From positions 448,001 to 512,000 of the forward strand of contig CAWFQK010000004.1 of NCBI GenBank assembly GCA_963817955.1: DNA of 64,000 bases, in the 5' to 3' direction. The notes beneath the pieces were generated by a model that worked only from the letters and a program-made list of their open reading frames with translations, was not told where the DNA came from and did not search any database. Position numbers and translations under genes: made by a program. This DNA is from an uncultured Gemmatimonadaceae bacterium. GTDB lineage: Bacteria > Gemmatimonadota > Gemmatimonadetes > Gemmatimonadales > Gemmatimonadaceae. The stretch's first letter is position 1. Each line of letters starts with the position of its first letter. This document shows, in pieces, positions 1-64,000 of this stretch.

Positions 1-744
1 CTGCAGGAATTGCAGCGGGTCGTCGGACGCGATGAACCGGTACGTAGGCTCCGCGCCGGACGCAGCGGTCAACTGAGCATCGCCAAGCGTACGCGCCGCC
101 TCCGCGGCGGTCTCTTCAGCGCTGTCGATGAGAGCAACGTCGGGCCCGAGCACGGCGAGCAGCAACGGCTTGAGCAGCGGATAATGCGTGCAGCCGAGGA
201 CGAGGGTATCGATGTCCGCTGCAACGAACGGCGCGAGATACTCGCGCGCGATGAGTCGCGTCGCGTCGTGATCCGTCCATCCCTCCTCGACAAGCGGCAC
301 GAACAAGGGACAGGCCCGGGCGGTGATCACCACATCCGGATTGAGCGCGCGTATGGCGCGCTCGTACGCACCGGACTTGATGGTGCCGACGGTGCCGATG
401 ACTCCAATGCGACCTTCGCGTGTGGCCGCGACCGCGGCACGCGCACCCGGTTCGACCACACCGATCACGGGCATGTCGAACTCCTCGCGAAGTACCGTCA
501 GGGCGTGCGCCGTGGCAGTGTTGCAGGCGATGATGATGCTCTTGACTCCTTGCTCCTGCAGAAAGCCGGCGATCTCGCGGCTATAACGGCGAACGGTGTC
601 AGGACTTTTCGGGCCGTAGGGCACGCGCGCCGTGTCGCCAAAGTAGATGACGCTTTCGTGGGGCAGTTGCCGGATAACTTCGCGTGCCACGGTGAGGCCA
701 CCAATGCCCGAATCGAATACGCCAACGGGCGCGGAGCGATCCAT
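1..744 (-). CDS. murI: Glutamate racemase (3' end runs off the window)
   Basis: Manual minus-strand translation from ATG 744 gives MDRSAPVGVFDSGIGGLTV...YFGDTARVPYG...VIACNT. It is missing from the ORF track because it has no stop in the window. Start overlaps the upstream stop (TAATG). Confidence 0.95.
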   Translation of the reverse strand, partial: MDRSAPVGVFDSGIGGLTVAREVIRQLPHESVIYFGDTARVPYGPKSPDTVRRYSREIAGFLQEQGVKSIIIACNTATAHALTVLREEFDMPVIGVVEPGARAAVAATREGRIGVIGTVGTIKSGAYERAIRALNPDVVITARACPLFVPLVEEGWTDHDATRLIAREYLAPFVAADIDTLVLGCTHYPLLKPLLLAVLGPDVALIDSAEETAAEAARTLGDAQLTAASGAEPTYRFIASDDPLQFLQ

Positions 745-1310
745 TACCACGCCAATGCCGCGGAGATCGCGGTGCCGTTTGGTGTGGCGCGAAGGCCGAG
801 ACGGATCGGCACGTCCCACAGGTGCGCGGCCACGTAGGCGTCAGCGCCGGCGAATAGATGGTTTGCGACGAGCAGGGCGACCCAGTCTTCCACATGCGCT
901 TCGCGCGTGTGGATGTACTTGTCGTCGAAACGCGGAGGAACCCTGGTGATGCCCGAGGTGCCATTCGCGTTGACATACGACACGATCACCGAATCACTGG
1001 CCATGCGGCGCGCCTCGTGAACGTCGGCGGCCGACTCGCGGATCATGACGAGCGCGATCCCCTCGACAAACATGAATGTGGTAGCGGCCTTATTGCGCCC
1101 AAGGCGGCTCTGCGAATAGCCCGGTGCGAGAAACGAATACAGGAACGCGCGACGCGGTGAAATCGGTGGATTGAGCGAGTCGACCCGCGCAGTGGGCACG
1201 ACTGGCGCGCGCCGCGCACTGTCAGGCCGCTGCGCCTGCGCCGCCGTGGACGCGACGAGCGCGACAACGAGCGAGACCACCAACCGCAGCAAGCGATTCG
1301 AATTTGGCAT
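744..1310 (-). CDS. Hypothetical exported/membrane protein (DUF5683-like)
   Basis: C-terminal part of ORF 744..1784. Start placed at MPNSNRLLRLVVSLVVALVASTAAQA (signal peptide) because the longer ORF runs through tRNA-Sec. Motifs SPRRAFLYSFLAPG and DAYVAAHL. Confidence 0.65.
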   Translation of the reverse strand: MPNSNRLLRLVVSLVVALVASTAAQAQRPDSARRAPVVPTARVDSLNPPISPRRAFLYSFLAPGYSQSRLGRNKAATTFMFVEGIALVMIRESAADVHEARRMASDSVIVSYVNANGTSGITRVPPRFDDKYIHTREAHVEDWVALLVANHLFAGADAYVAAHLWDVPIRLGLRATPNGTAISAALAW

Positions 1311-1338
1311 CGAGTTGGTTCTGGAACGCCAGGCACGC

Positions 1339-1436
1339 TGGCGGGAGTGCATGGGAATCGAACCCACCCAACCCGACAGAGTCAGGTCGCGAACGGTTTT
1401 GAAGACCGTGAGAGCCACCAGGCTCCATCCACTCCC
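1339..1436 (-). tRNA. selC: tRNA-Sec (anticodon UCA)
   Basis: Reverse complement GGGAGTGG-AT-GGAGCC-TGGT-GGCTCT-C-ACGGT-CTTCAAA-ACCGT-long variable arm-GTGGG-TTCGATT-CCCAT-GCACTCCC-G-CCA. Shows a 6-bp D stem with 4-nt loop, TCA anticodon, long extra arm and encoded CCA. Confidence 0.95.
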
Positions 1437-1443
1437 AGCACTG

Positions 1444-2502
1444 TCACGCAAGCACGAGACCGTGGAGTCCACGCGGAACAACCTCCCCGATCTCGACGCT
1501 CTCGGGTACGAGTGTAAGATACTCCGCCACTCGATCGCTCGGCACAGCGACCAGCAAGCCGCCCGACGTCTGCGGGTCGATGAGCAGCGCGCGGAGCACC
1601 TCCGGCGTATCGCCCCAATCAACGAGCGGCTGCAGATAATCGGCATTTCGCTCGGCACCACCAGTCCGAGTCCCCTGCTCCCATGCGCGGCGAGCGCCTG
1701 GGAGTAGCGGCACGCGCGCCGGATCAATGCGGAGCGTGACCTGGCTGGCGCTTGCGATATGCGACGCGTGACCGAGCAGTCCAAATCCCGTCACGTCAGT
1801 CGCACAGCGCGCACCGACCGCGAGGGCAGAACGGCTGGCGTTCATGTTGAGCGTGCACATGGACGCGTACATCGCCAAAGCCTCATCGTTTCCCAACGCG
1901 TCGTGCTTGGCAGCAGTAGCCAGGAGGCCGGTACCGAGCGGCTTCGTGAGGATGAGCCGCTCACCGACGCTTGCCTGTGCGTTGCTGAGCAGGTGACCGG
2001 GATGCACGCGACCGGTGACGGCGAGGCCGAACTTCAGCTCTTCGTCGATGACGCTGTGACCGCCGACGACGAGCGCTCCGGCCTCATGCACCTTGTCCTG
2101 GCCGCCACGCAGAATCTCTGTGAGAACGGATGTCGGCAGCTTCTCCGCGGGGAAGCACACGATGTTCAGCGCAGTGAGCGGCTCGCCCCCCATGGCATAG
2201 ACATCGGACAGCGCGTTTGTCGCGGCGATCTGACCAAAGAGGTACGGATCGTCGACGATGGGAGCGAAGAAATCGACTGTCTGTACGAGCGCGACATCGG
2301 CGGACAGCACAAATACCCCTGCGTCGTCGAAGGTCTCACGCCCCACAATGAGGCGCGGATCCGATCGCACGGGAAGCCCGCTCAACGCACGCGACAGGTC
2401 GCCCGGACCCAGCTTGGCAGCTCAGCCCGCGCAGCGGGCGAACGACGTCAGGCGGAAGAGTTCCTGTCGTGTCTTCGAAGTATTGTCCGCGTCGTGACTC
2501 AT
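1444..2502 (-). CDS. selD: Selenide, water dikinase (selenophosphate synthetase), selenocysteine-containing
   Basis: ORFs 2422..2643 and 1444..2385 are in the same frame, separated by TGA at 2424-2422, giving RLTSFARCAG-U-AAKLGPGDL. Also DDAGV, TVDFF, GGHS, DVTGFGLLGH and DPQTSGGLL motifs. Confidence 0.95.
2395..2411 (-). promoter_or_regulatory. Candidate bacterial SECIS hairpin in selD
   Basis: TGGGTC-CGGGC-GACCTG hairpin starting about 11 nt after the in-frame UGA, with a G-rich apical loop. Confidence 0.6.
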
Positions 2503-2551
2503 GGCCCGGTTGAAAGAACGCCTCGGCACACCCTCGCAAGGCGGAAAGAGC

Positions 2552-2935
2552 TTACGGAACCGCGACGATCGCGTCGATCTCAACCAGCACACCGCGCGGC
2601 AGCGCCGACACTTGCACGGTGGAGCGGGCCGGACGCGCACCACCGAGCGCTGTACCGTACACCTCGTTCACGATCGGAAAATCGTTCATGTCTTGCAGGA
2701 ACACTGTCGTCTTGACCACGTCTTTCCACGAAGCGTTCACGGTTGCCAGAATCGCGGCCAGATTCTGCATGACGCGCTCCGTCTGCACCCGCACATCGCC
2801 GGCAACGATCTGACCAGTGGCGGGATCGATGGCGATCTGCCCGGCGGTGTACAACAGGCCATTGACGACAATGCCCTGCGAATACGGGCCGATGGCGGCG
2901 GGTGCTTTATCCGTATGGACAATCTTGAGGCTCAC
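2552..2935 (-). CDS. ridA: RidA/YjgF family enamine/imine deaminase
   Basis: APAAIGPYSQG, AGQI, VKTTVFL, PARSTVQVSALPRGVLVEIDAI. Confidence 0.9.
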   Translation of the reverse strand: MSLKIVHTDKAPAAIGPYSQGIVVNGLLYTAGQIAIDPATGQIVAGDVRVQTERVMQNLAAILATVNASWKDVVKTTVFLQDMNDFPIVNEVYGTALGGARPARSTVQVSALPRGVLVEIDAIVAVP

Positions 2936-3727
2936 GAATCGCTCCTCGATGACAGTGGAAGGTCGAAGAACCGAATGCTATTAGCGACGGTCATCGCACC
3001 GATCGCCGAGGCGCTGACGCCTCGCGCGGCAGCGATGCGCGCGACGGTGAAGCTAACCCACGCTGGCTCGTTGCGCTTGCCGCGATGCGGGACGGGCGCG
3101 AGGTACGGGGCGTCGGATTCGACGAGCAAACGGTCGTCGGGAACGAGCCGAAGGAGGGCGTCATCGTCCCATTTCTTGAAGGTCACGATGCCACTGAAGG
3201 AAACGTACCAGCCGACGGCGAGCGCAGCTTCGGCAAGGTGGTACGACCCGGTATAGCAATGGAGCACACCACGCACTCCTCCTCTCCCCGCCTCCGTCAC
3301 CATCGCCAGCGTATCGTCCTCGGCCAGGCGCGTGTGGACAACGATTGGGCGACCCAGTCTCGTGCGCAAGCGCCAGTTGCGCACCGAATGCGTGGCGCTG
3401 CAGGTCACGCGGCGAGTGATCGTAGTGATAGTCGAGCCCGCACTCACCGATGGCGACCGCGCCGCGGGTGAGGAGGGCTCTCAACGCGGCCATATCCGTG
3501 GCAGCGTCGAACGCAGCCGCATCGTGCGGGTGTATGCCAGCGGTGAAGAAGACGACGCCGGGATGGGCGGCGGCAACGGCGGACGCCCGCTCCGCGGCGG
3601 CGAGGGACTCGCCGATGCAGACCATGGCCAATGCGCCGGTCTGGCACGCGCGCTCAATGACAATGTGCCGATCGTCATCGAACGCGGGATCGGCGAGGTG
3701 TGCGTGACTATCGATGAACGCGACCAT
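2932..3727 (-). CDS. TatD family hydrolase (one apparent frameshift near 3355)
   Basis: IDSHAHL, GIHPH and AIGECGLDYHY in ORF 3161..3727; VVHTR, GVLHCY and LVESDAPYLAPVPHRGKRNEP in ORF 2932..3447. Confidence 0.9.
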
Positions 3728-3772
3728 GGACGTGCGAACCGCCGCGCGAGGCGGCGGTTCAGCAAACGTTGA

Positions 3773-4783
3773 CTAGCGCGTGCCGACGGCAGACGGCTGT
3801 TCGCGTCGCCGCCCTTCGGCGAGCGCGCGAGATGTGCCCTTGCTCTCGGTACCGCCGCTGCGCGGCCACTTGCGCTCAATCCAGAGCAGGAGCGCACCGG
3901 CCACGTAGATCGAACTGAACGTGCCGGTGAATATACCGAACGCCATGATCCACGAGAAGGGGCGAATGACTTCGCCAGCAAAGAAGAGCAGCGACAATGT
4001 CGCCGCAAGCACAGTGGCGTGCGTCAGCACGGAGCGCGGCAGCGTCTCGTTGATCGAGCGGTTGAGCACGTCGCGGAGTGACTCCTTCCGCTGCTTCTTC
4101 AGGTTCTCGCGCACGCGATCGAAGATGATGATCGTGTCGTTGAGCGAGTAGCCGATCACGGTGAGCAGCGCCGCGACGACCGTGAGCGAAATCTCGAGAT
4201 GCATCATCGCGAGGAACGCGATGGTCGTCAGGATGTCGTGCGCGGTGGCGAATGTGGCAGCAACGCCAAAGCGCCACTCGAAGCGGATCGCCAGATAGAT
4301 CAACGTGACGATGAAGGAGATCAGAATCGCGGTGATCGCCTTGGTCTGTAGTTCGGCGCCGACCCGAGGGCCGACCGCCTCGGCGCGCATGACCTTGGCG
4401 CGGTTGTTCGGAATGCGCTGCGCCGATGCGGCGACGATCTGCAAACCGACGCTATCGGCGTTCGCCGCCGCGGCCTCACCAGCCTTGGGGCGAACGCGAA
4501 CCAGAAACTCGTTTGGCTTTCCAAACGTCGTGACTTCAGCGCCGCTGAAGCCGGCCGCATCAACCGAGGCACGCACCGCGTCAGGTGACGGCGCCTGCGC
4601 GAACTCCAGCTGCACCACCGCACCGCCAGTGAATTCGACACTGTAGTTCAGCGCGTTCCCCGTGCGGATTTTGTGGTACCCGAGAAGCGCAAACCCGAGG
4701 ACGATGAACCCGATTGTTCCGAGTGCGGCCGTCTTCCAGTGCTTGATGAAGTCGAGATTGGTATCGTGAAGAATGCGCAGCAT
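3773..4783 (-). CDS. secF: Protein translocase subunit SecF
   Basis: VEFTGG, VGPRVGAEL, IRFEWRF, GYSLNDTIIIFDRVREN. Confidence 0.95.
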   Translation of the reverse strand: MLRILHDTNLDFIKHWKTAALGTIGFIVLGFALLGYHKIRTGNALNYSVEFTGGAVVQLEFAQAPSPDAVRASVDAAGFSGAEVTTFGKPNEFLVRVRPKAGEAAAANADSVGLQIVAASAQRIPNNRAKVMRAEAVGPRVGAELQTKAITAILISFIVTLIYLAIRFEWRFGVAATFATAHDILTTIAFLAMMHLEISLTVVAALLTVIGYSLNDTIIIFDRVRENLKKQRKESLRDVLNRSINETLPRSVLTHATVLAATLSLLFFAGEVIRPFSWIMAFGIFTGTFSSIYVAGALLLWIERKWPRSGGTESKGTSRALAEGRRREQPSAVGTR

Positions 4784-4792
4784 GAGAGACCC

Positions 4793-6478
4793 TTAGATGC
4801 TCAACGTCTGGGCGCCGCGCGAGCGGTTCAGCCACAGGAGATAGAAAGTCCGCACCACGAAGATCGAGGTGACGAGCGAAGCGGCGATACCGGCCATCAG
4901 CGTGACGGCGAAGCCCTTCACCGCGCCCGTGCCATACTGGTACAACACGGCAGCAGTGAGCATCGTCGACACATTGGAGTCGACGATGGCAGGCATCGCG
5001 TGCCGGAATCCCTCCTCGATCGCCGTGCGTACGGTCTTGCCGCGAGCCAGTTCTTCGCGAATGCGCTCGAAGATCAGCACATTGGCGTCCACCGCCATTC
5101 CGATCGAGAGCACGAAGCCGGCGATGCCGGGCAGTGTCAGCGTCGCGTCAAACCCGGCGAGCGCGGCGAGCGTGTAGAGCATGTACAGCGCGAGCCCGCC
5201 AACCGCCAGCAGGCCGGAGAACCGATAATACACGAGCATGATTATCACGACGAGGCCGACGGCAATGAGCGACGCGCGAAGCCCTTTGGCGATGGAATCC
5301 TGACCGAGGCTCGGACCGATGCTCTGCACCTGCGCCACGCGGAGCGGCACTGGCAGCGCACCAGCGCGAAGCACGAGCGCCAGATCCTGTGCGGCCGCGA
5401 GATCCTTGCCACCCATGGTGATCTGCCCGCGGGTGCCAATGGCGCTCTGAATGACCGGCGGACGGCCCATGACGCGATTATCGAGGATGATCGCCATGAA
5501 GTCCCCGATGTGCTTGGCCGTCTCGTTTCGAAAGCGGCGACCGCCCTCGTTATTCAACTCGAACTCAACGATAGTGCCTTCGGCGCTCTGGTTCGGCTGC
5601 GCCTTTATGAGATCGACGCCGGTCATGATGGGCTTCGAGTCCACGACGTAGTAGGAGCGATACCACCTTCCCTGCAGTGACGTCGTGTCTGTACCCGGAA
5701 GCAAGTCCTTGCCCGGGGGCAACGCGGCCTTCACCGATGAGTCGGCGAGGTATTTGTCCAGCGTCGGAACCTGCGACGTCTCAACGTAGAACTCGCCAGG
5801 CATGCCGCCCTGCTGCAGCAGCGACGAGAACGCACCACCCGGCTGAATCTTGAGTGAATCGGCAGTAGCGGTATCCTTCTTTGCTGCGACAGCGCCGGCC
5901 TTCGTCGTGTCCGTCTTCGTCGTATCCGCGGTCTTCAACAGTCCCTGAAGACCTTTGTTCGCCAAAGATGCCTTCGCCCCCGTATCCGTGCTGGCCGCAG
6001 CGACCAGTCCGCGTTGCCTGATCACCTGATCGATCTTCGGCAGCGCCCGCTCGAGCGCCTGCGTCTTATCCGTGATCTTGAACTCCAGGAACGCCTGCTG
6101 CTCCACGAGCGCACGGGCGCGTTCCGGATCTTGAATGCCCGGAATCTGCACCACGATGCGGTCGCTCCCCTGCTTCTGCACGACGGACTCCGAGACGCCG
6201 TAGCCCTCGATGCGCGACCGCACCGTCTTGAGCGCGCGGTCGATCGCTTCGGCCTTGTCGGACGCAGGAATCTTCTGCTTGGAGTCGTCGACCTCGAGGG
6301 CGAGATACGTACCGCCCCGCAAGTCGAGACCGGGCTTGAGCGGAATGGTGCGAACGGTCTGATCGTGGAGCACACCGTCGGCGCCACGAACGCGCGTCGT
6401 CACGTCACGAGGGAACAGCGCCCAGAGGGACAGCAGACAGAGAGCGACGATGGTCAGTACGCGATACTTCAGGGGCAT
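4793..6478 (-). CDS. secD: Protein translocase subunit SecD
   Basis: GLDLRGG, LRAGALP, IGPSLGQDSI, GMAVDANVLIFERIREE. Confidence 0.95.
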   Translation of the reverse strand: MPLKYRVLTIVALCLLSLWALFPRDVTTRVRGADGVLHDQTVRTIPLKPGLDLRGGTYLALEVDDSKQKIPASDKAEAIDRALKTVRSRIEGYGVSESVVQKQGSDRIVVQIPGIQDPERARALVEQQAFLEFKITDKTQALERALPKIDQVIRQRGLVAAASTDTGAKASLANKGLQGLLKTADTTKTDTTKAGAVAAKKDTATADSLKIQPGGAFSSLLQQGGMPGEFYVETSQVPTLDKYLADSSVKAALPPGKDLLPGTDTTSLQGRWYRSYYVVDSKPIMTGVDLIKAQPNQSAEGTIVEFELNNEGGRRFRNETAKHIGDFMAIILDNRVMGRPPVIQSAIGTRGQITMGGKDLAAAQDLALVLRAGALPVPLRVAQVQSIGPSLGQDSIAKGLRASLIAVGLVVIIMLVYYRFSGLLAVGGLALYMLYTLAALAGFDATLTLPGIAGFVLSIGMAVDANVLIFERIREELARGKTVRTAIEEGFRHAMPAIVDSNVSTMLTAAVLYQYGTGAVKGFAVTLMAGIAASLVTSIFVVRTFYLLWLNRSRGAQTLSI

Positions 6479-6534
6479 ACGACTGCGGGAAGGAGGTAGG
6501 GGTCTTGCAGAGAACCTATAACGTTAACTGGCCC

Positions 6535-7458
6535 TTATGCTTGGGTCAACGCGAGACGGGCGTCGGCGGCGTCGCGACCGAGCTGCGCCACGAGGGCATC
6601 AACACGATCGAAACGCGTTGTGTCCCGTAGACGACGAATCAACTGCACGGATACCGCATCGCCATACCAGTCTCCATGCGTGTCGAACAGATGCACCTCG
6701 AGTCCCCGGTTGAAGTCGCCAAAGGTGGGACTGGGACCGAGGTTCATCATGCCACCGAACGTGCCGTGACTGCTCTGCGCACGAACAGCGTATACCCCTT
6801 CCGGCGGAAGAAGTTTGCGCGGAGAAAGCAGACGGATGTTGAGGGTCGGATATCCGAGATCGCGACCGCGCTGATGTCCATGCACCACGTCGCCGCGAAA
6901 CGAATACGGTCGCCCAAGCCCACGCGCGGCGCGATCGAGATCGCCATGCGCGATCGCGGTGCGAACCGCGCTCGACGACACGGGCCGTCCCAACGCATCG
7001 AGCGTCGGCGGCACCACATCCACATCGAACCCCGTGCGCTTCCCAATTTCGCGCAGGGCGGTGGCGTCGCCTTGCCGCCCGCGGCCGAGTCCGTGGTCGT
7101 ATCCAATCACGAGCTCGCGCATGTGATAGCGGCGCATCAGCAGTTCACTGACGAATGCCGCTGCCGAGTAGTGCGCAAGCGTGCTGGTGAACGGAAGCAC
7201 GGCGACGAGCAGCGGTCCGCTATCGGCGAGCGCATCGAGATGCTCGGCCCCCGGCGTGAGCAGCATGGGCGCCGCCGATGGATTGACGACTTCGAGTGGG
7301 TGGGGACTGAACGTCACGAGCACTGCGGGCAAGCCGCGCTCGCTTGCCCGCACATGGACGCGCTCGAGAATGTCGCGGTGCCCAACGTGTACGCCATCGA
7401 ACGTGCCGACGGTGACCACCGAGCCGGCGCGAAGCTGCGGAAAGCCGACATCAGGCAT
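6535..7458 (-). CDS. ribF: Bifunctional riboflavin kinase/FAD synthetase
   Basis: GTFDGVHVGH, VSSSAVR, GRDLGYPTLN, LEVHLFD. Confidence 0.93.
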   Translation of the reverse strand: MPDVGFPQLRAGSVVTVGTFDGVHVGHRDILERVHVRASERGLPAVLVTFSPHPLEVVNPSAAPMLLTPGAEHLDALADSGPLLVAVLPFTSTLAHYSAAAFVSELLMRRYHMRELVIGYDHGLGRGRQGDATALREIGKRTGFDVDVVPPTLDALGRPVSSSAVRTAIAHGDLDRAARGLGRPYSFRGDVVHGHQRGRDLGYPTLNIRLLSPRKLLPPEGVYAVRAQSSHGTFGGMMNLGPSPTFGDFNRGLEVHLFDTHGDWYGDAVSVQLIRRLRDTTRFDRVDALVAQLGRDAADARLALTQA

Positions 7459-8314
7459 CGCGCAGCACCACTTTCATACGGAGCTCGTCACCGGACCGAT
7501 CGGCGACGGCGATGAGCGTTTGCTCAGCATCGACCAGGGCAACGCGAGGCGCATCGCTGGTCGCGGCAAGGACGTTGCCGTGCAGCACCCGGCGCAGCTC
7601 GTCGGGCAAGAGCTGCCGAGCCGGCAGCGACGGAACGGCGCCGCGCAATGGCCGCGGCAGCGAATCGCGGGCTATCAGTTGCTCGATCGTGGCGGCGTCC
7701 GCAACGGAGAAGGGACCGCTCGCCGTGCGGCGCAGCGCGATAAGATGCGCGGCGCTCTTGGAGAGCCGTCCAAGGTCGCGCGCGAGAGCACGAATGTACG
7801 TGCCGCCACCACAGACGATGCGCACCGTCAGGTCGTCGCCGGTGCGACCCAGTAGTTCCCACGAGTGGACGGTGATACGGGACGGCGGCAAGTCGAGCAT
7901 CTCGCCGCGCCGCGCCGCGGTATACGCTCGCGTACCCGCGACCTTTTTCGCGGAGTACGCCGGTGGAATCTGATCAATTGGGCCAGTGAGCCGCGCGATC
8001 GCCTCGGCCACGGCAAGGTCCGCCGGCGGCTCGGCCATACGCCGCACCATGCCGGTCAGATCGTCGGTATCGGTTTCGATGCCGAACCGGATCGTTGCGT
8101 CGTACACTTTGGGCTCGCCATCGACGTACGGGATCAGACGTGTTCCGCGACCAACGAGCACGACCAACAATCCGGTCGCGAATGGGTCGAGCGTGCCGGT
8201 GTGACCAACGCGGCGCGAGCCGGTGATCCGCCGAACGATCGCCACGACGTCGTGGGACGTGATGCCCAGCGGCTTGTCGACGAGTAACAGACCGTCAGTC
8301 GTCGGCTTCTCCAT
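7451..8314 (-). CDS. truB: tRNA pseudouridine(55) synthase
   Basis: GLLLVDKPLGITSHDVV, VGHTGTLDPFATGLL, PPAYSAKK, GTYIRALARDLG. Start placed at MEKPTTDG. Confidence 0.93.
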   Translation of the reverse strand: MEKPTTDGLLLVDKPLGITSHDVVAIVRRITGSRRVGHTGTLDPFATGLLVVLVGRGTRLIPYVDGEPKVYDATIRFGIETDTDDLTGMVRRMAEPPADLAVAEAIARLTGPIDQIPPAYSAKKVAGTRAYTAARRGEMLDLPPSRITVHSWELLGRTGDDLTVRIVCGGGTYIRALARDLGRLSKSAAHLIALRRTASGPFSVADAATIEQLIARDSLPRPLRGAVPSLPARQLLPDELRRVLHGNVLAATSDAPRVALVDAEQTLIAVADRSGDELRMKVVLRDA

Positions 8315-8684
8315 CCGCGGGCGGCTGCCCCTCTTTGATGCGAGCCAGGAGGTCCTCGATGCGGGAGGCGCGAGCGATGCTCTCGTCGGCCTGAACGTGA
8401 TGTGCGGCGCGATGCGCAGGCGCAGCGCGCGCCCGACCCGCGCCGCGCAACGCGGTCGCGACGCTCTCGAGTCCCTCCATCGTGGCTGGCGCGCTCGGCG
8501 TCTGACCCGTAGATGCTGACGAACACGTTGGCCTGCGCGAAGGTCGCGCGACATCTCGACCGCGGTCACGGTGACGAGGCCGACGACGCGCGGGATCCTT
8601 CACGCCGCCAGCGAGGAACGCGCGCGATCTCCTCGCGAATCGCTTCGCCGACGCGGTCGGGAGCGGCGGGTGTCGCGCGGCCAC
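8295..8684 (-). CDS. rbfA: Ribosome-binding factor A (apparent frameshifts, coordinates approximate)
   Basis: Fragments PDRVGEAIREEIA, VKDP, VTAVEMSRDL, LRLRIAPHITF and DESIARASRIEDLL. Lies between infB and truB. Confidence 0.85.
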   Translation of the reverse strand: MAARHPPLPTASAKRFARRSRAFLAGGVKDPARRRPRHRDRGRDVARPSRRPTCSSASTGQTPSAPATMEGLESVATALRGAGRARAAPAHRAAHHVQADESIARASRIEDLLARIKEGQPPADGEADD

Positions 8685-11572
8685 TGATCCTTCGCCGGCG
8701 GCCGGCGCGAGCGTGCGCGCGACTCTCCTCGGTGCGGTAGCACTCGAGGACGTCGCCGACCTTGATGTCGTTGAAGTTCTCGACGCCGATGCCGCACTCG
8801 AACCCTTCGCTCACTTCCTTCACGTCGTCCTTGAAGCGCTCGCAGCGACGCCGATGATGCCGTCGTACACCTCGACACCGTCGCGGATGACGCGCACGCG
8901 GCCCTGCCGGTTGATCACGCCGCTGCGCACGTGGCAGCCCGCGATGGTGCCGATCTTCGAGACCTTGAACGTCTCGCGCACTTCGGCCTCGCCGAAGACC
9001 ACTTCGCGCTCGTCGGGGCGCAGCATGCCTTCGAGCGCGGCGCGCACGTCGGCGACCGCCTCGTAGATGATGCTGATACAGCTTGATCTCGACGCCTTCG
9101 CGCTCGGCCGCCGCGCGCGCGTTGTTGTCCGGGCGGACGTGGAAGCCGATGATGATCGCGCCGGCGGCCTTGGCGAGCAGGATGTCGCTTTCGGTGATCG
9201 CGCCGACGCCGCGGTGGACGACCTCGACCTGCACTTCCGCGTTCGACGAGCTGGAGAGCGCGTCGGCGAGCGCTTCCGCCGGCCCGCCCTGATCCGCCTT
9301 GATGAGCAGCTTGAGCGGTGCGCTCTCGCCAGCCGCGGCGTGCGCCATGAAGTCTTCGAGCGTACACGCCACCCGCGTCGTCCGCGCGGCTCTTCGCCTC
9401 GCGATCGAGGCGCTCGCGCCGCTGCGCGATCTCCCGCGCGTCGGCCGAGTCCTCGACCACGAGGAACTGGTCGCCGGCCATCGGCACGCCGGACCATGCC
9501 GAGCACCTGCACCGGAATCGCCGGGCCGGCTTCCTTCACCGGCTTGCCGCGCTCGTCGAACATCGCGCGCACGCGGCCCGAGTACATGCCGCAAATGAAG
9601 TCGTCGCCGACTTTGCAGCGTGCCGTTCTGCACCAGCACCGTGGCGACGGGACCCTTGCCCGGCGTCGAGCTGGGCTTCGACGACCGTGCCCGGTGGCGC
9701 GGCGGTTCGGGTTCGCCTTGAGGTCGAGGATCTCCGCCTGCAGCAGGATCTGGTCGAGCAGCGCCTGGACGTTCGTGCCCTTCTTGGCCGAGATCTCGGA
9801 GTGCAGCGCCTGGCCGCCGAACTCCTCGAGCACGACGCCGTGCTGCAGCAGCTCCTGCTTCACCTTCATCGGGTTCGCCGTGGGCAGGTCGATCTTGTTG
9901 ATCGCGACGATGATCGGCACGCCGGCGTTCTTGGCGTGCGAGATCGCCTCGATGGTCTGCGGCATGACCGAGTCGTCCGCGGCGACGACGAGCACGACGA
10001 TGTCCGTCACCTGCGCGCCGCGCGCACGCATGGCGGTGAACGCCTCGTGACCCGGCGTGTCGAGGAAGGTGATCTTGCTTGCCGTTCGGCAGTCGTGACG
10101 TGGTACGCGCCGATGTGCTGCGTGATGCCGCCGGCTTCGCCCGCGACGACGTTCGCCTTGCGGATGAAGTCGAGCAGCGACGTCTTGCCGTGATCGACGT
10201 GGCCCATGATGGTGACCACGGGCGGACGCGAACGCAGATCTCGGGCAGGTCACTCGGCGACGGCTCCCGGCTTCTTCGGCCTGGTATTCCTCCTCGCGCA
10301 CGGCCTGGAAGCCGAACTCGCTCGCGATGAGCTCGATCTGGTCGAAGTCGAGGCGCTGGTTGATCGTGACCATCAGGCCGAGGTTCTTGAAGGCGAACGC
10401 CACGATCTGCGTGGCCGGCACCTTCAGGATCTGCGCCGAGCTCGCTGACGGTGATGAACTCGTTGACGCGAACGAGCTTCTTCTCGACCTCGGCCTCGGC
10501 CGCGCGCATGGCCTCGATCTCCTCGCGCGTCCCGTCGTCGACGCGTACCGCGGCGCTGCGGCGCCGGGCCCGCCCAGCTGGCGCATGGTGCTGCGAGATG
10601 TTCGCAGACACGGCTTCCTGGTCGACCTGCCCGCGCTTGCCCTTCTTGCGGCGGCCGGCTGCGACGGCGACGCCCGCGCTCGCTCCACCGGCACCGGCAC
10701 CGGAACTGCGCCGGCGCCGGCGTGCCACCACCACCGCCGCCGCCGGCGCCGGACGGTCGTCGCGACGGGCGCCGTGCGCCGGTCCACCACCCGGCGACGC
10801 GGACGCGACGGACGTGGCGGGAATGCGACGCCGCTGGTGACGGGACGCGGGCGCGGCGCGCCCGGCATGATCGAACGCGGACGCGGGCGGTCGGGCGTCG
10901 AGTACGGGCCTGCGGTGCGGGGTGCGGCGTGCTGGCGCGGGGCGCACTCGGCGCAGCCGGCGCACCGGGCGCGGCCGACTGCGGCCTGCACGTCGGGACC
11001 TGCGGCTGCCGCGCGCTGCCGACGGCGGCGGGCAGTCGCAGCCGGCGAGCAGCACCGCGGGACTGCCGCCGCTGGCGCGCGGCGTGCGGCGCGCTTCGGC
11101 GGCGGCAGTCGCGGCTTCCGTCCGGCCGGCTTGCCTCACTGCGCTCGGCCTCCGATCCGGCGCGCGGCTGCCGCGGCTTCGGCAGCGCTTGCGCTCGGCG
11201 AGTTCGGCCGCCGCGTCGGCTGCGGCCGCGCACGACGGCCGCTTCGCTCCGTCTGCCGGCGGCCTGCGACTTCAGCAGCCTTGCGGCGACGACGGCGGGC
11301 TCGGACGGCGCAGCGGCTTGCGGCCGGCACGGGAGCGGGCTCTGGCACGACGCGTCGCGGCGACGGCGCGCTGGCGGCGCCGGCGCGCGGCCTTCGCGGC
11401 GCGCGCACGCTTCTCGCGCTCCCACCGAGCGCGGACGCGCGCGACCTGGTCGTCGGTGAGCTGCTCAGGTGGCTGCGGACGGCGAACATCCAGCGACCGA
11501 AGCATCGTGATGACTTCGTCGCTCGGAATGCCGAACTCCGCCGCCAGATCAGTGGACCCGAAGCTTGCTCAA
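8685..11572 (-). CDS. infB: Translation initiation factor IF-2 (many apparent frameshifts)
   Basis: Fragments across frames: [72 protein letters not shown]-terminus (L/M)SKLRVH-DLAAEFG. Confidence 0.93.
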
Positions 11573-11587
11573 ACCATCCTCCTCGAT

Positions 11588-11939
11588 AGGCTCACGATCG
11601 AAGCCCCGCGCGGATCGACGATATCCGCGAATCCCCTTCGCCAGCTGCGCGTCGACGATGCCGACCACCGCCGTCGTGTTCCTGCCCACCGCCGCGCCGA
11701 GCGCGGCCGCCGATGGGACTTCCATAAATCCTAACGCGCCTCGCATTGAGCAGCGGCACGATCTTGTCGAGACTGTTCCGCGACGCGTCGCGCGCGACGA
11801 TCGGCGATGAACGACCTTATTCGCTTCGCCGCTTCCCGCACTTGGTCCACACCGACCACCGCGCCGCCGCCGCGCACGCCGAGCCCGGCCAGCCGAAGCA
11901 CTTTCGTTCGCCGCACGCGTGCGCCTTCACGTCACGCAT
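11588..11939 (-). CDS. L7Ae/L30e-like RNA-binding protein (YlxQ-like; frameshifted, approximate)
   Basis: KVLRLAGLGVRGGGAVVGVDQVREAAK and SAAALGAAVGRNTTAVVGIVDAQLAKG. Lies between nusA and infB. Confidence 0.75.
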
Positions 11940-13293
11940 CACGGCACCGATCCTTCGTCGGCGCCCTGTCCGGTGCTTCGCATGTTGCTGTCTTCCGTCG
12001 GCCGTGACCTCGTCGATGAGCGCCATGAGGCGGTCGGCCTCCTCCGGCGCAATGCCGGCGAGCTTGAGGAAGTCCTCGCGCTCGAGATCGATGATGTCGT
12101 TGAGGGTCTGGTAGCCCGCATCCTCGAGCACGGCCACCGTCGCCGGCGGCATGCCCTCGATGTCCGACAGCTTCACGTCCGCCGCTCTTCCGCTCTCTTG
12201 CCGGGAGCGGCGCGAAGAGCGCGACTGCCGCCGCCGCGCTCCAGCCACTCGCGGCTCGAGTAGAGATCGATCTTCCAGCCGGTGAGCTCCGACGCGAGCC
12301 GCACGTTCTGGCCGTTGCGCCCGATGGCCAGCGAGAGCTGGTCCTCGTCCACGACGGCCTGGATCGTCTTGCGTGGCCGCGATCGCTGAACACGCGCGCC
12401 ACCTTCGCCGGCGCGAGCGCCAGCTTGGCGAAGCGCTCCGGATCGGACGACCAGGGCACGATGTCGATGCGCTCGCCGCCGAGCTCGTTGACGACGGCCT
12501 GCACGCGCGAGCCCTTGAGCCCGACGCAGGCACCGACGGGATCGATCGAGTCGTCGCGCGAGAACACGGCGATCTTCGTGCGGCTGCCGACTTCGCGCGC
12601 CGCCGCGCGGATCTCGACGATGTCCTGCTGGATCTCCGGCACCTCGAGCTTGAACAGCGCCTTCACGAACAGCGGGTCGCCGCGGCTGAGAATGAGGCGC
12701 GGTCCCTTCGGCGTCTCCTCGACCCTCTTGAGCACGGCGCGAATCGGCTCGCCCTGATTGATAGTGCTCGCGATGGTTCTGCTCGCGATACGGAATGATT
12801 GCCTCCGCCTCGCGGAACTTGTTGAGCATGACGACGAGCTTGCCGCGCTCGATCTGCTGCATCTCGCCGGAGAGCAGATCGCCGACGCGCGTCGCTGAAC
12901 TCATCGCGGATCTTGGTCCGCTCGCCCTCGCGGACGCGCTGGATGATGCGCTGCTTGGCGGCCTGCACCGCGGCACGGCCGAACTCGGCGAAGTCGACGG
13001 GCTCTTCCATGACGTCGCCGACTTCGAAACTCTCGTCGAATGGCTGGCCTCCTCGAGCGAGATCTCGCGCGCCGGGTCCTCGACGTCTGCGACGACGGTC
13101 TTCAGCAGGACGATGCGAATATCGCCCTTGTCGTCGTCGATGTCGACCTCGGCCTGCACGTTGGGGCCGTACTTCTTGGCGAGGGCGGCGATGAATGCCG
13201 TCCTGTAAGGAGCGCGTACAGCTCGGCGCGATCGAGCTGCTTTGTGTTCGATACCTCGCGAAACGCGGCGAGAATCTCTGCAGAACTGACCAT
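11939..13293 (-). CDS. nusA: Transcription termination/antitermination factor NusA (apparent frameshifts)
   Basis: [79 protein letters not shown]. Confidence 0.93.
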
Positions 13294-13354
13294 CCAGGAC
13301 CCCTCATGTGTGCGTCGTGGCGCGCTGATTCTGCAGCGCGACCGAGCGATGTCG

Positions 13355-13810
13355 TTACAAGTGAAACGCCAGCCGCGCCTCCTTGACGGCAGCCAGCGGA
13401 ATTCGCCGCTGATCGCCCGGCTTCGGCTCCAACACCGCCACTTCCGAACCCGACTCCCCCTCTACGGCTACAATTTTCGCTTCAACTCGACCGCCGTGCT
13501 CGGGACTGAGCACATTGGCCCACTGACCAACGAATCGACACCAGTCCGCAGCCGTGCGCAGCGGCCGCTCTCCAGGAGAGGACACCTGCAACACATACTG
13601 CGGCGAGACCAATCCGCTGGCACCCAGACGCGCCTCGATCACCCGGGAAATCCGCGCGCAGTCATCGACCGTGACAGCTGCCCCGTCGCGCCGATCGATT
13701 CGAATCTCGATCAACGGACGATTTCGCGTCCCCCCGCGCCGCAGCTCCACGAGGTCGTATCCGACCGCGTCAAGCTCCGACACGACAATATCTTCCAGCG
13801 CGTCCTTCAC
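13355..13810 (-). CDS. rimP: Ribosome maturation factor RimP
   Basis: VTVDDCARISR, YVLQVSSPGERPL. First gene of the nusA-infB operon. Confidence 0.92.
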   Translation of the reverse strand: MKDALEDIVVSELDAVGYDLVELRRGGTRNRPLIEIRIDRRDGAAVTVDDCARISRVIEARLGASGLVSPQYVLQVSSPGERPLRTAADWCRFVGQWANVLSPEHGGRVEAKIVAVEGESGSEVAVLEPKPGDQRRIPLAAVKEARLAFHL

Positions 13811-13836
13811 ATCCGTTCTAGGAAGTCGTCAAGAAC

Positions 13837-13865
13837 AAAAAAATGTGGGGAGCATACCCCACATT
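13837..13865 (-). terminator. rimP leader intrinsic terminator/attenuator
   Basis: Minus-strand AATGTGGGG-TATGCT-CCCCACATT ending in a T7 run, about 27 nt upstream of the rimP start. Confidence 0.75.
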
Positions 13866-13899
13866 CTGCTCGCGACCCCAAGTGCCGCGTAGCATTTAC

Positions 13900-13928
13900 A
13901 AAGTAGGCCCTTGATCGAAGAGGGGCAA
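13900..13928 (-). promoter_or_regulatory. Putative sigma70 promoter of the rimP-nusA-infB operon
   Basis: TTGCCC-N17-TACTTT on the minus strand, just upstream of the leader terminator. Confidence 0.5.
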
Positions 13929-13961
13929 GGGCGATGGACGATGTACGTTCGGAGCAGAAGG

Positions 13962-14666
13962 TCAGGCGTCGGCGATCATCACGCCCAGTTGCCGACCAGC
14001 GTCGCCCGCGCGGTGCGAGAAGAACCGAGCGTTATCGCACCGGGTACATGACGAGCTCATGCTGATGTGCTTCACGCCCATCGCTCGCGCATGACCAACG
14101 ATCAGTGCGCGCAAATCCACGGCCGTTGGCCCAGCGACCGTGTTGCCGGTAAGCTGCGCGTATACCTCGGCGCTCACCTCGTAACACCTGCCACAGATGG
14201 CGGGCCCGGTGTAGAGTCGCACTTCTGACGCCGGAATCCCGCGCCGGGCGAGGGCTTCGATGCCCCGTTCCACGATACGGCCGGCCGTACCTCGCCACCC
14301 GGAATGCAGCAGCGCGATCGCCCCCGACGGGTGGGCAAGAAACACCGGCACACAATCCGCCACCGTCACAGCCAACGCCGTCCCACGGCCCAGCACGAGG
14401 TGTCCGTCGGCATCGCCGGCCCGCAGCCATCCCTCCCACCCATCATGGTGAACGAGCACCCTCGTTCCGTGCACTTGCGAGGCGACCGCAAGGCGAGGCC
14501 CTCCCGAACGGAGCTCACGCTGCAGCTCGCTCCAACGACCCATCACGTCACACACCGGCTCATCAGTATGAATGCCAAAACTGCCGGTGGTGCGAGTCGT
14601 CGTGAACGCGCGGATCCCGAATTCAGCCCACTCGGAAATCGGCTCCGAGTCGTCGAGGATGCTCAT
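13962..14666 (-). CDS. YfiH/PgeF-family laccase-domain protein (purine nucleoside phosphorylase-like)
   Basis: [33 protein letters not shown]. Confidence 0.9.
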
Positions 14667-15961
14667 TGCAACCGGCGATTCTCCACCCGCTCGATCTGGG
14701 CGCCGAGCGCGCGCAATCGTTCATCAATGCGCTCATACCCTCGTTCGATCTGCCCAACGTTATTGATCGTACTCGTGCCCTCAGCGCACATGGCGGCAAC
14801 CAGCATAGCCATACCAGCACGAATGTCCGGCGAATCCATTTTGCTGGCGTGCAAGCGCGATGGGCCTGATACCAACGCGCGATGTGGATCGCAGAGCACG
14901 ATGCGCGCTCCCATTCCCACGAGCTTGTCGACGAAGAACAGCCGCGACTCGAACATCTTTTCGTGCATGAGAATGAGACCATTGCACTGCGTGGCCGTGA
15001 CGAGTGCGATCGACATCGTGTCGGCGGGGAAGGCCGGCCAAGGCTGATCCTCGAGCTTCGGAACGTGCCCGCCAAGATCGCTCTGAATGGCCTTCTCCTG
15101 CTCGGCCGGAACGATGAGATCCGCTCCATCAACGACGCACGCAACGCCAAGCCGGGCGAACCCCATGAGCGTTGAGCGCAGATGCTCGATACCAGCGTTC
15201 TCAATGCGGATCTCCGAGTTTGTCACCGCGGCGAGGCCGATGAACGACCCAACCTCGATGTGATCAGGCCCGATCTGATGAGTGGCGCTGCCGAGCTGCC
15301 GCCCACCGTCGATCGTGAGCTTGTTGGTACCGATGCCATCGATTTCTGCACCAAGCGCGACGAGAAAGTGACAGAGATCCTGCACGTGCGGTTCGCTCGC
15401 CGCATTACGTAGCACGGTCGTGCCAGTCGCAGCGACCGCCGCCGTTACTGCATTCTCGGTGGCGGTGACACTGGGCTCATCGAGGAACACGTCTGCGCCG
15501 CGCAGTCCGGATGTGGCGAGGTGAAACGCATCTTCCAACTCGAACGAGGCGCCGAGACGTTCGAGTGCCAGGAAGTGTGTGTCGACCCGCCGGCGACCGA
15601 TGACATCGCCGCCCGGAGGCGGCAGCTCGATCTCGCCGCACCGCGCAAGCAGCGGGGCAGCAAGCAAAATCGACGCACGAATCTTCCGACACAAAGATGG
15701 GTCGAGATTCGCCGCGCTGACCGTCTTGGCGTGAATCTGCAGCGTATTGGGGCCGCTCCAATGCACGTCCACACCCGTTGATGCGATCAGCTGGACTAGC
15801 GTTTCGACGTCGCGAATACGCGGAACATTTTCCAGCGTGACCGGATGGTCCGTGAGCAACGACGCACAAATGATCGGCAAGGCGCCGTTCTTGTTGCCCG
15901 ATGGGCGGATCGTCCCGGACAGCTTCTGCCGTCCCTGTACGACAAACTGCAATGCGTTCAT
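14663..15961 (-). CDS. murA: UDP-N-acetylglucosamine 1-carboxyvinyltransferase
   Basis: [45 protein letters not shown]. Start placed at [10 protein letters not shown]. Confidence 0.95.
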
Positions 15962-16207
15962 GTGCGGGCGTGGTTGGTACGAGTAAGTGGATCCGAGCGA
16001 AGAATGGACGGACACTCGACTCGAAATCAATGGTACATCGCACATTCCGCGCACGACGTAGCGCTTGACACTGTGCGGCAATTCCGGGTACGATGTGGAC
16101 GAGTGCGGCTGGCCCTGCGTTTGCACCCATGACGGAGTAACGCCACTGCGCGATGTTGTCGGCAGCGCGGCCGCGTTGGCCCAATTCCCGATCCAGACGA
16201 GCGCCGA

Positions 16208-16798
16208 ATGTTCGAGCAAATCTACGCGGTTGCCAGTGTGATCATTACGATCGCGCTGCTCGTGCTCGTGGTCGTCGCTGCCCGTTTGGCATCGCACTTC
16301 CGGAAGACCTACAACAAGATCAACGATCTGCTGGACCGCGTGTACGGAGATATCTCTCCTATCATGCACCAGGTCCACAGCATCTCAGAGAACGTCAACT
16401 TCATTTCGACCTCCGTCCGCGCCGACGTCCAGAAGGTGGGCGACACGATCGACGCGGCCAATGCGCGCGTCCAGCAGGCCGTGGCGGTCACCGAACACCG
16501 GCTCAACGATTTCAATGCCTTGCTGGCCGTCGTACAGGAGGAAGCCGAGCAAGTGTTTCTCTCCACTGCTGCCACGGTGCGTGGGGTGCGGCGCGGTGCG
16601 GCGGCGTTCCGGCGCGGCCGTGGGACGGACCTTGCGTCAGACGAGTTCGATGAGGCCGATCTGGCCGAGGATGTCGACACTCAATTGGAACGTCAGGAGG
16701 ACGGTCATGGAAACGACAATGGCCCCAAATCGGCCGCGCAGGCGCTCCCAGCAGCCCCGCGTATCCGACCACGCGCTCGCTCCCCGCGACGGACGTGA
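16208..16798 (+). CDS. DUF948-like membrane-anchored coiled-coil protein
   Basis: N-terminal transmembrane segment followed by an amphipathic coiled coil. Confidence 0.6.
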
Positions 16799-17153
16799 TG
16801 CAGAGTACGATCTACTGACCGCGGCGCTGATCGGCATCACGATCGGAGCCGGGGTCACCTTCATGTTGCGGCGCGGCCCTTCGGGCAATCGTCCCGTGAT
16901 GCCGCTGGTGAAGGGCGTTGGGAGGGGCGCCGCTTGGGCGGGACGACAGGCGGCCCGTGCCGGAAGCTCGGGAGCGCAGTGGGCCGCCGACCGGGGCGAG
17001 GAAATGTGGGCTCGCGTTCCGCAAGACGAGATACGCGGCCATGTGTCGGACTATATGGACCGGGCACGCCACGCGATCGACGACGTCGTTGAGGCAGAGC
17101 TCAAGGATCTCCGCAAGGCGATCCGGCGCCAGCGGAAGCGGCTTGGAGTCTAA
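16707..17153 (+). CDS. Hypothetical single-TM protein (YtxH-like)
   Basis: AGGAGG RBS before ATG 16707; LIGITIGAGVTFML TM; C-terminal ELKDLRKAIRRQRKRLGV. Confidence 0.6.
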   Translation: METTMAPNRPRRRSQQPRVSDHALAPRDGRDAEYDLLTAALIGITIGAGVTFMLRRGPSGNRPVMPLVKGVGRGAAWAGRQAARAGSSGAQWAADRGEEMWARVPQDEIRGHVSDYMDRARHAIDDVVEAELKDLRKAIRRQRKRLGV

Positions 17154-17166
17154 GGTCCTGCATCGA

Positions 17167-18099
17167 ATGACGAGTGGCGAGCGTTTGTTCCGCTGTCTCG
17201 CGATGGCGGTCGTCGCCCTCGTCGTTGCCCCGGCGGTGGCACATGCGTGGACCCCGGGAACGCACGTGTTTCTCGGCGAAGCGGTGATGCGGTCGCTGGC
17301 GTTGCTGCCGACCGGCGTCGCAACGTTGCTGCACGACTTCCCGTTCGACTTCCTGTACGGCTCGATCGCTGCCGATACGAGCATTGCCAAGAAGTACGCG
17401 CCGGTTGGCCGCCACTGTCACTCATGGACGGTCGGGATGGAGATTTTGCATGGCGCAAAGGACGAATCGCTGCGGGCCTTCGGCCTGGGGTACCTGGCGC
17501 ACCTCGCCGCGGATTCGGTCGCGCACAACTACTTCGTCCCCAAACAACTTGCGATCACATCCAGTACGTCGTCGCTCGGCCACTCGTACTGGGAAAGCCG
17601 ATTCGAGACCCATTTGGGGTCAGAATGCGCCCGCCGCGCGCGCGAACTGATCCTGATCGATCACGCTCGGTCGGACGGGCTCCTCGATCGCGTGTTGAGC
17701 CCGACCATCTTCAGCACGCCGACGAATCGGCGGATCTTCCGCGGCATGGTGATCGCCGCCGATAACGAGTCCTGGCAGCGGATATTCCAGCTCATGACGG
17801 AGAAGAGCCGCTGGGACCTCCCGGATCACGACATCAGCCAATACGTCGCCCGGTCGTACGATTATATCATGGACCTCTTGCTCCATATGGATCGCGCCGA
17901 GCCTTATCAGCTCGATCCATCTGGTGACGAGGCATTACGGATGGCAAAGCGGGTGCGCAAGCAGGTGCTTCGCGCCGCCGGTGAGCGGCGACTGCTCGAA
18001 GAGGCAGATCGATATTTCGGCATGCCGGCAACGCACCTGCAGTTCGCCGCATCGCACCCGACACCGCTCTACGTTCCGATTCGTTCAGCGAGCAGCTGA
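17167..18099 (+). CDS. Zinc-dependent phospholipase C family protein
   Basis: Signal peptide ending AHA-WTPGTH, GSIAAD, GYLAHLAADSVAHN, HSYWE. Confidence 0.8.
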   Translation: MTSGERLFRCLAMAVVALVVAPAVAHAWTPGTHVFLGEAVMRSLALLPTGVATLLHDFPFDFLYGSIAADTSIAKKYAPVGRHCHSWTVGMEILHGAKDESLRAFGLGYLAHLAADSVAHNYFVPKQLAITSSTSSLGHSYWESRFETHLGSECARRARELILIDHARSDGLLDRVLSPTIFSTPTNRRIFRGMVIAADNESWQRIFQLMTEKSRWDLPDHDISQYVARSYDYIMDLLLHMDRAEPYQLDPSGDEALRMAKRVRKQVLRAAGERRLLEEADRYFGMPATHLQFAASHPTPLYVPIRSASS

Positions 18100-19538
18100 T
18101 TGACCCGTTTGGGATCGGCGCTTCCCTTCGACATCTTCATCACGTGTCCGACGAGTACTCCCTGCAGGCGTCGTTCGCCATGAGTGAAGCGCGTCGCTTC
18201 GCCAGGATGCTCGGCGAAGACCTGGTCGATCCACCCGACGAGCGCGGCATTATCGGTCACCCGCAAGAGACCTTCGCGCTCTGCGATCTGCAGCGGCGAT
18301 TCGCCCGTGACGACCATGGCCGCAAAGACTTGCTTGGCGGCACTATGGCTGAGCGTGCCAGCGCGGACTGAGCCGAGCAACGCGGCCAGATCGGCGGGAC
18401 GCACCGTGAAGTGCGCAATCGACTGACCCGTTTCCTTCAAGGCGGCGAATACTTCGCCGAGTATCCAGTTCGCGGACGCCTTGGCATCGCCACTCTGGCG
18501 GGCGACGTGCTCGAAGTAGTCGCCCATCCCACGGTCGACGGTGAGCACGTTGATGTCATAGTCGGTGAGGTTCTGGAACTCGGCGCGATACCGCTCCCGT
18601 CGCGCCGGCGGAAGCTCAGGCAGATCGCGCCTGATGCGATCGATCCGCTCGGGCGAGATCATGAGCGGCGAGAGATCCGGCTCCGGAAAATAGCGGTAGT
18701 CGTGACTCCCCTCCTTGGAGCGCGCCGGCCGCACGGCACCGGTGCCAGCGTCCCACAGCATGGTCTGCTGTTCGATCTTTCCCCCGGCGTCGAGCACACT
18801 GCATTGCCGCGTGAATTCAATCTCGAGCGCGCGCACGACGCCGGAGAATGAGTTCATGTTCTTCACCTCGGTCTTCGTTCCAAGGGCGGTGTCGCCGCGC
18901 GGGCGCGTGCTGATGTTCGCGTCGACGCGCAGGCTGCCCTCCTCCATGCTGACATCGCTGACTGCCACATACTCGAGGATCTGTTTGACCGCGCGGAGAT
19001 AGGCGTCGGCCTCGCCGGATCCGCGGAGGTCCGGCTCGCTCACGATCTCGCACAGCGGGACACCCGCCCGATTGAGATCGACGGCGGTCGCGCCGGCGAA
19101 GCGATCGTGGATCGACTTGCCAGCATCCTCCTCCAAGTGCACGCGAGTGACACCGATGTTGATCGGCGAGCCGTCGGGACGTACGCCAATCTGCACCCGT
19201 CCGGCGAGCGCGAGTGGCTGGTCGAATTGCGAGATCTGATATCCCTTCGGCAGATCCGGATAGAAGTAGTTCTTCCGCGCAAAGACCGATGTCGGCTGTA
19301 CGGTGCAGCCGAGCGCGTGCGCCGCTCGGATCGCCAATTCAACGGCATGCTCATTGAGCACCGGCAGCGCACCCGGCAGCGCCAGGCAGACCGGACAGGT
19401 GTTGCTATTCGGCGCGGCCCCGAAATTCGTCGAGCACCGGCAGAAAATCTTGGTGGCTGTCTTGAGCTGGACGTGCACTTCCAGCCCCACCACCATTTCA
19501 TAGCGGTCGGTGAGCGCCTGCGGCACGCCAGCGCTCAT
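18069..19538 (-). CDS. gatB: Asp/Glu-tRNA amidotransferase subunit B
   Basis: VGLEVHVQL, RKNYFYPDLPKGYQISQ, HLEEDAGK, YRYFPEPDL. Confidence 0.96.
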   Translation of the reverse strand: MSAGVPQALTDRYEMVVGLEVHVQLKTATKIFCRCSTNFGAAPNSNTCPVCLALPGALPVLNEHAVELAIRAAHALGCTVQPTSVFARKNYFYPDLPKGYQISQFDQPLALAGRVQIGVRPDGSPINIGVTRVHLEEDAGKSIHDRFAGATAVDLNRAGVPLCEIVSEPDLRGSGEADAYLRAVKQILEYVAVSDVSMEEGSLRVDANISTRPRGDTALGTKTEVKNMNSFSGVVRALEIEFTRQCSVLDAGGKIEQQTMLWDAGTGAVRPARSKEGSHDYRYFPEPDLSPLMISPERIDRIRRDLPELPPARRERYRAEFQNLTDYDINVLTVDRGMGDYFEHVARQSGDAKASANWILGEVFAALKETGQSIAHFTVRPADLAALLGSVRAGTLSHSAAKQVFAAMVVTGESPLQIAEREGLLRVTDNAALVGWIDQVFAEHPGEATRFTHGERRLQGVLVGHVMKMSKGSADPKRVNQLLAERIGT

Positions 19539-20989
19539 CGGTGCGCATCCTCGCCGAGCGACCGCTCCAGCGCATAGGCGGCCACGAACATCTGACGCTC
19601 GCCGAAGTGCGGCGCAATGAACTGACCACCCACAGGCAGGCCGTCCAGTCGACCGATCGGCTGCGACATCGCCGGCACGCCGGCGAGGTTGGCCGTGCAC
19701 GTGAAGATGTCGCTCAGATACATCTCATACGGGTCGACCTTCGAACCAAGCGGAAACGCCGGAGTGGGCGTCGTCGGCGTGAACAGCAGATGCACTCCGC
19801 TGTTGAACACCTTGGCGAAATCCTGCGCGATGAGCGCTCGAACCTGCTGCGCCTTGCGATAGTACGCGTCGTAGTACCCGGCGGACAGCACGTAGGTGCC
19901 CAGCAAGATGCGGCGCGTCACCTCCGGACCGAATCCATTCGACCGCGTTGCCTCATACATCCCGCGCAGACCATCGCCCTCAACGCGGAGCCCGTATCGC
20001 ACGCCGTCGAAGCGCGCGAGGTTCGATGAGGCTTCCGCCGGCGCGATGATGTAATAGACCTCGATCGCGAGCGTGGTGTGTGGGAGCGACACGTCGCGCA
20101 CTTCGGCCCCAAGTCGTGCCAGATGCGCGAGCGCCGCCTCCGATTTCTCGCGGATTCGCGCATCGAGCGACTCCGGGAAATACTCCTTCGGTCGTCCGAT
20201 GACGACGCCAGTCAAGCCGCCGCGCGACGCGTCGCGGTAGGCGGGAACCGATTCGGTGGCGCTCGTCGCGTCGAGGGGGTCGAAGCCGGCTATTGTCTGC
20301 AAGCCGAGCGCGGCATCATCGACGCTGCGCCCGAACACGCCGATCTGATCGAGCGAAGACGCAAACGCAACGAGACCATACCGGCTCACGCGTCCATACG
20401 TGGGCTTCACCCCCACGATCCCGCAGAAAGCGGCAGGCTGCCGCACCGATCCACCAGTCTCCGAACCGAGCGCTATGCGCACGATGCCGGCGGCGACCGC
20501 GGCGGCCGACCCACCCGACGATCCGCCCGGCACGCGATCGGGCGCCAGAGGATTCCGCGCTGGCCCATATGCACTGTTTTCGGTGGACGATCCCATCGCG
20601 AATTCGTCCATATTGGACTTGGCGACAATGATCGCGCCCGCCTCGTGCAGCCGGCGAACGGCGGTGGCCTCGTACGGACTCACGTATCCCTCGAGAATCC
20701 TCGACCCGCACGAGGTCGGCATGCTCGTCGTGGCGATGTTGTCTTTGACGACGACCGGCACTCCGGCAAGCGCGCCGCGGCTTCCGGACTTCAGCATGAG
20801 CCCGACGTCGATGGCGCGACTCAGGGAGCGAGCATGATCTTCATACAACAGAATATTCAATCCGTCGCGGCCGGCACCCGCCTCGTGCATGCGCCGCACG
20901 CTCACCTCGACGGCATCACTCGGCGCCTGCTCGCCCCGTACCATGGCGGACACGAGCTCGGCGGCAGACCACGTGACCGGCCCCGTCAA
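19535..20989 (-). CDS. gatA: Asp/Glu-tRNA amidotransferase subunit A
   Basis: KDNI, NMDEFAMGSSTENS, PGGSSGGSAAAV, GSETGGSVRQPA. Confidence 0.96.
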   Translation of the reverse strand: MTGPVTWSAAELVSAMVRGEQAPSDAVEVSVRRMHEAGAGRDGLNILLYEDHARSLSRAIDVGLMLKSGSRGALAGVPVVVKDNIATTSMPTSCGSRILEGYVSPYEATAVRRLHEAGAIIVAKSNMDEFAMGSSTENSAYGPARNPLAPDRVPGGSSGGSAAAVAAGIVRIALGSETGGSVRQPAAFCGIVGVKPTYGRVSRYGLVAFASSLDQIGVFGRSVDDAALGLQTIAGFDPLDATSATESVPAYRDASRGGLTGVVIGRPKEYFPESLDARIREKSEAALAHLARLGAEVRDVSLPHTTLAIEVYYIIAPAEASSNLARFDGVRYGLRVEGDGLRGMYEATRSNGFGPEVTRRILLGTYVLSAGYYDAYYRKAQQVRALIAQDFAKVFNSGVHLLFTPTTPTPAFPLGSKVDPYEMYLSDIFTCTANLAGVPAMSQPIGRLDGLPVGGQFIAPHFGERQMFVAAYALERSLGEDAHR

Positions 20990-21291
20990 GCCTCCTCCGC
21001 ATCCTCATGCGTGGACAGCCTCGGCACCAGGTAGAATCCGTCGCGCATCTGCGGCGCGAAATCCTCACGCGGACGCTCCAGAGGAATCGCAGGACCAGTG
21101 TCGGGACGTAACGGGGCGGCGGATCCTACGTCCGCTCCGTCGGCCACGGTGCCCGTATCGACCTTCGACAGTACGTCCATGTGACCGAGAATCGTGTTCA
21201 ACTCCGCGACCAGCGCGCGGGCTCGCTGGTCGTCGAGACCTAGCCGCGCCAACGTAGCGATGTGACGCACGTCTTCGATCGTGACGGCCAC
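20986..21291 (-). CDS. gatC: Asp/Glu-tRNA amidotransferase subunit C
   Basis: EDVRHIATLARL...FYLVPR; upstream of gatA. Confidence 0.92.
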   Translation of the reverse strand: MAVTIEDVRHIATLARLGLDDQRARALVAELNTILGHMDVLSKVDTGTVADGADVGSAAPLRPDTGPAIPLERPREDFAPQMRDGFYLVPRLSTHEDAEEA

Positions 21292-23614
21292 TACTCGTCG
21301 CCCCGCTCGAGATTGGCCTGGGCAATGACGAGCGTCTTCCGTCCGATGCTCTCGTCATCAAAGTCCACCTTCACCTTGGCATCACGGCCGGTGCCGGCGA
21401 GGTCGGCAATCGTACCGCTACCGAACTTCCGGTGTTTGACACGCGCACCGACGATGAACACCGGTGCGTCTTGTGACTCATCCTCGGCTCCTGGCGCGAA
21501 GCCGCCAATCGGAGCGCCAGGTCGGCGTGCCGACGGCGATGAACTGGGGAAGAACTCGTCGACATCGCGGCCGCCGCGCGTCGAGTGGCCGAAGCCCTTG
21601 GTGTACCCGAAGTCGCCCCCGGCCCGCATCATCGAACGGCCAGAGCTTCGCACCTTGATCGTGCTGCGCTTCTCCACCATCGCGTCAGGAATCGCGTCGA
21701 GAAACTTGGACTGGCGGGCGGGCAGCAGCTCGCCGTTCCGCCGGCGCTCTTCGGCGTACGTCAGGTACAGCTTCCGTTCCGCGCGCGTGATGCCAACGTA
21801 GAAGAGACGGCGCTCCTCCTCGAGCAGCGCGGGATCGTCGTAAGCTTTGGCCAACGGGAACAGCCCATCCTCGAGCCCGGTGATGAAGACGACCGGGAAC
21901 TCGAGCCCCTTCGCGTTGTGCAGCGTCATCATCGTCACCGCGTCGGCATCGGCCCCGAGCTGGTCCACCTGCGCCACGAGCGTGGCGCGCTGCAGGAAAT
22001 GATCGAGCGGCCGCAGACCGACTTCGCCAAGCTCGTCAGCGACTTGCTCGGCCGCGCCGGTGATCAGCTCGCGCACGTTGTCGAGACGCTCGGCGGATTC
22101 CGGGCCTTCGGCACGCAGGTGATCACCGTAGTTGATCGCATCCACGAGCTCCCGGAGCAGCTCGTCCACGGCCGCCTCTGTCGCGCGTTCGCGGAGCGAC
22201 TGTACGAGCCTCACGAATTCGCCGAGCGCAACGCGCGCGGCGGGGCGGAGCGTGGACACGATGTCCGGGATCGCGCCCCCTCGAAGCATCGGCAACCCGC
22301 GCTGACGCGAGGCGTCGGCGAGCAGCTCGATCGTCGTTTCCCCGATACCGCGTTTCGGCACTGCGACGGCGCGGCGAAGCGCCTCGTCGTCCGCGGGATT
22401 CGCGATGAGCTTCAGATACGCCATCAGGTCGCGAATCTCGCGGCGGTCGTAGAATCGCACGGCGCCGACCAGTCGATACGGGACGGCGTGGCGGCGCAAC
22501 GCTTCTTCGATCGCGCGACTCTGCGCGTTGGTGCGATACAGCATGGCGACGTCATTGAGCTGCAGCGCCGAGGCGGCGGAGCGACGCGCCATGAGCTCGC
22601 CGACGACGAAATCCGCCTCGTCGCGCTCGTCGAGTGACCGCACGACCGTCACCTGTTCGCCGCTGGGGCGCGTCGCGCGCAGCGTCTTCCCCATGCGGCT
22701 AGTGTTGGCGCTGATCACGGCATTGGCAAGATCGAGCACCTGCGGCGTGGAGCGGTAGTTCTCCTCGAGCCGCACCACCGTGGCATCCGGGAAATCCTTG
22801 TCGAAGTCGAGGATGTTCCGAATGTCTGCGCCCCGCCAGCCGTAAATCGACTGGTCGTCGTCGCCGACGACGCACACGTTGCCGTGTTCCCCTCCGAGGA
22901 GCTTGATGAGCTCGTACTGCGCGCGGTTCGTGTCCTGATACTCGTCGACAAGGAGGTAGTGGAAGCGGCCTCGGTACCGCGCGAGCTCGTCTGGATGCTG
23001 CTGCAGCATGCGAACCGGCAGAACCAGCAGGTCGTCGAAGTCCACGGCGTTTGCCAGTTGGAGCGCGTCGCCAAGCGACGGTACACGGCGGCAACTGCCT
23101 TGGCGAATGGGTCCATGGCGAGTTGTTCGTATTCGCCTGGCGTCACGAGCGCGTTCTTCGCTTCGGAGATCGCCGACTGAACACCTCGGGGAGTGAACTG
23201 CTTGGGCGAGACGTCATGCCGCTCCATGAGCCGCTTGATCACACCGAGCGAGTCGTCCTGATCATAGATCGTGAATGCGGGCGTGCGGCCGACGAGGTGC
23301 GCTCCGCCACGCAGCATCCGCGCGCCGATCGCGTGGAACGTGCCGGCCCACATCCCGGCCGGCTCGGCACCCAGTAGTCGGCCAATGCGCTCGCGCATCT
23401 CGCCGGCGGCCTTGTTGGTGAAGGTGACGGCGAGGATGTTCCGCGGATCGATGCCCTCCACGTCGATCAAGCGCACGATGCGTGTCGTGAGCACGCGTGT
23501 CTTTCCGGAACCCGCGCCCGCGAGCACGAGGAGGGGGCCATTCACGTGCAGGACCGCGTCCCGCTGCGCCGGATTGAGTCCGGCGGTCAACTTCTCATCG
23601 AGCAGCATCGACAT
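21291..23614 (-). CDS. pcrA: UvrD/PcrA ATP-dependent DNA helicase (frameshift near 23060)
   Basis: LAGAGSGKTRVL, TFTNKAA, VDEYQDTN, VGDDDQSIYGWRGA, TLHNAKGLEF, EERRLFYVGITRA. Confidence 0.9.
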
Positions 23615-23661
23615 CAGTGAAGGATAATCTCTGAACTCGGGCGTGCCGCGTCGCGTGGCGG

Positions 23662-24936
23662 TCAGCTCAAGCGATCGGTACCGAGATACGGCCGAAGGGC
23701 CTCGGGGACGGTCACGGTCCCATCGGGGTTCTGGTACTGCTCGAGAATGCAGGCCACGGTACGCGGAAACGCCAGGCCCGAGCCGTTCAGTGTGTGCACG
23801 AAGCGCGGCTTCTCACCCTTGGCGGGTCGATACCGGATGTTCGCGCGGCGCGCTTGATAGTCTGTGAAGTTGCTGCACGACGACACCTCGAGCCACGCCT
23901 GGACGCCCGGCGCCAACGCCTCGAGATCGTAAGTCATGGCCGCGCTGAAGCCGGTATCGCCGGCCGCCAGCAACTTGCGGCGGTACGGAATACCGAGCCG
24001 CTCGAGCATGCTTTCGGCGTGACGCGTGAGCAACTCGAGCTGCTCGGACGACGACTCCGGCGTCGCGTAGCGCACGAGCTCGACTTTATCGAATTCGTGC
24101 GTGCGCAGAATACCGCGCGTGTCCTTCCCCGCCGACCCCGCCTCACGCCGAAAACACTTACTGTACGCGACGAACGCCATCGGAACCTGATCCGGATCCA
24201 GGATCTCGTCACGATACAGATTCGTGACCGGCACCTCGGCGGTTGGGATGAGAAAGAGATCGTCGGTGCGCGTGGCGTATGCGTCCTCTTCGAACTTCGG
24301 CAGCTGCCCCGTGCCGGTCATGGTGGCACGGTTCACGAGGAGCGGGGGCCACACTTCCTCATACCCATGCTCCTCACGGTGCGTGTCCATGAAGAAGTTG
24401 ATCAGCGAGCGAATGAGTCGTGCGCCATTCCGACGATAGAACACAAACCCGGAACCTGAGACCTTCGATGCCCGCTCGACATCGATGATGCCGAGATGCG
24501 CCCCGAGTTCCCAGTGCGGCACCACGCCTTCGGGCGACCGCGGTACGCCCCATTCGCGCACGATGACGTTGTTCTCTTCACCGCCCGACGGCACGACGGG
24601 AAGATTGACATTGGGAATCTCCAGCAGCACGCGCTGCAGCTGCGCTTCCACGTCGGCGAGCTCACGTTCGAGACTACCGATCTCGTCACCGAGGGCTCGC
24701 CCTTGCACGATCATCTCGCTGGCGTCTTCCTTGGCTCGTTTACGCTTCGCCACTTCCTGCGCGTTCGCGTTGCGTTGTGCCTTTCGCTCATCGGCCGCCT
24801 GAATCAGCGTCCGCCGTTCCCGCTCGAGTTCCGCGCCGCGATCGATGGTGGGAGCCAGAGCCTCGAGCGTACCCCGTCGGCGCATGCCATCGCGCAGCAG
24901 ATCGATCTGCTCGCGGAGCATTCGGAGGTCGTGCAC
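23662..24936 (-). CDS. serS: Serine--tRNA ligase
   Basis: TGQLPKFEED, LIPTAEVP, FRREAGSAGKDTRG, EVSSCSN, HTLNGSGLA. Start GTG (MHDLRMLRE). Confidence 0.96.
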   Translation of the reverse strand: MHDLRMLREQIDLLRDGMRRRGTLEALAPTIDRGAELERERRTLIQAADERKAQRNANAQEVAKRKRAKEDASEMIVQGRALGDEIGSLERELADVEAQLQRVLLEIPNVNLPVVPSGGEENNVIVREWGVPRSPEGVVPHWELGAHLGIIDVERASKVSGSGFVFYRRNGARLIRSLINFFMDTHREEHGYEEVWPPLLVNRATMTGTGQLPKFEEDAYATRTDDLFLIPTAEVPVTNLYRDEILDPDQVPMAFVAYSKCFRREAGSAGKDTRGILRTHEFDKVELVRYATPESSSEQLELLTRHAESMLERLGIPYRRKLLAAGDTGFSAAMTYDLEALAPGVQAWLEVSSCSNFTDYQARRANIRYRPAKGEKPRFVHTLNGSGLAFPRTVACILEQYQNPDGTVTVPEALRPYLGTDRLS

Positions 24937-24938
24937 GG

Positions 24939-25532
24939 TCAGTCCTTGGGAACGCCGGCCACAAATGACCGGAAGCCGCAATTGGGATCGACGGTGTAAC
25001 GGATGTTGAGTTGGCGCCCGATCCGGTCAATGGACGTCACGACTACCTTGGCAAACAGCGTGGATCCGGTGAGAGACGTGCTGCAAGCGTTCGGATCCTG
25101 GCTCTGCACCAGGATCAGATCGTTCACTCCAACGACCAGCGCCGTATCGGCCCGATAACCGCCGGATGGCGCGCGGGTGAGGGCGTCGAAGTTGTCGCTC
25201 GTCTTCTGCAGGCTCACCGTGTGTGTGGTCGCGAGGCCGCTGGCCACTGCGCTGACCGGCAGCACAACGATGTGCCCTGCCGTGTCGATGTCAAAGGCGA
25301 TGTCGAACAGGAAGTTCGCGTCTGCGGATTGCAGCGTTCCGCTGAAGACGTGGAGCGCGCTCGGCGCGCCGGGCGGCGCACCATTGATCGCAAAGACGAC
25401 CCCGCTGTCGCTGATCGTCGGCAACGAGGCAGGTACGCCAGTGAACGTGCCGCAGGCAAGGGCAGCGACGGCGATGGTCGCCGCGGCGAGCGCGACAAGA
25501 GGACGCTTCGGACGAGAATATCGACAGATCAT
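24939..25532 (-). CDS. Hypothetical lipoprotein
   Basis: Basic N-terminus, hydrophobic stretch and lipobox ALAC; C-terminal DPNCGFRS. Confidence 0.65.
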   Translation of the reverse strand: MICRYSRPKRPLVALAAATIAVAALACGTFTGVPASLPTISDSGVVFAINGAPPGAPSALHVFSGTLQSADANFLFDIAFDIDTAGHIVVLPVSAVASGLATTHTVSLQKTSDNFDALTRAPSGGYRADTALVVGVNDLILVQSQDPNACSTSLTGSTLFAKVVVTSIDRIGRQLNIRYTVDPNCGFRSFVAGVPKD

Positions 25533-25659
25533 ATGTGGGGAGCTCAAGGGCGAAGGATATGAGGGCGTCTCTGATTGTTCAAGCGATTGGGATCGCTTGA
25601 CTTCGATTATCTTGATCTCTAGCTTCGCCACCACTTTGCAGGGAGAATCGGAGATCTGC

Positions 25660-26013
25660 ATGCCGCGCATTCGAGATCTCGTCGCCGCCATTCGGCAGCG
25701 GGAAGGAGTTGACGCCGCCATCGTGCTGGGGCGCGATGGTCTGCTGATCGACAGCCAACTCGGTCCCGGGCTGGATGCCGACGATGTGGCGGCCCGTATT
25801 CCTGCCATTATCGGTCCGGCCGACGAGCTCGGCGCTGGGACTGATCGCGGCGACCTGCTGACCGCCGTACTCGAATATCGTAATGGATTGGCCATCGTGT
25901 CCGTGCTGTCGGCGGAGGCCATTCTCCTCGTGCTCGTCAGTCCCCGCGCGAACATCGGCCAACTGCTCTTCGAGCTGCGGCGCAACCGGGAACACATCGC
26001 CGCTCTCGTCTAA
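25660..26013 (+). CDS. Roadblock/LC7 (MglB-like) domain protein
   Basis: REGVDAAIVLGRDGLLID...NIGQLLFELRR. Confidence 0.85.
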   Translation: MPRIRDLVAAIRQREGVDAAIVLGRDGLLIDSQLGPGLDADDVAARIPAIIGPADELGAGTDRGDLLTAVLEYRNGLAIVSVLSAEAILLVLVSPRANIGQLLFELRRNREHIAALV

Positions 26014-26019
26014 GATCTC

Positions 26020-26436
26020 GTGCCCAGCTCCACCCAGACGTGCCATGTGCTCGTCGCCGATGACGAACCACACATCGGCCGCATCATCAAAATGAAGCTC
26101 GAACAGGGCCCCTTCCGTGTCACGCTTGCCTACGACGGACGCGAGGCCCTGCAAGTGCTCGAGCACGAGCCCGACATCCGGCTCGTGCTGCTCGACCTGA
26201 TGATGCCCCATTTGAGCGGACTCGATGTCCTCGCCGCCATGCGCCGAGACGAGCGGTGGCGGGGCCTGCCGTGCATCATCCTCACGGCCGCCGGCCAGGA
26301 ACAACAGCACACCAAGGCTATGGAGCTCGGCGCCGACGACTTCTTGACCAAGCCCTTTAGCCCGAAGAAGCTGTATGCACGGGCGGCCGAACTGGTCGGC
26401 ATGGGCGGCGACGAATCCGTTCCGGAAAGCGCATGA
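26020..26436 (+). CDS. Stand-alone response regulator receiver
   Basis: VLVADDE, LLDLMMP, ILTA, FLTKPF. Confidence 0.92.
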   Translation: MPSSTQTCHVLVADDEPHIGRIIKMKLEQGPFRVTLAYDGREALQVLEHEPDIRLVLLDLMMPHLSGLDVLAAMRRDERWRGLPCIILTAAGQEQQHTKAMELGADDFLTKPFSPKKLYARAAELVGMGGDESVPESA

Positions 26437-27467
26437 GCCGATGGACTGTCGTTCTTGCCGGAGGGGTCGGTTCACGTTTCTGGCCATTGAGCACACCGTC
26501 TCGCCCAAAACAGCTTCTCCCGTTGGTGACAAATCGGCCGCTGCTTTCAGATGCGGTGGATCGGATGCGGGCAATTACGCCGCCCGACCACGTGCTGATA
26601 CTCACCAATGAAGCGTTGGTGCCGCTGATCGCCGAAATGCTCCCTGACATTCCGCGCGACAACCTGATTGCCGAGCCCCGTGCCGGCGGCACCGCGGCCG
26701 CGCTCACCTGGGCGGCGCAGGAGATCGCGCGGCGCGACGGACCCGATGCGGTGATGATTTCCGTGCATGCCGACTGGTCGGTGGCGGACGTCCCGGGCTT
26801 TCAGCAGGCGCTCATTCGCGCCGCAGAGGTCGCGGAATCACAGCACGCGCTCACGACCGTTGGTGTGGTACCAAGCCGTCCCGATCCAGGCTTCGGGTAC
26901 ATCCAGCCGGGAGAAGAGTTGGAGCCCGGCGTGCGGCGAGTCGCCCGGTTTGTGGAGAAGCCGGATCGCGAGCGCGCCGAAACGATGCGCCAGGAAGGTT
27001 ATCTCTGGAATTCCGGCATTTTTGCCTGGCGCGTCGGCGACTATCTCGACGACGTGCGTCGGCTGACGCCCGAGGTCGCGCCAGCGCTGCATGCCCATGC
27101 AAATGACATCAACGCTTTCTTCGGTGCCGTCCGGCCCATCTCCGTCGACGTGGGCGTGCTCGAGCGAAGCGAGCGCGTCGTCGTACTGTCCGGCGATTTC
27201 GGGTGGGATGACGTCGGCACGTGGGGTGCACTGAGACGGGTCCGCGCCACCGACGCGCATGGAAATGCCGCGCACGGACACGTGCACGCCGTCGACGCGC
27301 ACGGGAATGTCGTACATGCCCCGAACGCGACGGTCGTCGTCTACGGCGTGTCGGATCTCGTCGTCGTCGTGGAGAACGGCCTGGTGCTGATCACCACCGT
27401 GGACAAGTCCAGTGATTTGAAAATGCTCATGGACGCGCTGCCGCGCGGCATCCGGGAGCGCGCATGA
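26433..27467 (+). CDS. manC: Mannose-1-phosphate guanylyltransferase
   Basis: VLAGGVGSRFWPLS...PKQLL, FVEKPD, WNSGIF, WDDVGTW. Confidence 0.88.
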   Translation: MSRWTVVLAGGVGSRFWPLSTPSRPKQLLPLVTNRPLLSDAVDRMRAITPPDHVLILTNEALVPLIAEMLPDIPRDNLIAEPRAGGTAAALTWAAQEIARRDGPDAVMISVHADWSVADVPGFQQALIRAAEVAESQHALTTVGVVPSRPDPGFGYIQPGEELEPGVRRVARFVEKPDRERAETMRQEGYLWNSGIFAWRVGDYLDDVRRLTPEVAPALHAHANDINAFFGAVRPISVDVGVLERSERVVVLSGDFGWDDVGTWGALRRVRATDAHGNAAHGHVHAVDAHGNVVHAPNATVVVYGVSDLVVVVENGLVLITTVDKSSDLKMLMDALPRGIRERA

Positions 27468-28696
27468 CACTCGTCGTCCTGTACGATGATGCCCGTGCGC
27501 GAACCTTCGAGCCGTTCGCATCGACGCGCCCGGTCTCGGAAATGCGCGCCGGCACCCGTCTCCTTCGCGAGCGATGGGCCGCCGCGCTTCAGGCCGACGA
27601 CCTGCAATTCGTGGCAGGGGACCGCCACCTCGAGTTCGACGAGCCGGGGGCGCACGCCGCCACCGGTATCATTCCCGGCGGCGCGATCATTGTCAACGCG
27701 CGGTGCGTCCCTGCCCTGCCAGCCGACGCCGCCAAGGCTGCCCGACAGTCCGCGACGTGTAGCATGTGGCGCTGCGGCAGCGAACTGGCCGCCGTGCGCG
27801 TCCGCGAACCCCTGGACATCAAGCATTTCGCCGACGGCAGCCTGACGCTCGACGAATTGCACGTCGGAACGGGAGCCATCGGAACCATCGATGGCTGGTG
27901 GCTTACGGAGGTCTGGGACTTCATCCGTTTCTTATCGGAACAGATCGCCCGCGATGTCGCCGTGTTAGGAACCGCCGACGACACCGTTCCGCCACCCGCG
28001 CATGCAATCATCCTCGGCGAGCACGCGGTGCGCATGCACCGCGGTGCGGTCCTCGAGCCGTACGTGGTGTGCGATGCCAGCGCCGGCCCCATCTACATAG
28101 GCGACAGGAGCCACGTACGCGCATTCACGCGGCTCATCGGACCCTGCTATGTCGGCGACGACGTTCAGATCATGGGCGGCGACATCGGCAACTGCTCGAT
28201 CGGCGACGTCTGCAAGGTGCGCGGAGAGATGAGCAACACCATCTTGCTGGGCCACGCGAACAAGGGCCACGACGGATTCGTCGGACACTCGTACCTGGGC
28301 CGGTGGGTCAACCTCGGCGCCGGCACGGTGACGAGCAACCTGAAGAATACGTACGGCACGGTCGGCCTGTGGACGCCGAGCGGCGTGCGCGATTCGGGGA
28401 TGCAGTTTCTTGGAACGATGTTCGGCGATCATGTGAAGACAGGCATCGGGCTGCGGCTGACCACGGGCTGCGTCCTCGGCGCCGGCGCCAACGTATTTGG
28501 CACCATGCCTCCCAAGGTCGTGGCGCCCTTCTCCTGGGGAGATGGGCCTTTCTATTCTGTGTACCGCGCCGACAAGTTCCTCGAGACCGCTGCCCGCATG
28601 ATGGCGCGCCGGCATGTCGAGGTGACGGACCGCGCCCGGCGTCATCTCACCGCGGCGCATGCTGCCCGCTGGACCGTGGAAGCGGACCGCTCGTGA
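27464..28696 (+). CDS. Putative sugar nucleotidyltransferase/hexapeptide acyltransferase (GlmU-related)
   Basis: TRPVSEMRAG, NKGHDGFVGHSYLGRWVNLGAGTVTSNLKN, left-handed beta-helix repeats. Confidence 0.8.
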   Translation: MTLVVLYDDARARTFEPFASTRPVSEMRAGTRLLRERWAAALQADDLQFVAGDRHLEFDEPGAHAATGIIPGGAIIVNARCVPALPADAAKAARQSATCSMWRCGSELAAVRVREPLDIKHFADGSLTLDELHVGTGAIGTIDGWWLTEVWDFIRFLSEQIARDVAVLGTADDTVPPPAHAIILGEHAVRMHRGAVLEPYVVCDASAGPIYIGDRSHVRAFTRLIGPCYVGDDVQIMGGDIGNCSIGDVCKVRGEMSNTILLGHANKGHDGFVGHSYLGRWVNLGAGTVTSNLKNTYGTVGLWTPSGVRDSGMQFLGTMFGDHVKTGIGLRLTTGCVLGAGANVFGTMPPKVVAPFSWGDGPFYSVYRADKFLETAARMMARRHVEVTDRARRHLTAAHAARWTVEADRS

Positions 28697-29502
28697 AGGT
28701 ATGGATGCTCGGCAGCGGCAGCAGCGGCAACGCGATTCTCATCGAGTGTGACGGATCGCGCCTCCTCATTGATTGCGGGTTCGGAACGCGCGCCCTTGCC
28801 GGGCGGCTGAAGACGATCGGCGTCGAGCCGGAGTCGATCGACGGTTGCTTGATCACGCACGAACATTCTGATCACGTGAAGGGCGCGGGTGCCGCGGCCA
28901 AGCGTTGGGGGTGGGGTATCTACGCCACGCCAGGGACGGCCCAGGCGCGCGAACTGACGGAGACGCCGGTTCACCGGTTCGAACCCGGCGCGACGCTCGA
29001 ATTCCCACGTATGGTCGTGGCGACGACCGCTACACCGCACGACGCCAATCAATCCGTGGGCTTCGTCGTGGAGAGCCGATCCACTGGCGCGCGCGTCGGG
29101 CTCTTCTATGACATTGGCCATGTGAGCCGCGAGATCGCCAGCGCCTGCACCTCACTCGACATGTTGGTGCTCGAATCGAATCATGACGACGCCATGTTGC
29201 GCGATGGCCCCTATCCTCGGTGGCTGCAGAGTCGCATCTCCTGCAAGACGGGCCATCTGAGCAATCGCGACGCCGGCGTGTTCGCACGCGAGGCGCTGAC
29301 CTCCGGCGTGAATCATCTGGTGCTCGCGCATTTGAGTGAGAAGTGTAATTCCGAAGTGGTCGCGCTGGAATCAATGCGGAGCGCCATCGCCCGGTCGCGG
29401 TTCAAGGGGACGCTGAGCGCGGCCCGGCAGAACGAAGTCGTCGGGCCGTTCACGCCGAGTGGAGTGCGCGCCGAAACACCGGTGCAGTACACGCTGTTGT
29501 GA
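28693..29502 (+). CDS. MBL-fold metallo-hydrolase (YycJ/WalJ-like)
   Basis: LGSGSSGN, THEHSDH, LESNHD, GHLSN, LAHLS. GTG start overlaps the previous stop. Confidence 0.88.
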   Translation: MKVWMLGSGSSGNAILIECDGSRLLIDCGFGTRALAGRLKTIGVEPESIDGCLITHEHSDHVKGAGAAAKRWGWGIYATPGTAQARELTETPVHRFEPGATLEFPRMVVATTATPHDANQSVGFVVESRSTGARVGLFYDIGHVSREIASACTSLDMLVLESNHDDAMLRDGPYPRWLQSRISCKTGHLSNRDAGVFAREALTSGVNHLVLAHLSEKCNSEVVALESMRSAIARSRFKGTLSAARQNEVVGPFTPSGVRAETPVQYTLL

Positions 29503-29520
29503 GGGGACCGGGACACGGGA

Positions 29521-29725
29521 TACGAAGCCCTGTCATCCCGAGCGAAGCCCTGTCATCCCGAGCGAAGCCCTGTCATCCTGAGCGGAGCCCCGTCATCCCG
29601 AGCGAAGCCCCGTCATCCTGAGCGGAGCCCCGTCATCCTGAGCGAAGCCCCGTCATCCTGAGCGAAGCGAAGGATCTCTCCGCGTGGCGAAGCGGTCATT
29701 CGTCGCTACGCTCCTCATGAGGACA
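29521..29725. repeat. Tandem array of seven 20-bp units ending in a REP-like imperfect inverted repeat
   Basis: (AGCGRAGCCCYGTCATCCYG)x7 at 29521-29660, then AGCGAAGCGAAGGATCT and a degenerate inverted partner TCGTCGCTACGCTCCTCATGAGGACA. Confidence 0.85.
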
Positions 29726-29987
29726 GGAACATTGGCAGCTGCCATTGTGTCTTTCCTGTAGTAGGAAGAGTAGAACGCGATGAAATCTTTCGGCAGGCCG
29801 CCATCGATCGGCCAAGCCTCGTGCCGCCGCGCCGCTGCGGCGTAATGTCTCCACAGTGCGGCCGGTACGGAATTTCATTTGGCCTTCGAGTAATCACGGT
29901 CGTGCTGAAAGAGAATTGCGCCCCGGCAGGCATCCGGCGTGCGGCGTTAACAGAGGAGCAACAGACGTGCGACACGTCGCGATCGCC

Positions 29988-30150
29988 GTCGGAAGAGCCG
30001 GAAGGGTCGCCGGAAGAGACGGAAGGGTCGCCGGAAGAGACGGACTCGTCGTCAGGAGTGACGGAATGGTCGTCAGAACCGACCGAGCCGCCTTCGGAAG
30101 AGTCGGAGTCGCGTTCGGAAGAATCGGAGCCTCCTTCGGACCGGTCGGTG
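29988..30150. repeat. Degenerate 21-bp tandem repeat (about 8 units)
   Basis: Units such as GCCGGAAGAGACGGAAGGGTC and TTCGGAAGAGTCGGAGTCGCG. Confidence 0.75.
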
Positions 30151-30205
30151 TCTGCGTGAGGGGCGGTGGTCTTGCCGGTAAGGTGCGGGGTCCGTCCGCG
30201 ACACG

Positions 30206-31249
30206 ATGGCCTGCGCGCTTCACGATCGGGCGTGGCGCCTGCACACGAGACGATTCCTTGTGCACCGCCAGCCATCCCTGCTGAACGCGAGCGACTGGGT
30301 CGTGCACGCCGATCGATTGCCTGTGGACGCGGACCCATTCCACGTTGACACGGATCTATTCCACGTCGACACGGATGAGTCCCTCGTGACATTGCGACAG
30401 AGAGGTCTCAACGGCCGAGGGTCTCGTGTTGACGGCGACGACTCCCCGCGTGACGCCGGTCGATCCCTCCGGCAGGGCGTGCAGTGGGTGGTGAACACGC
30501 GGGCATTCGAGCTGAACGAGCCGGAAAGCTTCCTGGACGACCGCGAGTCCGATATTGATTGCGATGGGTTCGTGCTTGACCGCAAGGAGTTCGTGCTTGA
30601 CCGCGAGGGGTTCGTGCTTGACCGCGCGCCGTGCCATCTCACCACGGACGAGTCACCCCTCGACACGCGTGGGTGCCATCTCAACCGGAACGACTCCGAC
30701 CGGACCGAGAGGCAATCTCAGGTGGACGGCACAGTGTCTCAGCGAACGGGGCGAGGATTGTCGGTGGAAGCGCATGAGATGGGCGTGGATGCGCGGGAGA
30801 GGCGTGTTGACGAGAGACGGTCCGGTGTGGCGCGAGCGGCATTCGGGCTCGACGCCGGGGAGTTCCCTCTTGACCGGAGCGACTCCCCCCTGAACAGCGG
30901 CTGGTGCGAGCTGGATGCGCGGGAGTCCCTGCTCGATCGGCGCTCATTCGCTCTCGACCGCGAGGACTTCCATCTACACACGCGTCAATTCGGTCTCGAC
31001 CGCGAGGACTTCCACCTGCACACGCGTCAATTCGATCGAGACAGCGAGGGATTCCCTATGAGCAGGCGTGGATCCCATCTGAACACGCGGGCATCCCCTC
31101 TGCACGCGGACCGATTCCCTCTCGGCACAGTCGCCTCCCCTGCGGGTAGCGATCGATTCCCTCTCGACACGCTCCCATCCCTTCGGGTCGCCGATCGATT
31201 CGTTGTCGCCGCCCGCTCGTCCCGCGATGAGCGTAGTCCTATATATTAG
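30206..31249 (+). other. About 1-kb 21-bp periodic tract; possible heptad-repeat protein
   Basis: Uninterrupted frame reads DADPFHV-DTDLFHV-DTDESLV...DRKEFVL-DREGFVL...DREDFHL-HTRQFGL-DREDFHL. Coding status uncertain. Confidence 0.5.
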
Positions 31250-31399
31250 TTCCGAAAACAGGGGGTCAGCGCAAGGGCCAAGATGTCCGATTGACCACGC
31301 TCGCCATGTTGTACAGGAACGGGGGTTGCCGACTCAGCCCCCGAGCGACGCACGCGTGGGATAGTCTGATGCACGATTCCGCCGACTATCATGTTCGCC

Positions 31400-31749
31400 T
31401 TGCCTTTGCAGTTCGACCGCAATCGCAAACCTGACAGTTACTGTATTTCAGCTGTCCCAGGGAAGATTGCCGAGACGGTGTCATGATTGTACGAAGACTC
31501 GTAGCTCGACCGCGGGATTTCATTTCCGGCTGCGTCGAAGACGCTGATAGGAAGGACGTACTTCCGATCCCTCGCCACCCCGGTGTCGCTCGGCGCCATT
31601 TCCAAGCGGATTGCTCGCGGCCCGGTGCTATTCGAGCAAGCAGCAATGAGGACGACGCTCAGAAGCAAGAGTTCACTCGCGGCGACTTTGGCGTGCGCAG
31701 TCCGGCGAATGCGCTGTACGGGACGGTGCCCATCCTGAGCCTGCTCATG
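31400..31749 (-). pseudogene. Degenerate lipoprotein gene
   Basis: Lipobox LLLSVVLIAAC-SNSTGP and an Ig-like fragment. The nearest ATG (31749) is out of frame and the ORF stops early. Confidence 0.4.
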
Positions 31750-31920
31750 AGTTTTCTGTCCATTTCTGCGTGTTACGCCGCGACCGCATGCAGCGTAGCG
31801 ACGAAGGTGCCGTGGCATATCCCGGGGCAAGCGGTTGTGGCTGCGCAACTTAGAAGCTTGCGATCGCATATCCCGTCGGCGCTACACTGCAAGCGTCGCC
31901 GATGTTTTGTGCGCTTCTGC

Positions 31921-31952
31921 AGCGTATAGTGACCACCTACTTAGCGTTATAC
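31921..31952 (+). mobile_element. attI-like integron entry site (crossover G/TTATAC at 31946)
   Basis: GTTATACAGC is the exact reverse complement of GCTGTATAAC ending cassette 1. No upstream R''/L'' arm is visible, so it is not an attC. Confidence 0.6.
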
Positions 31953-31975
31953 AGCAACACGCATCTCCACGCCAC

Positions 31976-32755
31976 ATGATTCCCGACGTTCGGTTCGAAG
32001 CGGACTTTTTGCGTGCTGCTCTGCTGCTCGGCGTGGTCCGCGAGCCTGACGTGCGCAGCTGGGCCGACGCGCTCCTCACGACCGATGCGGGGCCGATTGC
32101 TCTCCTGGCCGACGTCGCCCTTGCCCCACCGGAGTTGACGGCGCTTCGCGAAGCCCTGCGACCCCTCGCGGCTCCATCCGACCGCGAATCGCTCGGGGCC
32201 GCCCTACTCGCCTTTCTGGCGACTGATCCTGGGGCGGTTGCCGCCGCCACGTCGGATCGACTTCGGGTGCTGGCGCAACTTCGGCGCGAGGATCTCCTCA
32301 CGCACGATCTCGCCGAGGCGATTAAAACGTTCGAAGATCGATGGATGCTTGCCGCCGCGGGGATCGGAGTCGATCCCGCGATTGCTCCTGACCTCGACCG
32401 CTGGCTCGGGGTCGCGCACGGCCCCAGATACTATCGCATCTCGCTCGCGCACGCGGACGAGCGCGCGGCCCTACTCGCCGCGCTGTCGCGCACGGTCGTG
32501 CGCGATCGGCGAACGATGCCGTCCCCGCTCGGCGCCCGTCAGGCGTGGCTTGTCGAAGCAGCGGCCGGCACGAGCCCCGCGGTGGTGCTCAACGCGGCAC
32601 TCTGGCAACTCGCGGTCGGTGCATTCGCGCCCCTGCCTCTGGCGAGCCGCATCCCCTACGGCGCGCGCCCGCTCAATGCGGTGCAACTCTTGGACGAAGC
32701 CACAGCCGAGCCGATGGGGGCGCGCGAGGCTGGCGATCGATTGGCGGCTGTATAA
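31976..32755 (+). CDS. Cassette 1: hypothetical protein (259 aa)
   Basis: ATG lies 30 nt after the crossover; the TAA stop lies inside the attC R'' box. Confidence 0.75.
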   Translation: MIPDVRFEADFLRAALLLGVVREPDVRSWADALLTTDAGPIALLADVALAPPELTALREALRPLAAPSDRESLGAALLAFLATDPGAVAAATSDRLRVLAQLRREDLLTHDLAEAIKTFEDRWMLAAAGIGVDPAIAPDLDRWLGVAHGPRYYRISLAHADERAALLAALSRTVVRDRRTMPSPLGARQAWLVEAAAGTSPAVVLNAALWQLAVGAFAPLPLASRIPYGARPLNAVQLLDEATAEPMGAREAGDRLAAV

Positions 32756-32872
32756 CGGGCGCTCCACCTGACAGGTGCCGACGGTCGTGGATCGTGGCGC
32801 CCGCCAGCGTCGCGCAGTAGTCTTTTGATATCGCGCCTAATCGGGCCCTGCAGGTGAGCTCAAGCGTTATAC
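32750..32872 (+). mobile_element. attC site 1 (123 bp)
   Basis: GTATAAC...CT[C]CACCTG[A]CAGG...CCTGCAGGTGAG...GTTATAC: R''/L''/L'/R' boxes with extrahelical bases. Confidence 0.9.
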
Positions 32873-32924
32873 GGCAACAGCATTCCGCTGCAGAGCAACC
32901 AGACGACCGCCGCGTCCTTAATAC

Positions 32925-33738
32925 GTGCCAGCGACGATTGATCATCCCGCATTCTGTCAACCGCGCGATCCATCCGCGCGAGTCTGGCGTTACATGGATC
33001 TTGCGAAGCTGGTCGGCGTTCTGGACACGCGCTCCCTCTACTTCGCCCGCATAGATCAACTCGCCGATCCCTTCGAGGGATCTCTTTCGAGAGCGGAATT
33101 CGAACAACTGAAAGCCACCGCCGAAAAGGGAGAGAGAGAACACCGTCCCTCCCGACTGGCGCGGTCGATATCTGGAAATACTGCTCGCGAACGCTCGGCG
33201 GCAACGGAAGTCAACGTACGTCAACTGTTGGCACCTGAACGACGGTGAATCGGAAGCAATGTGGCGGCTGTACGCATCGTCGGGCTTAGGAGTCGCAATC
33301 CAGGCTACTTACGCCCGGCTGACAGCTGCGCTCCCAAGCGATATAGAACCTCCTCCGGCTACGTACCACGCGGGTGGACTGACAAGACCGCCGGTCTACC
33401 TTGGCGTCGTGCAGTACACCGACCACGAGCGCGACCCAATGCCTACCGGGAACGCGTTCTACCCAGTGCTTCACAAGCGACGCGCGTTTACACACGAAGA
33501 AGAAGTTCGAGCTGTGATCTGGCTTGGCGACCGCGGGATATTCCACGATCCGGCGAATCAGGCGGACAATCCTCTTGGCCTCACCGTCCCAATAGGACCG
33601 GAAGCTCTCATTGAATCCGTGCGGGTGTCGCCCCTGGCACCCCCCTGGTTCGCTGATGTTGTTCGCTCCGTCGTGAACAAGTTCGCTGTGGCCATACCCG
33701 TAACGCAGTCCGGACTTACGAGCCCCCCGTACTTATAG
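32925..33738 (+). CDS. Cassette 2: DUF2971-like protein (frameshift near the GA run at 33128-33140)
   Basis: VWRYMDLAKL...LYFARIDQLADPFEG, then in a second frame YVNCWHLNDGESEAMWRLY...GVAI...HKRRAFTHEEEVR...VRVSPLAPPWF. Confidence 0.75.
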
Positions 33739-33780
33739 GGCTGCGCCGTCCGAGCGCACGGGGCGGCATCTCGACCTGCC

Positions 33781-33903
33781 GTATAACGTGCGCTGCACCT
33801 GTCAGGTGCCGCCGATCGCTGGTCGTGGCGCCCGTCGGCATCGCGTAGTAGTCTTTTGGTATCGCACCTAAGCTGGCCCTGCAGGTGAGCTATTGCGTTA
33901 GAC
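33781..33903 (+). mobile_element. attC site 2 (123 bp)
   Basis: GTATAAC...CT[G]CACCTG[T]CAGG...CCTGCAGGTGAG...GTTAGAC; colinear with attC1. Confidence 0.9.
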
Positions 33904-33927
33904 CGCGACCTCCAATCACGTGCAACC

Positions 33928-34863
33928 ATGAGAAACTTCTTGAGATTTGTTCGAGGTCGTCGCTGCCGGACTAGTCGCCTATTGCTGGTGCTGGCAGCGC
34001 TCGCGACGGCTGCGCGCTCGCCGCTCGCTCAATCGCGCGGCGCTATGCCAGCGCGCCGCCAAGCTTGCGTTACCGTCGGAACGATGACGCGAGCCGAAGT
34101 CGCACCTGATACTGCGGCCGTGTATTCGGCCGAGTCGGCTGACTTTCCCGCAGGATGGCTCCGCCGGGGAACGTCAGTTCGCGTCATGAGCACGACTGGA
34201 ACCTGGGCTACTGTTGCGGCGCCCGAAGGCGACTCTCATGGATATCGCATGCGAGGCTCCGATCTATGCGTGCTCCCGGGCACAAATACCGACTCCATTG
34301 CCGGGCGCTCCGCCAGCCGTCCTCTGATCCCCGACCCCGTTGTCGGCTACTTCGCTCGCGAGGGACTAGACGTAAGCGCGATCATTCAGATTGACTCAAT
34401 GGTCTCGACCCAGACAGATCGCGCCGGCGGTGCCTACGCGGTCACGGACTACGCGGTCAAGTACCTCGTCGCGAGTGGCCGTGTTTTACAAAGCCGACCA
34501 ATGCCTGGCTGGTATGATGAGATTAGCGTTAGAACACTCGTTTGGGAGCCACTGAGTGGCATCGGCGAGTCAGGAAACGGACCATCGGTTTGGGTCGATC
34601 AGCGCGCGGACTCTGCCCGGCGCAGCTTGCGCGTCATCAACATTGGAGGCGGTGGCGTGCCCGTTGTCGTGTATGCGGGCTCTTCACCCGTCGGAATTCA
34701 GATCATTGGGTTCGTTCCAAGCGCAGGATCGGAATGGATCATCGGACAGTGCTCCAATCGTACATTGCGCGTTAGTGAACGATCGTTAATGATGTTTCGT
34801 AATGCCGACATCAGCCAAGCTCTCATGAGCGAGGGTAATCGATTGTGTGCTATTGGTCAGTGA
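33928..34863 (+). CDS. Cassette 3: exported hypothetical protein with an SH3b-like segment
   Basis: Signal-like N-terminus; GWLRRGTSVRVMSTTGTWATV resembles a bacterial SH3 domain. ATG lies 31 nt after the crossover. Confidence 0.65.
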   Translation: MRNFLRFVRGRRCRTSRLLLVLAALATAARSPLAQSRGAMPARRQACVTVGTMTRAEVAPDTAAVYSAESADFPAGWLRRGTSVRVMSTTGTWATVAAPEGDSHGYRMRGSDLCVLPGTNTDSIAGRSASRPLIPDPVVGYFAREGLDVSAIIQIDSMVSTQTDRAGGAYAVTDYAVKYLVASGRVLQSRPMPGWYDEISVRTLVWEPLSGIGESGNGPSVWVDQRADSARRSLRVINIGGGGVPVVVYAGSSPVGIQIIGFVPSAGSEWIIGQCSNRTLRVSERSLMMFRNADISQALMSEGNRLCAIGQ

Positions 34864-34906
34864 GCGACGCTCTGATAGCTATACTCATCGCGCCCGTCGC
34901 GGCGAG

Positions 34907-36569
34907 TGTCAAGATAGATGTCGCATGACGCGTCACGCGACTGCGCTGCGGCGACGGTTCCGCGGGTCGTGATCCGGATTGAGCCGAGACGGCGGCGATC
35001 GGCTCCCAGTTGCGCGTGGCCCCGCTCCAGCGCGTCGGGCGTCCGACGACGCGCGCGCGGCGTAGACGGCGTGACGCGCGGCGAGGAGCGCGACGTCGCG
35101 CCCCGCGTGCCGATCGTCGGGCGTCACGAAGCGAATCGCGCTGTGGAGATGCCTGCGTGTTGTACCAGCGGACAAAGGCAGCGCACCCAGGCGCGCGCCG
35201 CCGCGAGATCCACGAAGGGCTGCGACGGATATCGGGCCGATACTTCATCGTGCGGAAGAGCGATTCGGAAAACGCATTGTCATTGCTCACGCGGGGGCGA
35301 CTGAAGGAGGCGAGCACGCCCAGCCGCTCGAGCGTCGCGACCATCGTGGCGCCCTTCATCGGCCCGCCGTTGTCGGCGTGCAGCACGATGCCCGCGCGGA
35401 TCCACGCGCTGCGCGCGACACGTCGCGGGAAGAGCGCCGCGGCCTGGAAGCCGACACTCGTGCACCGCCGCAGCCGAAGATCTTCGCGGCTCCAGACGTC
35501 GATCATCAGATACAAGTACAGGAAGACCCCGCGCACCGGCGTCTTGAGATAGGTTATGTCCCAACTCCAGAGCTGATTCGGCCCCGTGGCGACGATGCGC
35601 GCGCAGCGGCCGGCGCACGGGCGCCTTCGCGCGCCCGCGATGCTGCGAGCAACTGCCTCCGCGCGCAGAATCCGATACATGGTCGATTCGGAGGCGAGAT
35701 AGCGCCCAGCATCCGCGAGCCGCGGCACGATCTGATGCGGCGTGAGGTCCCGATAGGCGGGCGACGTTCATCGACCGCGAGAATGCGTCCGCTGCTCCCC
35801 GGGCGTGAGTGTGTTCGGCGGCGCCGATGATGCGGGCCGTGGCGCGCGCATCGGTCGGTCGTCTCGGGCCCGGCGCGCCACCGCTCGACGCGTGCGCACG
35901 CTGAGGCCGACCATCTGACACGCCGGGCCGCGGCGCGCGCCGGCCCCGACCGCCGTCCTCGATCAGCGCCACGAATCATCGTCTCGCGTCTGCGGGTCCG
36001 TGGTAGCGTCCGCGTCCCCCCAGATCGCTTGGACTTTTTTTTTGAGCACCAGGAGCGCCGCCGTCTCGGCCAGCGCGGCATCCTTCCGCCGCAGCTCGCG
36101 TTCGAGCTCCTGAATGCGTTTCGCATCGGCCGAGCGCGGCGTGCCGAGGGCCGGCTCACTCAGCGCCGCTTCCGCCGCGCGTCGCCAGGCGGTCAGATCG
36201 CGCCTCGTGCAGCCCTTCGCGCCGGAGCAGCGCGCCCAGCTCGCTGCTCGCTCAGCCCGCGCGCTTCGCGTCACGACGCGGAGCTTCTCCGCGCCCGTCC
36301 ACTTCTTCTTCGTCGAGGAGTGTCATGCCGCTCGACGTTACGCGGTTCCGCGCAGCACCCATCGCGAGAGGCGTGGCTTGACGGCACACCGACTTCGTGC
36401 GCGAGCGCGTTGGCACTCATCGCCGACGGCCCGATCAAGCGACGTAGCATTCGCGTCCTTGAACGCCGGACTGTACTGCGGCATCAGCAACTATCCACCT
36501 TTGACCCCCGAGGATGGATCTACGTTTGACCGCTGAAGCTACTGCGGTCGTGCGACAACTATCCTGACA
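34907..36569 (-). mobile_element. IS3-family insertion sequence (orfA about 36484-35963, orfB about 35980-34925; frameshifted)
   Basis: Terminal IRs TGTCAAGATAGATGTCGCATGAC / TGTCAGGATAGTTGTCGCACGAC. orfA ends ALAETAALLVLKKKVQAIWG with an A9G run. orfB DDE motifs WSWDITY, LHADNG, SNDNAFSESLFRTMK. Confidence 0.92.
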
Positions 36570-36581
36570 CCGGGGGGTGCG

Positions 36582-36676
36582 GTCTAACGAACTCTGCACT
36601 TGTCAGGGGCGCTGCGGAACGCGCGCTGCGCGCGCATCTTGTTGGATGCCCCTGCAAGTGAGCTGGGGCGTTAGGC
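36582..36676 (+). mobile_element. attC site 3 (95 bp)
   Basis: GTCTAAC...CT[G]CACTTG[T]CAGGGGC...GCCCCTGCAAGTGAG...GTTAGGC. Confidence 0.9.
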
Positions 36677-36940
36677 AACTTCCAATCCACGATGCCCTTA
36701 CAGCTTGATTTATACGAGGAAATGCTCTCGCTCATCAGCGAGCAGGCGGATGCCATCGCTGAGGATTCCTTCAGCATGTTCCCAACGCAGGTCGGCTCGT
36801 GCTGGCAGGTGCGGATTCCGACGAAGTTGACCACCGAGTCCGATCGAAGCTGACCACCGAGTCCGACGAATCTGACCAGCACGTTAGCAGTGGCGGTTGT
36901 GTCGGAGCGAAGCGACGGGCAGTGGGTCAGTGAGCCGTGG

Positions 36941-37710
36941 TTAGGAGGTCGGGGTCGGAGTGGACGGGGAGTGCTCGGCCGCAGCCAGGCGTTTGCGCAT
37001 GGAGCCGCCCTTGAGGGTGAGAGTGTGCGCGCCATGCACGAGTCGGTCGAGGATGGCGTCGGCGAGCGTGGGATTGCCAATGTATTCGTGCCAGTGTTCG
37101 ATCGGCAGCTGACTCGTGACGAGCGTCGCCCGCTTACGATACCGATCGTCCAGCACTTCGAGCAGATCGCGTCGTTCGGGATCGTTCAGCGACACAAGTC
37201 CCCAATCGTCCAAAATGACTAGATCCGTCTTGGCGAGCTTGAGGAGCAGCTTGGGGTACGAGCCGTCGCGCGCGCGAGCGCGAGTGCATGGAGGAGCCGG
37301 CCGAGGCGGAAGTAGCGCGTGGTCAGCCCGTGGCGGCAGGCGGCGTGGCCCAACGCACACGCGAGATAACTCTTGCCCACCCCGGTGGCACCGACCAGGA
37401 GCACGACCTGGTGCTGCCGCACCCACTCCGCGGAAATCAGACGCACGAGGACGCTGCGATCGAGCCCGCGCGGCGCCCGCCAGTCGATGTCCTCGGCGGC
37501 CGCCGCGGCGAGGGCGAGCCGCGCGTCTTGTAAGAGGCGCTGCAGTCGGCGGTCTTCGCGGTAGGTCACCTCCCGCTCGAGCAAGAGTGCGAGGCGTTCT
37601 TCAAAGGGGAGATCGACCGCCGCACTGGTCTGGAGTTGCTCGCCGAAGGCGGCCGCCATGCCGGGCAGCCGGAGGGCGTGAAGGCGCTCGACAGTCGTAT
37701 ACGAAGTCAT
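36941..37710 (-). CDS. istB: IS21 helper ATPase IstB (frameshift near 37270-37290)
   Basis: [48 protein letters not shown]. Confidence 0.92.
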
Positions 37711-39314
37711 AATGAGAGTTTCTCCTGGATCGGGGGGTGTGCGAGGGACGTGAGGGATGCGGGGGACGAGGGAGGTGAGGGTGGCGTGAAGTAGTTCGCG
37801 CCACGCACGTGGGCATGGGTCGGCGGCAGCGTCAGCGTGGCGGGCTCTTCGAGCGGCACGGCATCGAGACCATGTTCGAGAATGGATTTCACCGAGCGAT
37901 AGGACACCGCGCCGCTGCGGAGGGCGCGGAAGCACGCCGCCTCGACTCGGGGGTCGGTGTACCGCTTGGCGAGGCTCATGAGGCCGAGGCAGGCGCGATA
38001 GCCCTGCTCCGGGTGGGGCTTGCTCTCGAGAATTCGCTGGACCACGGCGCCCGTGGACTGGCCGATGGCCTCCCCCCAGCGGACTAATCGATCCGGCGTC
38101 CACTCGAGATGCTTCTGGTGCGCCTTGGGCCGATGCGTGGGCTCGGTGGTGAAGCCGCCGATGTGGCGACTGCGCGGATGCAGGGCGACGCGTTGCCCGC
38201 CGTACAAGATTTCGACCGCCGTGGCGGTGAGCCGCACCTCGACGGCTTTGCGGAGCAGCCGATGCGGCACGCTGTAGTAGTGCCGCTCGACCTCGATGTG
38301 ATAGTCGATGTTCACGCGCGCTTTCTTCCACTCCGAGTATGTATAGGAGTGACTCGGGAGCGGCAGGAGCGCCGGGCGGTCGAGCGTCTCCAACAGCGTG
38401 CGGCGGGTACCCGCGAGCTTCTGAAACGGCCGGTCGTTGAGCGCGGCGAGCAGTCGTGCGATTTCGCGGTTGGCCGCCGCGAGACCGATCAGCGTGTGGT
38501 GCCGGAGGGGGGCCAGGACCCAGCGCTCACAGATTTGCACCGCTGTTTCAACTTTCGCCTTGTCCCGAGGCGACCGCACCCGGGTGGGCAGCACCGTGGT
38601 CCCGTAGTGTGCCGCGAGATCGGCGTACGTGGGGTTAACGTCGGGATCATAGAAACACGGCTGGCGGACGCCGCTGCGCAGATTATCCGGGATTGTCAGG
38701 CGTGGCACCCCGCCGAAGCCCGCGTACATCCGCACGTGTGAGCCGATCCAGTCCGGCAGCGACTGCGTCCACGTCAGCTCGGCGAACGTGTAATTGCTCG
38801 CGCCCAGCGTGCCGACGAAGAGCTGCGCCTCGCGGCACTCGCCCGTGCTCGGGTCCACGACGGGGAGCGTCTGCCCGGCATAATCGACGAACACCTTCTC
38901 CCCGGCGACGTGGGCCTGGCGCAGCACCGGATCCAGCGTGTCCGCCCACGCGCGATAGAGCGTCGTAAACTGCGAATACTGATAGCCCGTCGGCTGGGTG
39001 GCCTTGTACTCTAACCAGAGGAGCCGCAGGGTGACCCCTTTGCGGCGCAGCTCCTGGTGCAGCGTCGGCCAGTCTGGGACGAGTTTGGGGATCGTCAGCG
39101 GCTCGGGAGGAACGAGCTGGGCGCTCAACGCTGCGTCATCGAGGCGCGCGCAGTCCGGCCACTGCACGCCGGCCAGCGTCGCGCGATCCAGATAGAGCCC
39201 AACGGTATTGTGGCTGATGTTCAGGCTGCGGCCAATGGCCCGACGACTGAGGCCCGTGGCAGCGAGGCGGAGCACTTCACGAAGTTTGCGCATGGAGAGG
39301 CGGTCTGCGGCCAT
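37707..39314 (-). CDS. istA: IS21 transposase IstA
   Basis: GVTLRLLWLEY, GEKVFVDYAG, IPDNLRSGV, PRDKAKVE, YSVPH. Confidence 0.95.
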   Translation of the reverse strand: MAADRLSMRKLREVLRLAATGLSRRAIGRSLNISHNTVGLYLDRATLAGVQWPDCARLDDAALSAQLVPPEPLTIPKLVPDWPTLHQELRRKGVTLRLLWLEYKATQPTGYQYSQFTTLYRAWADTLDPVLRQAHVAGEKVFVDYAGQTLPVVDPSTGECREAQLFVGTLGASNYTFAELTWTQSLPDWIGSHVRMYAGFGGVPRLTIPDNLRSGVRQPCFYDPDVNPTYADLAAHYGTTVLPTRVRSPRDKAKVETAVQICERWVLAPLRHHTLIGLAAANREIARLLAALNDRPFQKLAGTRRTLLETLDRPALLPLPSHSYTYSEWKKARVNIDYHIEVERHYYSVPHRLLRKAVEVRLTATAVEILYGGQRVALHPRSRHIGGFTTEPTHRPKAHQKHLEWTPDRLVRWGEAIGQSTGAVVQRILESKPHPEQGYRACLGLMSLAKRYTDPRVEAACFRALRSGAVSYRSVKSILEHGLDAVPLEEPATLTLPPTHAHVRGANYFTPPSPPSSPASLTSLAHPPIQEKLSL

Positions 39315-40191
39315 GGTCTTCTCCTGGGAGGTCCAGGGGAAGCCGTCGGCGTTCGATCGTCCGTCGCCTTACTTCTCCAAAGCCGCGATGCGCAGCAGTG
39401 CTCAGCGGTGCCGTGGTGGGCGGCTTCCCCGTCACGGCTGGTCAATATCGCCGGAACGGGTGGGCAGCATCACCGGAATCGCTGGTCAGATTCGTCGGAA
39501 TCGGTGGTCAGCTTGCACCGGAATCGCTGGTCAGCTTGGCCCGGATTCGGTGGTCAGAATCGGCCGGAATACGCAGGCAGGATGAGCTGTTCGTCTGCGG
39601 GCGTGCGGTCAACGGCTATGAGCCCGTCTGGACGCGCGCCGACGTTGCAACAAGCGCCGGCAGGATCCGCATCCTTGACGCGATTCGGACTCAATACGAA
39701 GCGACCGGGTGCCAGATGCGTTGGATCACGGATTGGTGGAACGCGCGCACTGGTTACAATACCGCGCGGTCGGCGTTTTGGAGAGTCATTCGCGAGGCTA
39801 CGTACGGCCTGGGTATTGTTGCCCCGCAGAGCCTGGAATGGTCAGCCTCGCTGGCCTGGGGAAATCTCTACCGGGTCGCTCCGGGCGTGACCGGTAATCC
39901 ATCGGCACAACTGAGACAACGAATCCAACTCGATTTGTGTGGCGAGCGGTTAGCTCGGGATTTAGCGATCCTTCGACCACGGCGCATGCTCTTCCTGGCC
40001 GGAATGGAATGGGTCGAACCCTTCCTGCATCGGTATGAATCCGATCTCGTGAGGCGCAGCGGCTTGGTTCAAGGGTACGGCACGCTTCATCTGGCGGACG
40101 GATGGCGAATCGCCACTGTGATTGCCAAACACCCGCAAGGCAAACCAGAGGGTCCACTAACCGCCGAAGTTCTCGATTGCTTCAGCAAGTT

Positions 40192-40288
40192 GCCTAACGA
40201 TCGTTGAACTCGACAAGCAATCTTCGGATGGCGCTGGCTTCGCCAGCGCTTTATTGGACTCGCTTGCGAGTTAACTCGGGCGTTACGC
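40192..40288 (+). mobile_element. attC site 4 (97 bp)
   Basis: GCCTAAC...GTT[G]AACTCG[A]CAAGC...GCTTGCGAGTTAAC...GTTACGC; central hairpin GCGCTGGC-TTC-GCCAGCGC. Confidence 0.88.
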
Positions 40289-40303
40289 CGCAATTGTAGT
40301 TGC

Positions 40304-40782
40304 ATGAGAGGAACCGTTCTTCTAATCGAGCTCCACACCGCGCTGGCCCCTCGCCCAGAGCCAGTCCCGGCGGACGCGCGCCTCACCAATACTCCGCTCA
40401 CCAGAACTCCGCCCACCAGTACCGTCCCGCGCCCGACGCGACTCCAGTGTCGCGTCTGTCAACACGGCCACCTCCACCTCATCGAGCGGGTCGACCGACC
40501 GCGCGCCCCGCCATGACGCGCCTGGTTCGGTCAGCACGCTCGGATCATGGATCGGCAACGGTGTCGATCGCGCCGCCGTCCAGCCGTGCTGCACCCTCCC
40601 CCGACGTACCACGTCTTACACCGGGTGCACTGGCACTGACCCGCGCTCAGCCGCCGTCACCCGGCGCCTTCGCCGAGTCGCGCGTGCATCCTAGCTCGAA
40701 AGATCCTCGCGGCCGCGTCCATCTCGCTTGAAATTCCAGAGGCCTTGATCCCTCCGCCCGTCACGCGCGGATCGAGTTCAAC
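40304..40782 (+). mobile_element. Remnant 3' end of an IS91-family (HUH/Y2) element
   Basis: ORF 40304..40516 ends CRVCQHGHLHLIERVDRPRAPP, like the CxxC...RxPP tail of IS91-type transposases. Downstream TTGAAATTCC (40728-40737) resembles an oriIS motif, and the segment ends in GTTCAAC. Confidence 0.55.
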
Positions 40783-40832
40783 TGGAGATTTTGCCGCGGC
40801 TTCGCGCGGCACGAATCTCTACTGCGTTATAC
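40776..40832 (+). mobile_element. attC-like site 5 (57 bp, atypical)
   Basis: GTTCAAC-TGGAGATT-TTGCCGCGGC-TTC-GCGCGGCA-CG-AATCTCTA-CTGC-GTTATAC; ATG of the next gene 27 nt after the crossover. Confidence 0.7.
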
Positions 40833-40852
40833 CGCGACACCCTTGATTCATC

Positions 40853-41591
40853 ATGCCGGACTACGAATGCGCCTACTGCGGTCACGTCGCACCGGCGACT
40901 GACGATCACGTGCCGGCGAAGAACCTCTTCGTCGGCCCGCTCGCAGGTGATCTGCCCTCCGTGAAGTCGTGCGACTCTTGCAACGGGGGTTCGTCCAAAG
41001 ACGACGAGTATTTTCGCGACGTCATCCTCAAATACCTTCCAGTGTCGGATCGGGCCGCAGCGCGACCGCTCGTCGCGAAGATGCTGCGCGCCGCCGGGAA
41101 GCCCGAAAAGGAGGCTTACGCACGGTCGATTCTCGGTGAGTTCCGAACCGTCGATCTGAGGACGCCGTCTGGGCTGAACGTCGGTACGCAAGACGCGTTC
41201 GCGCCCGATATGCCGCGCCTTGAACGAGTCGTTTCGCGATATGTGCGCGGACTACATTGAATATCACCTCGGCGTCCGCGCCCCTACCGACGCGCCCATT
41301 CGCATCGTCTTCAATCCAGATGAGATCAACCGGCGGCACGACGAGTTCGCGGCTATGTTCGTGGGCGGGCAGGCGTGCGTCGTGCAACACGGTGTCTTTC
41401 AATATGCTTGGAAGAAGTTCGGTGATGCACCCGCGAGTACGTACTGGCTGCTCATCTTTTTCGATGTCTGTCCGATCATTGGCGCCGTTCGGCCGCACCG
41501 GCTGGTTGGCGCGCCCTGCCGTATAACGAACGCTGAAGCTGGCAAAGAGACTATTGAATTGTTGCGCGCTTCGCGCGCAACTCTTATTTGA
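40853..41591 (+). CDS. Cassette 6: HNH-like Zn-finger endonuclease protein (frameshift near 41257; 3' end uncertain)
   Basis: CAYCG...TDDHVPAKNLF...VKSCDSCNGGSSKDDEYFR; continues in a second frame GVFQYAW...WLLIFF. Confidence 0.75.
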
Positions 41592-41621
41592 TCTCTTTGC
41601 AGCTTAGCTGGGGCGTCATGC
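41521..41621 (+). mobile_element. attC site 6 (101 bp; R' core reads GTC instead of GTT)
   Basis: GTATAAC...GCT[G]AAGCTG[G]CAAAGAGA...TCTCTTTGCAGCTTAGC...GTCATGC. Confidence 0.85.
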
Positions 41622-41641
41622 GGCAGACAAACATCCCCTGA

Positions 41642-41983
41642 ATGAAGATTCCAAACGGCAACCGCGCGATCGTCGATGACGTGAAGGTGCGCGACTACCT
41701 GCTCTCGCCCGACCATCCGATCGGCCGGTTCAAAGCCCGTGTCTTCGGCTCCGTCGGCTACGGTCGCGACAACTGGCAATGCCTGAGGGACGATCTCCTC
41801 GCGCTCGCGTCGACGATCGATGCCAACCCGGTTCAGACAAACCGGTTCGGCGAGCACTGGGCCGGCACGGGGCAGCGGCGCGGACCGAGCGGTGCCCCCT
41901 TGCCAGTCATGACTGTTTGGCTCATACCTTCTGAGGGCGCGTCGCCGCGCCTGATCACTGCGTATCCTGCGAGCGCCGCATGA
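41642..41983 (+). CDS. Cassette 7 gene A: DUF6883-like protein (putative toxin/nuclease)
   Basis: MKIPNGNRAIVDDVKVRDYLLSPDHPIGRFKARVF...TVW...PRLITAYP. Confidence 0.75.
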   Translation: MKIPNGNRAIVDDVKVRDYLLSPDHPIGRFKARVFGSVGYGRDNWQCLRDDLLALASTIDANPVQTNRFGEHWAGTGQRRGPSGAPLPVMTVWLIPSEGASPRLITAYPASAA

Positions 41984-42222
41984 CCATTCACGAACTCGAT
42001 ACTGTTGTCCTCGAACGCGATATCCCGGAGCATGGGCTTCGGCGCGGAGACTTGGGTGCGGTGGTCCACGTGTACGGCGAACAATCCATCGACGTCGAAT
42101 TCGTTCGACTGTCCGGGGAAACGCAAGCGCTCGTACAACTGACCCCCAATGATGTCCGCGGCGTGCGCGATGCTGATCTCCCCGCTGTACGAACGGCCGA
42201 GGTTCGGCGTGGTGCCGCATAA
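41980..42222 (+). CDS. Cassette 7 gene B: DUF4926-like protein (putative antitoxin/immunity)
   Basis: ELDTVVLERDIPEHGLRRGDLGAVVHVY...VEF...GET. ATGA-coupled to gene A; stop inside R'' GCATAAC. Confidence 0.8.
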   Translation: MTIHELDTVVLERDIPEHGLRRGDLGAVVHVYGEQSIDVEFVRLSGETQALVQLTPNDVRGVRDADLPAVRTAEVRRGAA

Positions 42223-42240
42223 CAATCGCGAACGGGACAG
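42217..42240 (+). mobile_element. Truncated attC site 7 (R'' only)
   Basis: TGCCGCATAAC is complementary (10/11) to the cassette start GTCATGCGGCA; no L'/R' follows. Confidence 0.6.
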
Positions 42241-42259
42241 TCTTTCCCGCTAGGAGCCT

Positions 42260-42628
42260 GTGATGGTTGCTCAGCACCTGTCCTCAGATCGGGGAGCGGA
42301 TGTCACGCTCGATGTGCTCTGGCGCTCGACCGCGCTTCGCCTGCCCAGCCGTGCGGTTGCCAGTTTGCTCGTGGCCGGCATGACCATTCTCGCGGGTTCC
42401 ATCTTCGCTTCAGGGCCACTGAACCTTGGAGCCCTTGGCATCTGGATGATCGCATTCGCGGTCTACGCCGCGATCATCCAATCGGCCGTGGCGCACCGCT
42501 CGCGCCGCAGGGTCACACGGTTCCTCGCGAGGCTGACGAGCGCCATCGCCGCGTTCGCGGCCCTGAGTGTCGGGCTGCTGCTCTTGGCCGCGGTCTTCGG
42601 CGGCAGCATCGAGGTCATGCGCCGCTAG
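42260..42628 (+). CDS. Hypothetical membrane protein
   Basis: AGGAG RBS; three hydrophobic segments. Confidence 0.6.
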   Translation: MMVAQHLSSDRGADVTLDVLWRSTALRLPSRAVASLLVAGMTILAGSIFASGPLNLGALGIWMIAFAVYAAIIQSAVAHRSRRRVTRFLARLTSAIAAFAALSVGLLLLAAVFGGSIEVMRR

Positions 42629-42753
42629 TCTTTCGGTCGCGAGCAATGACAGCTCATCGTGGCAGCGAGCTGACGAACGCTGAACTTGTCGAGCGACCTT
42701 GCCATCCGCTGCAACCACGGTTCCTCGCCCGACTTCCTCCGTTGCATCCATCA

Positions 42754-43032
42754 ATGCTCTTCATGATCATCGAGCACTTTCGGGGAGGCGATCCGCGGCC
42801 CGTCTACGAGCGTTTCCGTGCTCAAGGCCGGCTCGCACCCGACGGCCTGCACTATGTCAACAGCTGGGTGACAGTCGACCTCGCGCACTGCTACCAGATC
42901 ATGGAGTGTGAGGATCGCGGCCTCCTGGATCAATGGCTCGCGGCGTGGACAGATCTCGTCGACTTTGATGTCTATCCGGTTATCAGCTCGGCGGAAGCGA
43001 CTACTCATGTTATATCTGGGACGTCGAGTTAA
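42754..43032 (+). CDS. DUF3303-like protein
   Basis: MLFMIIEHF...VYERFRAQGRLAPDGLHYVNSWV...CYQIME...WTDLVDFDVYPV. Confidence 0.8.
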   Translation: MLFMIIEHFRGGDPRPVYERFRAQGRLAPDGLHYVNSWVTVDLAHCYQIMECEDRGLLDQWLAAWTDLVDFDVYPVISSAEATTHVISGTSS

Positions 43033-43108
43033 GCATCTCGACCATGCAAGCTGACGTGCGCTGAAGCCGACGAGCGATTTGTTGTCACGAATGCACGGAG
43101 GATGTCGT

Positions 43109-43813
43109 ATGACCGGTCCTATCGACAACTCACAACACAGGGCTGCACGAACGGCCGGCATAGCCTACGTGCTTTCCTTCGTACTCGTCGTCGGCGTGAA
43201 TTTCGGGATCTTCGGACGGCTGCTCGTCGGCGATCCAGGCCAGATTGCGCGGGCGGTCATCGCGAACGCAACCGTCTTTCGCATTGGTCTCGTGGGCCAG
43301 CTCCTCTACTCCGTCGGCGTTGTCGTCGTCAGTGCAGCCCTGTACATAGTGCTCGGGCCCGTTGACCGGCTGCTGGCCCTCCTGGCTGGCGTCGGCCGCC
43401 TCGTCCATGCATTCACTTGGCTCCTGGTCTCGCTGAATCTCTTGACTGCATTGCGGCTGCTGGGCCAGCCCGACTATGCGCACGCCCTCCCGCCGGATCA
43501 ATTGGCGGCGCTCGCTCGGCTCGACCTCTCCGGCTTTGATCAGTACTACGTCGGCCTTCTCTTCTGATCGTTGGCCTCGACCCTCGGCGCCTATTTGTGG
43601 CTCAAATCGCGGTACATCCCGAGGGCCATGGCCACGTTTGGCCTCGCGGCGAGCGTCTGGGGTGCGGCCTGCTGCTTCGCGCTTTTCATCTTCCCACGCT
43701 TTTCAAACGTGGTGAACCTGTGGTGGTTCGATGTCCCGATGGTGCTCTTCGAACTGAGTCTGAGCCTTTTGCTGATTGCCAAGGGCCTCCGATCGCCTCG
43801 ACTCGCGCATTAG
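43109..43813 (+). pseudogene. DUF4386-like membrane protein with an in-frame TGA at 43565-43567
   Basis: AARTAGIAY, IANATVFRIG, ALYIVLGPV, YLWLKSRYIPR, FELSLSLLLIAKG. The two ORFs are in the same frame; GGAGG RBS. Confidence 0.75.
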
Positions 43814-44306
43814 GGTCGTCAATTGTGGCAATTGCCGACGGCGTTGGCAGATGCCGCCCTTCGCGCACCACACCGAGGCCCCACGACGGAGGCTGTGCGC
43901 TCGCGACAGCGCTCCGTTGGCGACCAGTCTCGGCGAAGGATGGGCCGGAATACGCACTCGCGTGCCGCCATCCAGTGTTCGGCCGCTGATGCGCGAAAAC
44001 TTGGCCGCGGCGTTCAGGCGCGGGGACGACGTCCGCCTATTTCATCGCGATCGTCGGCGGGATGCCCGCAGCTCTTCGTCCTGCTTGGGCCTCTACCTTA
44101 CAAACACCCCAGTTTCGAAAACACAACTTTTCGGTTGCTGGCAGGGACCAGTGCAACTCCAACTCTGATTCGCCGACCAGCGATCAATGAAACCGGAGCG
44201 CGAACGCTAGAAATGCCACGAAGGGGCGCAACAACCGTCCCACGCATTCGCGGCATTCGTGTTCACATCGGCAATCTCGCCCCGTCAGCGCTGTACGACG
44301 CGCTGG

Positions 44307-44513
44307 AAGCGCCGAAAATCGCGGTACAAGCGCTGAAAATCGCGATGGCAGCGCTGAAAGACGCGATACAAGCGGCGAAAAACGCGATGCAAGCACCGAA
44401 ATTCGCGATGCAAGCGCTGAAATTCGCGATGACAGCGCTGAAATTCGCGACACAAGCAGTGAAACTCGCGACACAAGCACTGAAAATCGCGACGCAAGCG
44501 CTGTTCGGCCGAC
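44307..44513. repeat. 21-bp tandem repeat (about 10 units)
   Basis: Consensus AAGCGCTGAAAWTCGCGAYRC; the plus frame reads (ALKFAMQ)n. Confidence 0.85.
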
Positions 44514-44518
44514 CCTCA

Positions 44519-44617
44519 GCGTGTTTCACTGACCTGCTCGCGTGATTCACCGGCCTGCTCGCGCGTTTCACTGACCTGCTCGCGTGATTCAGCGACCTGC
44601 TCGCGCCTTTCACCGAC
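44519..44617. repeat. Second 21-bp tandem repeat (about 4.5 units)
   Basis: GCGTGTTTCACTGACCTGCTC variants. Confidence 0.85.
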
Positions 44618-44709
44618 CCGCGCGCCCTGTCAGCTCGCGTGAGCGGACATTCTGTCCGCTCATACGCGTCCTTTCGCGTCAATGCAGTGGTGTACGCGAC
44701 CACTCTCAC

Positions 44710-44748
44710 GGAAAACGGGGGCTGCCGAAGCAGCCCCCGTTTCCTTTC
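44710..44748 (-). terminator. Intrinsic terminator downstream of groEL (possibly bidirectional)
   Basis: AAACGGGGGCTGC-CGAA-GCAGCCCCCGTTT, 13-bp stem. Confidence 0.85.
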
Positions 44749-44776
44749 GTACAGTGTCGAGCGACGAACGCGTGGG

Positions 44777-46419
<1,643 letters not shown>

Positions 46420-46467
46420 GGTGCGAAATCCTCATTCAGAAAGTGAGAATTAGCGTTTGTGGATAGT

Positions 46468-46770
<303 letters not shown>

Positions 46771-46826
46771 ACGGTTTGCTCCTCCTTCTCTGTGGCTGCG
46801 GTAAAAAGAATGATTGGCTTGTGTTG

Positions 46827-46853
46827 TTAGCACTCAGCACACAAGAGTGCTAA
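46827..46853. promoter_or_regulatory. CIRCE element (HrcA operator)
   Basis: Perfect TTAGCACTC-N9-GAGTGCTAA upstream of groES. Confidence 0.97.
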
Positions 46854-46861
46854 CGACCCGC

Positions 46862-46890
46862 AGTCTACCCGGTTCCGACTCCCCAGTCAA
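46862..46890 (-). promoter_or_regulatory. Sigma70-type groESL promoter
   Basis: TTGACT-N17-TAGACT immediately upstream of the CIRCE. Confidence 0.75.
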
Positions 46891-46937
46891 GCCGAGCGAG
46901 TGTACCGAATGAGGCTAAGTCATTCCTCCGCAAACGT

Positions 46938-47729
46938 TTAAGCAGGCCCAGGCTCTGGCCGAAGCAACGAATGCGCGATCTGCAGGCCCTGCAGCGTCAG
47001 ATGCGGCTCCACTCGGTCGAACGACCGGCACAACGTCGCCATCGTCTCGGCGAAGCCCCCCGTGGCGATCACCAATGGCACCTGCTCACGTGGCCAGCTC
47101 TCCTTGATCCGGCGCACGATGCCGTCGATCGCATCCGCGGCGCCAAACAGGACGCCTGCCCGAATGCAATCCTCCGTGCGCGTGCCAATCACCCGCGTGG
47201 GTACGGTGATCTCCGTCGCCGGCAGCTTCGAGGTGCGCCGCGTGAGCGTCTCCGCGGATGTCAGGACGCCTGGCGCGATCACGCCGCCGAGGAACACGCC
47301 GTCGGCGGTGATACAATCGAAGGTCATCGCCGTTCCCATGTCCACGACGATCGCGTCGCGGGCGAACAGGCGACTCGCGGCCAGTGTGTTGATCAGCCGG
47401 TCGGCGCCCACCGTGAGCGGCTCGTCGACCGCGAGGCGGATCGGCAACTCGGCACGGGCGTCCACCACCAGCGGCGTCCCAATGGCGAAGTACTGCTCAC
47501 ACGCGCTGCTCAACGGGCCCGTCACGCGAGGCACCACGGATCCGATCGCGACGCTCGTCACCGCGTCGGGCGTGAAGTCGCTCGCCGCCAACAGGGAGTG
47601 CAGCAGCACCCCGAATTCGTCCGGCGTGCGCGCGACGTCCGTCATGACCCGCCAGTGGCCGCGCAGCTCGGCCTCGCTGAACAGGCCAATCGTCAACTCG
47701 GTGTTTCCCACATCGAAGACGAGGATCAT
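46938..47729 (-). CDS. coaX: Type III pantothenate kinase
   Basis: DVGNT, SVVP, VGADRL, VDMGTAMTFD, GGVIAPG, ATGG, LTLQGL. Confidence 0.93.
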   Translation of the reverse strand: MILVFDVGNTELTIGLFSEAELRGHWRVMTDVARTPDEFGVLLHSLLAASDFTPDAVTSVAIGSVVPRVTGPLSSACEQYFAIGTPLVVDARAELPIRLAVDEPLTVGADRLINTLAASRLFARDAIVVDMGTAMTFDCITADGVFLGGVIAPGVLTSAETLTRRTSKLPATEITVPTRVIGTRTEDCIRAGVLFGAADAIDGIVRRIKESWPREQVPLVIATGGFAETMATLCRSFDRVEPHLTLQGLQIAHSLLRPEPGPA

Positions 47730-48499
47730 GGCGCCTCCTTGTTGAGGACGAGAGAACCTGCGCGTACAACGACGTCGCCAGCAGCCGCGCGCACGCAGAG
47801 CGCGCCGCTCGCGTCGATTCCCTGCACGACGCCAACGACCGGCTCCACGCAGGCGCGCCCGCCCGCAAAATCCCGCGCGGCAAACTCGGCGAGCTCCACG
47901 TTTGACAACACCCCTGAACACAGCGCCGCTCGGCGGATCGCCGGTATGACCGCGTCGAGGAGGGCGAGACGCGCGACGCCCGAGCGTAACCCGATGGCAT
48001 TCGGCTCCCCCTCCGGCGCGCGAACATTGACGCCAACCCCAATCGCCACCCATTCCGGCAATCCATCACGCCACCGCGCCTCCACGAGCACCCCAGCGAG
48101 CTTGCGCCCGTCCGCATACACATCGTTTGGCCACTTGAGCCGCACAGCGCCATCGGCGAACGCGTCCAGCGCGGGGGCGAGCGCCAGCCCGACGCGCAGC
48201 GACAACACGTCCAGTGCAGCCAGGTCATTCGGACGCTCCACGAGCGTGAGCCAGACGCCAGCCCCCAACTCCGACCGCCACGATTTGCCCAATCGTCCAC
48301 GCCCGGCGCTCTGCCTGTCCGCCAGCACCAGCGTGCCCGCGGGAGCGCCTTCTGCAGCCAACAGGTGCGCCACGTCCAGCGTGGACCCAACAGTAGCGAA
48401 GGCGACGACCTTGGGCAGGCCGAGGCGTTGTTCGAGGTCGTCGCCGCGCAGCCCGTCGTAGCGGCCGGCGGCGCCGGCGTGATCAGCGGATGACGACAA
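47726..48499 (-). CDS. birA: Biotin--[acetyl-CoA-carboxylase] ligase
   Basis: QSAGRGRLGKSW, LKWPNDV, KLAGVLVE, GVGVN. Confidence 0.9.
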   Translation of the reverse strand: MSSSADHAGAAGRYDGLRGDDLEQRLGLPKVVAFATVGSTLDVAHLLAAEGAPAGTLVLADRQSAGRGRLGKSWRSELGAGVWLTLVERPNDLAALDVLSLRVGLALAPALDAFADGAVRLKWPNDVYADGRKLAGVLVEARWRDGLPEWVAIGVGVNVRAPEGEPNAIGLRSGVARLALLDAVIPAIRRAALCSGVLSNVELAEFAARDFAGGRACVEPVVGVVQGIDASGALCVRAAAGDVVVRAGSLVLNKEAP

Positions 48500-49283
48500 G
48501 ATAGAATGCGATCGCCAGCACGATGCGGTACCAGCCGAAGAGTGTGAAGTCCCGCGTCTTCAAGTACGCCAGGAACCACTTGATCGCGACGATGGCGGTG
48601 ATGAAACTGACGATGAATCCGATCGCCAGCGTACCGAAATGCCCTGACAGCCCGGAATATCCTTTGAGCAACTCGAGCGCACTCGCGGCCAGCATCGTCG
48701 GCACGGCGAGCATGAATGAGAATTCGACGATCGTGCGCTTGCTGATGCCAATGAGCGATCCGCCGACGATCGTTGCCGCGGACCGGGACACACCGGGCAC
48801 GATCGCGAGTGACTGGAACAAGCCAACGAGCAGCGCCTTCTTGTACGTGATCTCGCTGAAATCCGCTTCACGTTGCGAGTGATTCTTGAATCGCTCGAAG
48901 ATGAGCAGCGCGATCCCGCCGATGAGCAGCGTCCACAACACGACGTCGATGCTACCCAGCAAGTGCTTGATGACCTTGTAGAGCGCGAGTCCGATGATGC
49001 CGGTCGGAATGAACGCGACGACCAGCTTCTTGAGAATTTCCCAGTTCCAGAATTTGCTCCAGTACAGCACGACGACCGACAGGATGGCGCCCAGCTGAAT
49101 GATGATCTCAAAGCTCTTGACGAACTCGGACTCCGTCAGGTGCAGCGCGTCGGCCGACAGGATCAGGTGGGCGGTAGACGACACGGGCAGAAACTCCGTG
49201 ACGCCCTCGACGACACCAAGCAGGAGGGCGTGGCCGGCGTCGAGCACAGGTTGCGCGAGGGCGGCCGATTGCTGAAAGATCAC
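48483..49283 (-). CDS. uppP: Undecaprenyl-diphosphate phosphatase
   Basis: GVVEGVTEFLPVSSTAH, IQLGAIL, PGVSRSAATI, FSFMLAVP, FGWYRI. Start approximate. Confidence 0.93.
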   Translation of the reverse strand: MIFQQSAALAQPVLDAGHALLLGVVEGVTEFLPVSSTAHLILSADALHLTESEFVKSFEIIIQLGAILSVVVLYWSKFWNWEILKKLVVAFIPTGIIGLALYKVIKHLLGSIDVVLWTLLIGGIALLIFERFKNHSQREADFSEITYKKALLVGLFQSLAIVPGVSRSAATIVGGSLIGISKRTIVEFSFMLAVPTMLAASALELLKGYSGLSGHFGTLAIGFIVSFITAIVAIKWFLAYLKTRDFTLFGWYRIVLAIAFYLVVIR

Positions 49284-49294
49284 GATGGATTGGG

Positions 49295-50465
49295 TCAGGG
49301 GTCCGGCGTGCGTTCGATCGTCGAACGCTGCGCGAGGGTGTATTCGTAGAACGCCTCGTACTGGGCAACCATGGCATCGAGGGAGAATCGCTCGCGGGCG
49401 TCTGCCGCAGCCAGCGTACTCATTGCCTGCCAGCGATCCCGATCGGACAGAATGCCGATCGCTGCGTCGGACATGCCATCGACGTCGCCGACGGGGCAGA
49501 GCGCGCCGGTCTCGCCATCGCGGACCACCTCGGGCAGGCCGCCCGCGTTTGCCCCAATGACCGGCACGCCGCAGGCAAGCGCCTCGAGCGCGCTCAGGCC
49601 GAACGACTCGCTGTTCGATCGGCAGCAGGTAACAGGTCCGCGCCGGCGAGCAGCGGCGCGACGGCGTCGATCCGCCCGAGGAAGAACACCTTCTCCTGCA
49701 ACCCAAGCGTCGCGCGCCTCTGCCTCGGCGTCCAGCGCGGTCGGGGCCGTCGCCGACCATGACGAGCACGCTCGGAATCCGCGCGGCGACGCGGCCGAAA
49801 ATGCGAACGACGTCCCGCACCCGCTTCACGGGACGGAAGTTCGAGACGTGCATCAGCACTCCGAGTCCCCGGCGGCACCTGACCGTCGAGCATCGGCGTC
49901 GTAGTGCGCGCGGTCGTAGACGGCGGGATCGACGAAGTTCGGGATGACTTCGATGCGACAGGCCGTGCACCCGAAGGTCGTGAGCGTCTCCTGCTGCAGA
50001 TACTGCGACACAGCGGTGAACCCATCGGATTTTTCGATCGAGAACTTCGTGATGGCGCGGAACGACGGGTCCTGTCCGACGATGGTGATGTCGGTGCCGT
50101 GCAGCGTCGTGACACGCGTGATGTCCGGCCGCGTCGCCGCAGCATCTCCTTGCGCGATCCACGCGCTCGTCGCGTGCGGGATGGCGTAGTGACACGTGCA
50201 GCAGGTCGAGCCCATGCGCGAGCACCACCTCGTGCATGCGCACCGCGAGCGCGAGGTCGTACGGCGGATACTCGAAGAGCGGATAGCGGCCGACGTCCAC
50301 CTCGTGGAAGTAGATGCGCGGCAGGAAACGCCGGCAGGCGGAACGGCATGCTGGTACGTGATGAAGTGAACCTCGTGTCCGCGCGTGGGCGAGCGCGATG
50401 CCCAGCTCGGTCGCCAGCGCGCCCGACCCGCCGTACGTCGGGTAACAGGTGATGCCGATCTTCAC
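49295..50465 (-). CDS. bshA: N-acetyl-alpha-D-glucosaminyl L-malate synthase BshA-like glycosyltransferase (frameshifts)
   Basis: [62 protein letters not shown]. Confidence 0.88.
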
Positions 50466-50506
50466 GCGGCGCGCTCCTCCGCGATCCACCACCGTCGACG
50501 TCCGAC

Positions 50507-51397
50507 TCACGGGTCGTGCGGGTCGAGCCGCGTCACCCGGCTCGGCCGGGAGTTGATGCCGGAACCACGTCCGCTGCCGCTTCGCGTACTGCCGCGTGTC
50601 GATGAGAATTGCCTCACGCGCCGCGGCGCGCGACCAGCTCGCCGCGCACGAGCCGGCGCACCGTCATGTATCCCGTCGCGTTCCACGCCGGCGCGTCGAC
50701 CGGGATCGTCTGCATCGAGCCGTCGTACCTCGTCTGGCCAGCCGTTGTCCAGCATATCATCGATCCGCTGCGCAATGCGGCCCTCCAGCGCCGGACCCGG
50801 ATCCACCACAAGATAGCGCGGCCGCCAACGGGAAGCGCGAGCGTGCTCGCGATGCAGCTCGCTGACGCGCCGTCCGGCGAGCAGCGCGATCTCGACGGCG
50901 CGCAGAAGCTGGGTACGCCCCAGGTGCGCGCGCGCCGGATCGAGCGCCGCACCCAGCGGCGCAGTTCGTCCGTCTCGAGCGCAGATAGGACGCTCGCGAG
51001 TCGCGCACGCTGTCCTGCGTCGAGTGCCGGCTCGTGATACAATCGCCTCGAACACCGCGCGCAGGTAGAGGCCCGTCCCGCCAACGACGAGCGGAACGCG
51101 CCCTCCCGCCAGAGCGCCCGCAATCCATCGGTCGGCACTCTCAGCCCACGCGGCGGCAGAGTAGCGGTCCGAAGGATCGACGAGGTCGAGACCGTCATGC
51201 GGAACGCGCGCACGTTCGGCCGTGGTTGGTTTTGCTGTGCCGACGTCGAATTCGCGATAGACCTGACGGGAATCGCCGCTGATGATCGTGCCGCCGACGC
51301 GCTCGGCCAGCCACAACGCGACGGCACTCTTCCCCGCAGCCGTCGGCCCGCAGATGACGCGAACCTCAGCGCCGGCCGAATCGTCGCTCAATCTCAT
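50507..51397 (-). CDS. miaA: tRNA dimethylallyltransferase (frameshifts; 3' end approximate)
   Basis: GPTAAGKS, DSRQVYREFDVGTAKP, VVGGTGLY, ATGY. Confidence 0.9.
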   Translation of the reverse strand: MRLSDDSAGAEVRVICGPTAAGKSAVALWLAERVGGTIISGDSRQVYREFDVGTAKPTTAERARVPHDGLDLVDPSDRYSAAAWAESADRWIAGALAGGRVPLVVGGTGLYLRAVFEAIVSRAGTRRRTACATRERPICARDGRTAPLGAALDPARAHLGRTQLLRAVEIALLAGRRVSELHREHARASRWRPRYLVVDPGPALEGRIAQRIDDMLDNGWPDEVRRLDADDPGRRAGVERDGIHDGAPARARRAGRAPRRVRQFSSTRGSTRSGSGRGSGINSRPSRVTRLDPHDP

Positions 51398-53135
51398 CCC
51401 ACGTAAGCTGTACGATTGTCGCGCGGCCATGCACGTCGTGCGCCGGCAGCGTCGTGTCGCGTAGGGCCAGATACAGCGCCCGCATCTCACTCGGCGACAG
51501 CGCGTCGCCTGCCTTGATCGCTGCTTTACACGCCACTGTTGCCGCGAGTCTTTCGTGGCGCGCGTGCGTGCCAGCCTCTCGGTCCCCGGTGAGTGCGGCG
51601 AGGGTCTCGCGCAGACACCGCTCGGCATCGAATCGTGGATGCGGCATCGGCACCCTGCTCACGAGCAGCGTATGCCCGCCGAAACCCTCGATCTCGAATC
51701 CGAGACGTTCGAAGATTACCGGTCGCGCTCGAACGCGTCGGCCTCGGCGGGCCCCAGGTGCAGCGTCATGGGAAAGAGCAGCCGCTGCGCCGGCTGCGTC
51801 CCCGCCCTCGAGCGTCCTCATGAACTGCTCGTACAGCACGCGCTCGTGTGCCGAATGCTGGTCGATCAACACGACCCCGTGCTCGTGCTCGAACATCAGA
51901 TACGTGCGCTGCAGCTGCACGAGCGGCGGCACATCCGCGGTTGCAGGTGTCACGACTGGGGGATGTGCCGTCACAGACCGCGCGTCCGCGCCCGCATCGC
52001 CGTCAGGCCTCGGCTCGAACAGTCCGTCTTCCATGGCGCGCGTATGCAGTGCGTCCACGTCCACCGACGTCGGCGGCACCAGCACCGGCGTGGGCGAGAC
52101 AGCCCATGACAAACGGCCGAACGTCGCGCCTGCCTCGAACGTGCCGAGCGCGCGCCGCACCGCGTTCTCCACAATGCGCTCCACGGGCCAACGATCGCGG
52201 AAGCGGACTTCGGCTTTGGCCGGATGCACGTTCACATCGACCATGTCGGCGGCAACGACGACATCCAGGAACATCGTCGGCCGCACACCTGCCGGAATCG
52301 TCGAGCGGTAGGCTGCTTCGGCGGCACGCACGATCCCCGTGTCGCGCACCGCCCGCCCGTTGACCGATAAGAAGACTCGCCGCGTACCGGTGCCGACGTC
52401 CGCGGGGCGTTCAACCAGTCCGACGACGTGCGTGGCGCCGCTCACGTCGTCAACGTCGAGCAGGCGCGCGGCCAACGGGCCACCGTACAATGCCGCCAGA
52501 CGATCGCGGAGCTGCGTTGCCGCCGGCAGCGAGAGCATTGGTTTGCCGTCGTGCGTTGCGCTCACGCGGACGTCCCGCCGCGTGAGCGCCATCGTACCGA
52601 TCACGTCGAGGACTGCGCGCCATTCCGCGCGCGCACCACGCAGGAACTTCAGTCGTGCGGGCGCATTATAGAACAAGTGTGACACGCGCACCGTCGTGCC
52701 GCGACGGCGACTGGCGGACGTCACGTCGAGCACAGAGCCGCCGGCGGCACGCACCAAGGTGCCCGCACCATCTTCCAGAGAGGTCTCCAACTCCAAGTGC
52801 GAGACGGAGGAGATTGCGGCGAGCGCTTCACCACGAAATCCAAAACTCCGGACGCCAACGAGGTCCTGCGCCCTGCGGATTTTTGACGTCGCATGCCGTT
52901 CGAGCGACATCACCGCGTCGTCGTGCGACATGCCACAGCCATCGTCGCTCACACGGATAGTCTGGCGGCCACCGTCCTCGATCGACAGATCGATCGACGT
53001 GGCGCCGGCGTCGAGCGCGTTCTCGATCAGCTCCTTTACCACAGATGAGGGCCGTTCGACAACCTCCCCCGCCGCGATCTGATCGGCGACGGCGCTCGGC
53101 AGGACAGCGATGCGTTGAAGCGAGGGGGAGGACAC
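51366..53135 (-). CDS. mutL: DNA mismatch repair endonuclease MutL (short local frameshift near 51720-51790)
   Basis: IAAGEVVERPSSVVKELIENALDAGA, RHATSKI, GFRGEAL, VDVNVHPAKAEV, DQHSAHERVLYE, ACKAAIK. Confidence 0.95.
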   Translation of the reverse strand: MSSPSLQRIAVLPSAVADQIAAGEVVERPSSVVKELIENALDAGATSIDLSIEDGGRQTIRVSDDGCGMSHDDAVMSLERHATSKIRRAQDLVGVRSFGFRGEALAAISSVSHLELETSLEDGAGTLVRAAGGSVLDVTSASRRRGTTVRVSHLFYNAPARLKFLRGARAEWRAVLDVIGTMALTRRDVRVSATHDGKPMLSLPAATQLRDRLAALYGGPLAARLLDVDDVSGATHVVGLVERPADVGTGTRRVFLSVNGRAVRDTGIVRAAEAAYRSTIPAGVRPTMFLDVVVAADMVDVNVHPAKAEVRFRDRWPVERIVENAVRRALGTFEAGATFGRLSWAVSPTPVLVPPTSVDVDALHTRAMEDGLFEPRPDGDAGADARSVTAHPPVVTPATADVPPLVQLQRTYLMFEHEHGVVLIDQHSAHERVLYEQFMRTLEGGDAAGAAAALSHDAAPGARRGRRVRARPVIFERLGFEIEGFGGHTLLVSRVPMPHPRFDAERCLRETLAALTGDREAGTHARHERLAATVACKAAIKAGDALSPSEMRALYLALRDTTLPAHDVHGRATIVQLTWDEIERRFGRR

Positions 53136-53202
53136 CGCGAAAAGCTACCGGTACGACGCGTGACGCGTCAATCGCTGGCCGCCGCCCACTGGCCGCTGTG
53201 TG

Positions 53203-55596
53203 CTATTCGCCGCTGATCTGCGACACGTCACGTGTGTCGAGCGACAACAACGCCGCGTTCTCCATCCACCCATCGCGACCGTCGTCGAGCACCACGCGGC
53301 TCCAGGCGCCCTGCCGCCCGGTCACCCGAACCACTTCGCCAACGATCGCCGTCGCGCCGCGCTCGCCGCCGAGCTCCGGATCGCTGCTCAGCGATCCCGT
53401 GTGGCGAACCACGGCGAGCTGTCGGCCGGAGAGTCGATCAGCCAACGCGAAGCCGCCGAGGCCTAGCAGCGCGGCCACGACTGCGAGGGTGGCGACGCTG
53501 CGGCCCCCCACTGTTGGCCGCCGAAGCGCGCGATACGCCGCGGTTGTCCACGTGAGGCACCACACGACTGCGGCGAGATCGAAGAGCCACGACGCTGGTA
53601 TCGGCAGCACGTACCCGGACGCCGTCCACGGCAGCGCGTGCACCAGCTCGGCGCGCTCACGGACGTCGCTCGCCAGGGGTTCAATGCGGAGGGCGCGCTG
53701 CCAGGCAGCGACGGTTCGTGCGGTGTCGGAAACGGCCCACGAGGCTGTCCCGAGGTTTGCCCAGGCATCCGGCGCGCGAGGATCGGCGGCGACGGAGGCG
53801 AGGAACTGCTCGCGCGCCGCCACGAAATCGTGGTGCTCGTACGCGCGAACGCCGTCGTCGAATTGCCGTTGAGCGGCACTGAGCTCGACAGCGTGAGCAG
53901 TCGCAACACCAATGGCAAGGAAACCGATTACCGTGAGGGCGCGAAGGCCGAGCTGCGCGCGCGCTAACGCTTCCTGGTCGGCGGCGCGATAGAGGCGCGC
54001 TGCACGGACGGAGGCATCGGATGACAATGTGCCGGTCGCCGAGAACGCCGCCTCGTCTAGCTCACGCAGGAATCGCTCCGACTCGAGCGCAACATCTGTC
54101 GAAACGCCACGCCGCCGCAGCGCTCGCATCAACGCGCCCGGTCGCGTGAAGCTCTCCGGCTCCAATCCGAGGCGTTCGGCCAGTGCACCGGTGTACGTGC
54201 GGCGCACGTCAGACGCATCATGTGGACCTGTGTCCCGTGCTAGCGCCGCGAGCCGCGACGCTTGCGATACGGGACGCGATGCGGCCACTCGCCTACGCCG
54301 CTCCCGCGACCCGAACGAAAGCGCTGGCAATGGGATGAGCGCCATCAACGCCCAAAATGTCGGGTGCTCGTGCAGTGGCACGCTTGGTACGCCGCGGTAG
54401 CGCGTGCGGAGCGACAGGAGCGCTTCTGTCCGCGCCGTGTCGGCCGTCGCGAGCGCACCAGGCTGGACATGCACGTGCGCACTGCTGGTCGACGCCGTCT
54501 CGTACCGTCGCGAGTCGGGATTGAAATACGTGTAATGAATAGGCGGTACATCGAGCTCGCCCGCGACTCGCGGCGTCAGGAGCCAGTCGAATTCCTTCAC
54601 GCCCGCGATCTTTCTCGCATTCGTGTCCACCTGGACGCGTTCCTCGCCGTTTACAAGGGCGGCCCAAGGCACTCCGAGGGTTGGACGCGGGAAGAGCTTC
54701 ACATTGCCCGTGCCCGATACGCGCACGGTAAGCACCAGCGGATCGCCGACGCGCGACGGAGTCGTGTCGAGCTTCGCCGCGACACGGAGATCGCCGACCG
54801 CTCCGCCAAAATCAGCCGGTCGACTCTGCAGTGGCGGCTCGATCGCGACGATCACCGAGCTGTCGGTCTGCAACTCATGCGTTTCCTCCCGACTGAAAAA
54901 ACTGGCCGACAGCGGCAGCGAATACACCAGCTGCGCCGGTGGAATGGCAAACCGGCCGGGCATGAGCGGAAAGAGCGCGCGCTGATAGACGAGCGCATCG
55001 AAGCAGTGCGAGGCAACCTGGCGCCTTGGCGGATCGGCGCGCGCAGGGAGATCGTAGGCCAACATCGATTGCATGTCGGGCGGAAAGAACGTCGGATTGC
55101 GTCGCAGGCGGTCGCGGACCGTTTCATTCAGGAAGACGGCCACCTCGTAGTTCGCCTGCTGACCGACGTAGACCGTCTCCGGAAGCGAGAGCGCCCGAAA
55201 GTTCACTGCGAGGCTGGTATCCACCCTGGCGCGCGCGATGACGATCGGAATGGTGGGATGTCCGGCCTGCCGGACTGAAATCATGACCGGCTTCGAACGG
55301 ACGACCGTTCCGCCGAGGCGCGCTTCGAACGAAGGAATCGCAAACGTGCCGATGCGATCCGTCGTCAACACGTATCGGTATTCGGCGAGTACGGAACTCT
55401 TATCGAACGTGACATGTGGCATCCCCGAGGAGCGCAGCACGTCGAACGGCGCCATTGAAGGGGCGATGAGCTGCGGCGCCACATTGCCTGGTGCGCTGAT
55501 AGCCACGCTGATCTCGATTGCCTCGCAGGTGGAGGCCGTATCGGGAGCATGTGCGACAATCGATAGCTGAGCAGCCAGCGCCAGAATGCCAATCAC
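53203..55596 (-). CDS. BatD-family protein fused to a BatE-like TPR/SH3 C-terminus
   Basis: Ig-like BatD repeats (VYVGQQ, GAVG, VGDPLVLTVRVSGTGN), a TM, a TPR (AWANLGTA) and an SH3 tail (GAWSRVVLDDGRDGWM). Confidence 0.78.
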   Translation of the reverse strand: MIGILALAAQLSIVAHAPDTASTCEAIEISVAISAPGNVAPQLIAPSMAPFDVLRSSGMPHVTFDKSSVLAEYRYVLTTDRIGTFAIPSFEARLGGTVVRSKPVMISVRQAGHPTIPIVIARARVDTSLAVNFRALSLPETVYVGQQANYEVAVFLNETVRDRLRRNPTFFPPDMQSMLAYDLPARADPPRRQVASHCFDALVYQRALFPLMPGRFAIPPAQLVYSLPLSASFFSREETHELQTDSSVIVAIEPPLQSRPADFGGAVGDLRVAAKLDTTPSRVGDPLVLTVRVSGTGNVKLFPRPTLGVPWAALVNGEERVQVDTNARKIAGVKEFDWLLTPRVAGELDVPPIHYTYFNPDSRRYETASTSSAHVHVQPGALATADTARTEALLSLRTRYRGVPSVPLHEHPTFWALMALIPLPALSFGSRERRRRVAASRPVSQASRLAALARDTGPHDASDVRRTYTGALAERLGLEPESFTRPGALMRALRRRGVSTDVALESERFLRELDEAAFSATGTLSSDASVRAARLYRAADQEALARAQLGLRALTVIGFLAIGVATAHAVELSAAQRQFDDGVRAYEHHDFVAAREQFLASVAADPRAPDAWANLGTASWAVSDTARTVAAWQRALRIEPLASDVRERAELVHALPWTASGYVLPIPASWLFDLAAVVWCLTWTTAAYRALRRPTVGGRSVATLAVVAALLGLGGFALADRLSGRQLAVVRHTGSLSSDPELGGERGATAIVGEVVRVTGRQGAWSRVVLDDGRDGWMENAALLSLDTRDVSQISGE

Positions 55597-57278
55597 CAGT
55601 CCTTTCCTCCCGGCGGCGGCTCGACCTTGTTCTGCTTCTGCTTCTTTGACTGCGTGTCACGCTCTTCGCGCGCCGCGCTACCGAGGAGCTGTTCCGCCTG
55701 CTGTTGACCGAGTCCGCCTTGCGGTTGCGGAGCCTGGCCCTGCGGAGACTTGTTGCTCGCGCCGCCTCCCCCGCCCCCGCCCCCTCCACCACCACCGCCT
55801 TGTTTCTTGCGCAACGCCAATTCGTAATTCCACTTTGCGTCGACGTCATTCGGCCGCATGAGAATCGCTTTCTTGTACAGCGCGAGCGCCGAATCCAGCT
55901 CGCCACCGTCCTGTCCCGGCGCGGCGGCGAGCCCTGGCTTCAAGTGGGCGAGCCCCAGATTGAACGCTGCGCGAAAGCGGATCTCGTCGTTTTTCGCGTC
56001 GCTCAGATGGCCGAGCGCTTCAGCCGCCGTCTGCATGGAATCGGCGGCAACCAGTGACGTGCCGAAGTTGTAGATCGTTTCCGGCGTCTTGTCGCCCGCC
56101 GTGATGGCATCGCGAAAGTGTGATGCGGCCTGCACATACTGCCCACGATTGTAGTTGGCGACGCCTTGCTCGCTACGCGATAACCCGACGCATCCATTGA
56201 GGAAGAGCAAGAAGAGCACACTCGCTGCGGCGGTCTGTGCCGCCGCAGGCCGCGGCCGCCGGCGGCCGCGGCGTTCGATGAGCAACGTGTCGAGGAGCAG
56301 GAGCGCGAGCGCTGGGAAAAGGAACCACTGGTACCGCGGCGTCTTGGTCTCGCCGCCAAGGCTGGCGCGCGCTTGCGTGCGCAGCGTCGCGAGCGCCGAC
56401 TTGATGCGCGCCGCTTTGTCGGTTGCACCGGCGTCTATGAACGTGCCGCCGGCGGCGTCGGCCGCCCCCTTGAGGTACTCCGCGTGGTACTGCGTCACGA
56501 CTGTGTTTCCGTTCTCGTCCTTCTTGGTGGTGATCGTTCCGTCCGGCGCCTTGACCGGAATGGTCGCTCCGGCCGTGGTTCCAAATCCCACCGTGACGAG
56601 ACTGATGCCTTGCTGTCCAGCGCGTTTGGCTTCGGTGATGACGTCCTCCAATGGCTCGAATGCCTCACCGTCACTCATGACGACCAATGCGCGGTCGGCG
56701 CCACTGTTGGTGAGCGTGAGCAGGTCAACGCCCTGGCGGATGGTGCGCGCCAGCGACGTTCCCGCCTGTCCGACGACCGACGGATCGAGATTGTCGAGGA
56801 ACAGATCGAGGGCGCCTTCATCAATGGTGAGCGGCGAGAGGACGTAGCTCCGCCCGGCGAAGGCGAGTACCCCCATCCGATCGCCGGGCGACAGCGCGCG
56901 AAGCCGACGCACCTCCTGCTTCATTCGCTCGAGCCGGCTCGGGCGTTCGTCCTGCGCCAACATCGATAACGAGGCATCGAGCGCAAGCACCATGTCGATG
57001 CCGCGCGACCGGACCACGCTCCGCTCGTCACCCCAACGCGGACTGGCGACCGACACGCCTACCAGAGCGCTCGCCAGGCCCAGGCGAGCCATCCGCCATC
57101 CAGGCGGTATCAACGTGTTGGGCGGAATGAGCCGCGACACAACGTCCATATTTCCCAACCGCTCGAGCCGCGCCTTCCGCTGCCTGTACGCATGACGCAG
57201 CACCGCCAGCGCAAGCACCGGCAGCGCCAGCACCAGGATGAGCAGGTACGGATAATCAAATACTACGTCGCTCATCAT
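55593..57278 (-). CDS. vWA + TPR protein (BatB/BatC-like)
   Basis: MIDAS DASLSM, SDGE, C-terminal TPRs and KDW ending. Confidence 0.82.
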   Translation of the reverse strand: MMSDVVFDYPYLLILVLALPVLALAVLRHAYRQRKARLERLGNMDVVSRLIPPNTLIPPGWRMARLGLASALVGVSVASPRWGDERSVVRSRGIDMVLALDASLSMLAQDERPSRLERMKQEVRRLRALSPGDRMGVLAFAGRSYVLSPLTIDEGALDLFLDNLDPSVVGQAGTSLARTIRQGVDLLTLTNSGADRALVVMSDGEAFEPLEDVITEAKRAGQQGISLVTVGFGTTAGATIPVKAPDGTITTKKDENGNTVVTQYHAEYLKGAADAAGGTFIDAGATDKAARIKSALATLRTQARASLGGETKTPRYQWFLFPALALLLLDTLLIERRGRRRPRPAAAQTAAASVLFLLFLNGCVGLSRSEQGVANYNRGQYVQAASHFRDAITAGDKTPETIYNFGTSLVAADSMQTAAEALGHLSDAKNDEIRFRAAFNLGLAHLKPGLAAAPGQDGGELDSALALYKKAILMRPNDVDAKWNYELALRKKQGGGGGGGGGGGGGASNKSPQGQAPQPQGGLGQQQAEQLLGSAAREERDTQSKKQKQNKVEPPPGGKDW

Positions 57279-58267
57279 GGGAGCGGTCCCCGGCGCGCCG
57301 CGAACAACAATTCCGTCACGAGCGCCAGCACTGCCAGATATAATGGCCAGCGGAAGAGCTCCGTATAGCGCACGTACGAACGGGTACGCACCGGCTCGCG
57401 CTCGAGCTGGTTGATCTCGTCGTAGATGCGTTGCAGTGCCGCCGCATCGCGTGCACGGTAGTACCGGCCGCCGGTCGTTTTCGCGATGTCGATCAACAAC
57501 GGCTCGTCGATGCGTACCAGGCGGTTTTCGTACCGCAACCCAAAGAGACCTCGGCCCACCGGCACCGGCGCCAGGCCCTCCGTCCCGACTCCAATCGTGT
57601 AAATCTTGATGCCGAACACCGCGGCCGCCTTGGCGGCTGTCCGCGGATCGATGGCCCCGCGGTTGTTCTCGCCATCGGTGAGAAGAATCATCACGCGCGA
57701 GCGGCCCGGCGCGTCGCGCAACCGGTTCGCCGCCGTCGCGATCGCGGTGCCGATCGCCGTACCGTCTTCGAGTTGTCCAGCTGCCAGGTTGTCCACCGCG
57801 GCGTCGACGACGGGATAGTCGGTGGTGAGCGGCACTTGCGTGAGTGCCTCGGAAGCGAACGCGACGACGCCGATCCGATCGCTGGTACGAGCGGCGATGA
57901 ACCGTTTGACCACGTCCTTCGCAACCTCGAGGCGATTCTCCGGCAGGAAGTCCTGCGCAAGCATGGAGCTCGAAAGGTCGATCGCGAGCACGATGTTGAT
58001 GCCTTCGCTCGTGACGTCCTCCGCATGCGCGCCGGATCGCGGCCGCGCCAGTGCGACGATCATCGACGCCAACAGCAGGTTGCGAAGCCCGAACAGCAGC
58101 AGCGTCGTTGCGCGACCAGCGCGCGGACCTGCCGCCAGCACGCTGACGCGAGAGAACACAATGGCGGCCGGCCGGCGACGCCGCCGTACGATCCACCAGA
58201 TGGGCAGCAGCAGCAACAGCGCGAGCGCCCAAGCCGACGCGAATTGAATCGGACCAAGCGAGATCAT
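57275..58267 (-). CDS. vWA domain protein (BatA-like)
   Basis: ALARP, DLSSSM, GTAIG, LLTDGENNRG, IYTIGVG. Confidence 0.88.
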   Translation of the reverse strand: MISLGPIQFASAWALALLLLLPIWWIVRRRRRPAAIVFSRVSVLAAGPRAGRATTLLLFGLRNLLLASMIVALARPRSGAHAEDVTSEGINIVLAIDLSSSMLAQDFLPENRLEVAKDVVKRFIAARTSDRIGVVAFASEALTQVPLTTDYPVVDAAVDNLAAGQLEDGTAIGTAIATAANRLRDAPGRSRVMILLTDGENNRGAIDPRTAAKAAAVFGIKIYTIGVGTEGLAPVPVGRGLFGLRYENRLVRIDEPLLIDIAKTTGGRYYRARDAAALQRIYDEINQLEREPVRTRSYVRYTELFRWPLYLAVLALVTELLFAARRGPLP

Positions 58268-59187
58268 GCGGCCGCCTTCTCTTGCGGCGGTTGCGACGCC
58301 GTGTGCTCCTGAGCCACGACCGCGCGCGCTTCTCGTCCGAGTTCCCGTGCGCGTTCACTACTCACGGGACGCCGCGCGAACTTGATCAGATCGGCTTCGG
58401 TGAGCGCGCGCGCCAGACGTTCCTGTGGGACGAACGACAGATCGCGCACCGCGCGCTGCAACTCAGTGCTCGTCAGCGACAGCGATGCCTCGGCGTAGCG
58501 CGTCGCGAGATAGTCACGCAGCACCTCCACCATGAGCGTCACGTACCGCCCGCGCTCGCCGGCCTCGAGGAGCGCGAGCGCCTCGATGCGCTGAAACTCC
58601 AATTCGGCCCGAGCATACGGGTCAATCGCCAGCGAGAGGATGGGCCGGCGCCGGCGCCGGATCCACCACCAGAGCAACAGACCGAGCGCGATCAGCGCGG
58701 CAATCAGCGCGACGATCCACCAGGGGAACACGCTGAAGGTGAAGAGCGGACGCTGCGGCTTCGGGACGCGTTGCGCGCTGTCCTTCGGGAGCAGACTGCG
58801 CACGAACACCGTTGCCCCCCCGAGCGGCACGTGACGTTCCGCGCCGTTATAGCGCACGATCGCATCCGCCATCCGCACCGGTTGCGATCCAACATCCCAG
58901 GCGGCGACGCGGTAATCGGCATACTGCTCCATGGCACTCGTATCGGCGCTCGTACGAACGACGACCGGATCGAGCGATTGCACCGTGGATGTCGAGTCCG
59001 TGCCCGTCGGAAACTCGATCGTCGCACCGCGCGGCGCGCGGATGCCCACCGTTACACGAAATGGATCCCCGATTCGAACGGAATCCGGTGCGGCCGTAAT
59101 GCCCGCCTTCACTGGAATCTGCTGCGCGTTCACGACGCCGGCGTACGCCATGAACAACACGACGCTCGCAATGATCGATCGCCTCAC
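58264..59187 (-). CDS. Hypothetical Bat-operon membrane protein
   Basis: Signal peptide, Ig-like domain, TM, LRDYL...ADLIKFA. Confidence 0.75.
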   Translation of the reverse strand: MRRSIIASVVLFMAYAGVVNAQQIPVKAGITAAPDSVRIGDPFRVTVGIRAPRGATIEFPTGTDSTSTVQSLDPVVVRTSADTSAMEQYADYRVAAWDVGSQPVRMADAIVRYNGAERHVPLGGATVFVRSLLPKDSAQRVPKPQRPLFTFSVFPWWIVALIAALIALGLLLWWWIRRRRRPILSLAIDPYARAELEFQRIEALALLEAGERGRYVTLMVEVLRDYLATRYAEASLSLTSTELQRAVRDLSFVPQERLARALTEADLIKFARRPVSSERARELGREARAVVAQEHTASQPPQEKAAA

Positions 59188-60161
59188 TTTCGAATCCTCC
59201 GCTCACGCATTCTGAAGAATCGGAGCAGTGGATCCATGATGCCCTGCGTGGTCGTGACCGGGATCTCGTCGATCGCCAATCGGCGCAAGAGATGACGCCG
59301 GCGTTCGACGTCTCGCGACACCTCGCGGTCGAATTGCGCGCGCACCTCGGGATCGCTCGTGTCCACATCGAGCGTCGCGCCCGTTTCCGGGTCGACCAGC
59401 CGCACCAGTCCGATATCGGGCAGCGCGCGCTCGCTGGGATCCTCCAGCGTCACGGCCACGACATCATGCCGTTGCGCGAGCAGCTTGAGCGGCCGCTCGA
59501 TGTCGCCGCCAAAGAAGTCCGACACGACGAAGATGACCGCCTTGTGCGTCAGCATCTTGTTCATGTATTCGAGTGCGCACCGACAATGTCGGTGCCACGA
59601 CTCGCCGGCTCGAAGGCGAGCAAGTCGCGAATCAGCCGCAGCGCGTGGCGGCGACCTTTTCGCGGCGGAACGACGTGCTCGATGCGATCGGTGAACATCA
59701 GCGCCCCGACGCGGTCGTTGTTCCGGATCGCCGACATCGCGAGGACCGCCGCGAGCTCGGCCGCGACTTCGCTCTTGAAGCGCCGACGCGTGCCGAACCG
59801 CTCGGACCCCGACACGTCGACCGCGAGCATCACAGTCAGCTCGCGCTCCTCGATGTAGCGCTTGACGAACGGGCGCTGCATGCGCGCCGTCACGTTCCAG
59901 TCGATCGATGCGCACTTCGTCGCCGGGCTGGTACTCGCGCACCTCGGCGAACTCCATGCCCTGCCCCTTGAACACGGAGCGGTACTCACCCGTAAACAGC
60001 GAGTTCACCAGCCCTCGCGTGCGCAGCTCGAGCAGCTTGACCTGGCGCAGGATTTCCGGTGGAACCGCCGGCGATGACTGACGATCGGGCACAGCACGAT
60101 GGACGATCGGCGATTGGCGATCGGTCACGCCCTCCTCGCGCCGGAATAGCGAAAACGCCAC
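59184..60161 (-). CDS. DUF58 family protein (local frameshifts)
   Basis: GEYRSVFKGQGMEFAEVREYQPGD, IDWNVTAR, EERELTV, VSDF. Confidence 0.88.
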   Translation of the reverse strand: MAFSLFRREEGVTDRQSPIVHRAVPDRQSSPAVPPEILRQVKLLELRTRGLVNSLFTGEYRSVFKGQGMEFAEVREYQPGDEVRIDRLERDGAHAAPVRQALHRGARADCDARGRRVGVRAVRHASALQERSRGRARGGPRDVGDPEQRPRRGADVHRSHRARRSAAKRSPPRAAADSRLARLRAGESWHRHCRCALEYMNKMLTHKAVIFVVSDFFGGDIERPLKLLAQRHDVVAVTLEDPSERALPDIGLVRLVDPETGATLDVDTSDPEVRAQFDREVSRDVERRRHLLRRLAIDEIPVTTTQGIMDPLLRFFRMRERRIRK

Positions 60162-60172
60162 GGCTCAGTGCC

Positions 60173-61171
60173 TCACGGACTCTCGATCTTGTCCAGCACG
60201 CGCTGCACGATCTGGTCGCTGGTCACCTCTTCGGCTTCGGCCTCGTAGGTGGTGAGCACGCGATGGCGCAGCACGTCCGGCGCGATCGCCTTCACGTCGT
60301 CGGGCGTGACGAAGGCGCGGCCGCGCAGGAAGGCGTGCGCGCGCGACGCCTGCGCGAGCGCGATCGTGGCGCGCGGACTGGCGCCGAACTCGATCAGCGG
60401 CGCGAGGTCGGCGAGACCGGCCGCGGCCGGGCTCGCGCGTCGCGTGCACGATGTCGACGATGTAGTCCACGATCCGGTCGTCCATGTACAGCTCCGCGAT
60501 CCGGTGCCGCGCGTCCATGATCGCCTTCGGCGATCGCAACGGCCTGCACCTCGATCGGCTCGCCCCCCGCCATGCGGCGCATGATCTCCTTCTCCTCGTC
60601 GCGCGTCGGGTAGCCCGACGCGCAGCTTGAGCATGAAGCGGTCGACCTGCGCCTCGGGCAGCGGGTACGTGCCCTCCTGCTCGATCGGGTTCTGCGTCGC
60701 CAGCACGAGGAACGGTTCCTCGAGCTTGAACGTCGTGCCGCCGATGGTGACCTGCTTTTCCTGCATCGCTTCGAGCAGCGCCGCCTGCACCTTGGCCGGC
60801 GCGCGGTTGATCTCGTCGGCGAGCATGATGTTGGCGAAGATCGGCCCGTTCTTGACCGAGAACTGCCCCGTGGATTGATCGTAGAACTGCGTGCCGACGA
60901 CGTCCGCCGGCAGCAGGTCGGGCGTGAACTGGATGCGCTGGAAGGTCGTGTCGATCGACTCCGCGAGCGTCCGCACGGTGAGCGTCTTCGCCAGTCCCGG
61001 CACGCCCTCGAGCAGCACATGGCCGCCGGTGAGCAGGCTGATGAGCAGCCGCTCGACCATGTACTCCTGGCCGACGACGCGCCGCGCCACTTGGCGTGCG
61101 ACGTCCTGGATCAGCCGCGAATCAGCCGACGTTGCCACGTGAGACGCCGACGTTGAGACCTGAGTAGCCAC
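60173..61171 (-). CDS. MoxR family AAA+ ATPase (local frameshifts)
   Basis: HVLLEGVPGLAKT, RIQFTPDLLPAD, DEINRAPAKVQAALLEAM, ATQNPIEQEGTYPLPEAQVDRF, GASPRA. Confidence 0.93.
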   Translation of the reverse strand: MATQVSTSASHVATSADSRLIQDVARQVARRVVGQEYMVERLLISLLTGGHVLLEGVPGLAKTLTVRTLAESIDTTFQRIQFTPDLLPADVVGTQFYDQSTGQFSVKNGPIFANIMLADEINRAPAKVQAALLEAMQEKQVTIGGTTFKLEEPFLVLATQNPIEQEGTYPLPEAQVDRFMLKLRVGLPDARRGEGDHAPHGGGRADRGAGRCDRRRRSWTRGTGSRSCTWTTGSWTTSSTSCTRRASPAAAGLADLAPLIEFGASPRATIALAQASRAHAFLRGRAFVTPDDVKAIAPDVLRHRVLTTYEAEAEEVTSDQIVQRVLDKIESP

Positions 61172-61308
61172 GGTATACCAGGGTTGACGGTTGCGAATGG
61201 ACGGTGGAGGGTGGAGGGGGAGCTCGCTCGCCGACACGACCCGCTTCCACACCCACCCTGCTGTGCTGGTTGTCCTACCCACGACCTGCCGTTCGGTGCC
61301 CTTTAGGC

Positions 61309-62029
61309 TTAGACGCCGACCGCGAGCAAGGCCGCCCGTTCACGAGGCGTCAGCTTGCGCGTCTCGCCGGTCGGAAGGTCTCCGAGCTGCACCGGACCGA
61401 ACCGCACGCGCACGAGCCGTTCCACCTCGAGGCCCAGTGCCTCGCACAGGCGGCGGACTTCGCGCTTGCGGCCCTCGGTGAGGGTGATCTCGAACTCCCA
61501 ACGGTCACGACCCAACTTGCGCGCTGCCACACGTGTCGGGCGCACCGGGCCATCGTCGAGTTCCACGCCTTCCCGTGCGAGCAACACGGCTGCGTCGCCC
61601 TTGCCGCGTCACTGTGGCGACGTACGTGCGCTCCAATTCGCTGCTCGGGTGCGATGAGCCGGTGCGCGGCGGCGCCGTCGGTCGTAAGGAGCAGCACGCC
61701 TTCGGTGAGGAAATCGAGGCGGCCAACGTAGGTCAGTCCAGGAATCTTGGGCACGAGATCGAACACCGTCGGTCGCCCGTCAGGATCGGACCTCGTGGTC
61801 ATCACGCCGGCGGGCTTGTTCAGGACGATCCACTCGGTCGCCGCGGGGCGCCACGACCCGAGCGCCGTCCACTTTGATGCGGTCGCTCGCCGGGTCCACT
61901 GTCTGACCGGTGTGCGCCACCACGCCATTCACACTGAACGCGCCCGGCGGCGATCAGTTCTTCGGCTTTCCGCCGGGACGTGACCCCCGCGCGCGCCAGT
62001 GCGCGCTGGATGCGCATCATCTCGGCCAT
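61309..62029 (-). CDS. rRNA pseudouridine synthase (RluB/RsuA family; frameshifts)
   Basis: [55 protein letters not shown]. Confidence 0.9.
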
Positions 62030-62041
62030 TATTCGGTCTCC

Positions 62042-62603
62042 TCATTGCGATCGCTGCGGTTCGGCGGCACGCTCCGGCATGCGAAGCGCGATCGCCAGCT
62101 CGTCCGCGCGAGGCAGCTCCTCGAGATGCCGCAACGCGAAGTGCTCGAGGAACACCGGCGTCGTACCATAGAGCAGGGGACGCCCGATCCCTTCGCCGCG
62201 CCCGACGACGTCGATCAGGCCGCGCTCGTGCAACGACTTGAGCACGCCGCCAACCGCGACGCCGCGGATCTCCTCGATTTCCGCGCGACCGATCGGCTGG
62301 CGATAGGCGATGATCGCGAGCGTCTCGAGCGCCGCGCCAGACAGACGCGCGGGCCGCGCCGCGAGTTGGGCCCGCTCGATCGCTTCGGTGTACTCGGCGC
62401 GCGTGAGGATCTGCCAGCCGCCGCCAATCTCCACCAGCTCCACGCCATGCCCATTGACGTCGTACTGCTCGCGCAGCTCGTCGAGCGCGGCCTGAAGCTC
62501 GCCGCGCGACGCGTCGGGTTCGAGCGCCGCGAGCTCGTCGGTCGGTGATGGGGCGAGCGCTGGCGAACAGCGCTGCTTCAAGCAGCTTCGCTAGCGGCGT
62601 CAC
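62042..62603 (-). CDS. scpB: SMC-Scp complex subunit ScpB
   Basis: LEAALFA, LSGAALETLAIIAYRQPIGRAEIEEIRGV, GRPLLYGTT. Confidence 0.92.
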
Positions 62604-63321
62604 GAGAGATCTCCACGTTGGCGAAAGGTTTGGGCTGCACCACGCGGAGCTCGCCGAGCTTCGCGAGTTCGAGCAAGCCGAGCAGCGTCGAAAGAATCTG
62701 CCACGGTTCGGCAGTCGTGCTCGATGATTTCCGTCCACATGATCCGCGCTTTGAGCGCCAGCACCGCGCGAATGATGCGCGATCGCACCAGGAACGTCCA
62801 ACGCGCGCGACACGACCTCGTGCATGTTCGGTTCCTTGGCCGCGCGCAGGACGCGGTCGACCGCCGCGAGCAGTTCCGACAGCGAGAGCGCGAGCGGGGC
62901 CTGGGGCGCCGCTGGCGCCTGCGGCAAATAGGCGCGCGCAAACTGGTTTCGCCGCTCTTCACCGCGTCGCTCGAGGACGTCTACGACTTCGCGCATCTGC
63001 TGGTACTCGAGCAACCGCCGCACGAGCTCGGCCCGCGGATCCTCCCACAACTCCTCGTTGCTCCGCGGCAACAGCATCTGCGCTTTGATGCGCAGCAAGC
63101 GCGCCGCCATTTCCAGGTACTCGGCTGCCTCGTTGAGCGCCAAGCGTGCGAATGCGCACGACGAACTGTTCGCAGATCCGTGCGATCGGAATATCGTAGA
63201 TGTCGACCTGCTCTTCGCGAATGAGCGACAGCAGCAGGTCGAGCGGGCCCGAGAACGCCGGCAGCTCGATGATGAAACTGGAATCCGACGCGGGGGCGTC
63301 GGGCGTGTCAGTCGCCGTCAT
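62600..63321 (-). CDS. scpA: Segregation/condensation protein ScpA (frameshifts)
   Basis: FSGPLDLLLSLI, IYDIPIARI, AEYLEMAARLLRIKAQMLLP, DPRAELVRRLLEY. Confidence 0.92.
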
Positions 63322-63334
63322 ACGGTGCGGCCTC

Positions 63335-64000
63335 TCACAGCCACTGATTGAGCGTCGGCAATGCATACGGCGTCGCCCAGTTCAGGAGCACCCCGCCGAA
63401 CGCCATCGCAGGGTGCAACCAGACGTCGAGCACCCCGCCGCCGAAGGACAACAACAGTACGAGCGCGAGAATGCCGTAGCGTCCAAACTGCTGGTACCGA
63501 AGCGCCCACGATACCGGCATGAGGTACTTCACGACGTGTGATCCGTCGAGGGGCGGTATCGGAATGAGATTGAACGCGGCGAGCAGGAGATTCAATCGCA
63601 GACCGACGAACATCATGGCCTGGAGGATGGTCAACGTCGTCTCGGCGGCTGGAGCCGTGCGACCCACGAGTCCGATGATCACGAACAGGACTATCGACAG
63701 CACCGCCAGCAGGAGATTCACGAACACGCCGGCCAGCGAGACGATGATGTCCCCGCGCTTGAACCGTCGGTAGTTTCGTGGATTCACCGGCACCGGCTTG
63801 GCGCCACCCAACACCATGGCGCCGCTCGACATGATGTACAGCATGACCGGCAGAATCACGGTCATGAACGGGTCGATGTGCTTGACCGGGTTCCACGTCA
63901 GCCGGCCAAGCGACAGAGCGGTGGTATCCCCTTGTTTTAGAGCCGCGTACCCATGCGCATATTCGTGGGCGATGACCGAAAACAGCAGGACCGGCACGAA
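63335..64000 (-). CDS. Site-2 protease (peptidase M50); 5' end at or beyond the window edge
   Basis: HEYAHG, GRLTWNPVKHIDP, AKPVPVNP, FNLIPIPPLDG. Confidence 0.92.
   Translation of the reverse strand, partial: FVPVLLFSVIAHEYAHGYAALKQGDTTALSLGRLTWNPVKHIDPFMTVILPVMLYIMSSGAMVLGGAKPVPVNPRNYRRFKRGDIIVSLAGVFVNLLLAVLSIVLFVIIGLVGRTAPAAETTLTILQAMMFVGLRLNLLLAAFNLIPIPPLDGSHVVKYLMPVSWALRYQQFGRYGILALVLLLSFGGGVLDVWLHPAMAFGGVLLNWATPYALPTLNQWL

Follow-up and report, generated by a model that had tools for sequence, protein, structure and literature searches.

Gene content and setting of the locus

The window (the whole 64-kb stretch of DNA analysed here) lies inside a 1.71-Mb contig of a 4.5-Mb soil bacterial genome, which is assembled in nine contigs with 4.28% estimated contamination. 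It contains a 15.3 kb island (29503-44780) bordered by a gene for an MBL-fold hydrolase and, after the island, by groEL on the minus strand, in line with the location between core genes given in a first-pass annotation of this DNA. The island is absent from the same locus in all four congeners, none of which carries attC at the homologous position, and in three of the four the MBL-fold gene and groEL lie ~150 bp apart. The left part of the island sits where an integrase gene (intI) would be expected, and showed no Pfam match and no IntI similarity by tblastn; the right part contained no attC sites. Between the two runs an array in the order intI stub, attI, seven cassettes, two of which carry insertion sequences (Table 1). 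Its open-reading frames share one strand and begin 22–59 nt past the crossovers, matching the spacing of about 20–60 nt reported earlier; the ten sequence strings quoted in support of the first-pass annotation are likewise all present where it placed them. Five cassettes are closed by canonical attC sites, one by an atypical short site and the last by a truncated attC. The G + C content of the array (0.59–0.71) is like that of its flanks.

Table 1 Features of the array and of the island around it.
Feature	Position	Strand	Description
Island, left part	29503-31672		20-, 21- and 42-nt tandem repeats; no recognised gene
intI 3' stub	31673-31719	+	Last 47 bp of integron-integrase gene; stop codon TAG here TAC
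attI-like region	31720-31948	+	Ends in GTT crossover 31946-31948
Cassette 1	31947-32866	+	ORF 31976-32755, 259 aa; no family match (Pfam, NCBIfam, PADLOC)
attC a1	32750-32872	+	123 nt; R1 83.7 bits (R1 training site); R2 34.9 bits
Cassette 2	32867-33897	+	Single gene across two frames (32925-33248, 33259-33738); DUF2971 / PADLOC PDC-S31-like
attC a2	33781-33903	+	123 nt; 83% identical to a1; R2 37.8 bits
Cassette 3	33898-36670	+	ORF 33928-34863, 311 aa; IS3-family element behind ORF
IS3-family element	34906-36570	-	Pfam rve, rve_3; transposase frame broken; in cassette 3
attC a3	36582-36676	+	95 nt; R2 88.9 bits; fold z = -3.2 vs shuffles
Cassette 4	36671-40282	+	ORF 36692-36809 + 39582-40207, split by IS21 element
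IS21-family element	36810-39575	-	Pfam matches; in cassette 4; IstA 37710-39314
attC a4	40192-40288	+	97 nt; R2 95.5 bits
Cassette 5	40283-40826	+	Apparently no ORF; 86% DNA homolog in array on contig C3 (blastn)
Atypical short site	40776-40832	+	57 nt; closes cassette 5; 100% conserved in C3 paralog
Cassette 6	40827-41615	+	Single gene across two frames (40853-41260, about 41240-41591)
attC a5	41521-41621	+	101 nt; R2 91 bits; fold z = -5.8 vs shuffles
Cassette 7	41616-42223	+	Overlapping genes DUF6883 (41642-41983) and DUF4926 (41980-42222)
Island, right part	42224-44780	+	Genes for DUF6111-like, DUF3303 and DUF4386 proteins, followed by tandem repeats of 21 nt (44257-44623)

Cassette cargo and insertion sequences

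Searches of the cargo with Pfam, NCBIfam and PADLOC named only the DUF6883 and DUF4926 pair of cassette 7 (Pfam, 84.1 and 63.9 bits) and the split protein of cassette 2, which matched positions 11–61 and 86–237 of the 245 in the PDC-S31 profile and scored 19.9 bits for DUF2971, under the cut-off of 22. The two-gene content of cassette 7 looks like a toxin-antitoxin pair. The cargo had been described as nuclease-like; profile searches name no such protein, and the description comes down to weak language-model leads for cassettes 4 and 6. The two halves of the cassette 4 frame are in phase (247 aa when joined) and gave no Pfam match, but an atlas score of 0.94 to a cluster with PF03167 in 57% of its members makes the product a UDG-superfamily candidate, as a weak lead. 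Cassette 6, where no match was found in Pfam, NCBIfam or PADLOC, encodes the motif CxxC...DH...CxxCN at its N-terminus and scored 0.96 to an atlas cluster auto-named HNH endonuclease family, itself without a Pfam family; its product is an HNH-like candidate on an equally weak lead. The cassette 3 product has a hydrophobic N-terminal stretch, as judged by eye, and no Pfam family match. In cassette 5 no frame showed purifying selection against the C3 homolog, with 16–22 amino-acid changes in 25–27 differing codons.

Both insertion sequences lie inside cassettes. The IS3-family element has 20-nt terminal inverted repeats that are 90% alike, and the complete integron described below contains a homolog (88%) of its last 373 bp. 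The IS21-family element is bordered by a target duplication, GGCAGG, at 36804-36809 and 39576-39581, and has two further copies in the genome (99.96% and 98.3% identity); contigs from public short-read runs, which cover small shares of the stretch, end at exactly its two boundaries. Its IstB frame is broken into open-reading frames at 36562-37080 and 37222-38331, with a Pfam IstB_IS21 match near 37264-37686. The assembly contains indel errors: core genes are split, and short-read contigs of two runs have an additional C at 37266. The broken frames of cassettes 2 and 6, like those of the IS genes, therefore cannot be read as decay.

Structure and distribution of the attC sites

Two covariance models were built in this study, R1 from the five attC sites of the window and R2 from 13 sites downstream of intact IntI genes, with no window sequence included, although these 13 had themselves been located with R1. 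In an unfiltered scan of the whole 64 kb, R2 recovered exactly sites a1–a5, and no further match at E < 1e-3 apart from the reverse strands of the same five. Each of the five folds into a stem of R-box, spacer and L-box. On the bottom strand the 3' ('') arm of this stem leaves two bases unpaired, the extrahelical bases already reported for five sites, which set the polarity of an attC. RNAalifold placed 35 pairs in the five sites, 15 with compensatory changes, and the shuffle test, run on a3 and a5 among the canonical sites, gave the z-scores in Table 1. Inverted R''/R' boxes with an AAC...GTT core occur in all five, with a deviation in a5, where R' is GTCATGC and the core reads GTC instead of GTT.

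The same structure holds in an alignment of 25 sites, drawn from this genome and that of one relative, in which the AAC/GTT core pairs are retained in 22–24 sites, 90.4% of cells are paired (20–41% when partners are slid by 1–3 columns) and 18 of 26 pairs show compensatory changes. The L-box helix has 94.6% of cells paired and compensatory changes in 10 of 14 pairs, and the outer R-box pairs are unpaired in 10–11 sites, as chimeric sites should be. By sequence and predicted fold, a1–a5 are attC sites. A lack of covariance matches and of R/L-box folds had been named in advance as the outcome that would speak against an integron; R2 matches the sites, and all five fold. Six palindromes had been counted originally, and five of these are canonical; the sixth, the short site closing cassette 5, is weaker, a hairpin bounded by GTTCAAC and GTTATAC in which the R boxes are unpaired and to which neither R1 nor R2 matched. 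Cassette 7 ends in a lone R'' box (42217-42223) that overlaps the stop codon, the remaining attC being missing; the surrounding 91 nt fold like shuffles (z = -0.16), again with no R1 or R2 match. The sole Rfam match was tRNA-Sec, Rfam having no attC model.

Cassette ends were compared with cassette starts, the former having been described as mostly the reverse complement of their own starts. This stands for five of seven cassettes (7–9 of 9 positions beyond the GTT/AAC core), but cassette 5 breaks the rule (2/9) and cassette 6 is ambiguous, matching its own start at 6/9 and the adjacent R' at 8/9. Summed over cassettes, the own start was matched at 47/63 positions and the adjacent R' at 29/54. 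Read from these matches, the R-box pattern is chimeric, as expected from cassette insertion.

Sites a1 and a2 share 83% identity over 132 nt, which is what a family of REP- or MITE-like intergenic repeats, resembling attC by chance, could also produce. A scatter of such repeats over the genome, away from IntI and attI, is not seen. R1 found 19 sites beyond the five of the window, and the 24 matches fall into six small regions and nowhere else, four arrays accounting for 19 of them; 11 of the 19 further sites directly follow an intact intI in the same polarity. The same model gave 71 matches when DNA flanking IntI genes was searched at 80 loci of other lineages, and detected arrays beside IntI genes at loci of a Gemmatimonadaceae relative, Luteimonas, Acidobacteriota and Planctomycetia. 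We consider the probability of a non-integron repeat family to be practically negligible.

An attI site and the resident integrase

A six-frame search of the window gave no PF00589 match, in agreement with the earlier statement that no tyrosine recombinase is visible there. The nearest matches are at C4:371315 and C4:524408 (C4 being the contig that holds the window), the closer of them 34 kb from the array end and not IntI-like. A genome-wide search for IntI, as suggested with the first-pass annotation, located an intact gene at C4:1373552-1374565, 885 kb away on the same contig, which scored 414.6 bits against TIGR02249 (curated cut-off 265), covered model positions 2–315 and contained no stops; the same search stayed below the cut-off in 14 of 14 control genomes. 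Judged from this profile match, the resident gene is a bona fide IntI, a tyrosine recombinase with the IntI-specific extra domain. It is oriented toward its attI and cassettes, and its own array holds at least 11 attC sites.

The segment at 31673-31948 aligns over 276 bp (blastn, 86% identity) with C4:1374519-1374793, across the end of the intact intI. It comprises the last 47 bp of that gene and the next 228 bp, and homology stops exactly at the GTT crossover. From its homology to the region past the intact intI, 31720-31948 is an attI site. It includes a 19-nt core (31919-31937) containing TATAGT. The attI is present in five genomic copies, each ending at the crossover, and three more integrase-less arrays open with it. 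The core is perfect in all five copies, the surrounding 80 nt are 79–89% alike, and no other occurrence of the core was found in the genome with up to three mismatches. Over the next 6–7 nt after GTT, identity falls to 0.17–0.43 in seven of ten pairs of copies, and is 0.50–0.67 in three pairs involving the C3:192k copy; over these nucleotides the first cassette of the window copy begins like that of the C3:192k copy. The stub apart, tblastn with the resident IntI gave no window match below E = 1.5.

These data bear on three other origins. Firstly, chromosomal rearrangement could have split the array off from the main integron, in which case it would never have possessed a separate platform. 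In favour of this, R1 and R2 cross-detect the attC sites of the two arrays, which form one family, and both arrays contain IS elements able to mediate rearrangement. However, the window array is headed by an attI and an intI stub that share only 86% identity with the resident copy, whose attI is still in place; a split would not duplicate attI. This origin is already disfavoured, and we regard it as very unlikely. Secondly, an integron fragment of another organism could have been joined into the contig during metagenome assembly, a concern given a nine-contig assembly with estimated contamination and many genes split by indels. The array is, however, internal to a 1.71-Mb contig, matches its flanks in G + C content, and shares its attI type, attC family and IS21 copy with other contigs of the genome, making a chimera highly improbable. 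Thirdly, IntI could have inserted cassettes at a secondary, non-att chromosomal site, an activity reported in a bioRxiv preprint (10.1101/2022.09.11.507474), to leave an orphan array. Such an origin is extremely unlikely here. Unlike a secondary site, the first junction retains an intI stub and 228 bp of platform homologous to attI, and the sequence left of 31946 was not found as ancestral DNA in congeners.

Origin and classification of the array

We conclude that 31673-42223 is very probably a chromosomal integron without an integrase gene, which has kept 47 bp of the intI end, the attI and seven plus-strand cassettes. Its identification as an integron cassette array is borne out by the attC folds, the covariance models and the attI homology. 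A deletion or a rearrangement, breaking the gene 47 bp ahead of its stop codon, would have removed intI. Cassette transcription may proceed from the attI end, possibly driven by a promoter that uses the invariant TATAGT; a consensus scan of 31300-34000 returned no sigma-70-type promoter. Because the sites are of the same family, the resident IntI may still excise window cassettes and insert others at the window attI in trans.

The element is of an ordinary, already known kind, a gene-cassette array whose own integrase gene is gone and whose insertion site is retained. A CALIN is a cluster of attC sites lacking an integron-integrase (Cury et al. 2016, PMC4889954), and the label given originally is right in that there are five attC sites (two or more being required), no intI nearby and a true IntI only at a distance, in the same replicon. 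It falls short in that the array is not platform-less. Of the parts of a complete integron, the attI stands at the array head, by homology, and the adjacent intI is reduced to its 3' stub, so that the array is more than a bare CALIN: a degraded integron, rather than an orphan cluster with its origin unreadable. In the survey of Cury et al. (PMC4889954), intI pseudogenes lay near only 15 of 279 CALIN, and attI could not be searched for, being unknown for most integrons.

The array is of the type whose intI is oriented toward the cassettes, the layout of the intact integron in this genome and also of loci in Gemmatimonadaceae, Acidobacteriota and Planctomycetia. By layout this type can be likened to the 'inverted integrase group', whose membership we take to be that of Boucher et al. 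2007, although the window copy is without intI. The group is named among chromosomal integrons in PMC3575428. Like the superintegron type of Vibrio cholerae, the array is chromosomal and its attC sites are mutually similar, and its toxin-antitoxin-like pair and candidate phage-defence gene recall themes described for sedentary chromosomal integrons (PMC13108822, PMC12614218). Sedentary integrons are, in the definition given by Cury et al. 2016 (PMC4889954), species- or clade-wide at one locus or have >19 attC; the window array is small, with five to six attC in seven cassettes, has no integrase and occupies a locus not common to congeners.

Significance for Gemmatimonadaceae integrons

CALINs are common, but where one came from can seldom be read, since attI sites are known for a few integron classes only. 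In this genome the intact platform is the key: by comparison with it, the same attI heads the window array and three further arrays. The window array is thus a clear illustration of how a CALIN arises when an integrase is lost, here through a probable break 47 bp before the stop codon. The lineage, which had been called poorly studied, is Gemmatimonadaceae-like; the integron stands, but IntI exceeded the curated cut-off in 115 of 201 sampled Gemmatimonadaceae genomes (G007, G033 and G034 among those matching are unpublished), and Gemmatimonadota already appear among the phyla with integrons listed in a 2021 review (PMC8618304). Gemmatimonadaceae are thus indicated as an integron-rich soil family.

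A further reading, which we put forward tentatively and hold to be possible rather than probable, is a distributed integron, in which one integrase gene serves five attI platforms on three contigs, four of them integrase-less and maintained as satellite docking sites rather than wreckage. An identical core amid diverged surroundings, differing sequence past the crossover in most attI copies, and one cassette common to two arrays with a perfectly conserved closing site all fit this arrangement. The multiple attI copies make it testable whether the integrase services remote platforms in trans. If the distributed reading is right, an attI without intI is a unit on which selection can act, and CALINs elsewhere may in many cases be satellites of this sort.

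A putative attI site and integrase remnant at the head of the array

The seven-cassette array (31947-42223, plus strand) had been described in the first-pass annotation as having no tyrosine recombinase nearby, and our search agreed, with no PF00589 match in the 64 kb window. The 276 bp at its head (31673-31948) share 86% nucleotide identity with C4:1374519-1374793 on the same contig, which comprises the final 47 bp of an intact intI gene and the following 228 bp. Homology to this resident platform stops precisely at GTT (31946-31948); the window has TAC in place of the TAG that terminates intI. As the similarity covers the end of intI and the DNA downstream of it and ends at this GTT, the array's first junction is probably an attI site that has kept an intI stub; the upstream site ("a0") was also considered as a truncated attC, a reading dropped for attI given the homology to the post-intI region. 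Beyond the stub, tblastn detected no further IntI similarity in the window.

Five copies of this attI occur in the source genome (G000), all stopping at the crossover, and the three outside the window and the complete integron each head an array (see table). Beyond the crossover the copies mostly diverge: over 6-7 nt, seven of the ten copy pairs have identities of 0.17-0.43, and the three pairs with the C3:192k copy, whose crossover is ATT, not GTT, reach 0.50-0.67. Across the 80 nt ahead of the crossover the copies have 51 invariant columns (79-89% pairwise identity), including a 19-nt core perfect in all five and found nowhere else in the genome at up to three mismatches. The core includes TATAGT, which at a guess may serve as a -10 element; a scan of 31300-34000 gave no sigma-70-type promoter. 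No attI-like DNA was detected in 200 other genomes of the family (three candidates per genome scored), and blastn against 80 IntI-relative loci gave one 32-nt match only, at chance level.

Features of the window array and attI copies elsewhere in the genome (C1 and C3 denote other contigs)
Feature	Position	Description
Cassette 1		259-aa ORF; no family match
Cassette 2		single gene over two frames; PADLOC PDC-S31, weak DUF2971
Cassette 3		311-aa ORF, hydrophobic N-terminus; IS3-family element behind ORF
Cassette 4		ORF interrupted by IS21-family element; halves in frame, 247 aa
Cassette 6		single gene over two frames; N-terminal CxxC...DH...CxxCN
Cassette 7		overlapping DUF6883 and DUF4926 genes; 84.1 and 63.9 bits
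attC a1	32750-32872	
attC a2	33781-33903	
attC a3	36582-36676	
attC a4	40192-40288	
attC a5	41521-41621	
IS3-family element	34906-36570	rve domain; 20-nt terminal inverted repeats
IS21-family element	36810-39575	6-bp target duplication GGCAGG
Tandem repeats	29503-29688, 29987-31106, 44257-44623	20-, 21- and 42-nt units; on either side of array within island
attI copy	C3:120295-120535	241 bp, 83% identity; heads array
attI copy	C1:48750-48874	127 bp, 80% identity; heads array
attI copy	C3:192111-192033	80 bp, 84% identity; heads array

A complete integron elsewhere in the genome

The genome-wide search for IntI that had been proposed returned an intact gene at C4:1373552-1374565 (337 aa, no stops), matching TIGR02249 at 414.6 bits (curated cut-off 265; model positions 2-315), a cut-off under which all 14 control genomes fell. 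It belongs to a complete integron at C4:1373552-1397079, outside the window, in which the crossover of attI is C4:1374791-1374793 and 11 or more attC matches share the orientation of intI. In this intact copy intI is oriented toward attI and the cassettes, a layout also present at Gemmatimonadaceae, Acidobacteriota and Planctomycetia loci; an "inverted integrase group" of integrons is named in PMC3575428. Among the attC matches of the complete integron are two 38-nt mini-sites (C4:1378015-1378052 and C4:1387912-1387949) that resemble attCs with the centre deleted.

A second integrase-less array lies at C3:120295-124802, where ~84 bp past the attI crossover a fragment resembles the N-terminal 143 aa of IntI (34% identity to the resident IntI; 79.8 bits, TIGR02249 positions 4-135), followed by a paralog of window cassette 5 and two attC sites. 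Three consecutive tyrosine-recombinase genes at the contig end (C4:1706124-1711788; PF00589 82, 76 and 126 bits), none of them IntI-like, adjoin a truncated copy of the window's IS21 element.

The attC sites share one structure

The R-box strings listed by the first-pass annotation all occur in the window where it placed them, and the bottom strands of the five canonical sites (a1-a5) do fold and align into one shared structure, with two unpaired bases on the L-box 3' ('') arm in each. Every site comprises an R-box helix (8 bp, around AAC/GTT), a spacer without pairing, an interrupted L-box stem and a variable centre, the attC anatomy set out by Cury et al. 2016 (PMC4889954); the consensus holds 35 pairs, 15 with compensatory changes (RNAalifold). 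The sixth proposed palindrome (40776-40832) forms a short hairpin with GTTCAAC and GTTATAC at its ends, but its R boxes are unpaired. At the array's end, 42217-42223 is an R'' box alone, overlapping the last gene's stop codon, and the surrounding 91 nt show no folding advantage over shuffled sequence (z = -0.16).

As there is no attC family in Rfam, we built our own covariance models. The first (R1), from the five window sites, gave 24 matches at E <= 1 over the whole genome: the five training sites, 11 of the same polarity at C4:1375722-1397079, straight after the TIGR02249-matching gene, and eight spread over four other regions. As a positive control, R1 gave 71 matches (E <= 1e-3) in DNA flanking IntI genes at 80 loci of other lineages; a Gemmatimonadaceae MAG had four sites (67-89 bits) after its intI, and in two Luteimonas genomes the arrays lay upstream of the gene. 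The second model (R2) contained no window sequence and was built from 13 sites after intact intI genes, nine from the complete integron and four from another IntI-relative locus (L040), all 13 having been found by R1. Run over the 64 kb with filters off, it scored a4 at 95.5, a5 at 91, a3 at 88.9, a2 at 37.8 and a1 at 34.9 bits, with nothing else at E < 1e-3 except the reverse strands of these sites.

In an alignment of 25 sites, 90.4% of cells were paired vs. 78.4% in shuffles (none of 500 as high), sliding the partners by 1-3 columns left 20-41% paired, and 18 of 26 pairs showed compensatory change. The two outer R-box pairs were unpaired in 10-11 of the 25 sites, which is expected if every attC in an array combines two cassettes. 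Consistent with such chimeric sites, agreement outside the core between a cassette's R'' and its own start reached 47 of 63 positions, vs. 29 of 54 when R'' was compared with the adjacent R'. The earlier proposal that cassette ends are the complement of their own starts thus stands for five of seven cassettes (7-9 of 9 positions), but not for cassette 5 (2 of 9), and is ambiguous for cassette 6. In three attC sites GTC replaces GTT at the R' crossover core (41615-41621 in a5, C1:50024-50123 and C4:1387912-1387949); these are either dead sites or a variant tolerated by the resident IntI.

Cassette cargo, insertion elements and frameshifts

The cargo had been called nuclease-like, for which the seven cassettes give two weak leads, a UDG-superfamily lead in cassette 4 (language-model search, score 0.94) and a possibly HNH-like product of cassette 6. 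The two halves of cassette 2 match positions 11-61 and 86-237 of the 245-position PADLOC profile PDC-S31, a candidate single-gene phage-defence protein, and the second half also gives DUF2971 at 19.9 bits, under the cut-off of 22. Cassette 7 is likely a toxin-antitoxin-type pair, judging from its organisation. A DNA homolog of cassette 5 (86%) lies in the C3 array, where the last 62 nt of the cassette (its short closing site) are identical; a coding reading was rejected, as no frame was under purifying selection or had fewer amino-acid changes than expected. NCBIfam returned nothing on the cargo but a sub-threshold repeat match on a tandem-repeat ORF.

The complete integron contains an 88% homolog (C4:1378731-1379094) of the IS3-family element's right end (36206-36578). 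At both places this end adjoins an attC R box, which is R'' in the window and an R'-like box (GTTAGG) in the integron, a hint that this element targets attC sites. The IS21-family element has two more copies in the genome (99.96% and 98.3% identity). Core genes for IF-2, NusA, UvrD, TatD and GroEL are split over at least two frames (8569-13307, 21294-23614, 2935-3727 and 44780-46420), which points to assembly indel errors rather than pseudogenes, and an extra C at 37266 is present in short-read contigs of two runs; the frameshifts in cassettes and IS elements are therefore not to be taken as decay.

The only public runs to contain parts of the stretch were four soil-metagenome runs of one study (shares 0.06-0.13, short contigs), and contig coverage of 29001-45000 was mainly of the IS21 element and the tandem repeats. 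A few joints in these contigs were considered as cassette recombination and set aside for low depth and short sides. The 20-nt tandem unit (...GTCATCCTGAGCGAAGC...) also occurs just past the complete integron's attI (C4:1374858-1374919); its depth reached 266 in a single soil run, which makes it a very abundant motif.

A genome-specific island in an integron-bearing family

The source genome (4.53 Mb, nine contigs), in which the window spans C4:448001-512000, has an estimated completeness of ~94% and contamination of ~4.3%, its GatB has its nearest matches in Gemmatimonadaceae and Gemmatimonadetes MAGs (60-63% identity), and G+C in the window is 0.59-0.73. The MBL-fold gene (ending at 29502) has groEL within ~150 bp after it in three of the four congeners, the fourth has 7.6 kb of unrelated DNA between them, and no attC match was found at this locus in any of the four. 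The 15.3-kb island at 29503-44780 is thus particular to this genome among those searched. An Rfam scan of the window gave a single match, a minus-strand tRNA-Sec gene (73.8 bits) that lies beside an AIR-synthase-related (SelD-like) gene (1343-2385), suggesting a selenocysteine system.

Integron integrases are very common in the family: of 201 genomes sampled, 115 have an IntI match above the curated cut-off, several with 2-5 matches; three of the matching genomes (G007, G033 and G034) are unpublished, and among the four congeners G143 alone has IntI. The resident IntI is closest to those of Gemmatimonadaceae MAGs (72% and 65% identity). Gemmatimonadota already appear with integrons in a review (PMC8618304), and our non-exhaustive literature search found no dedicated study of them.

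Origin of the window array

The CALIN (attC cluster without an integrase) assignment of the first-pass annotation is sound operationally, but the putative attI and intI stub go beyond a bare CALIN. Lacking intI, the array differs from a complete integron, nor does it qualify as a sedentary chromosomal integron. Most likely it was formerly a complete integron with intI oriented toward the cassettes, whose integrase would have been lost by a break 47 bp ahead of the intI stop codon, corresponding to mechanism (iii) of Cury et al. 2016 (PMC4889954). Because the window array and the resident integron have attC and attI sites of one family, the resident IntI could plausibly excise the window cassettes and insert at the window attI in trans. 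The array is of added value as a CALIN whose origin can still be read, in a genome with one integrase and five attI platforms.
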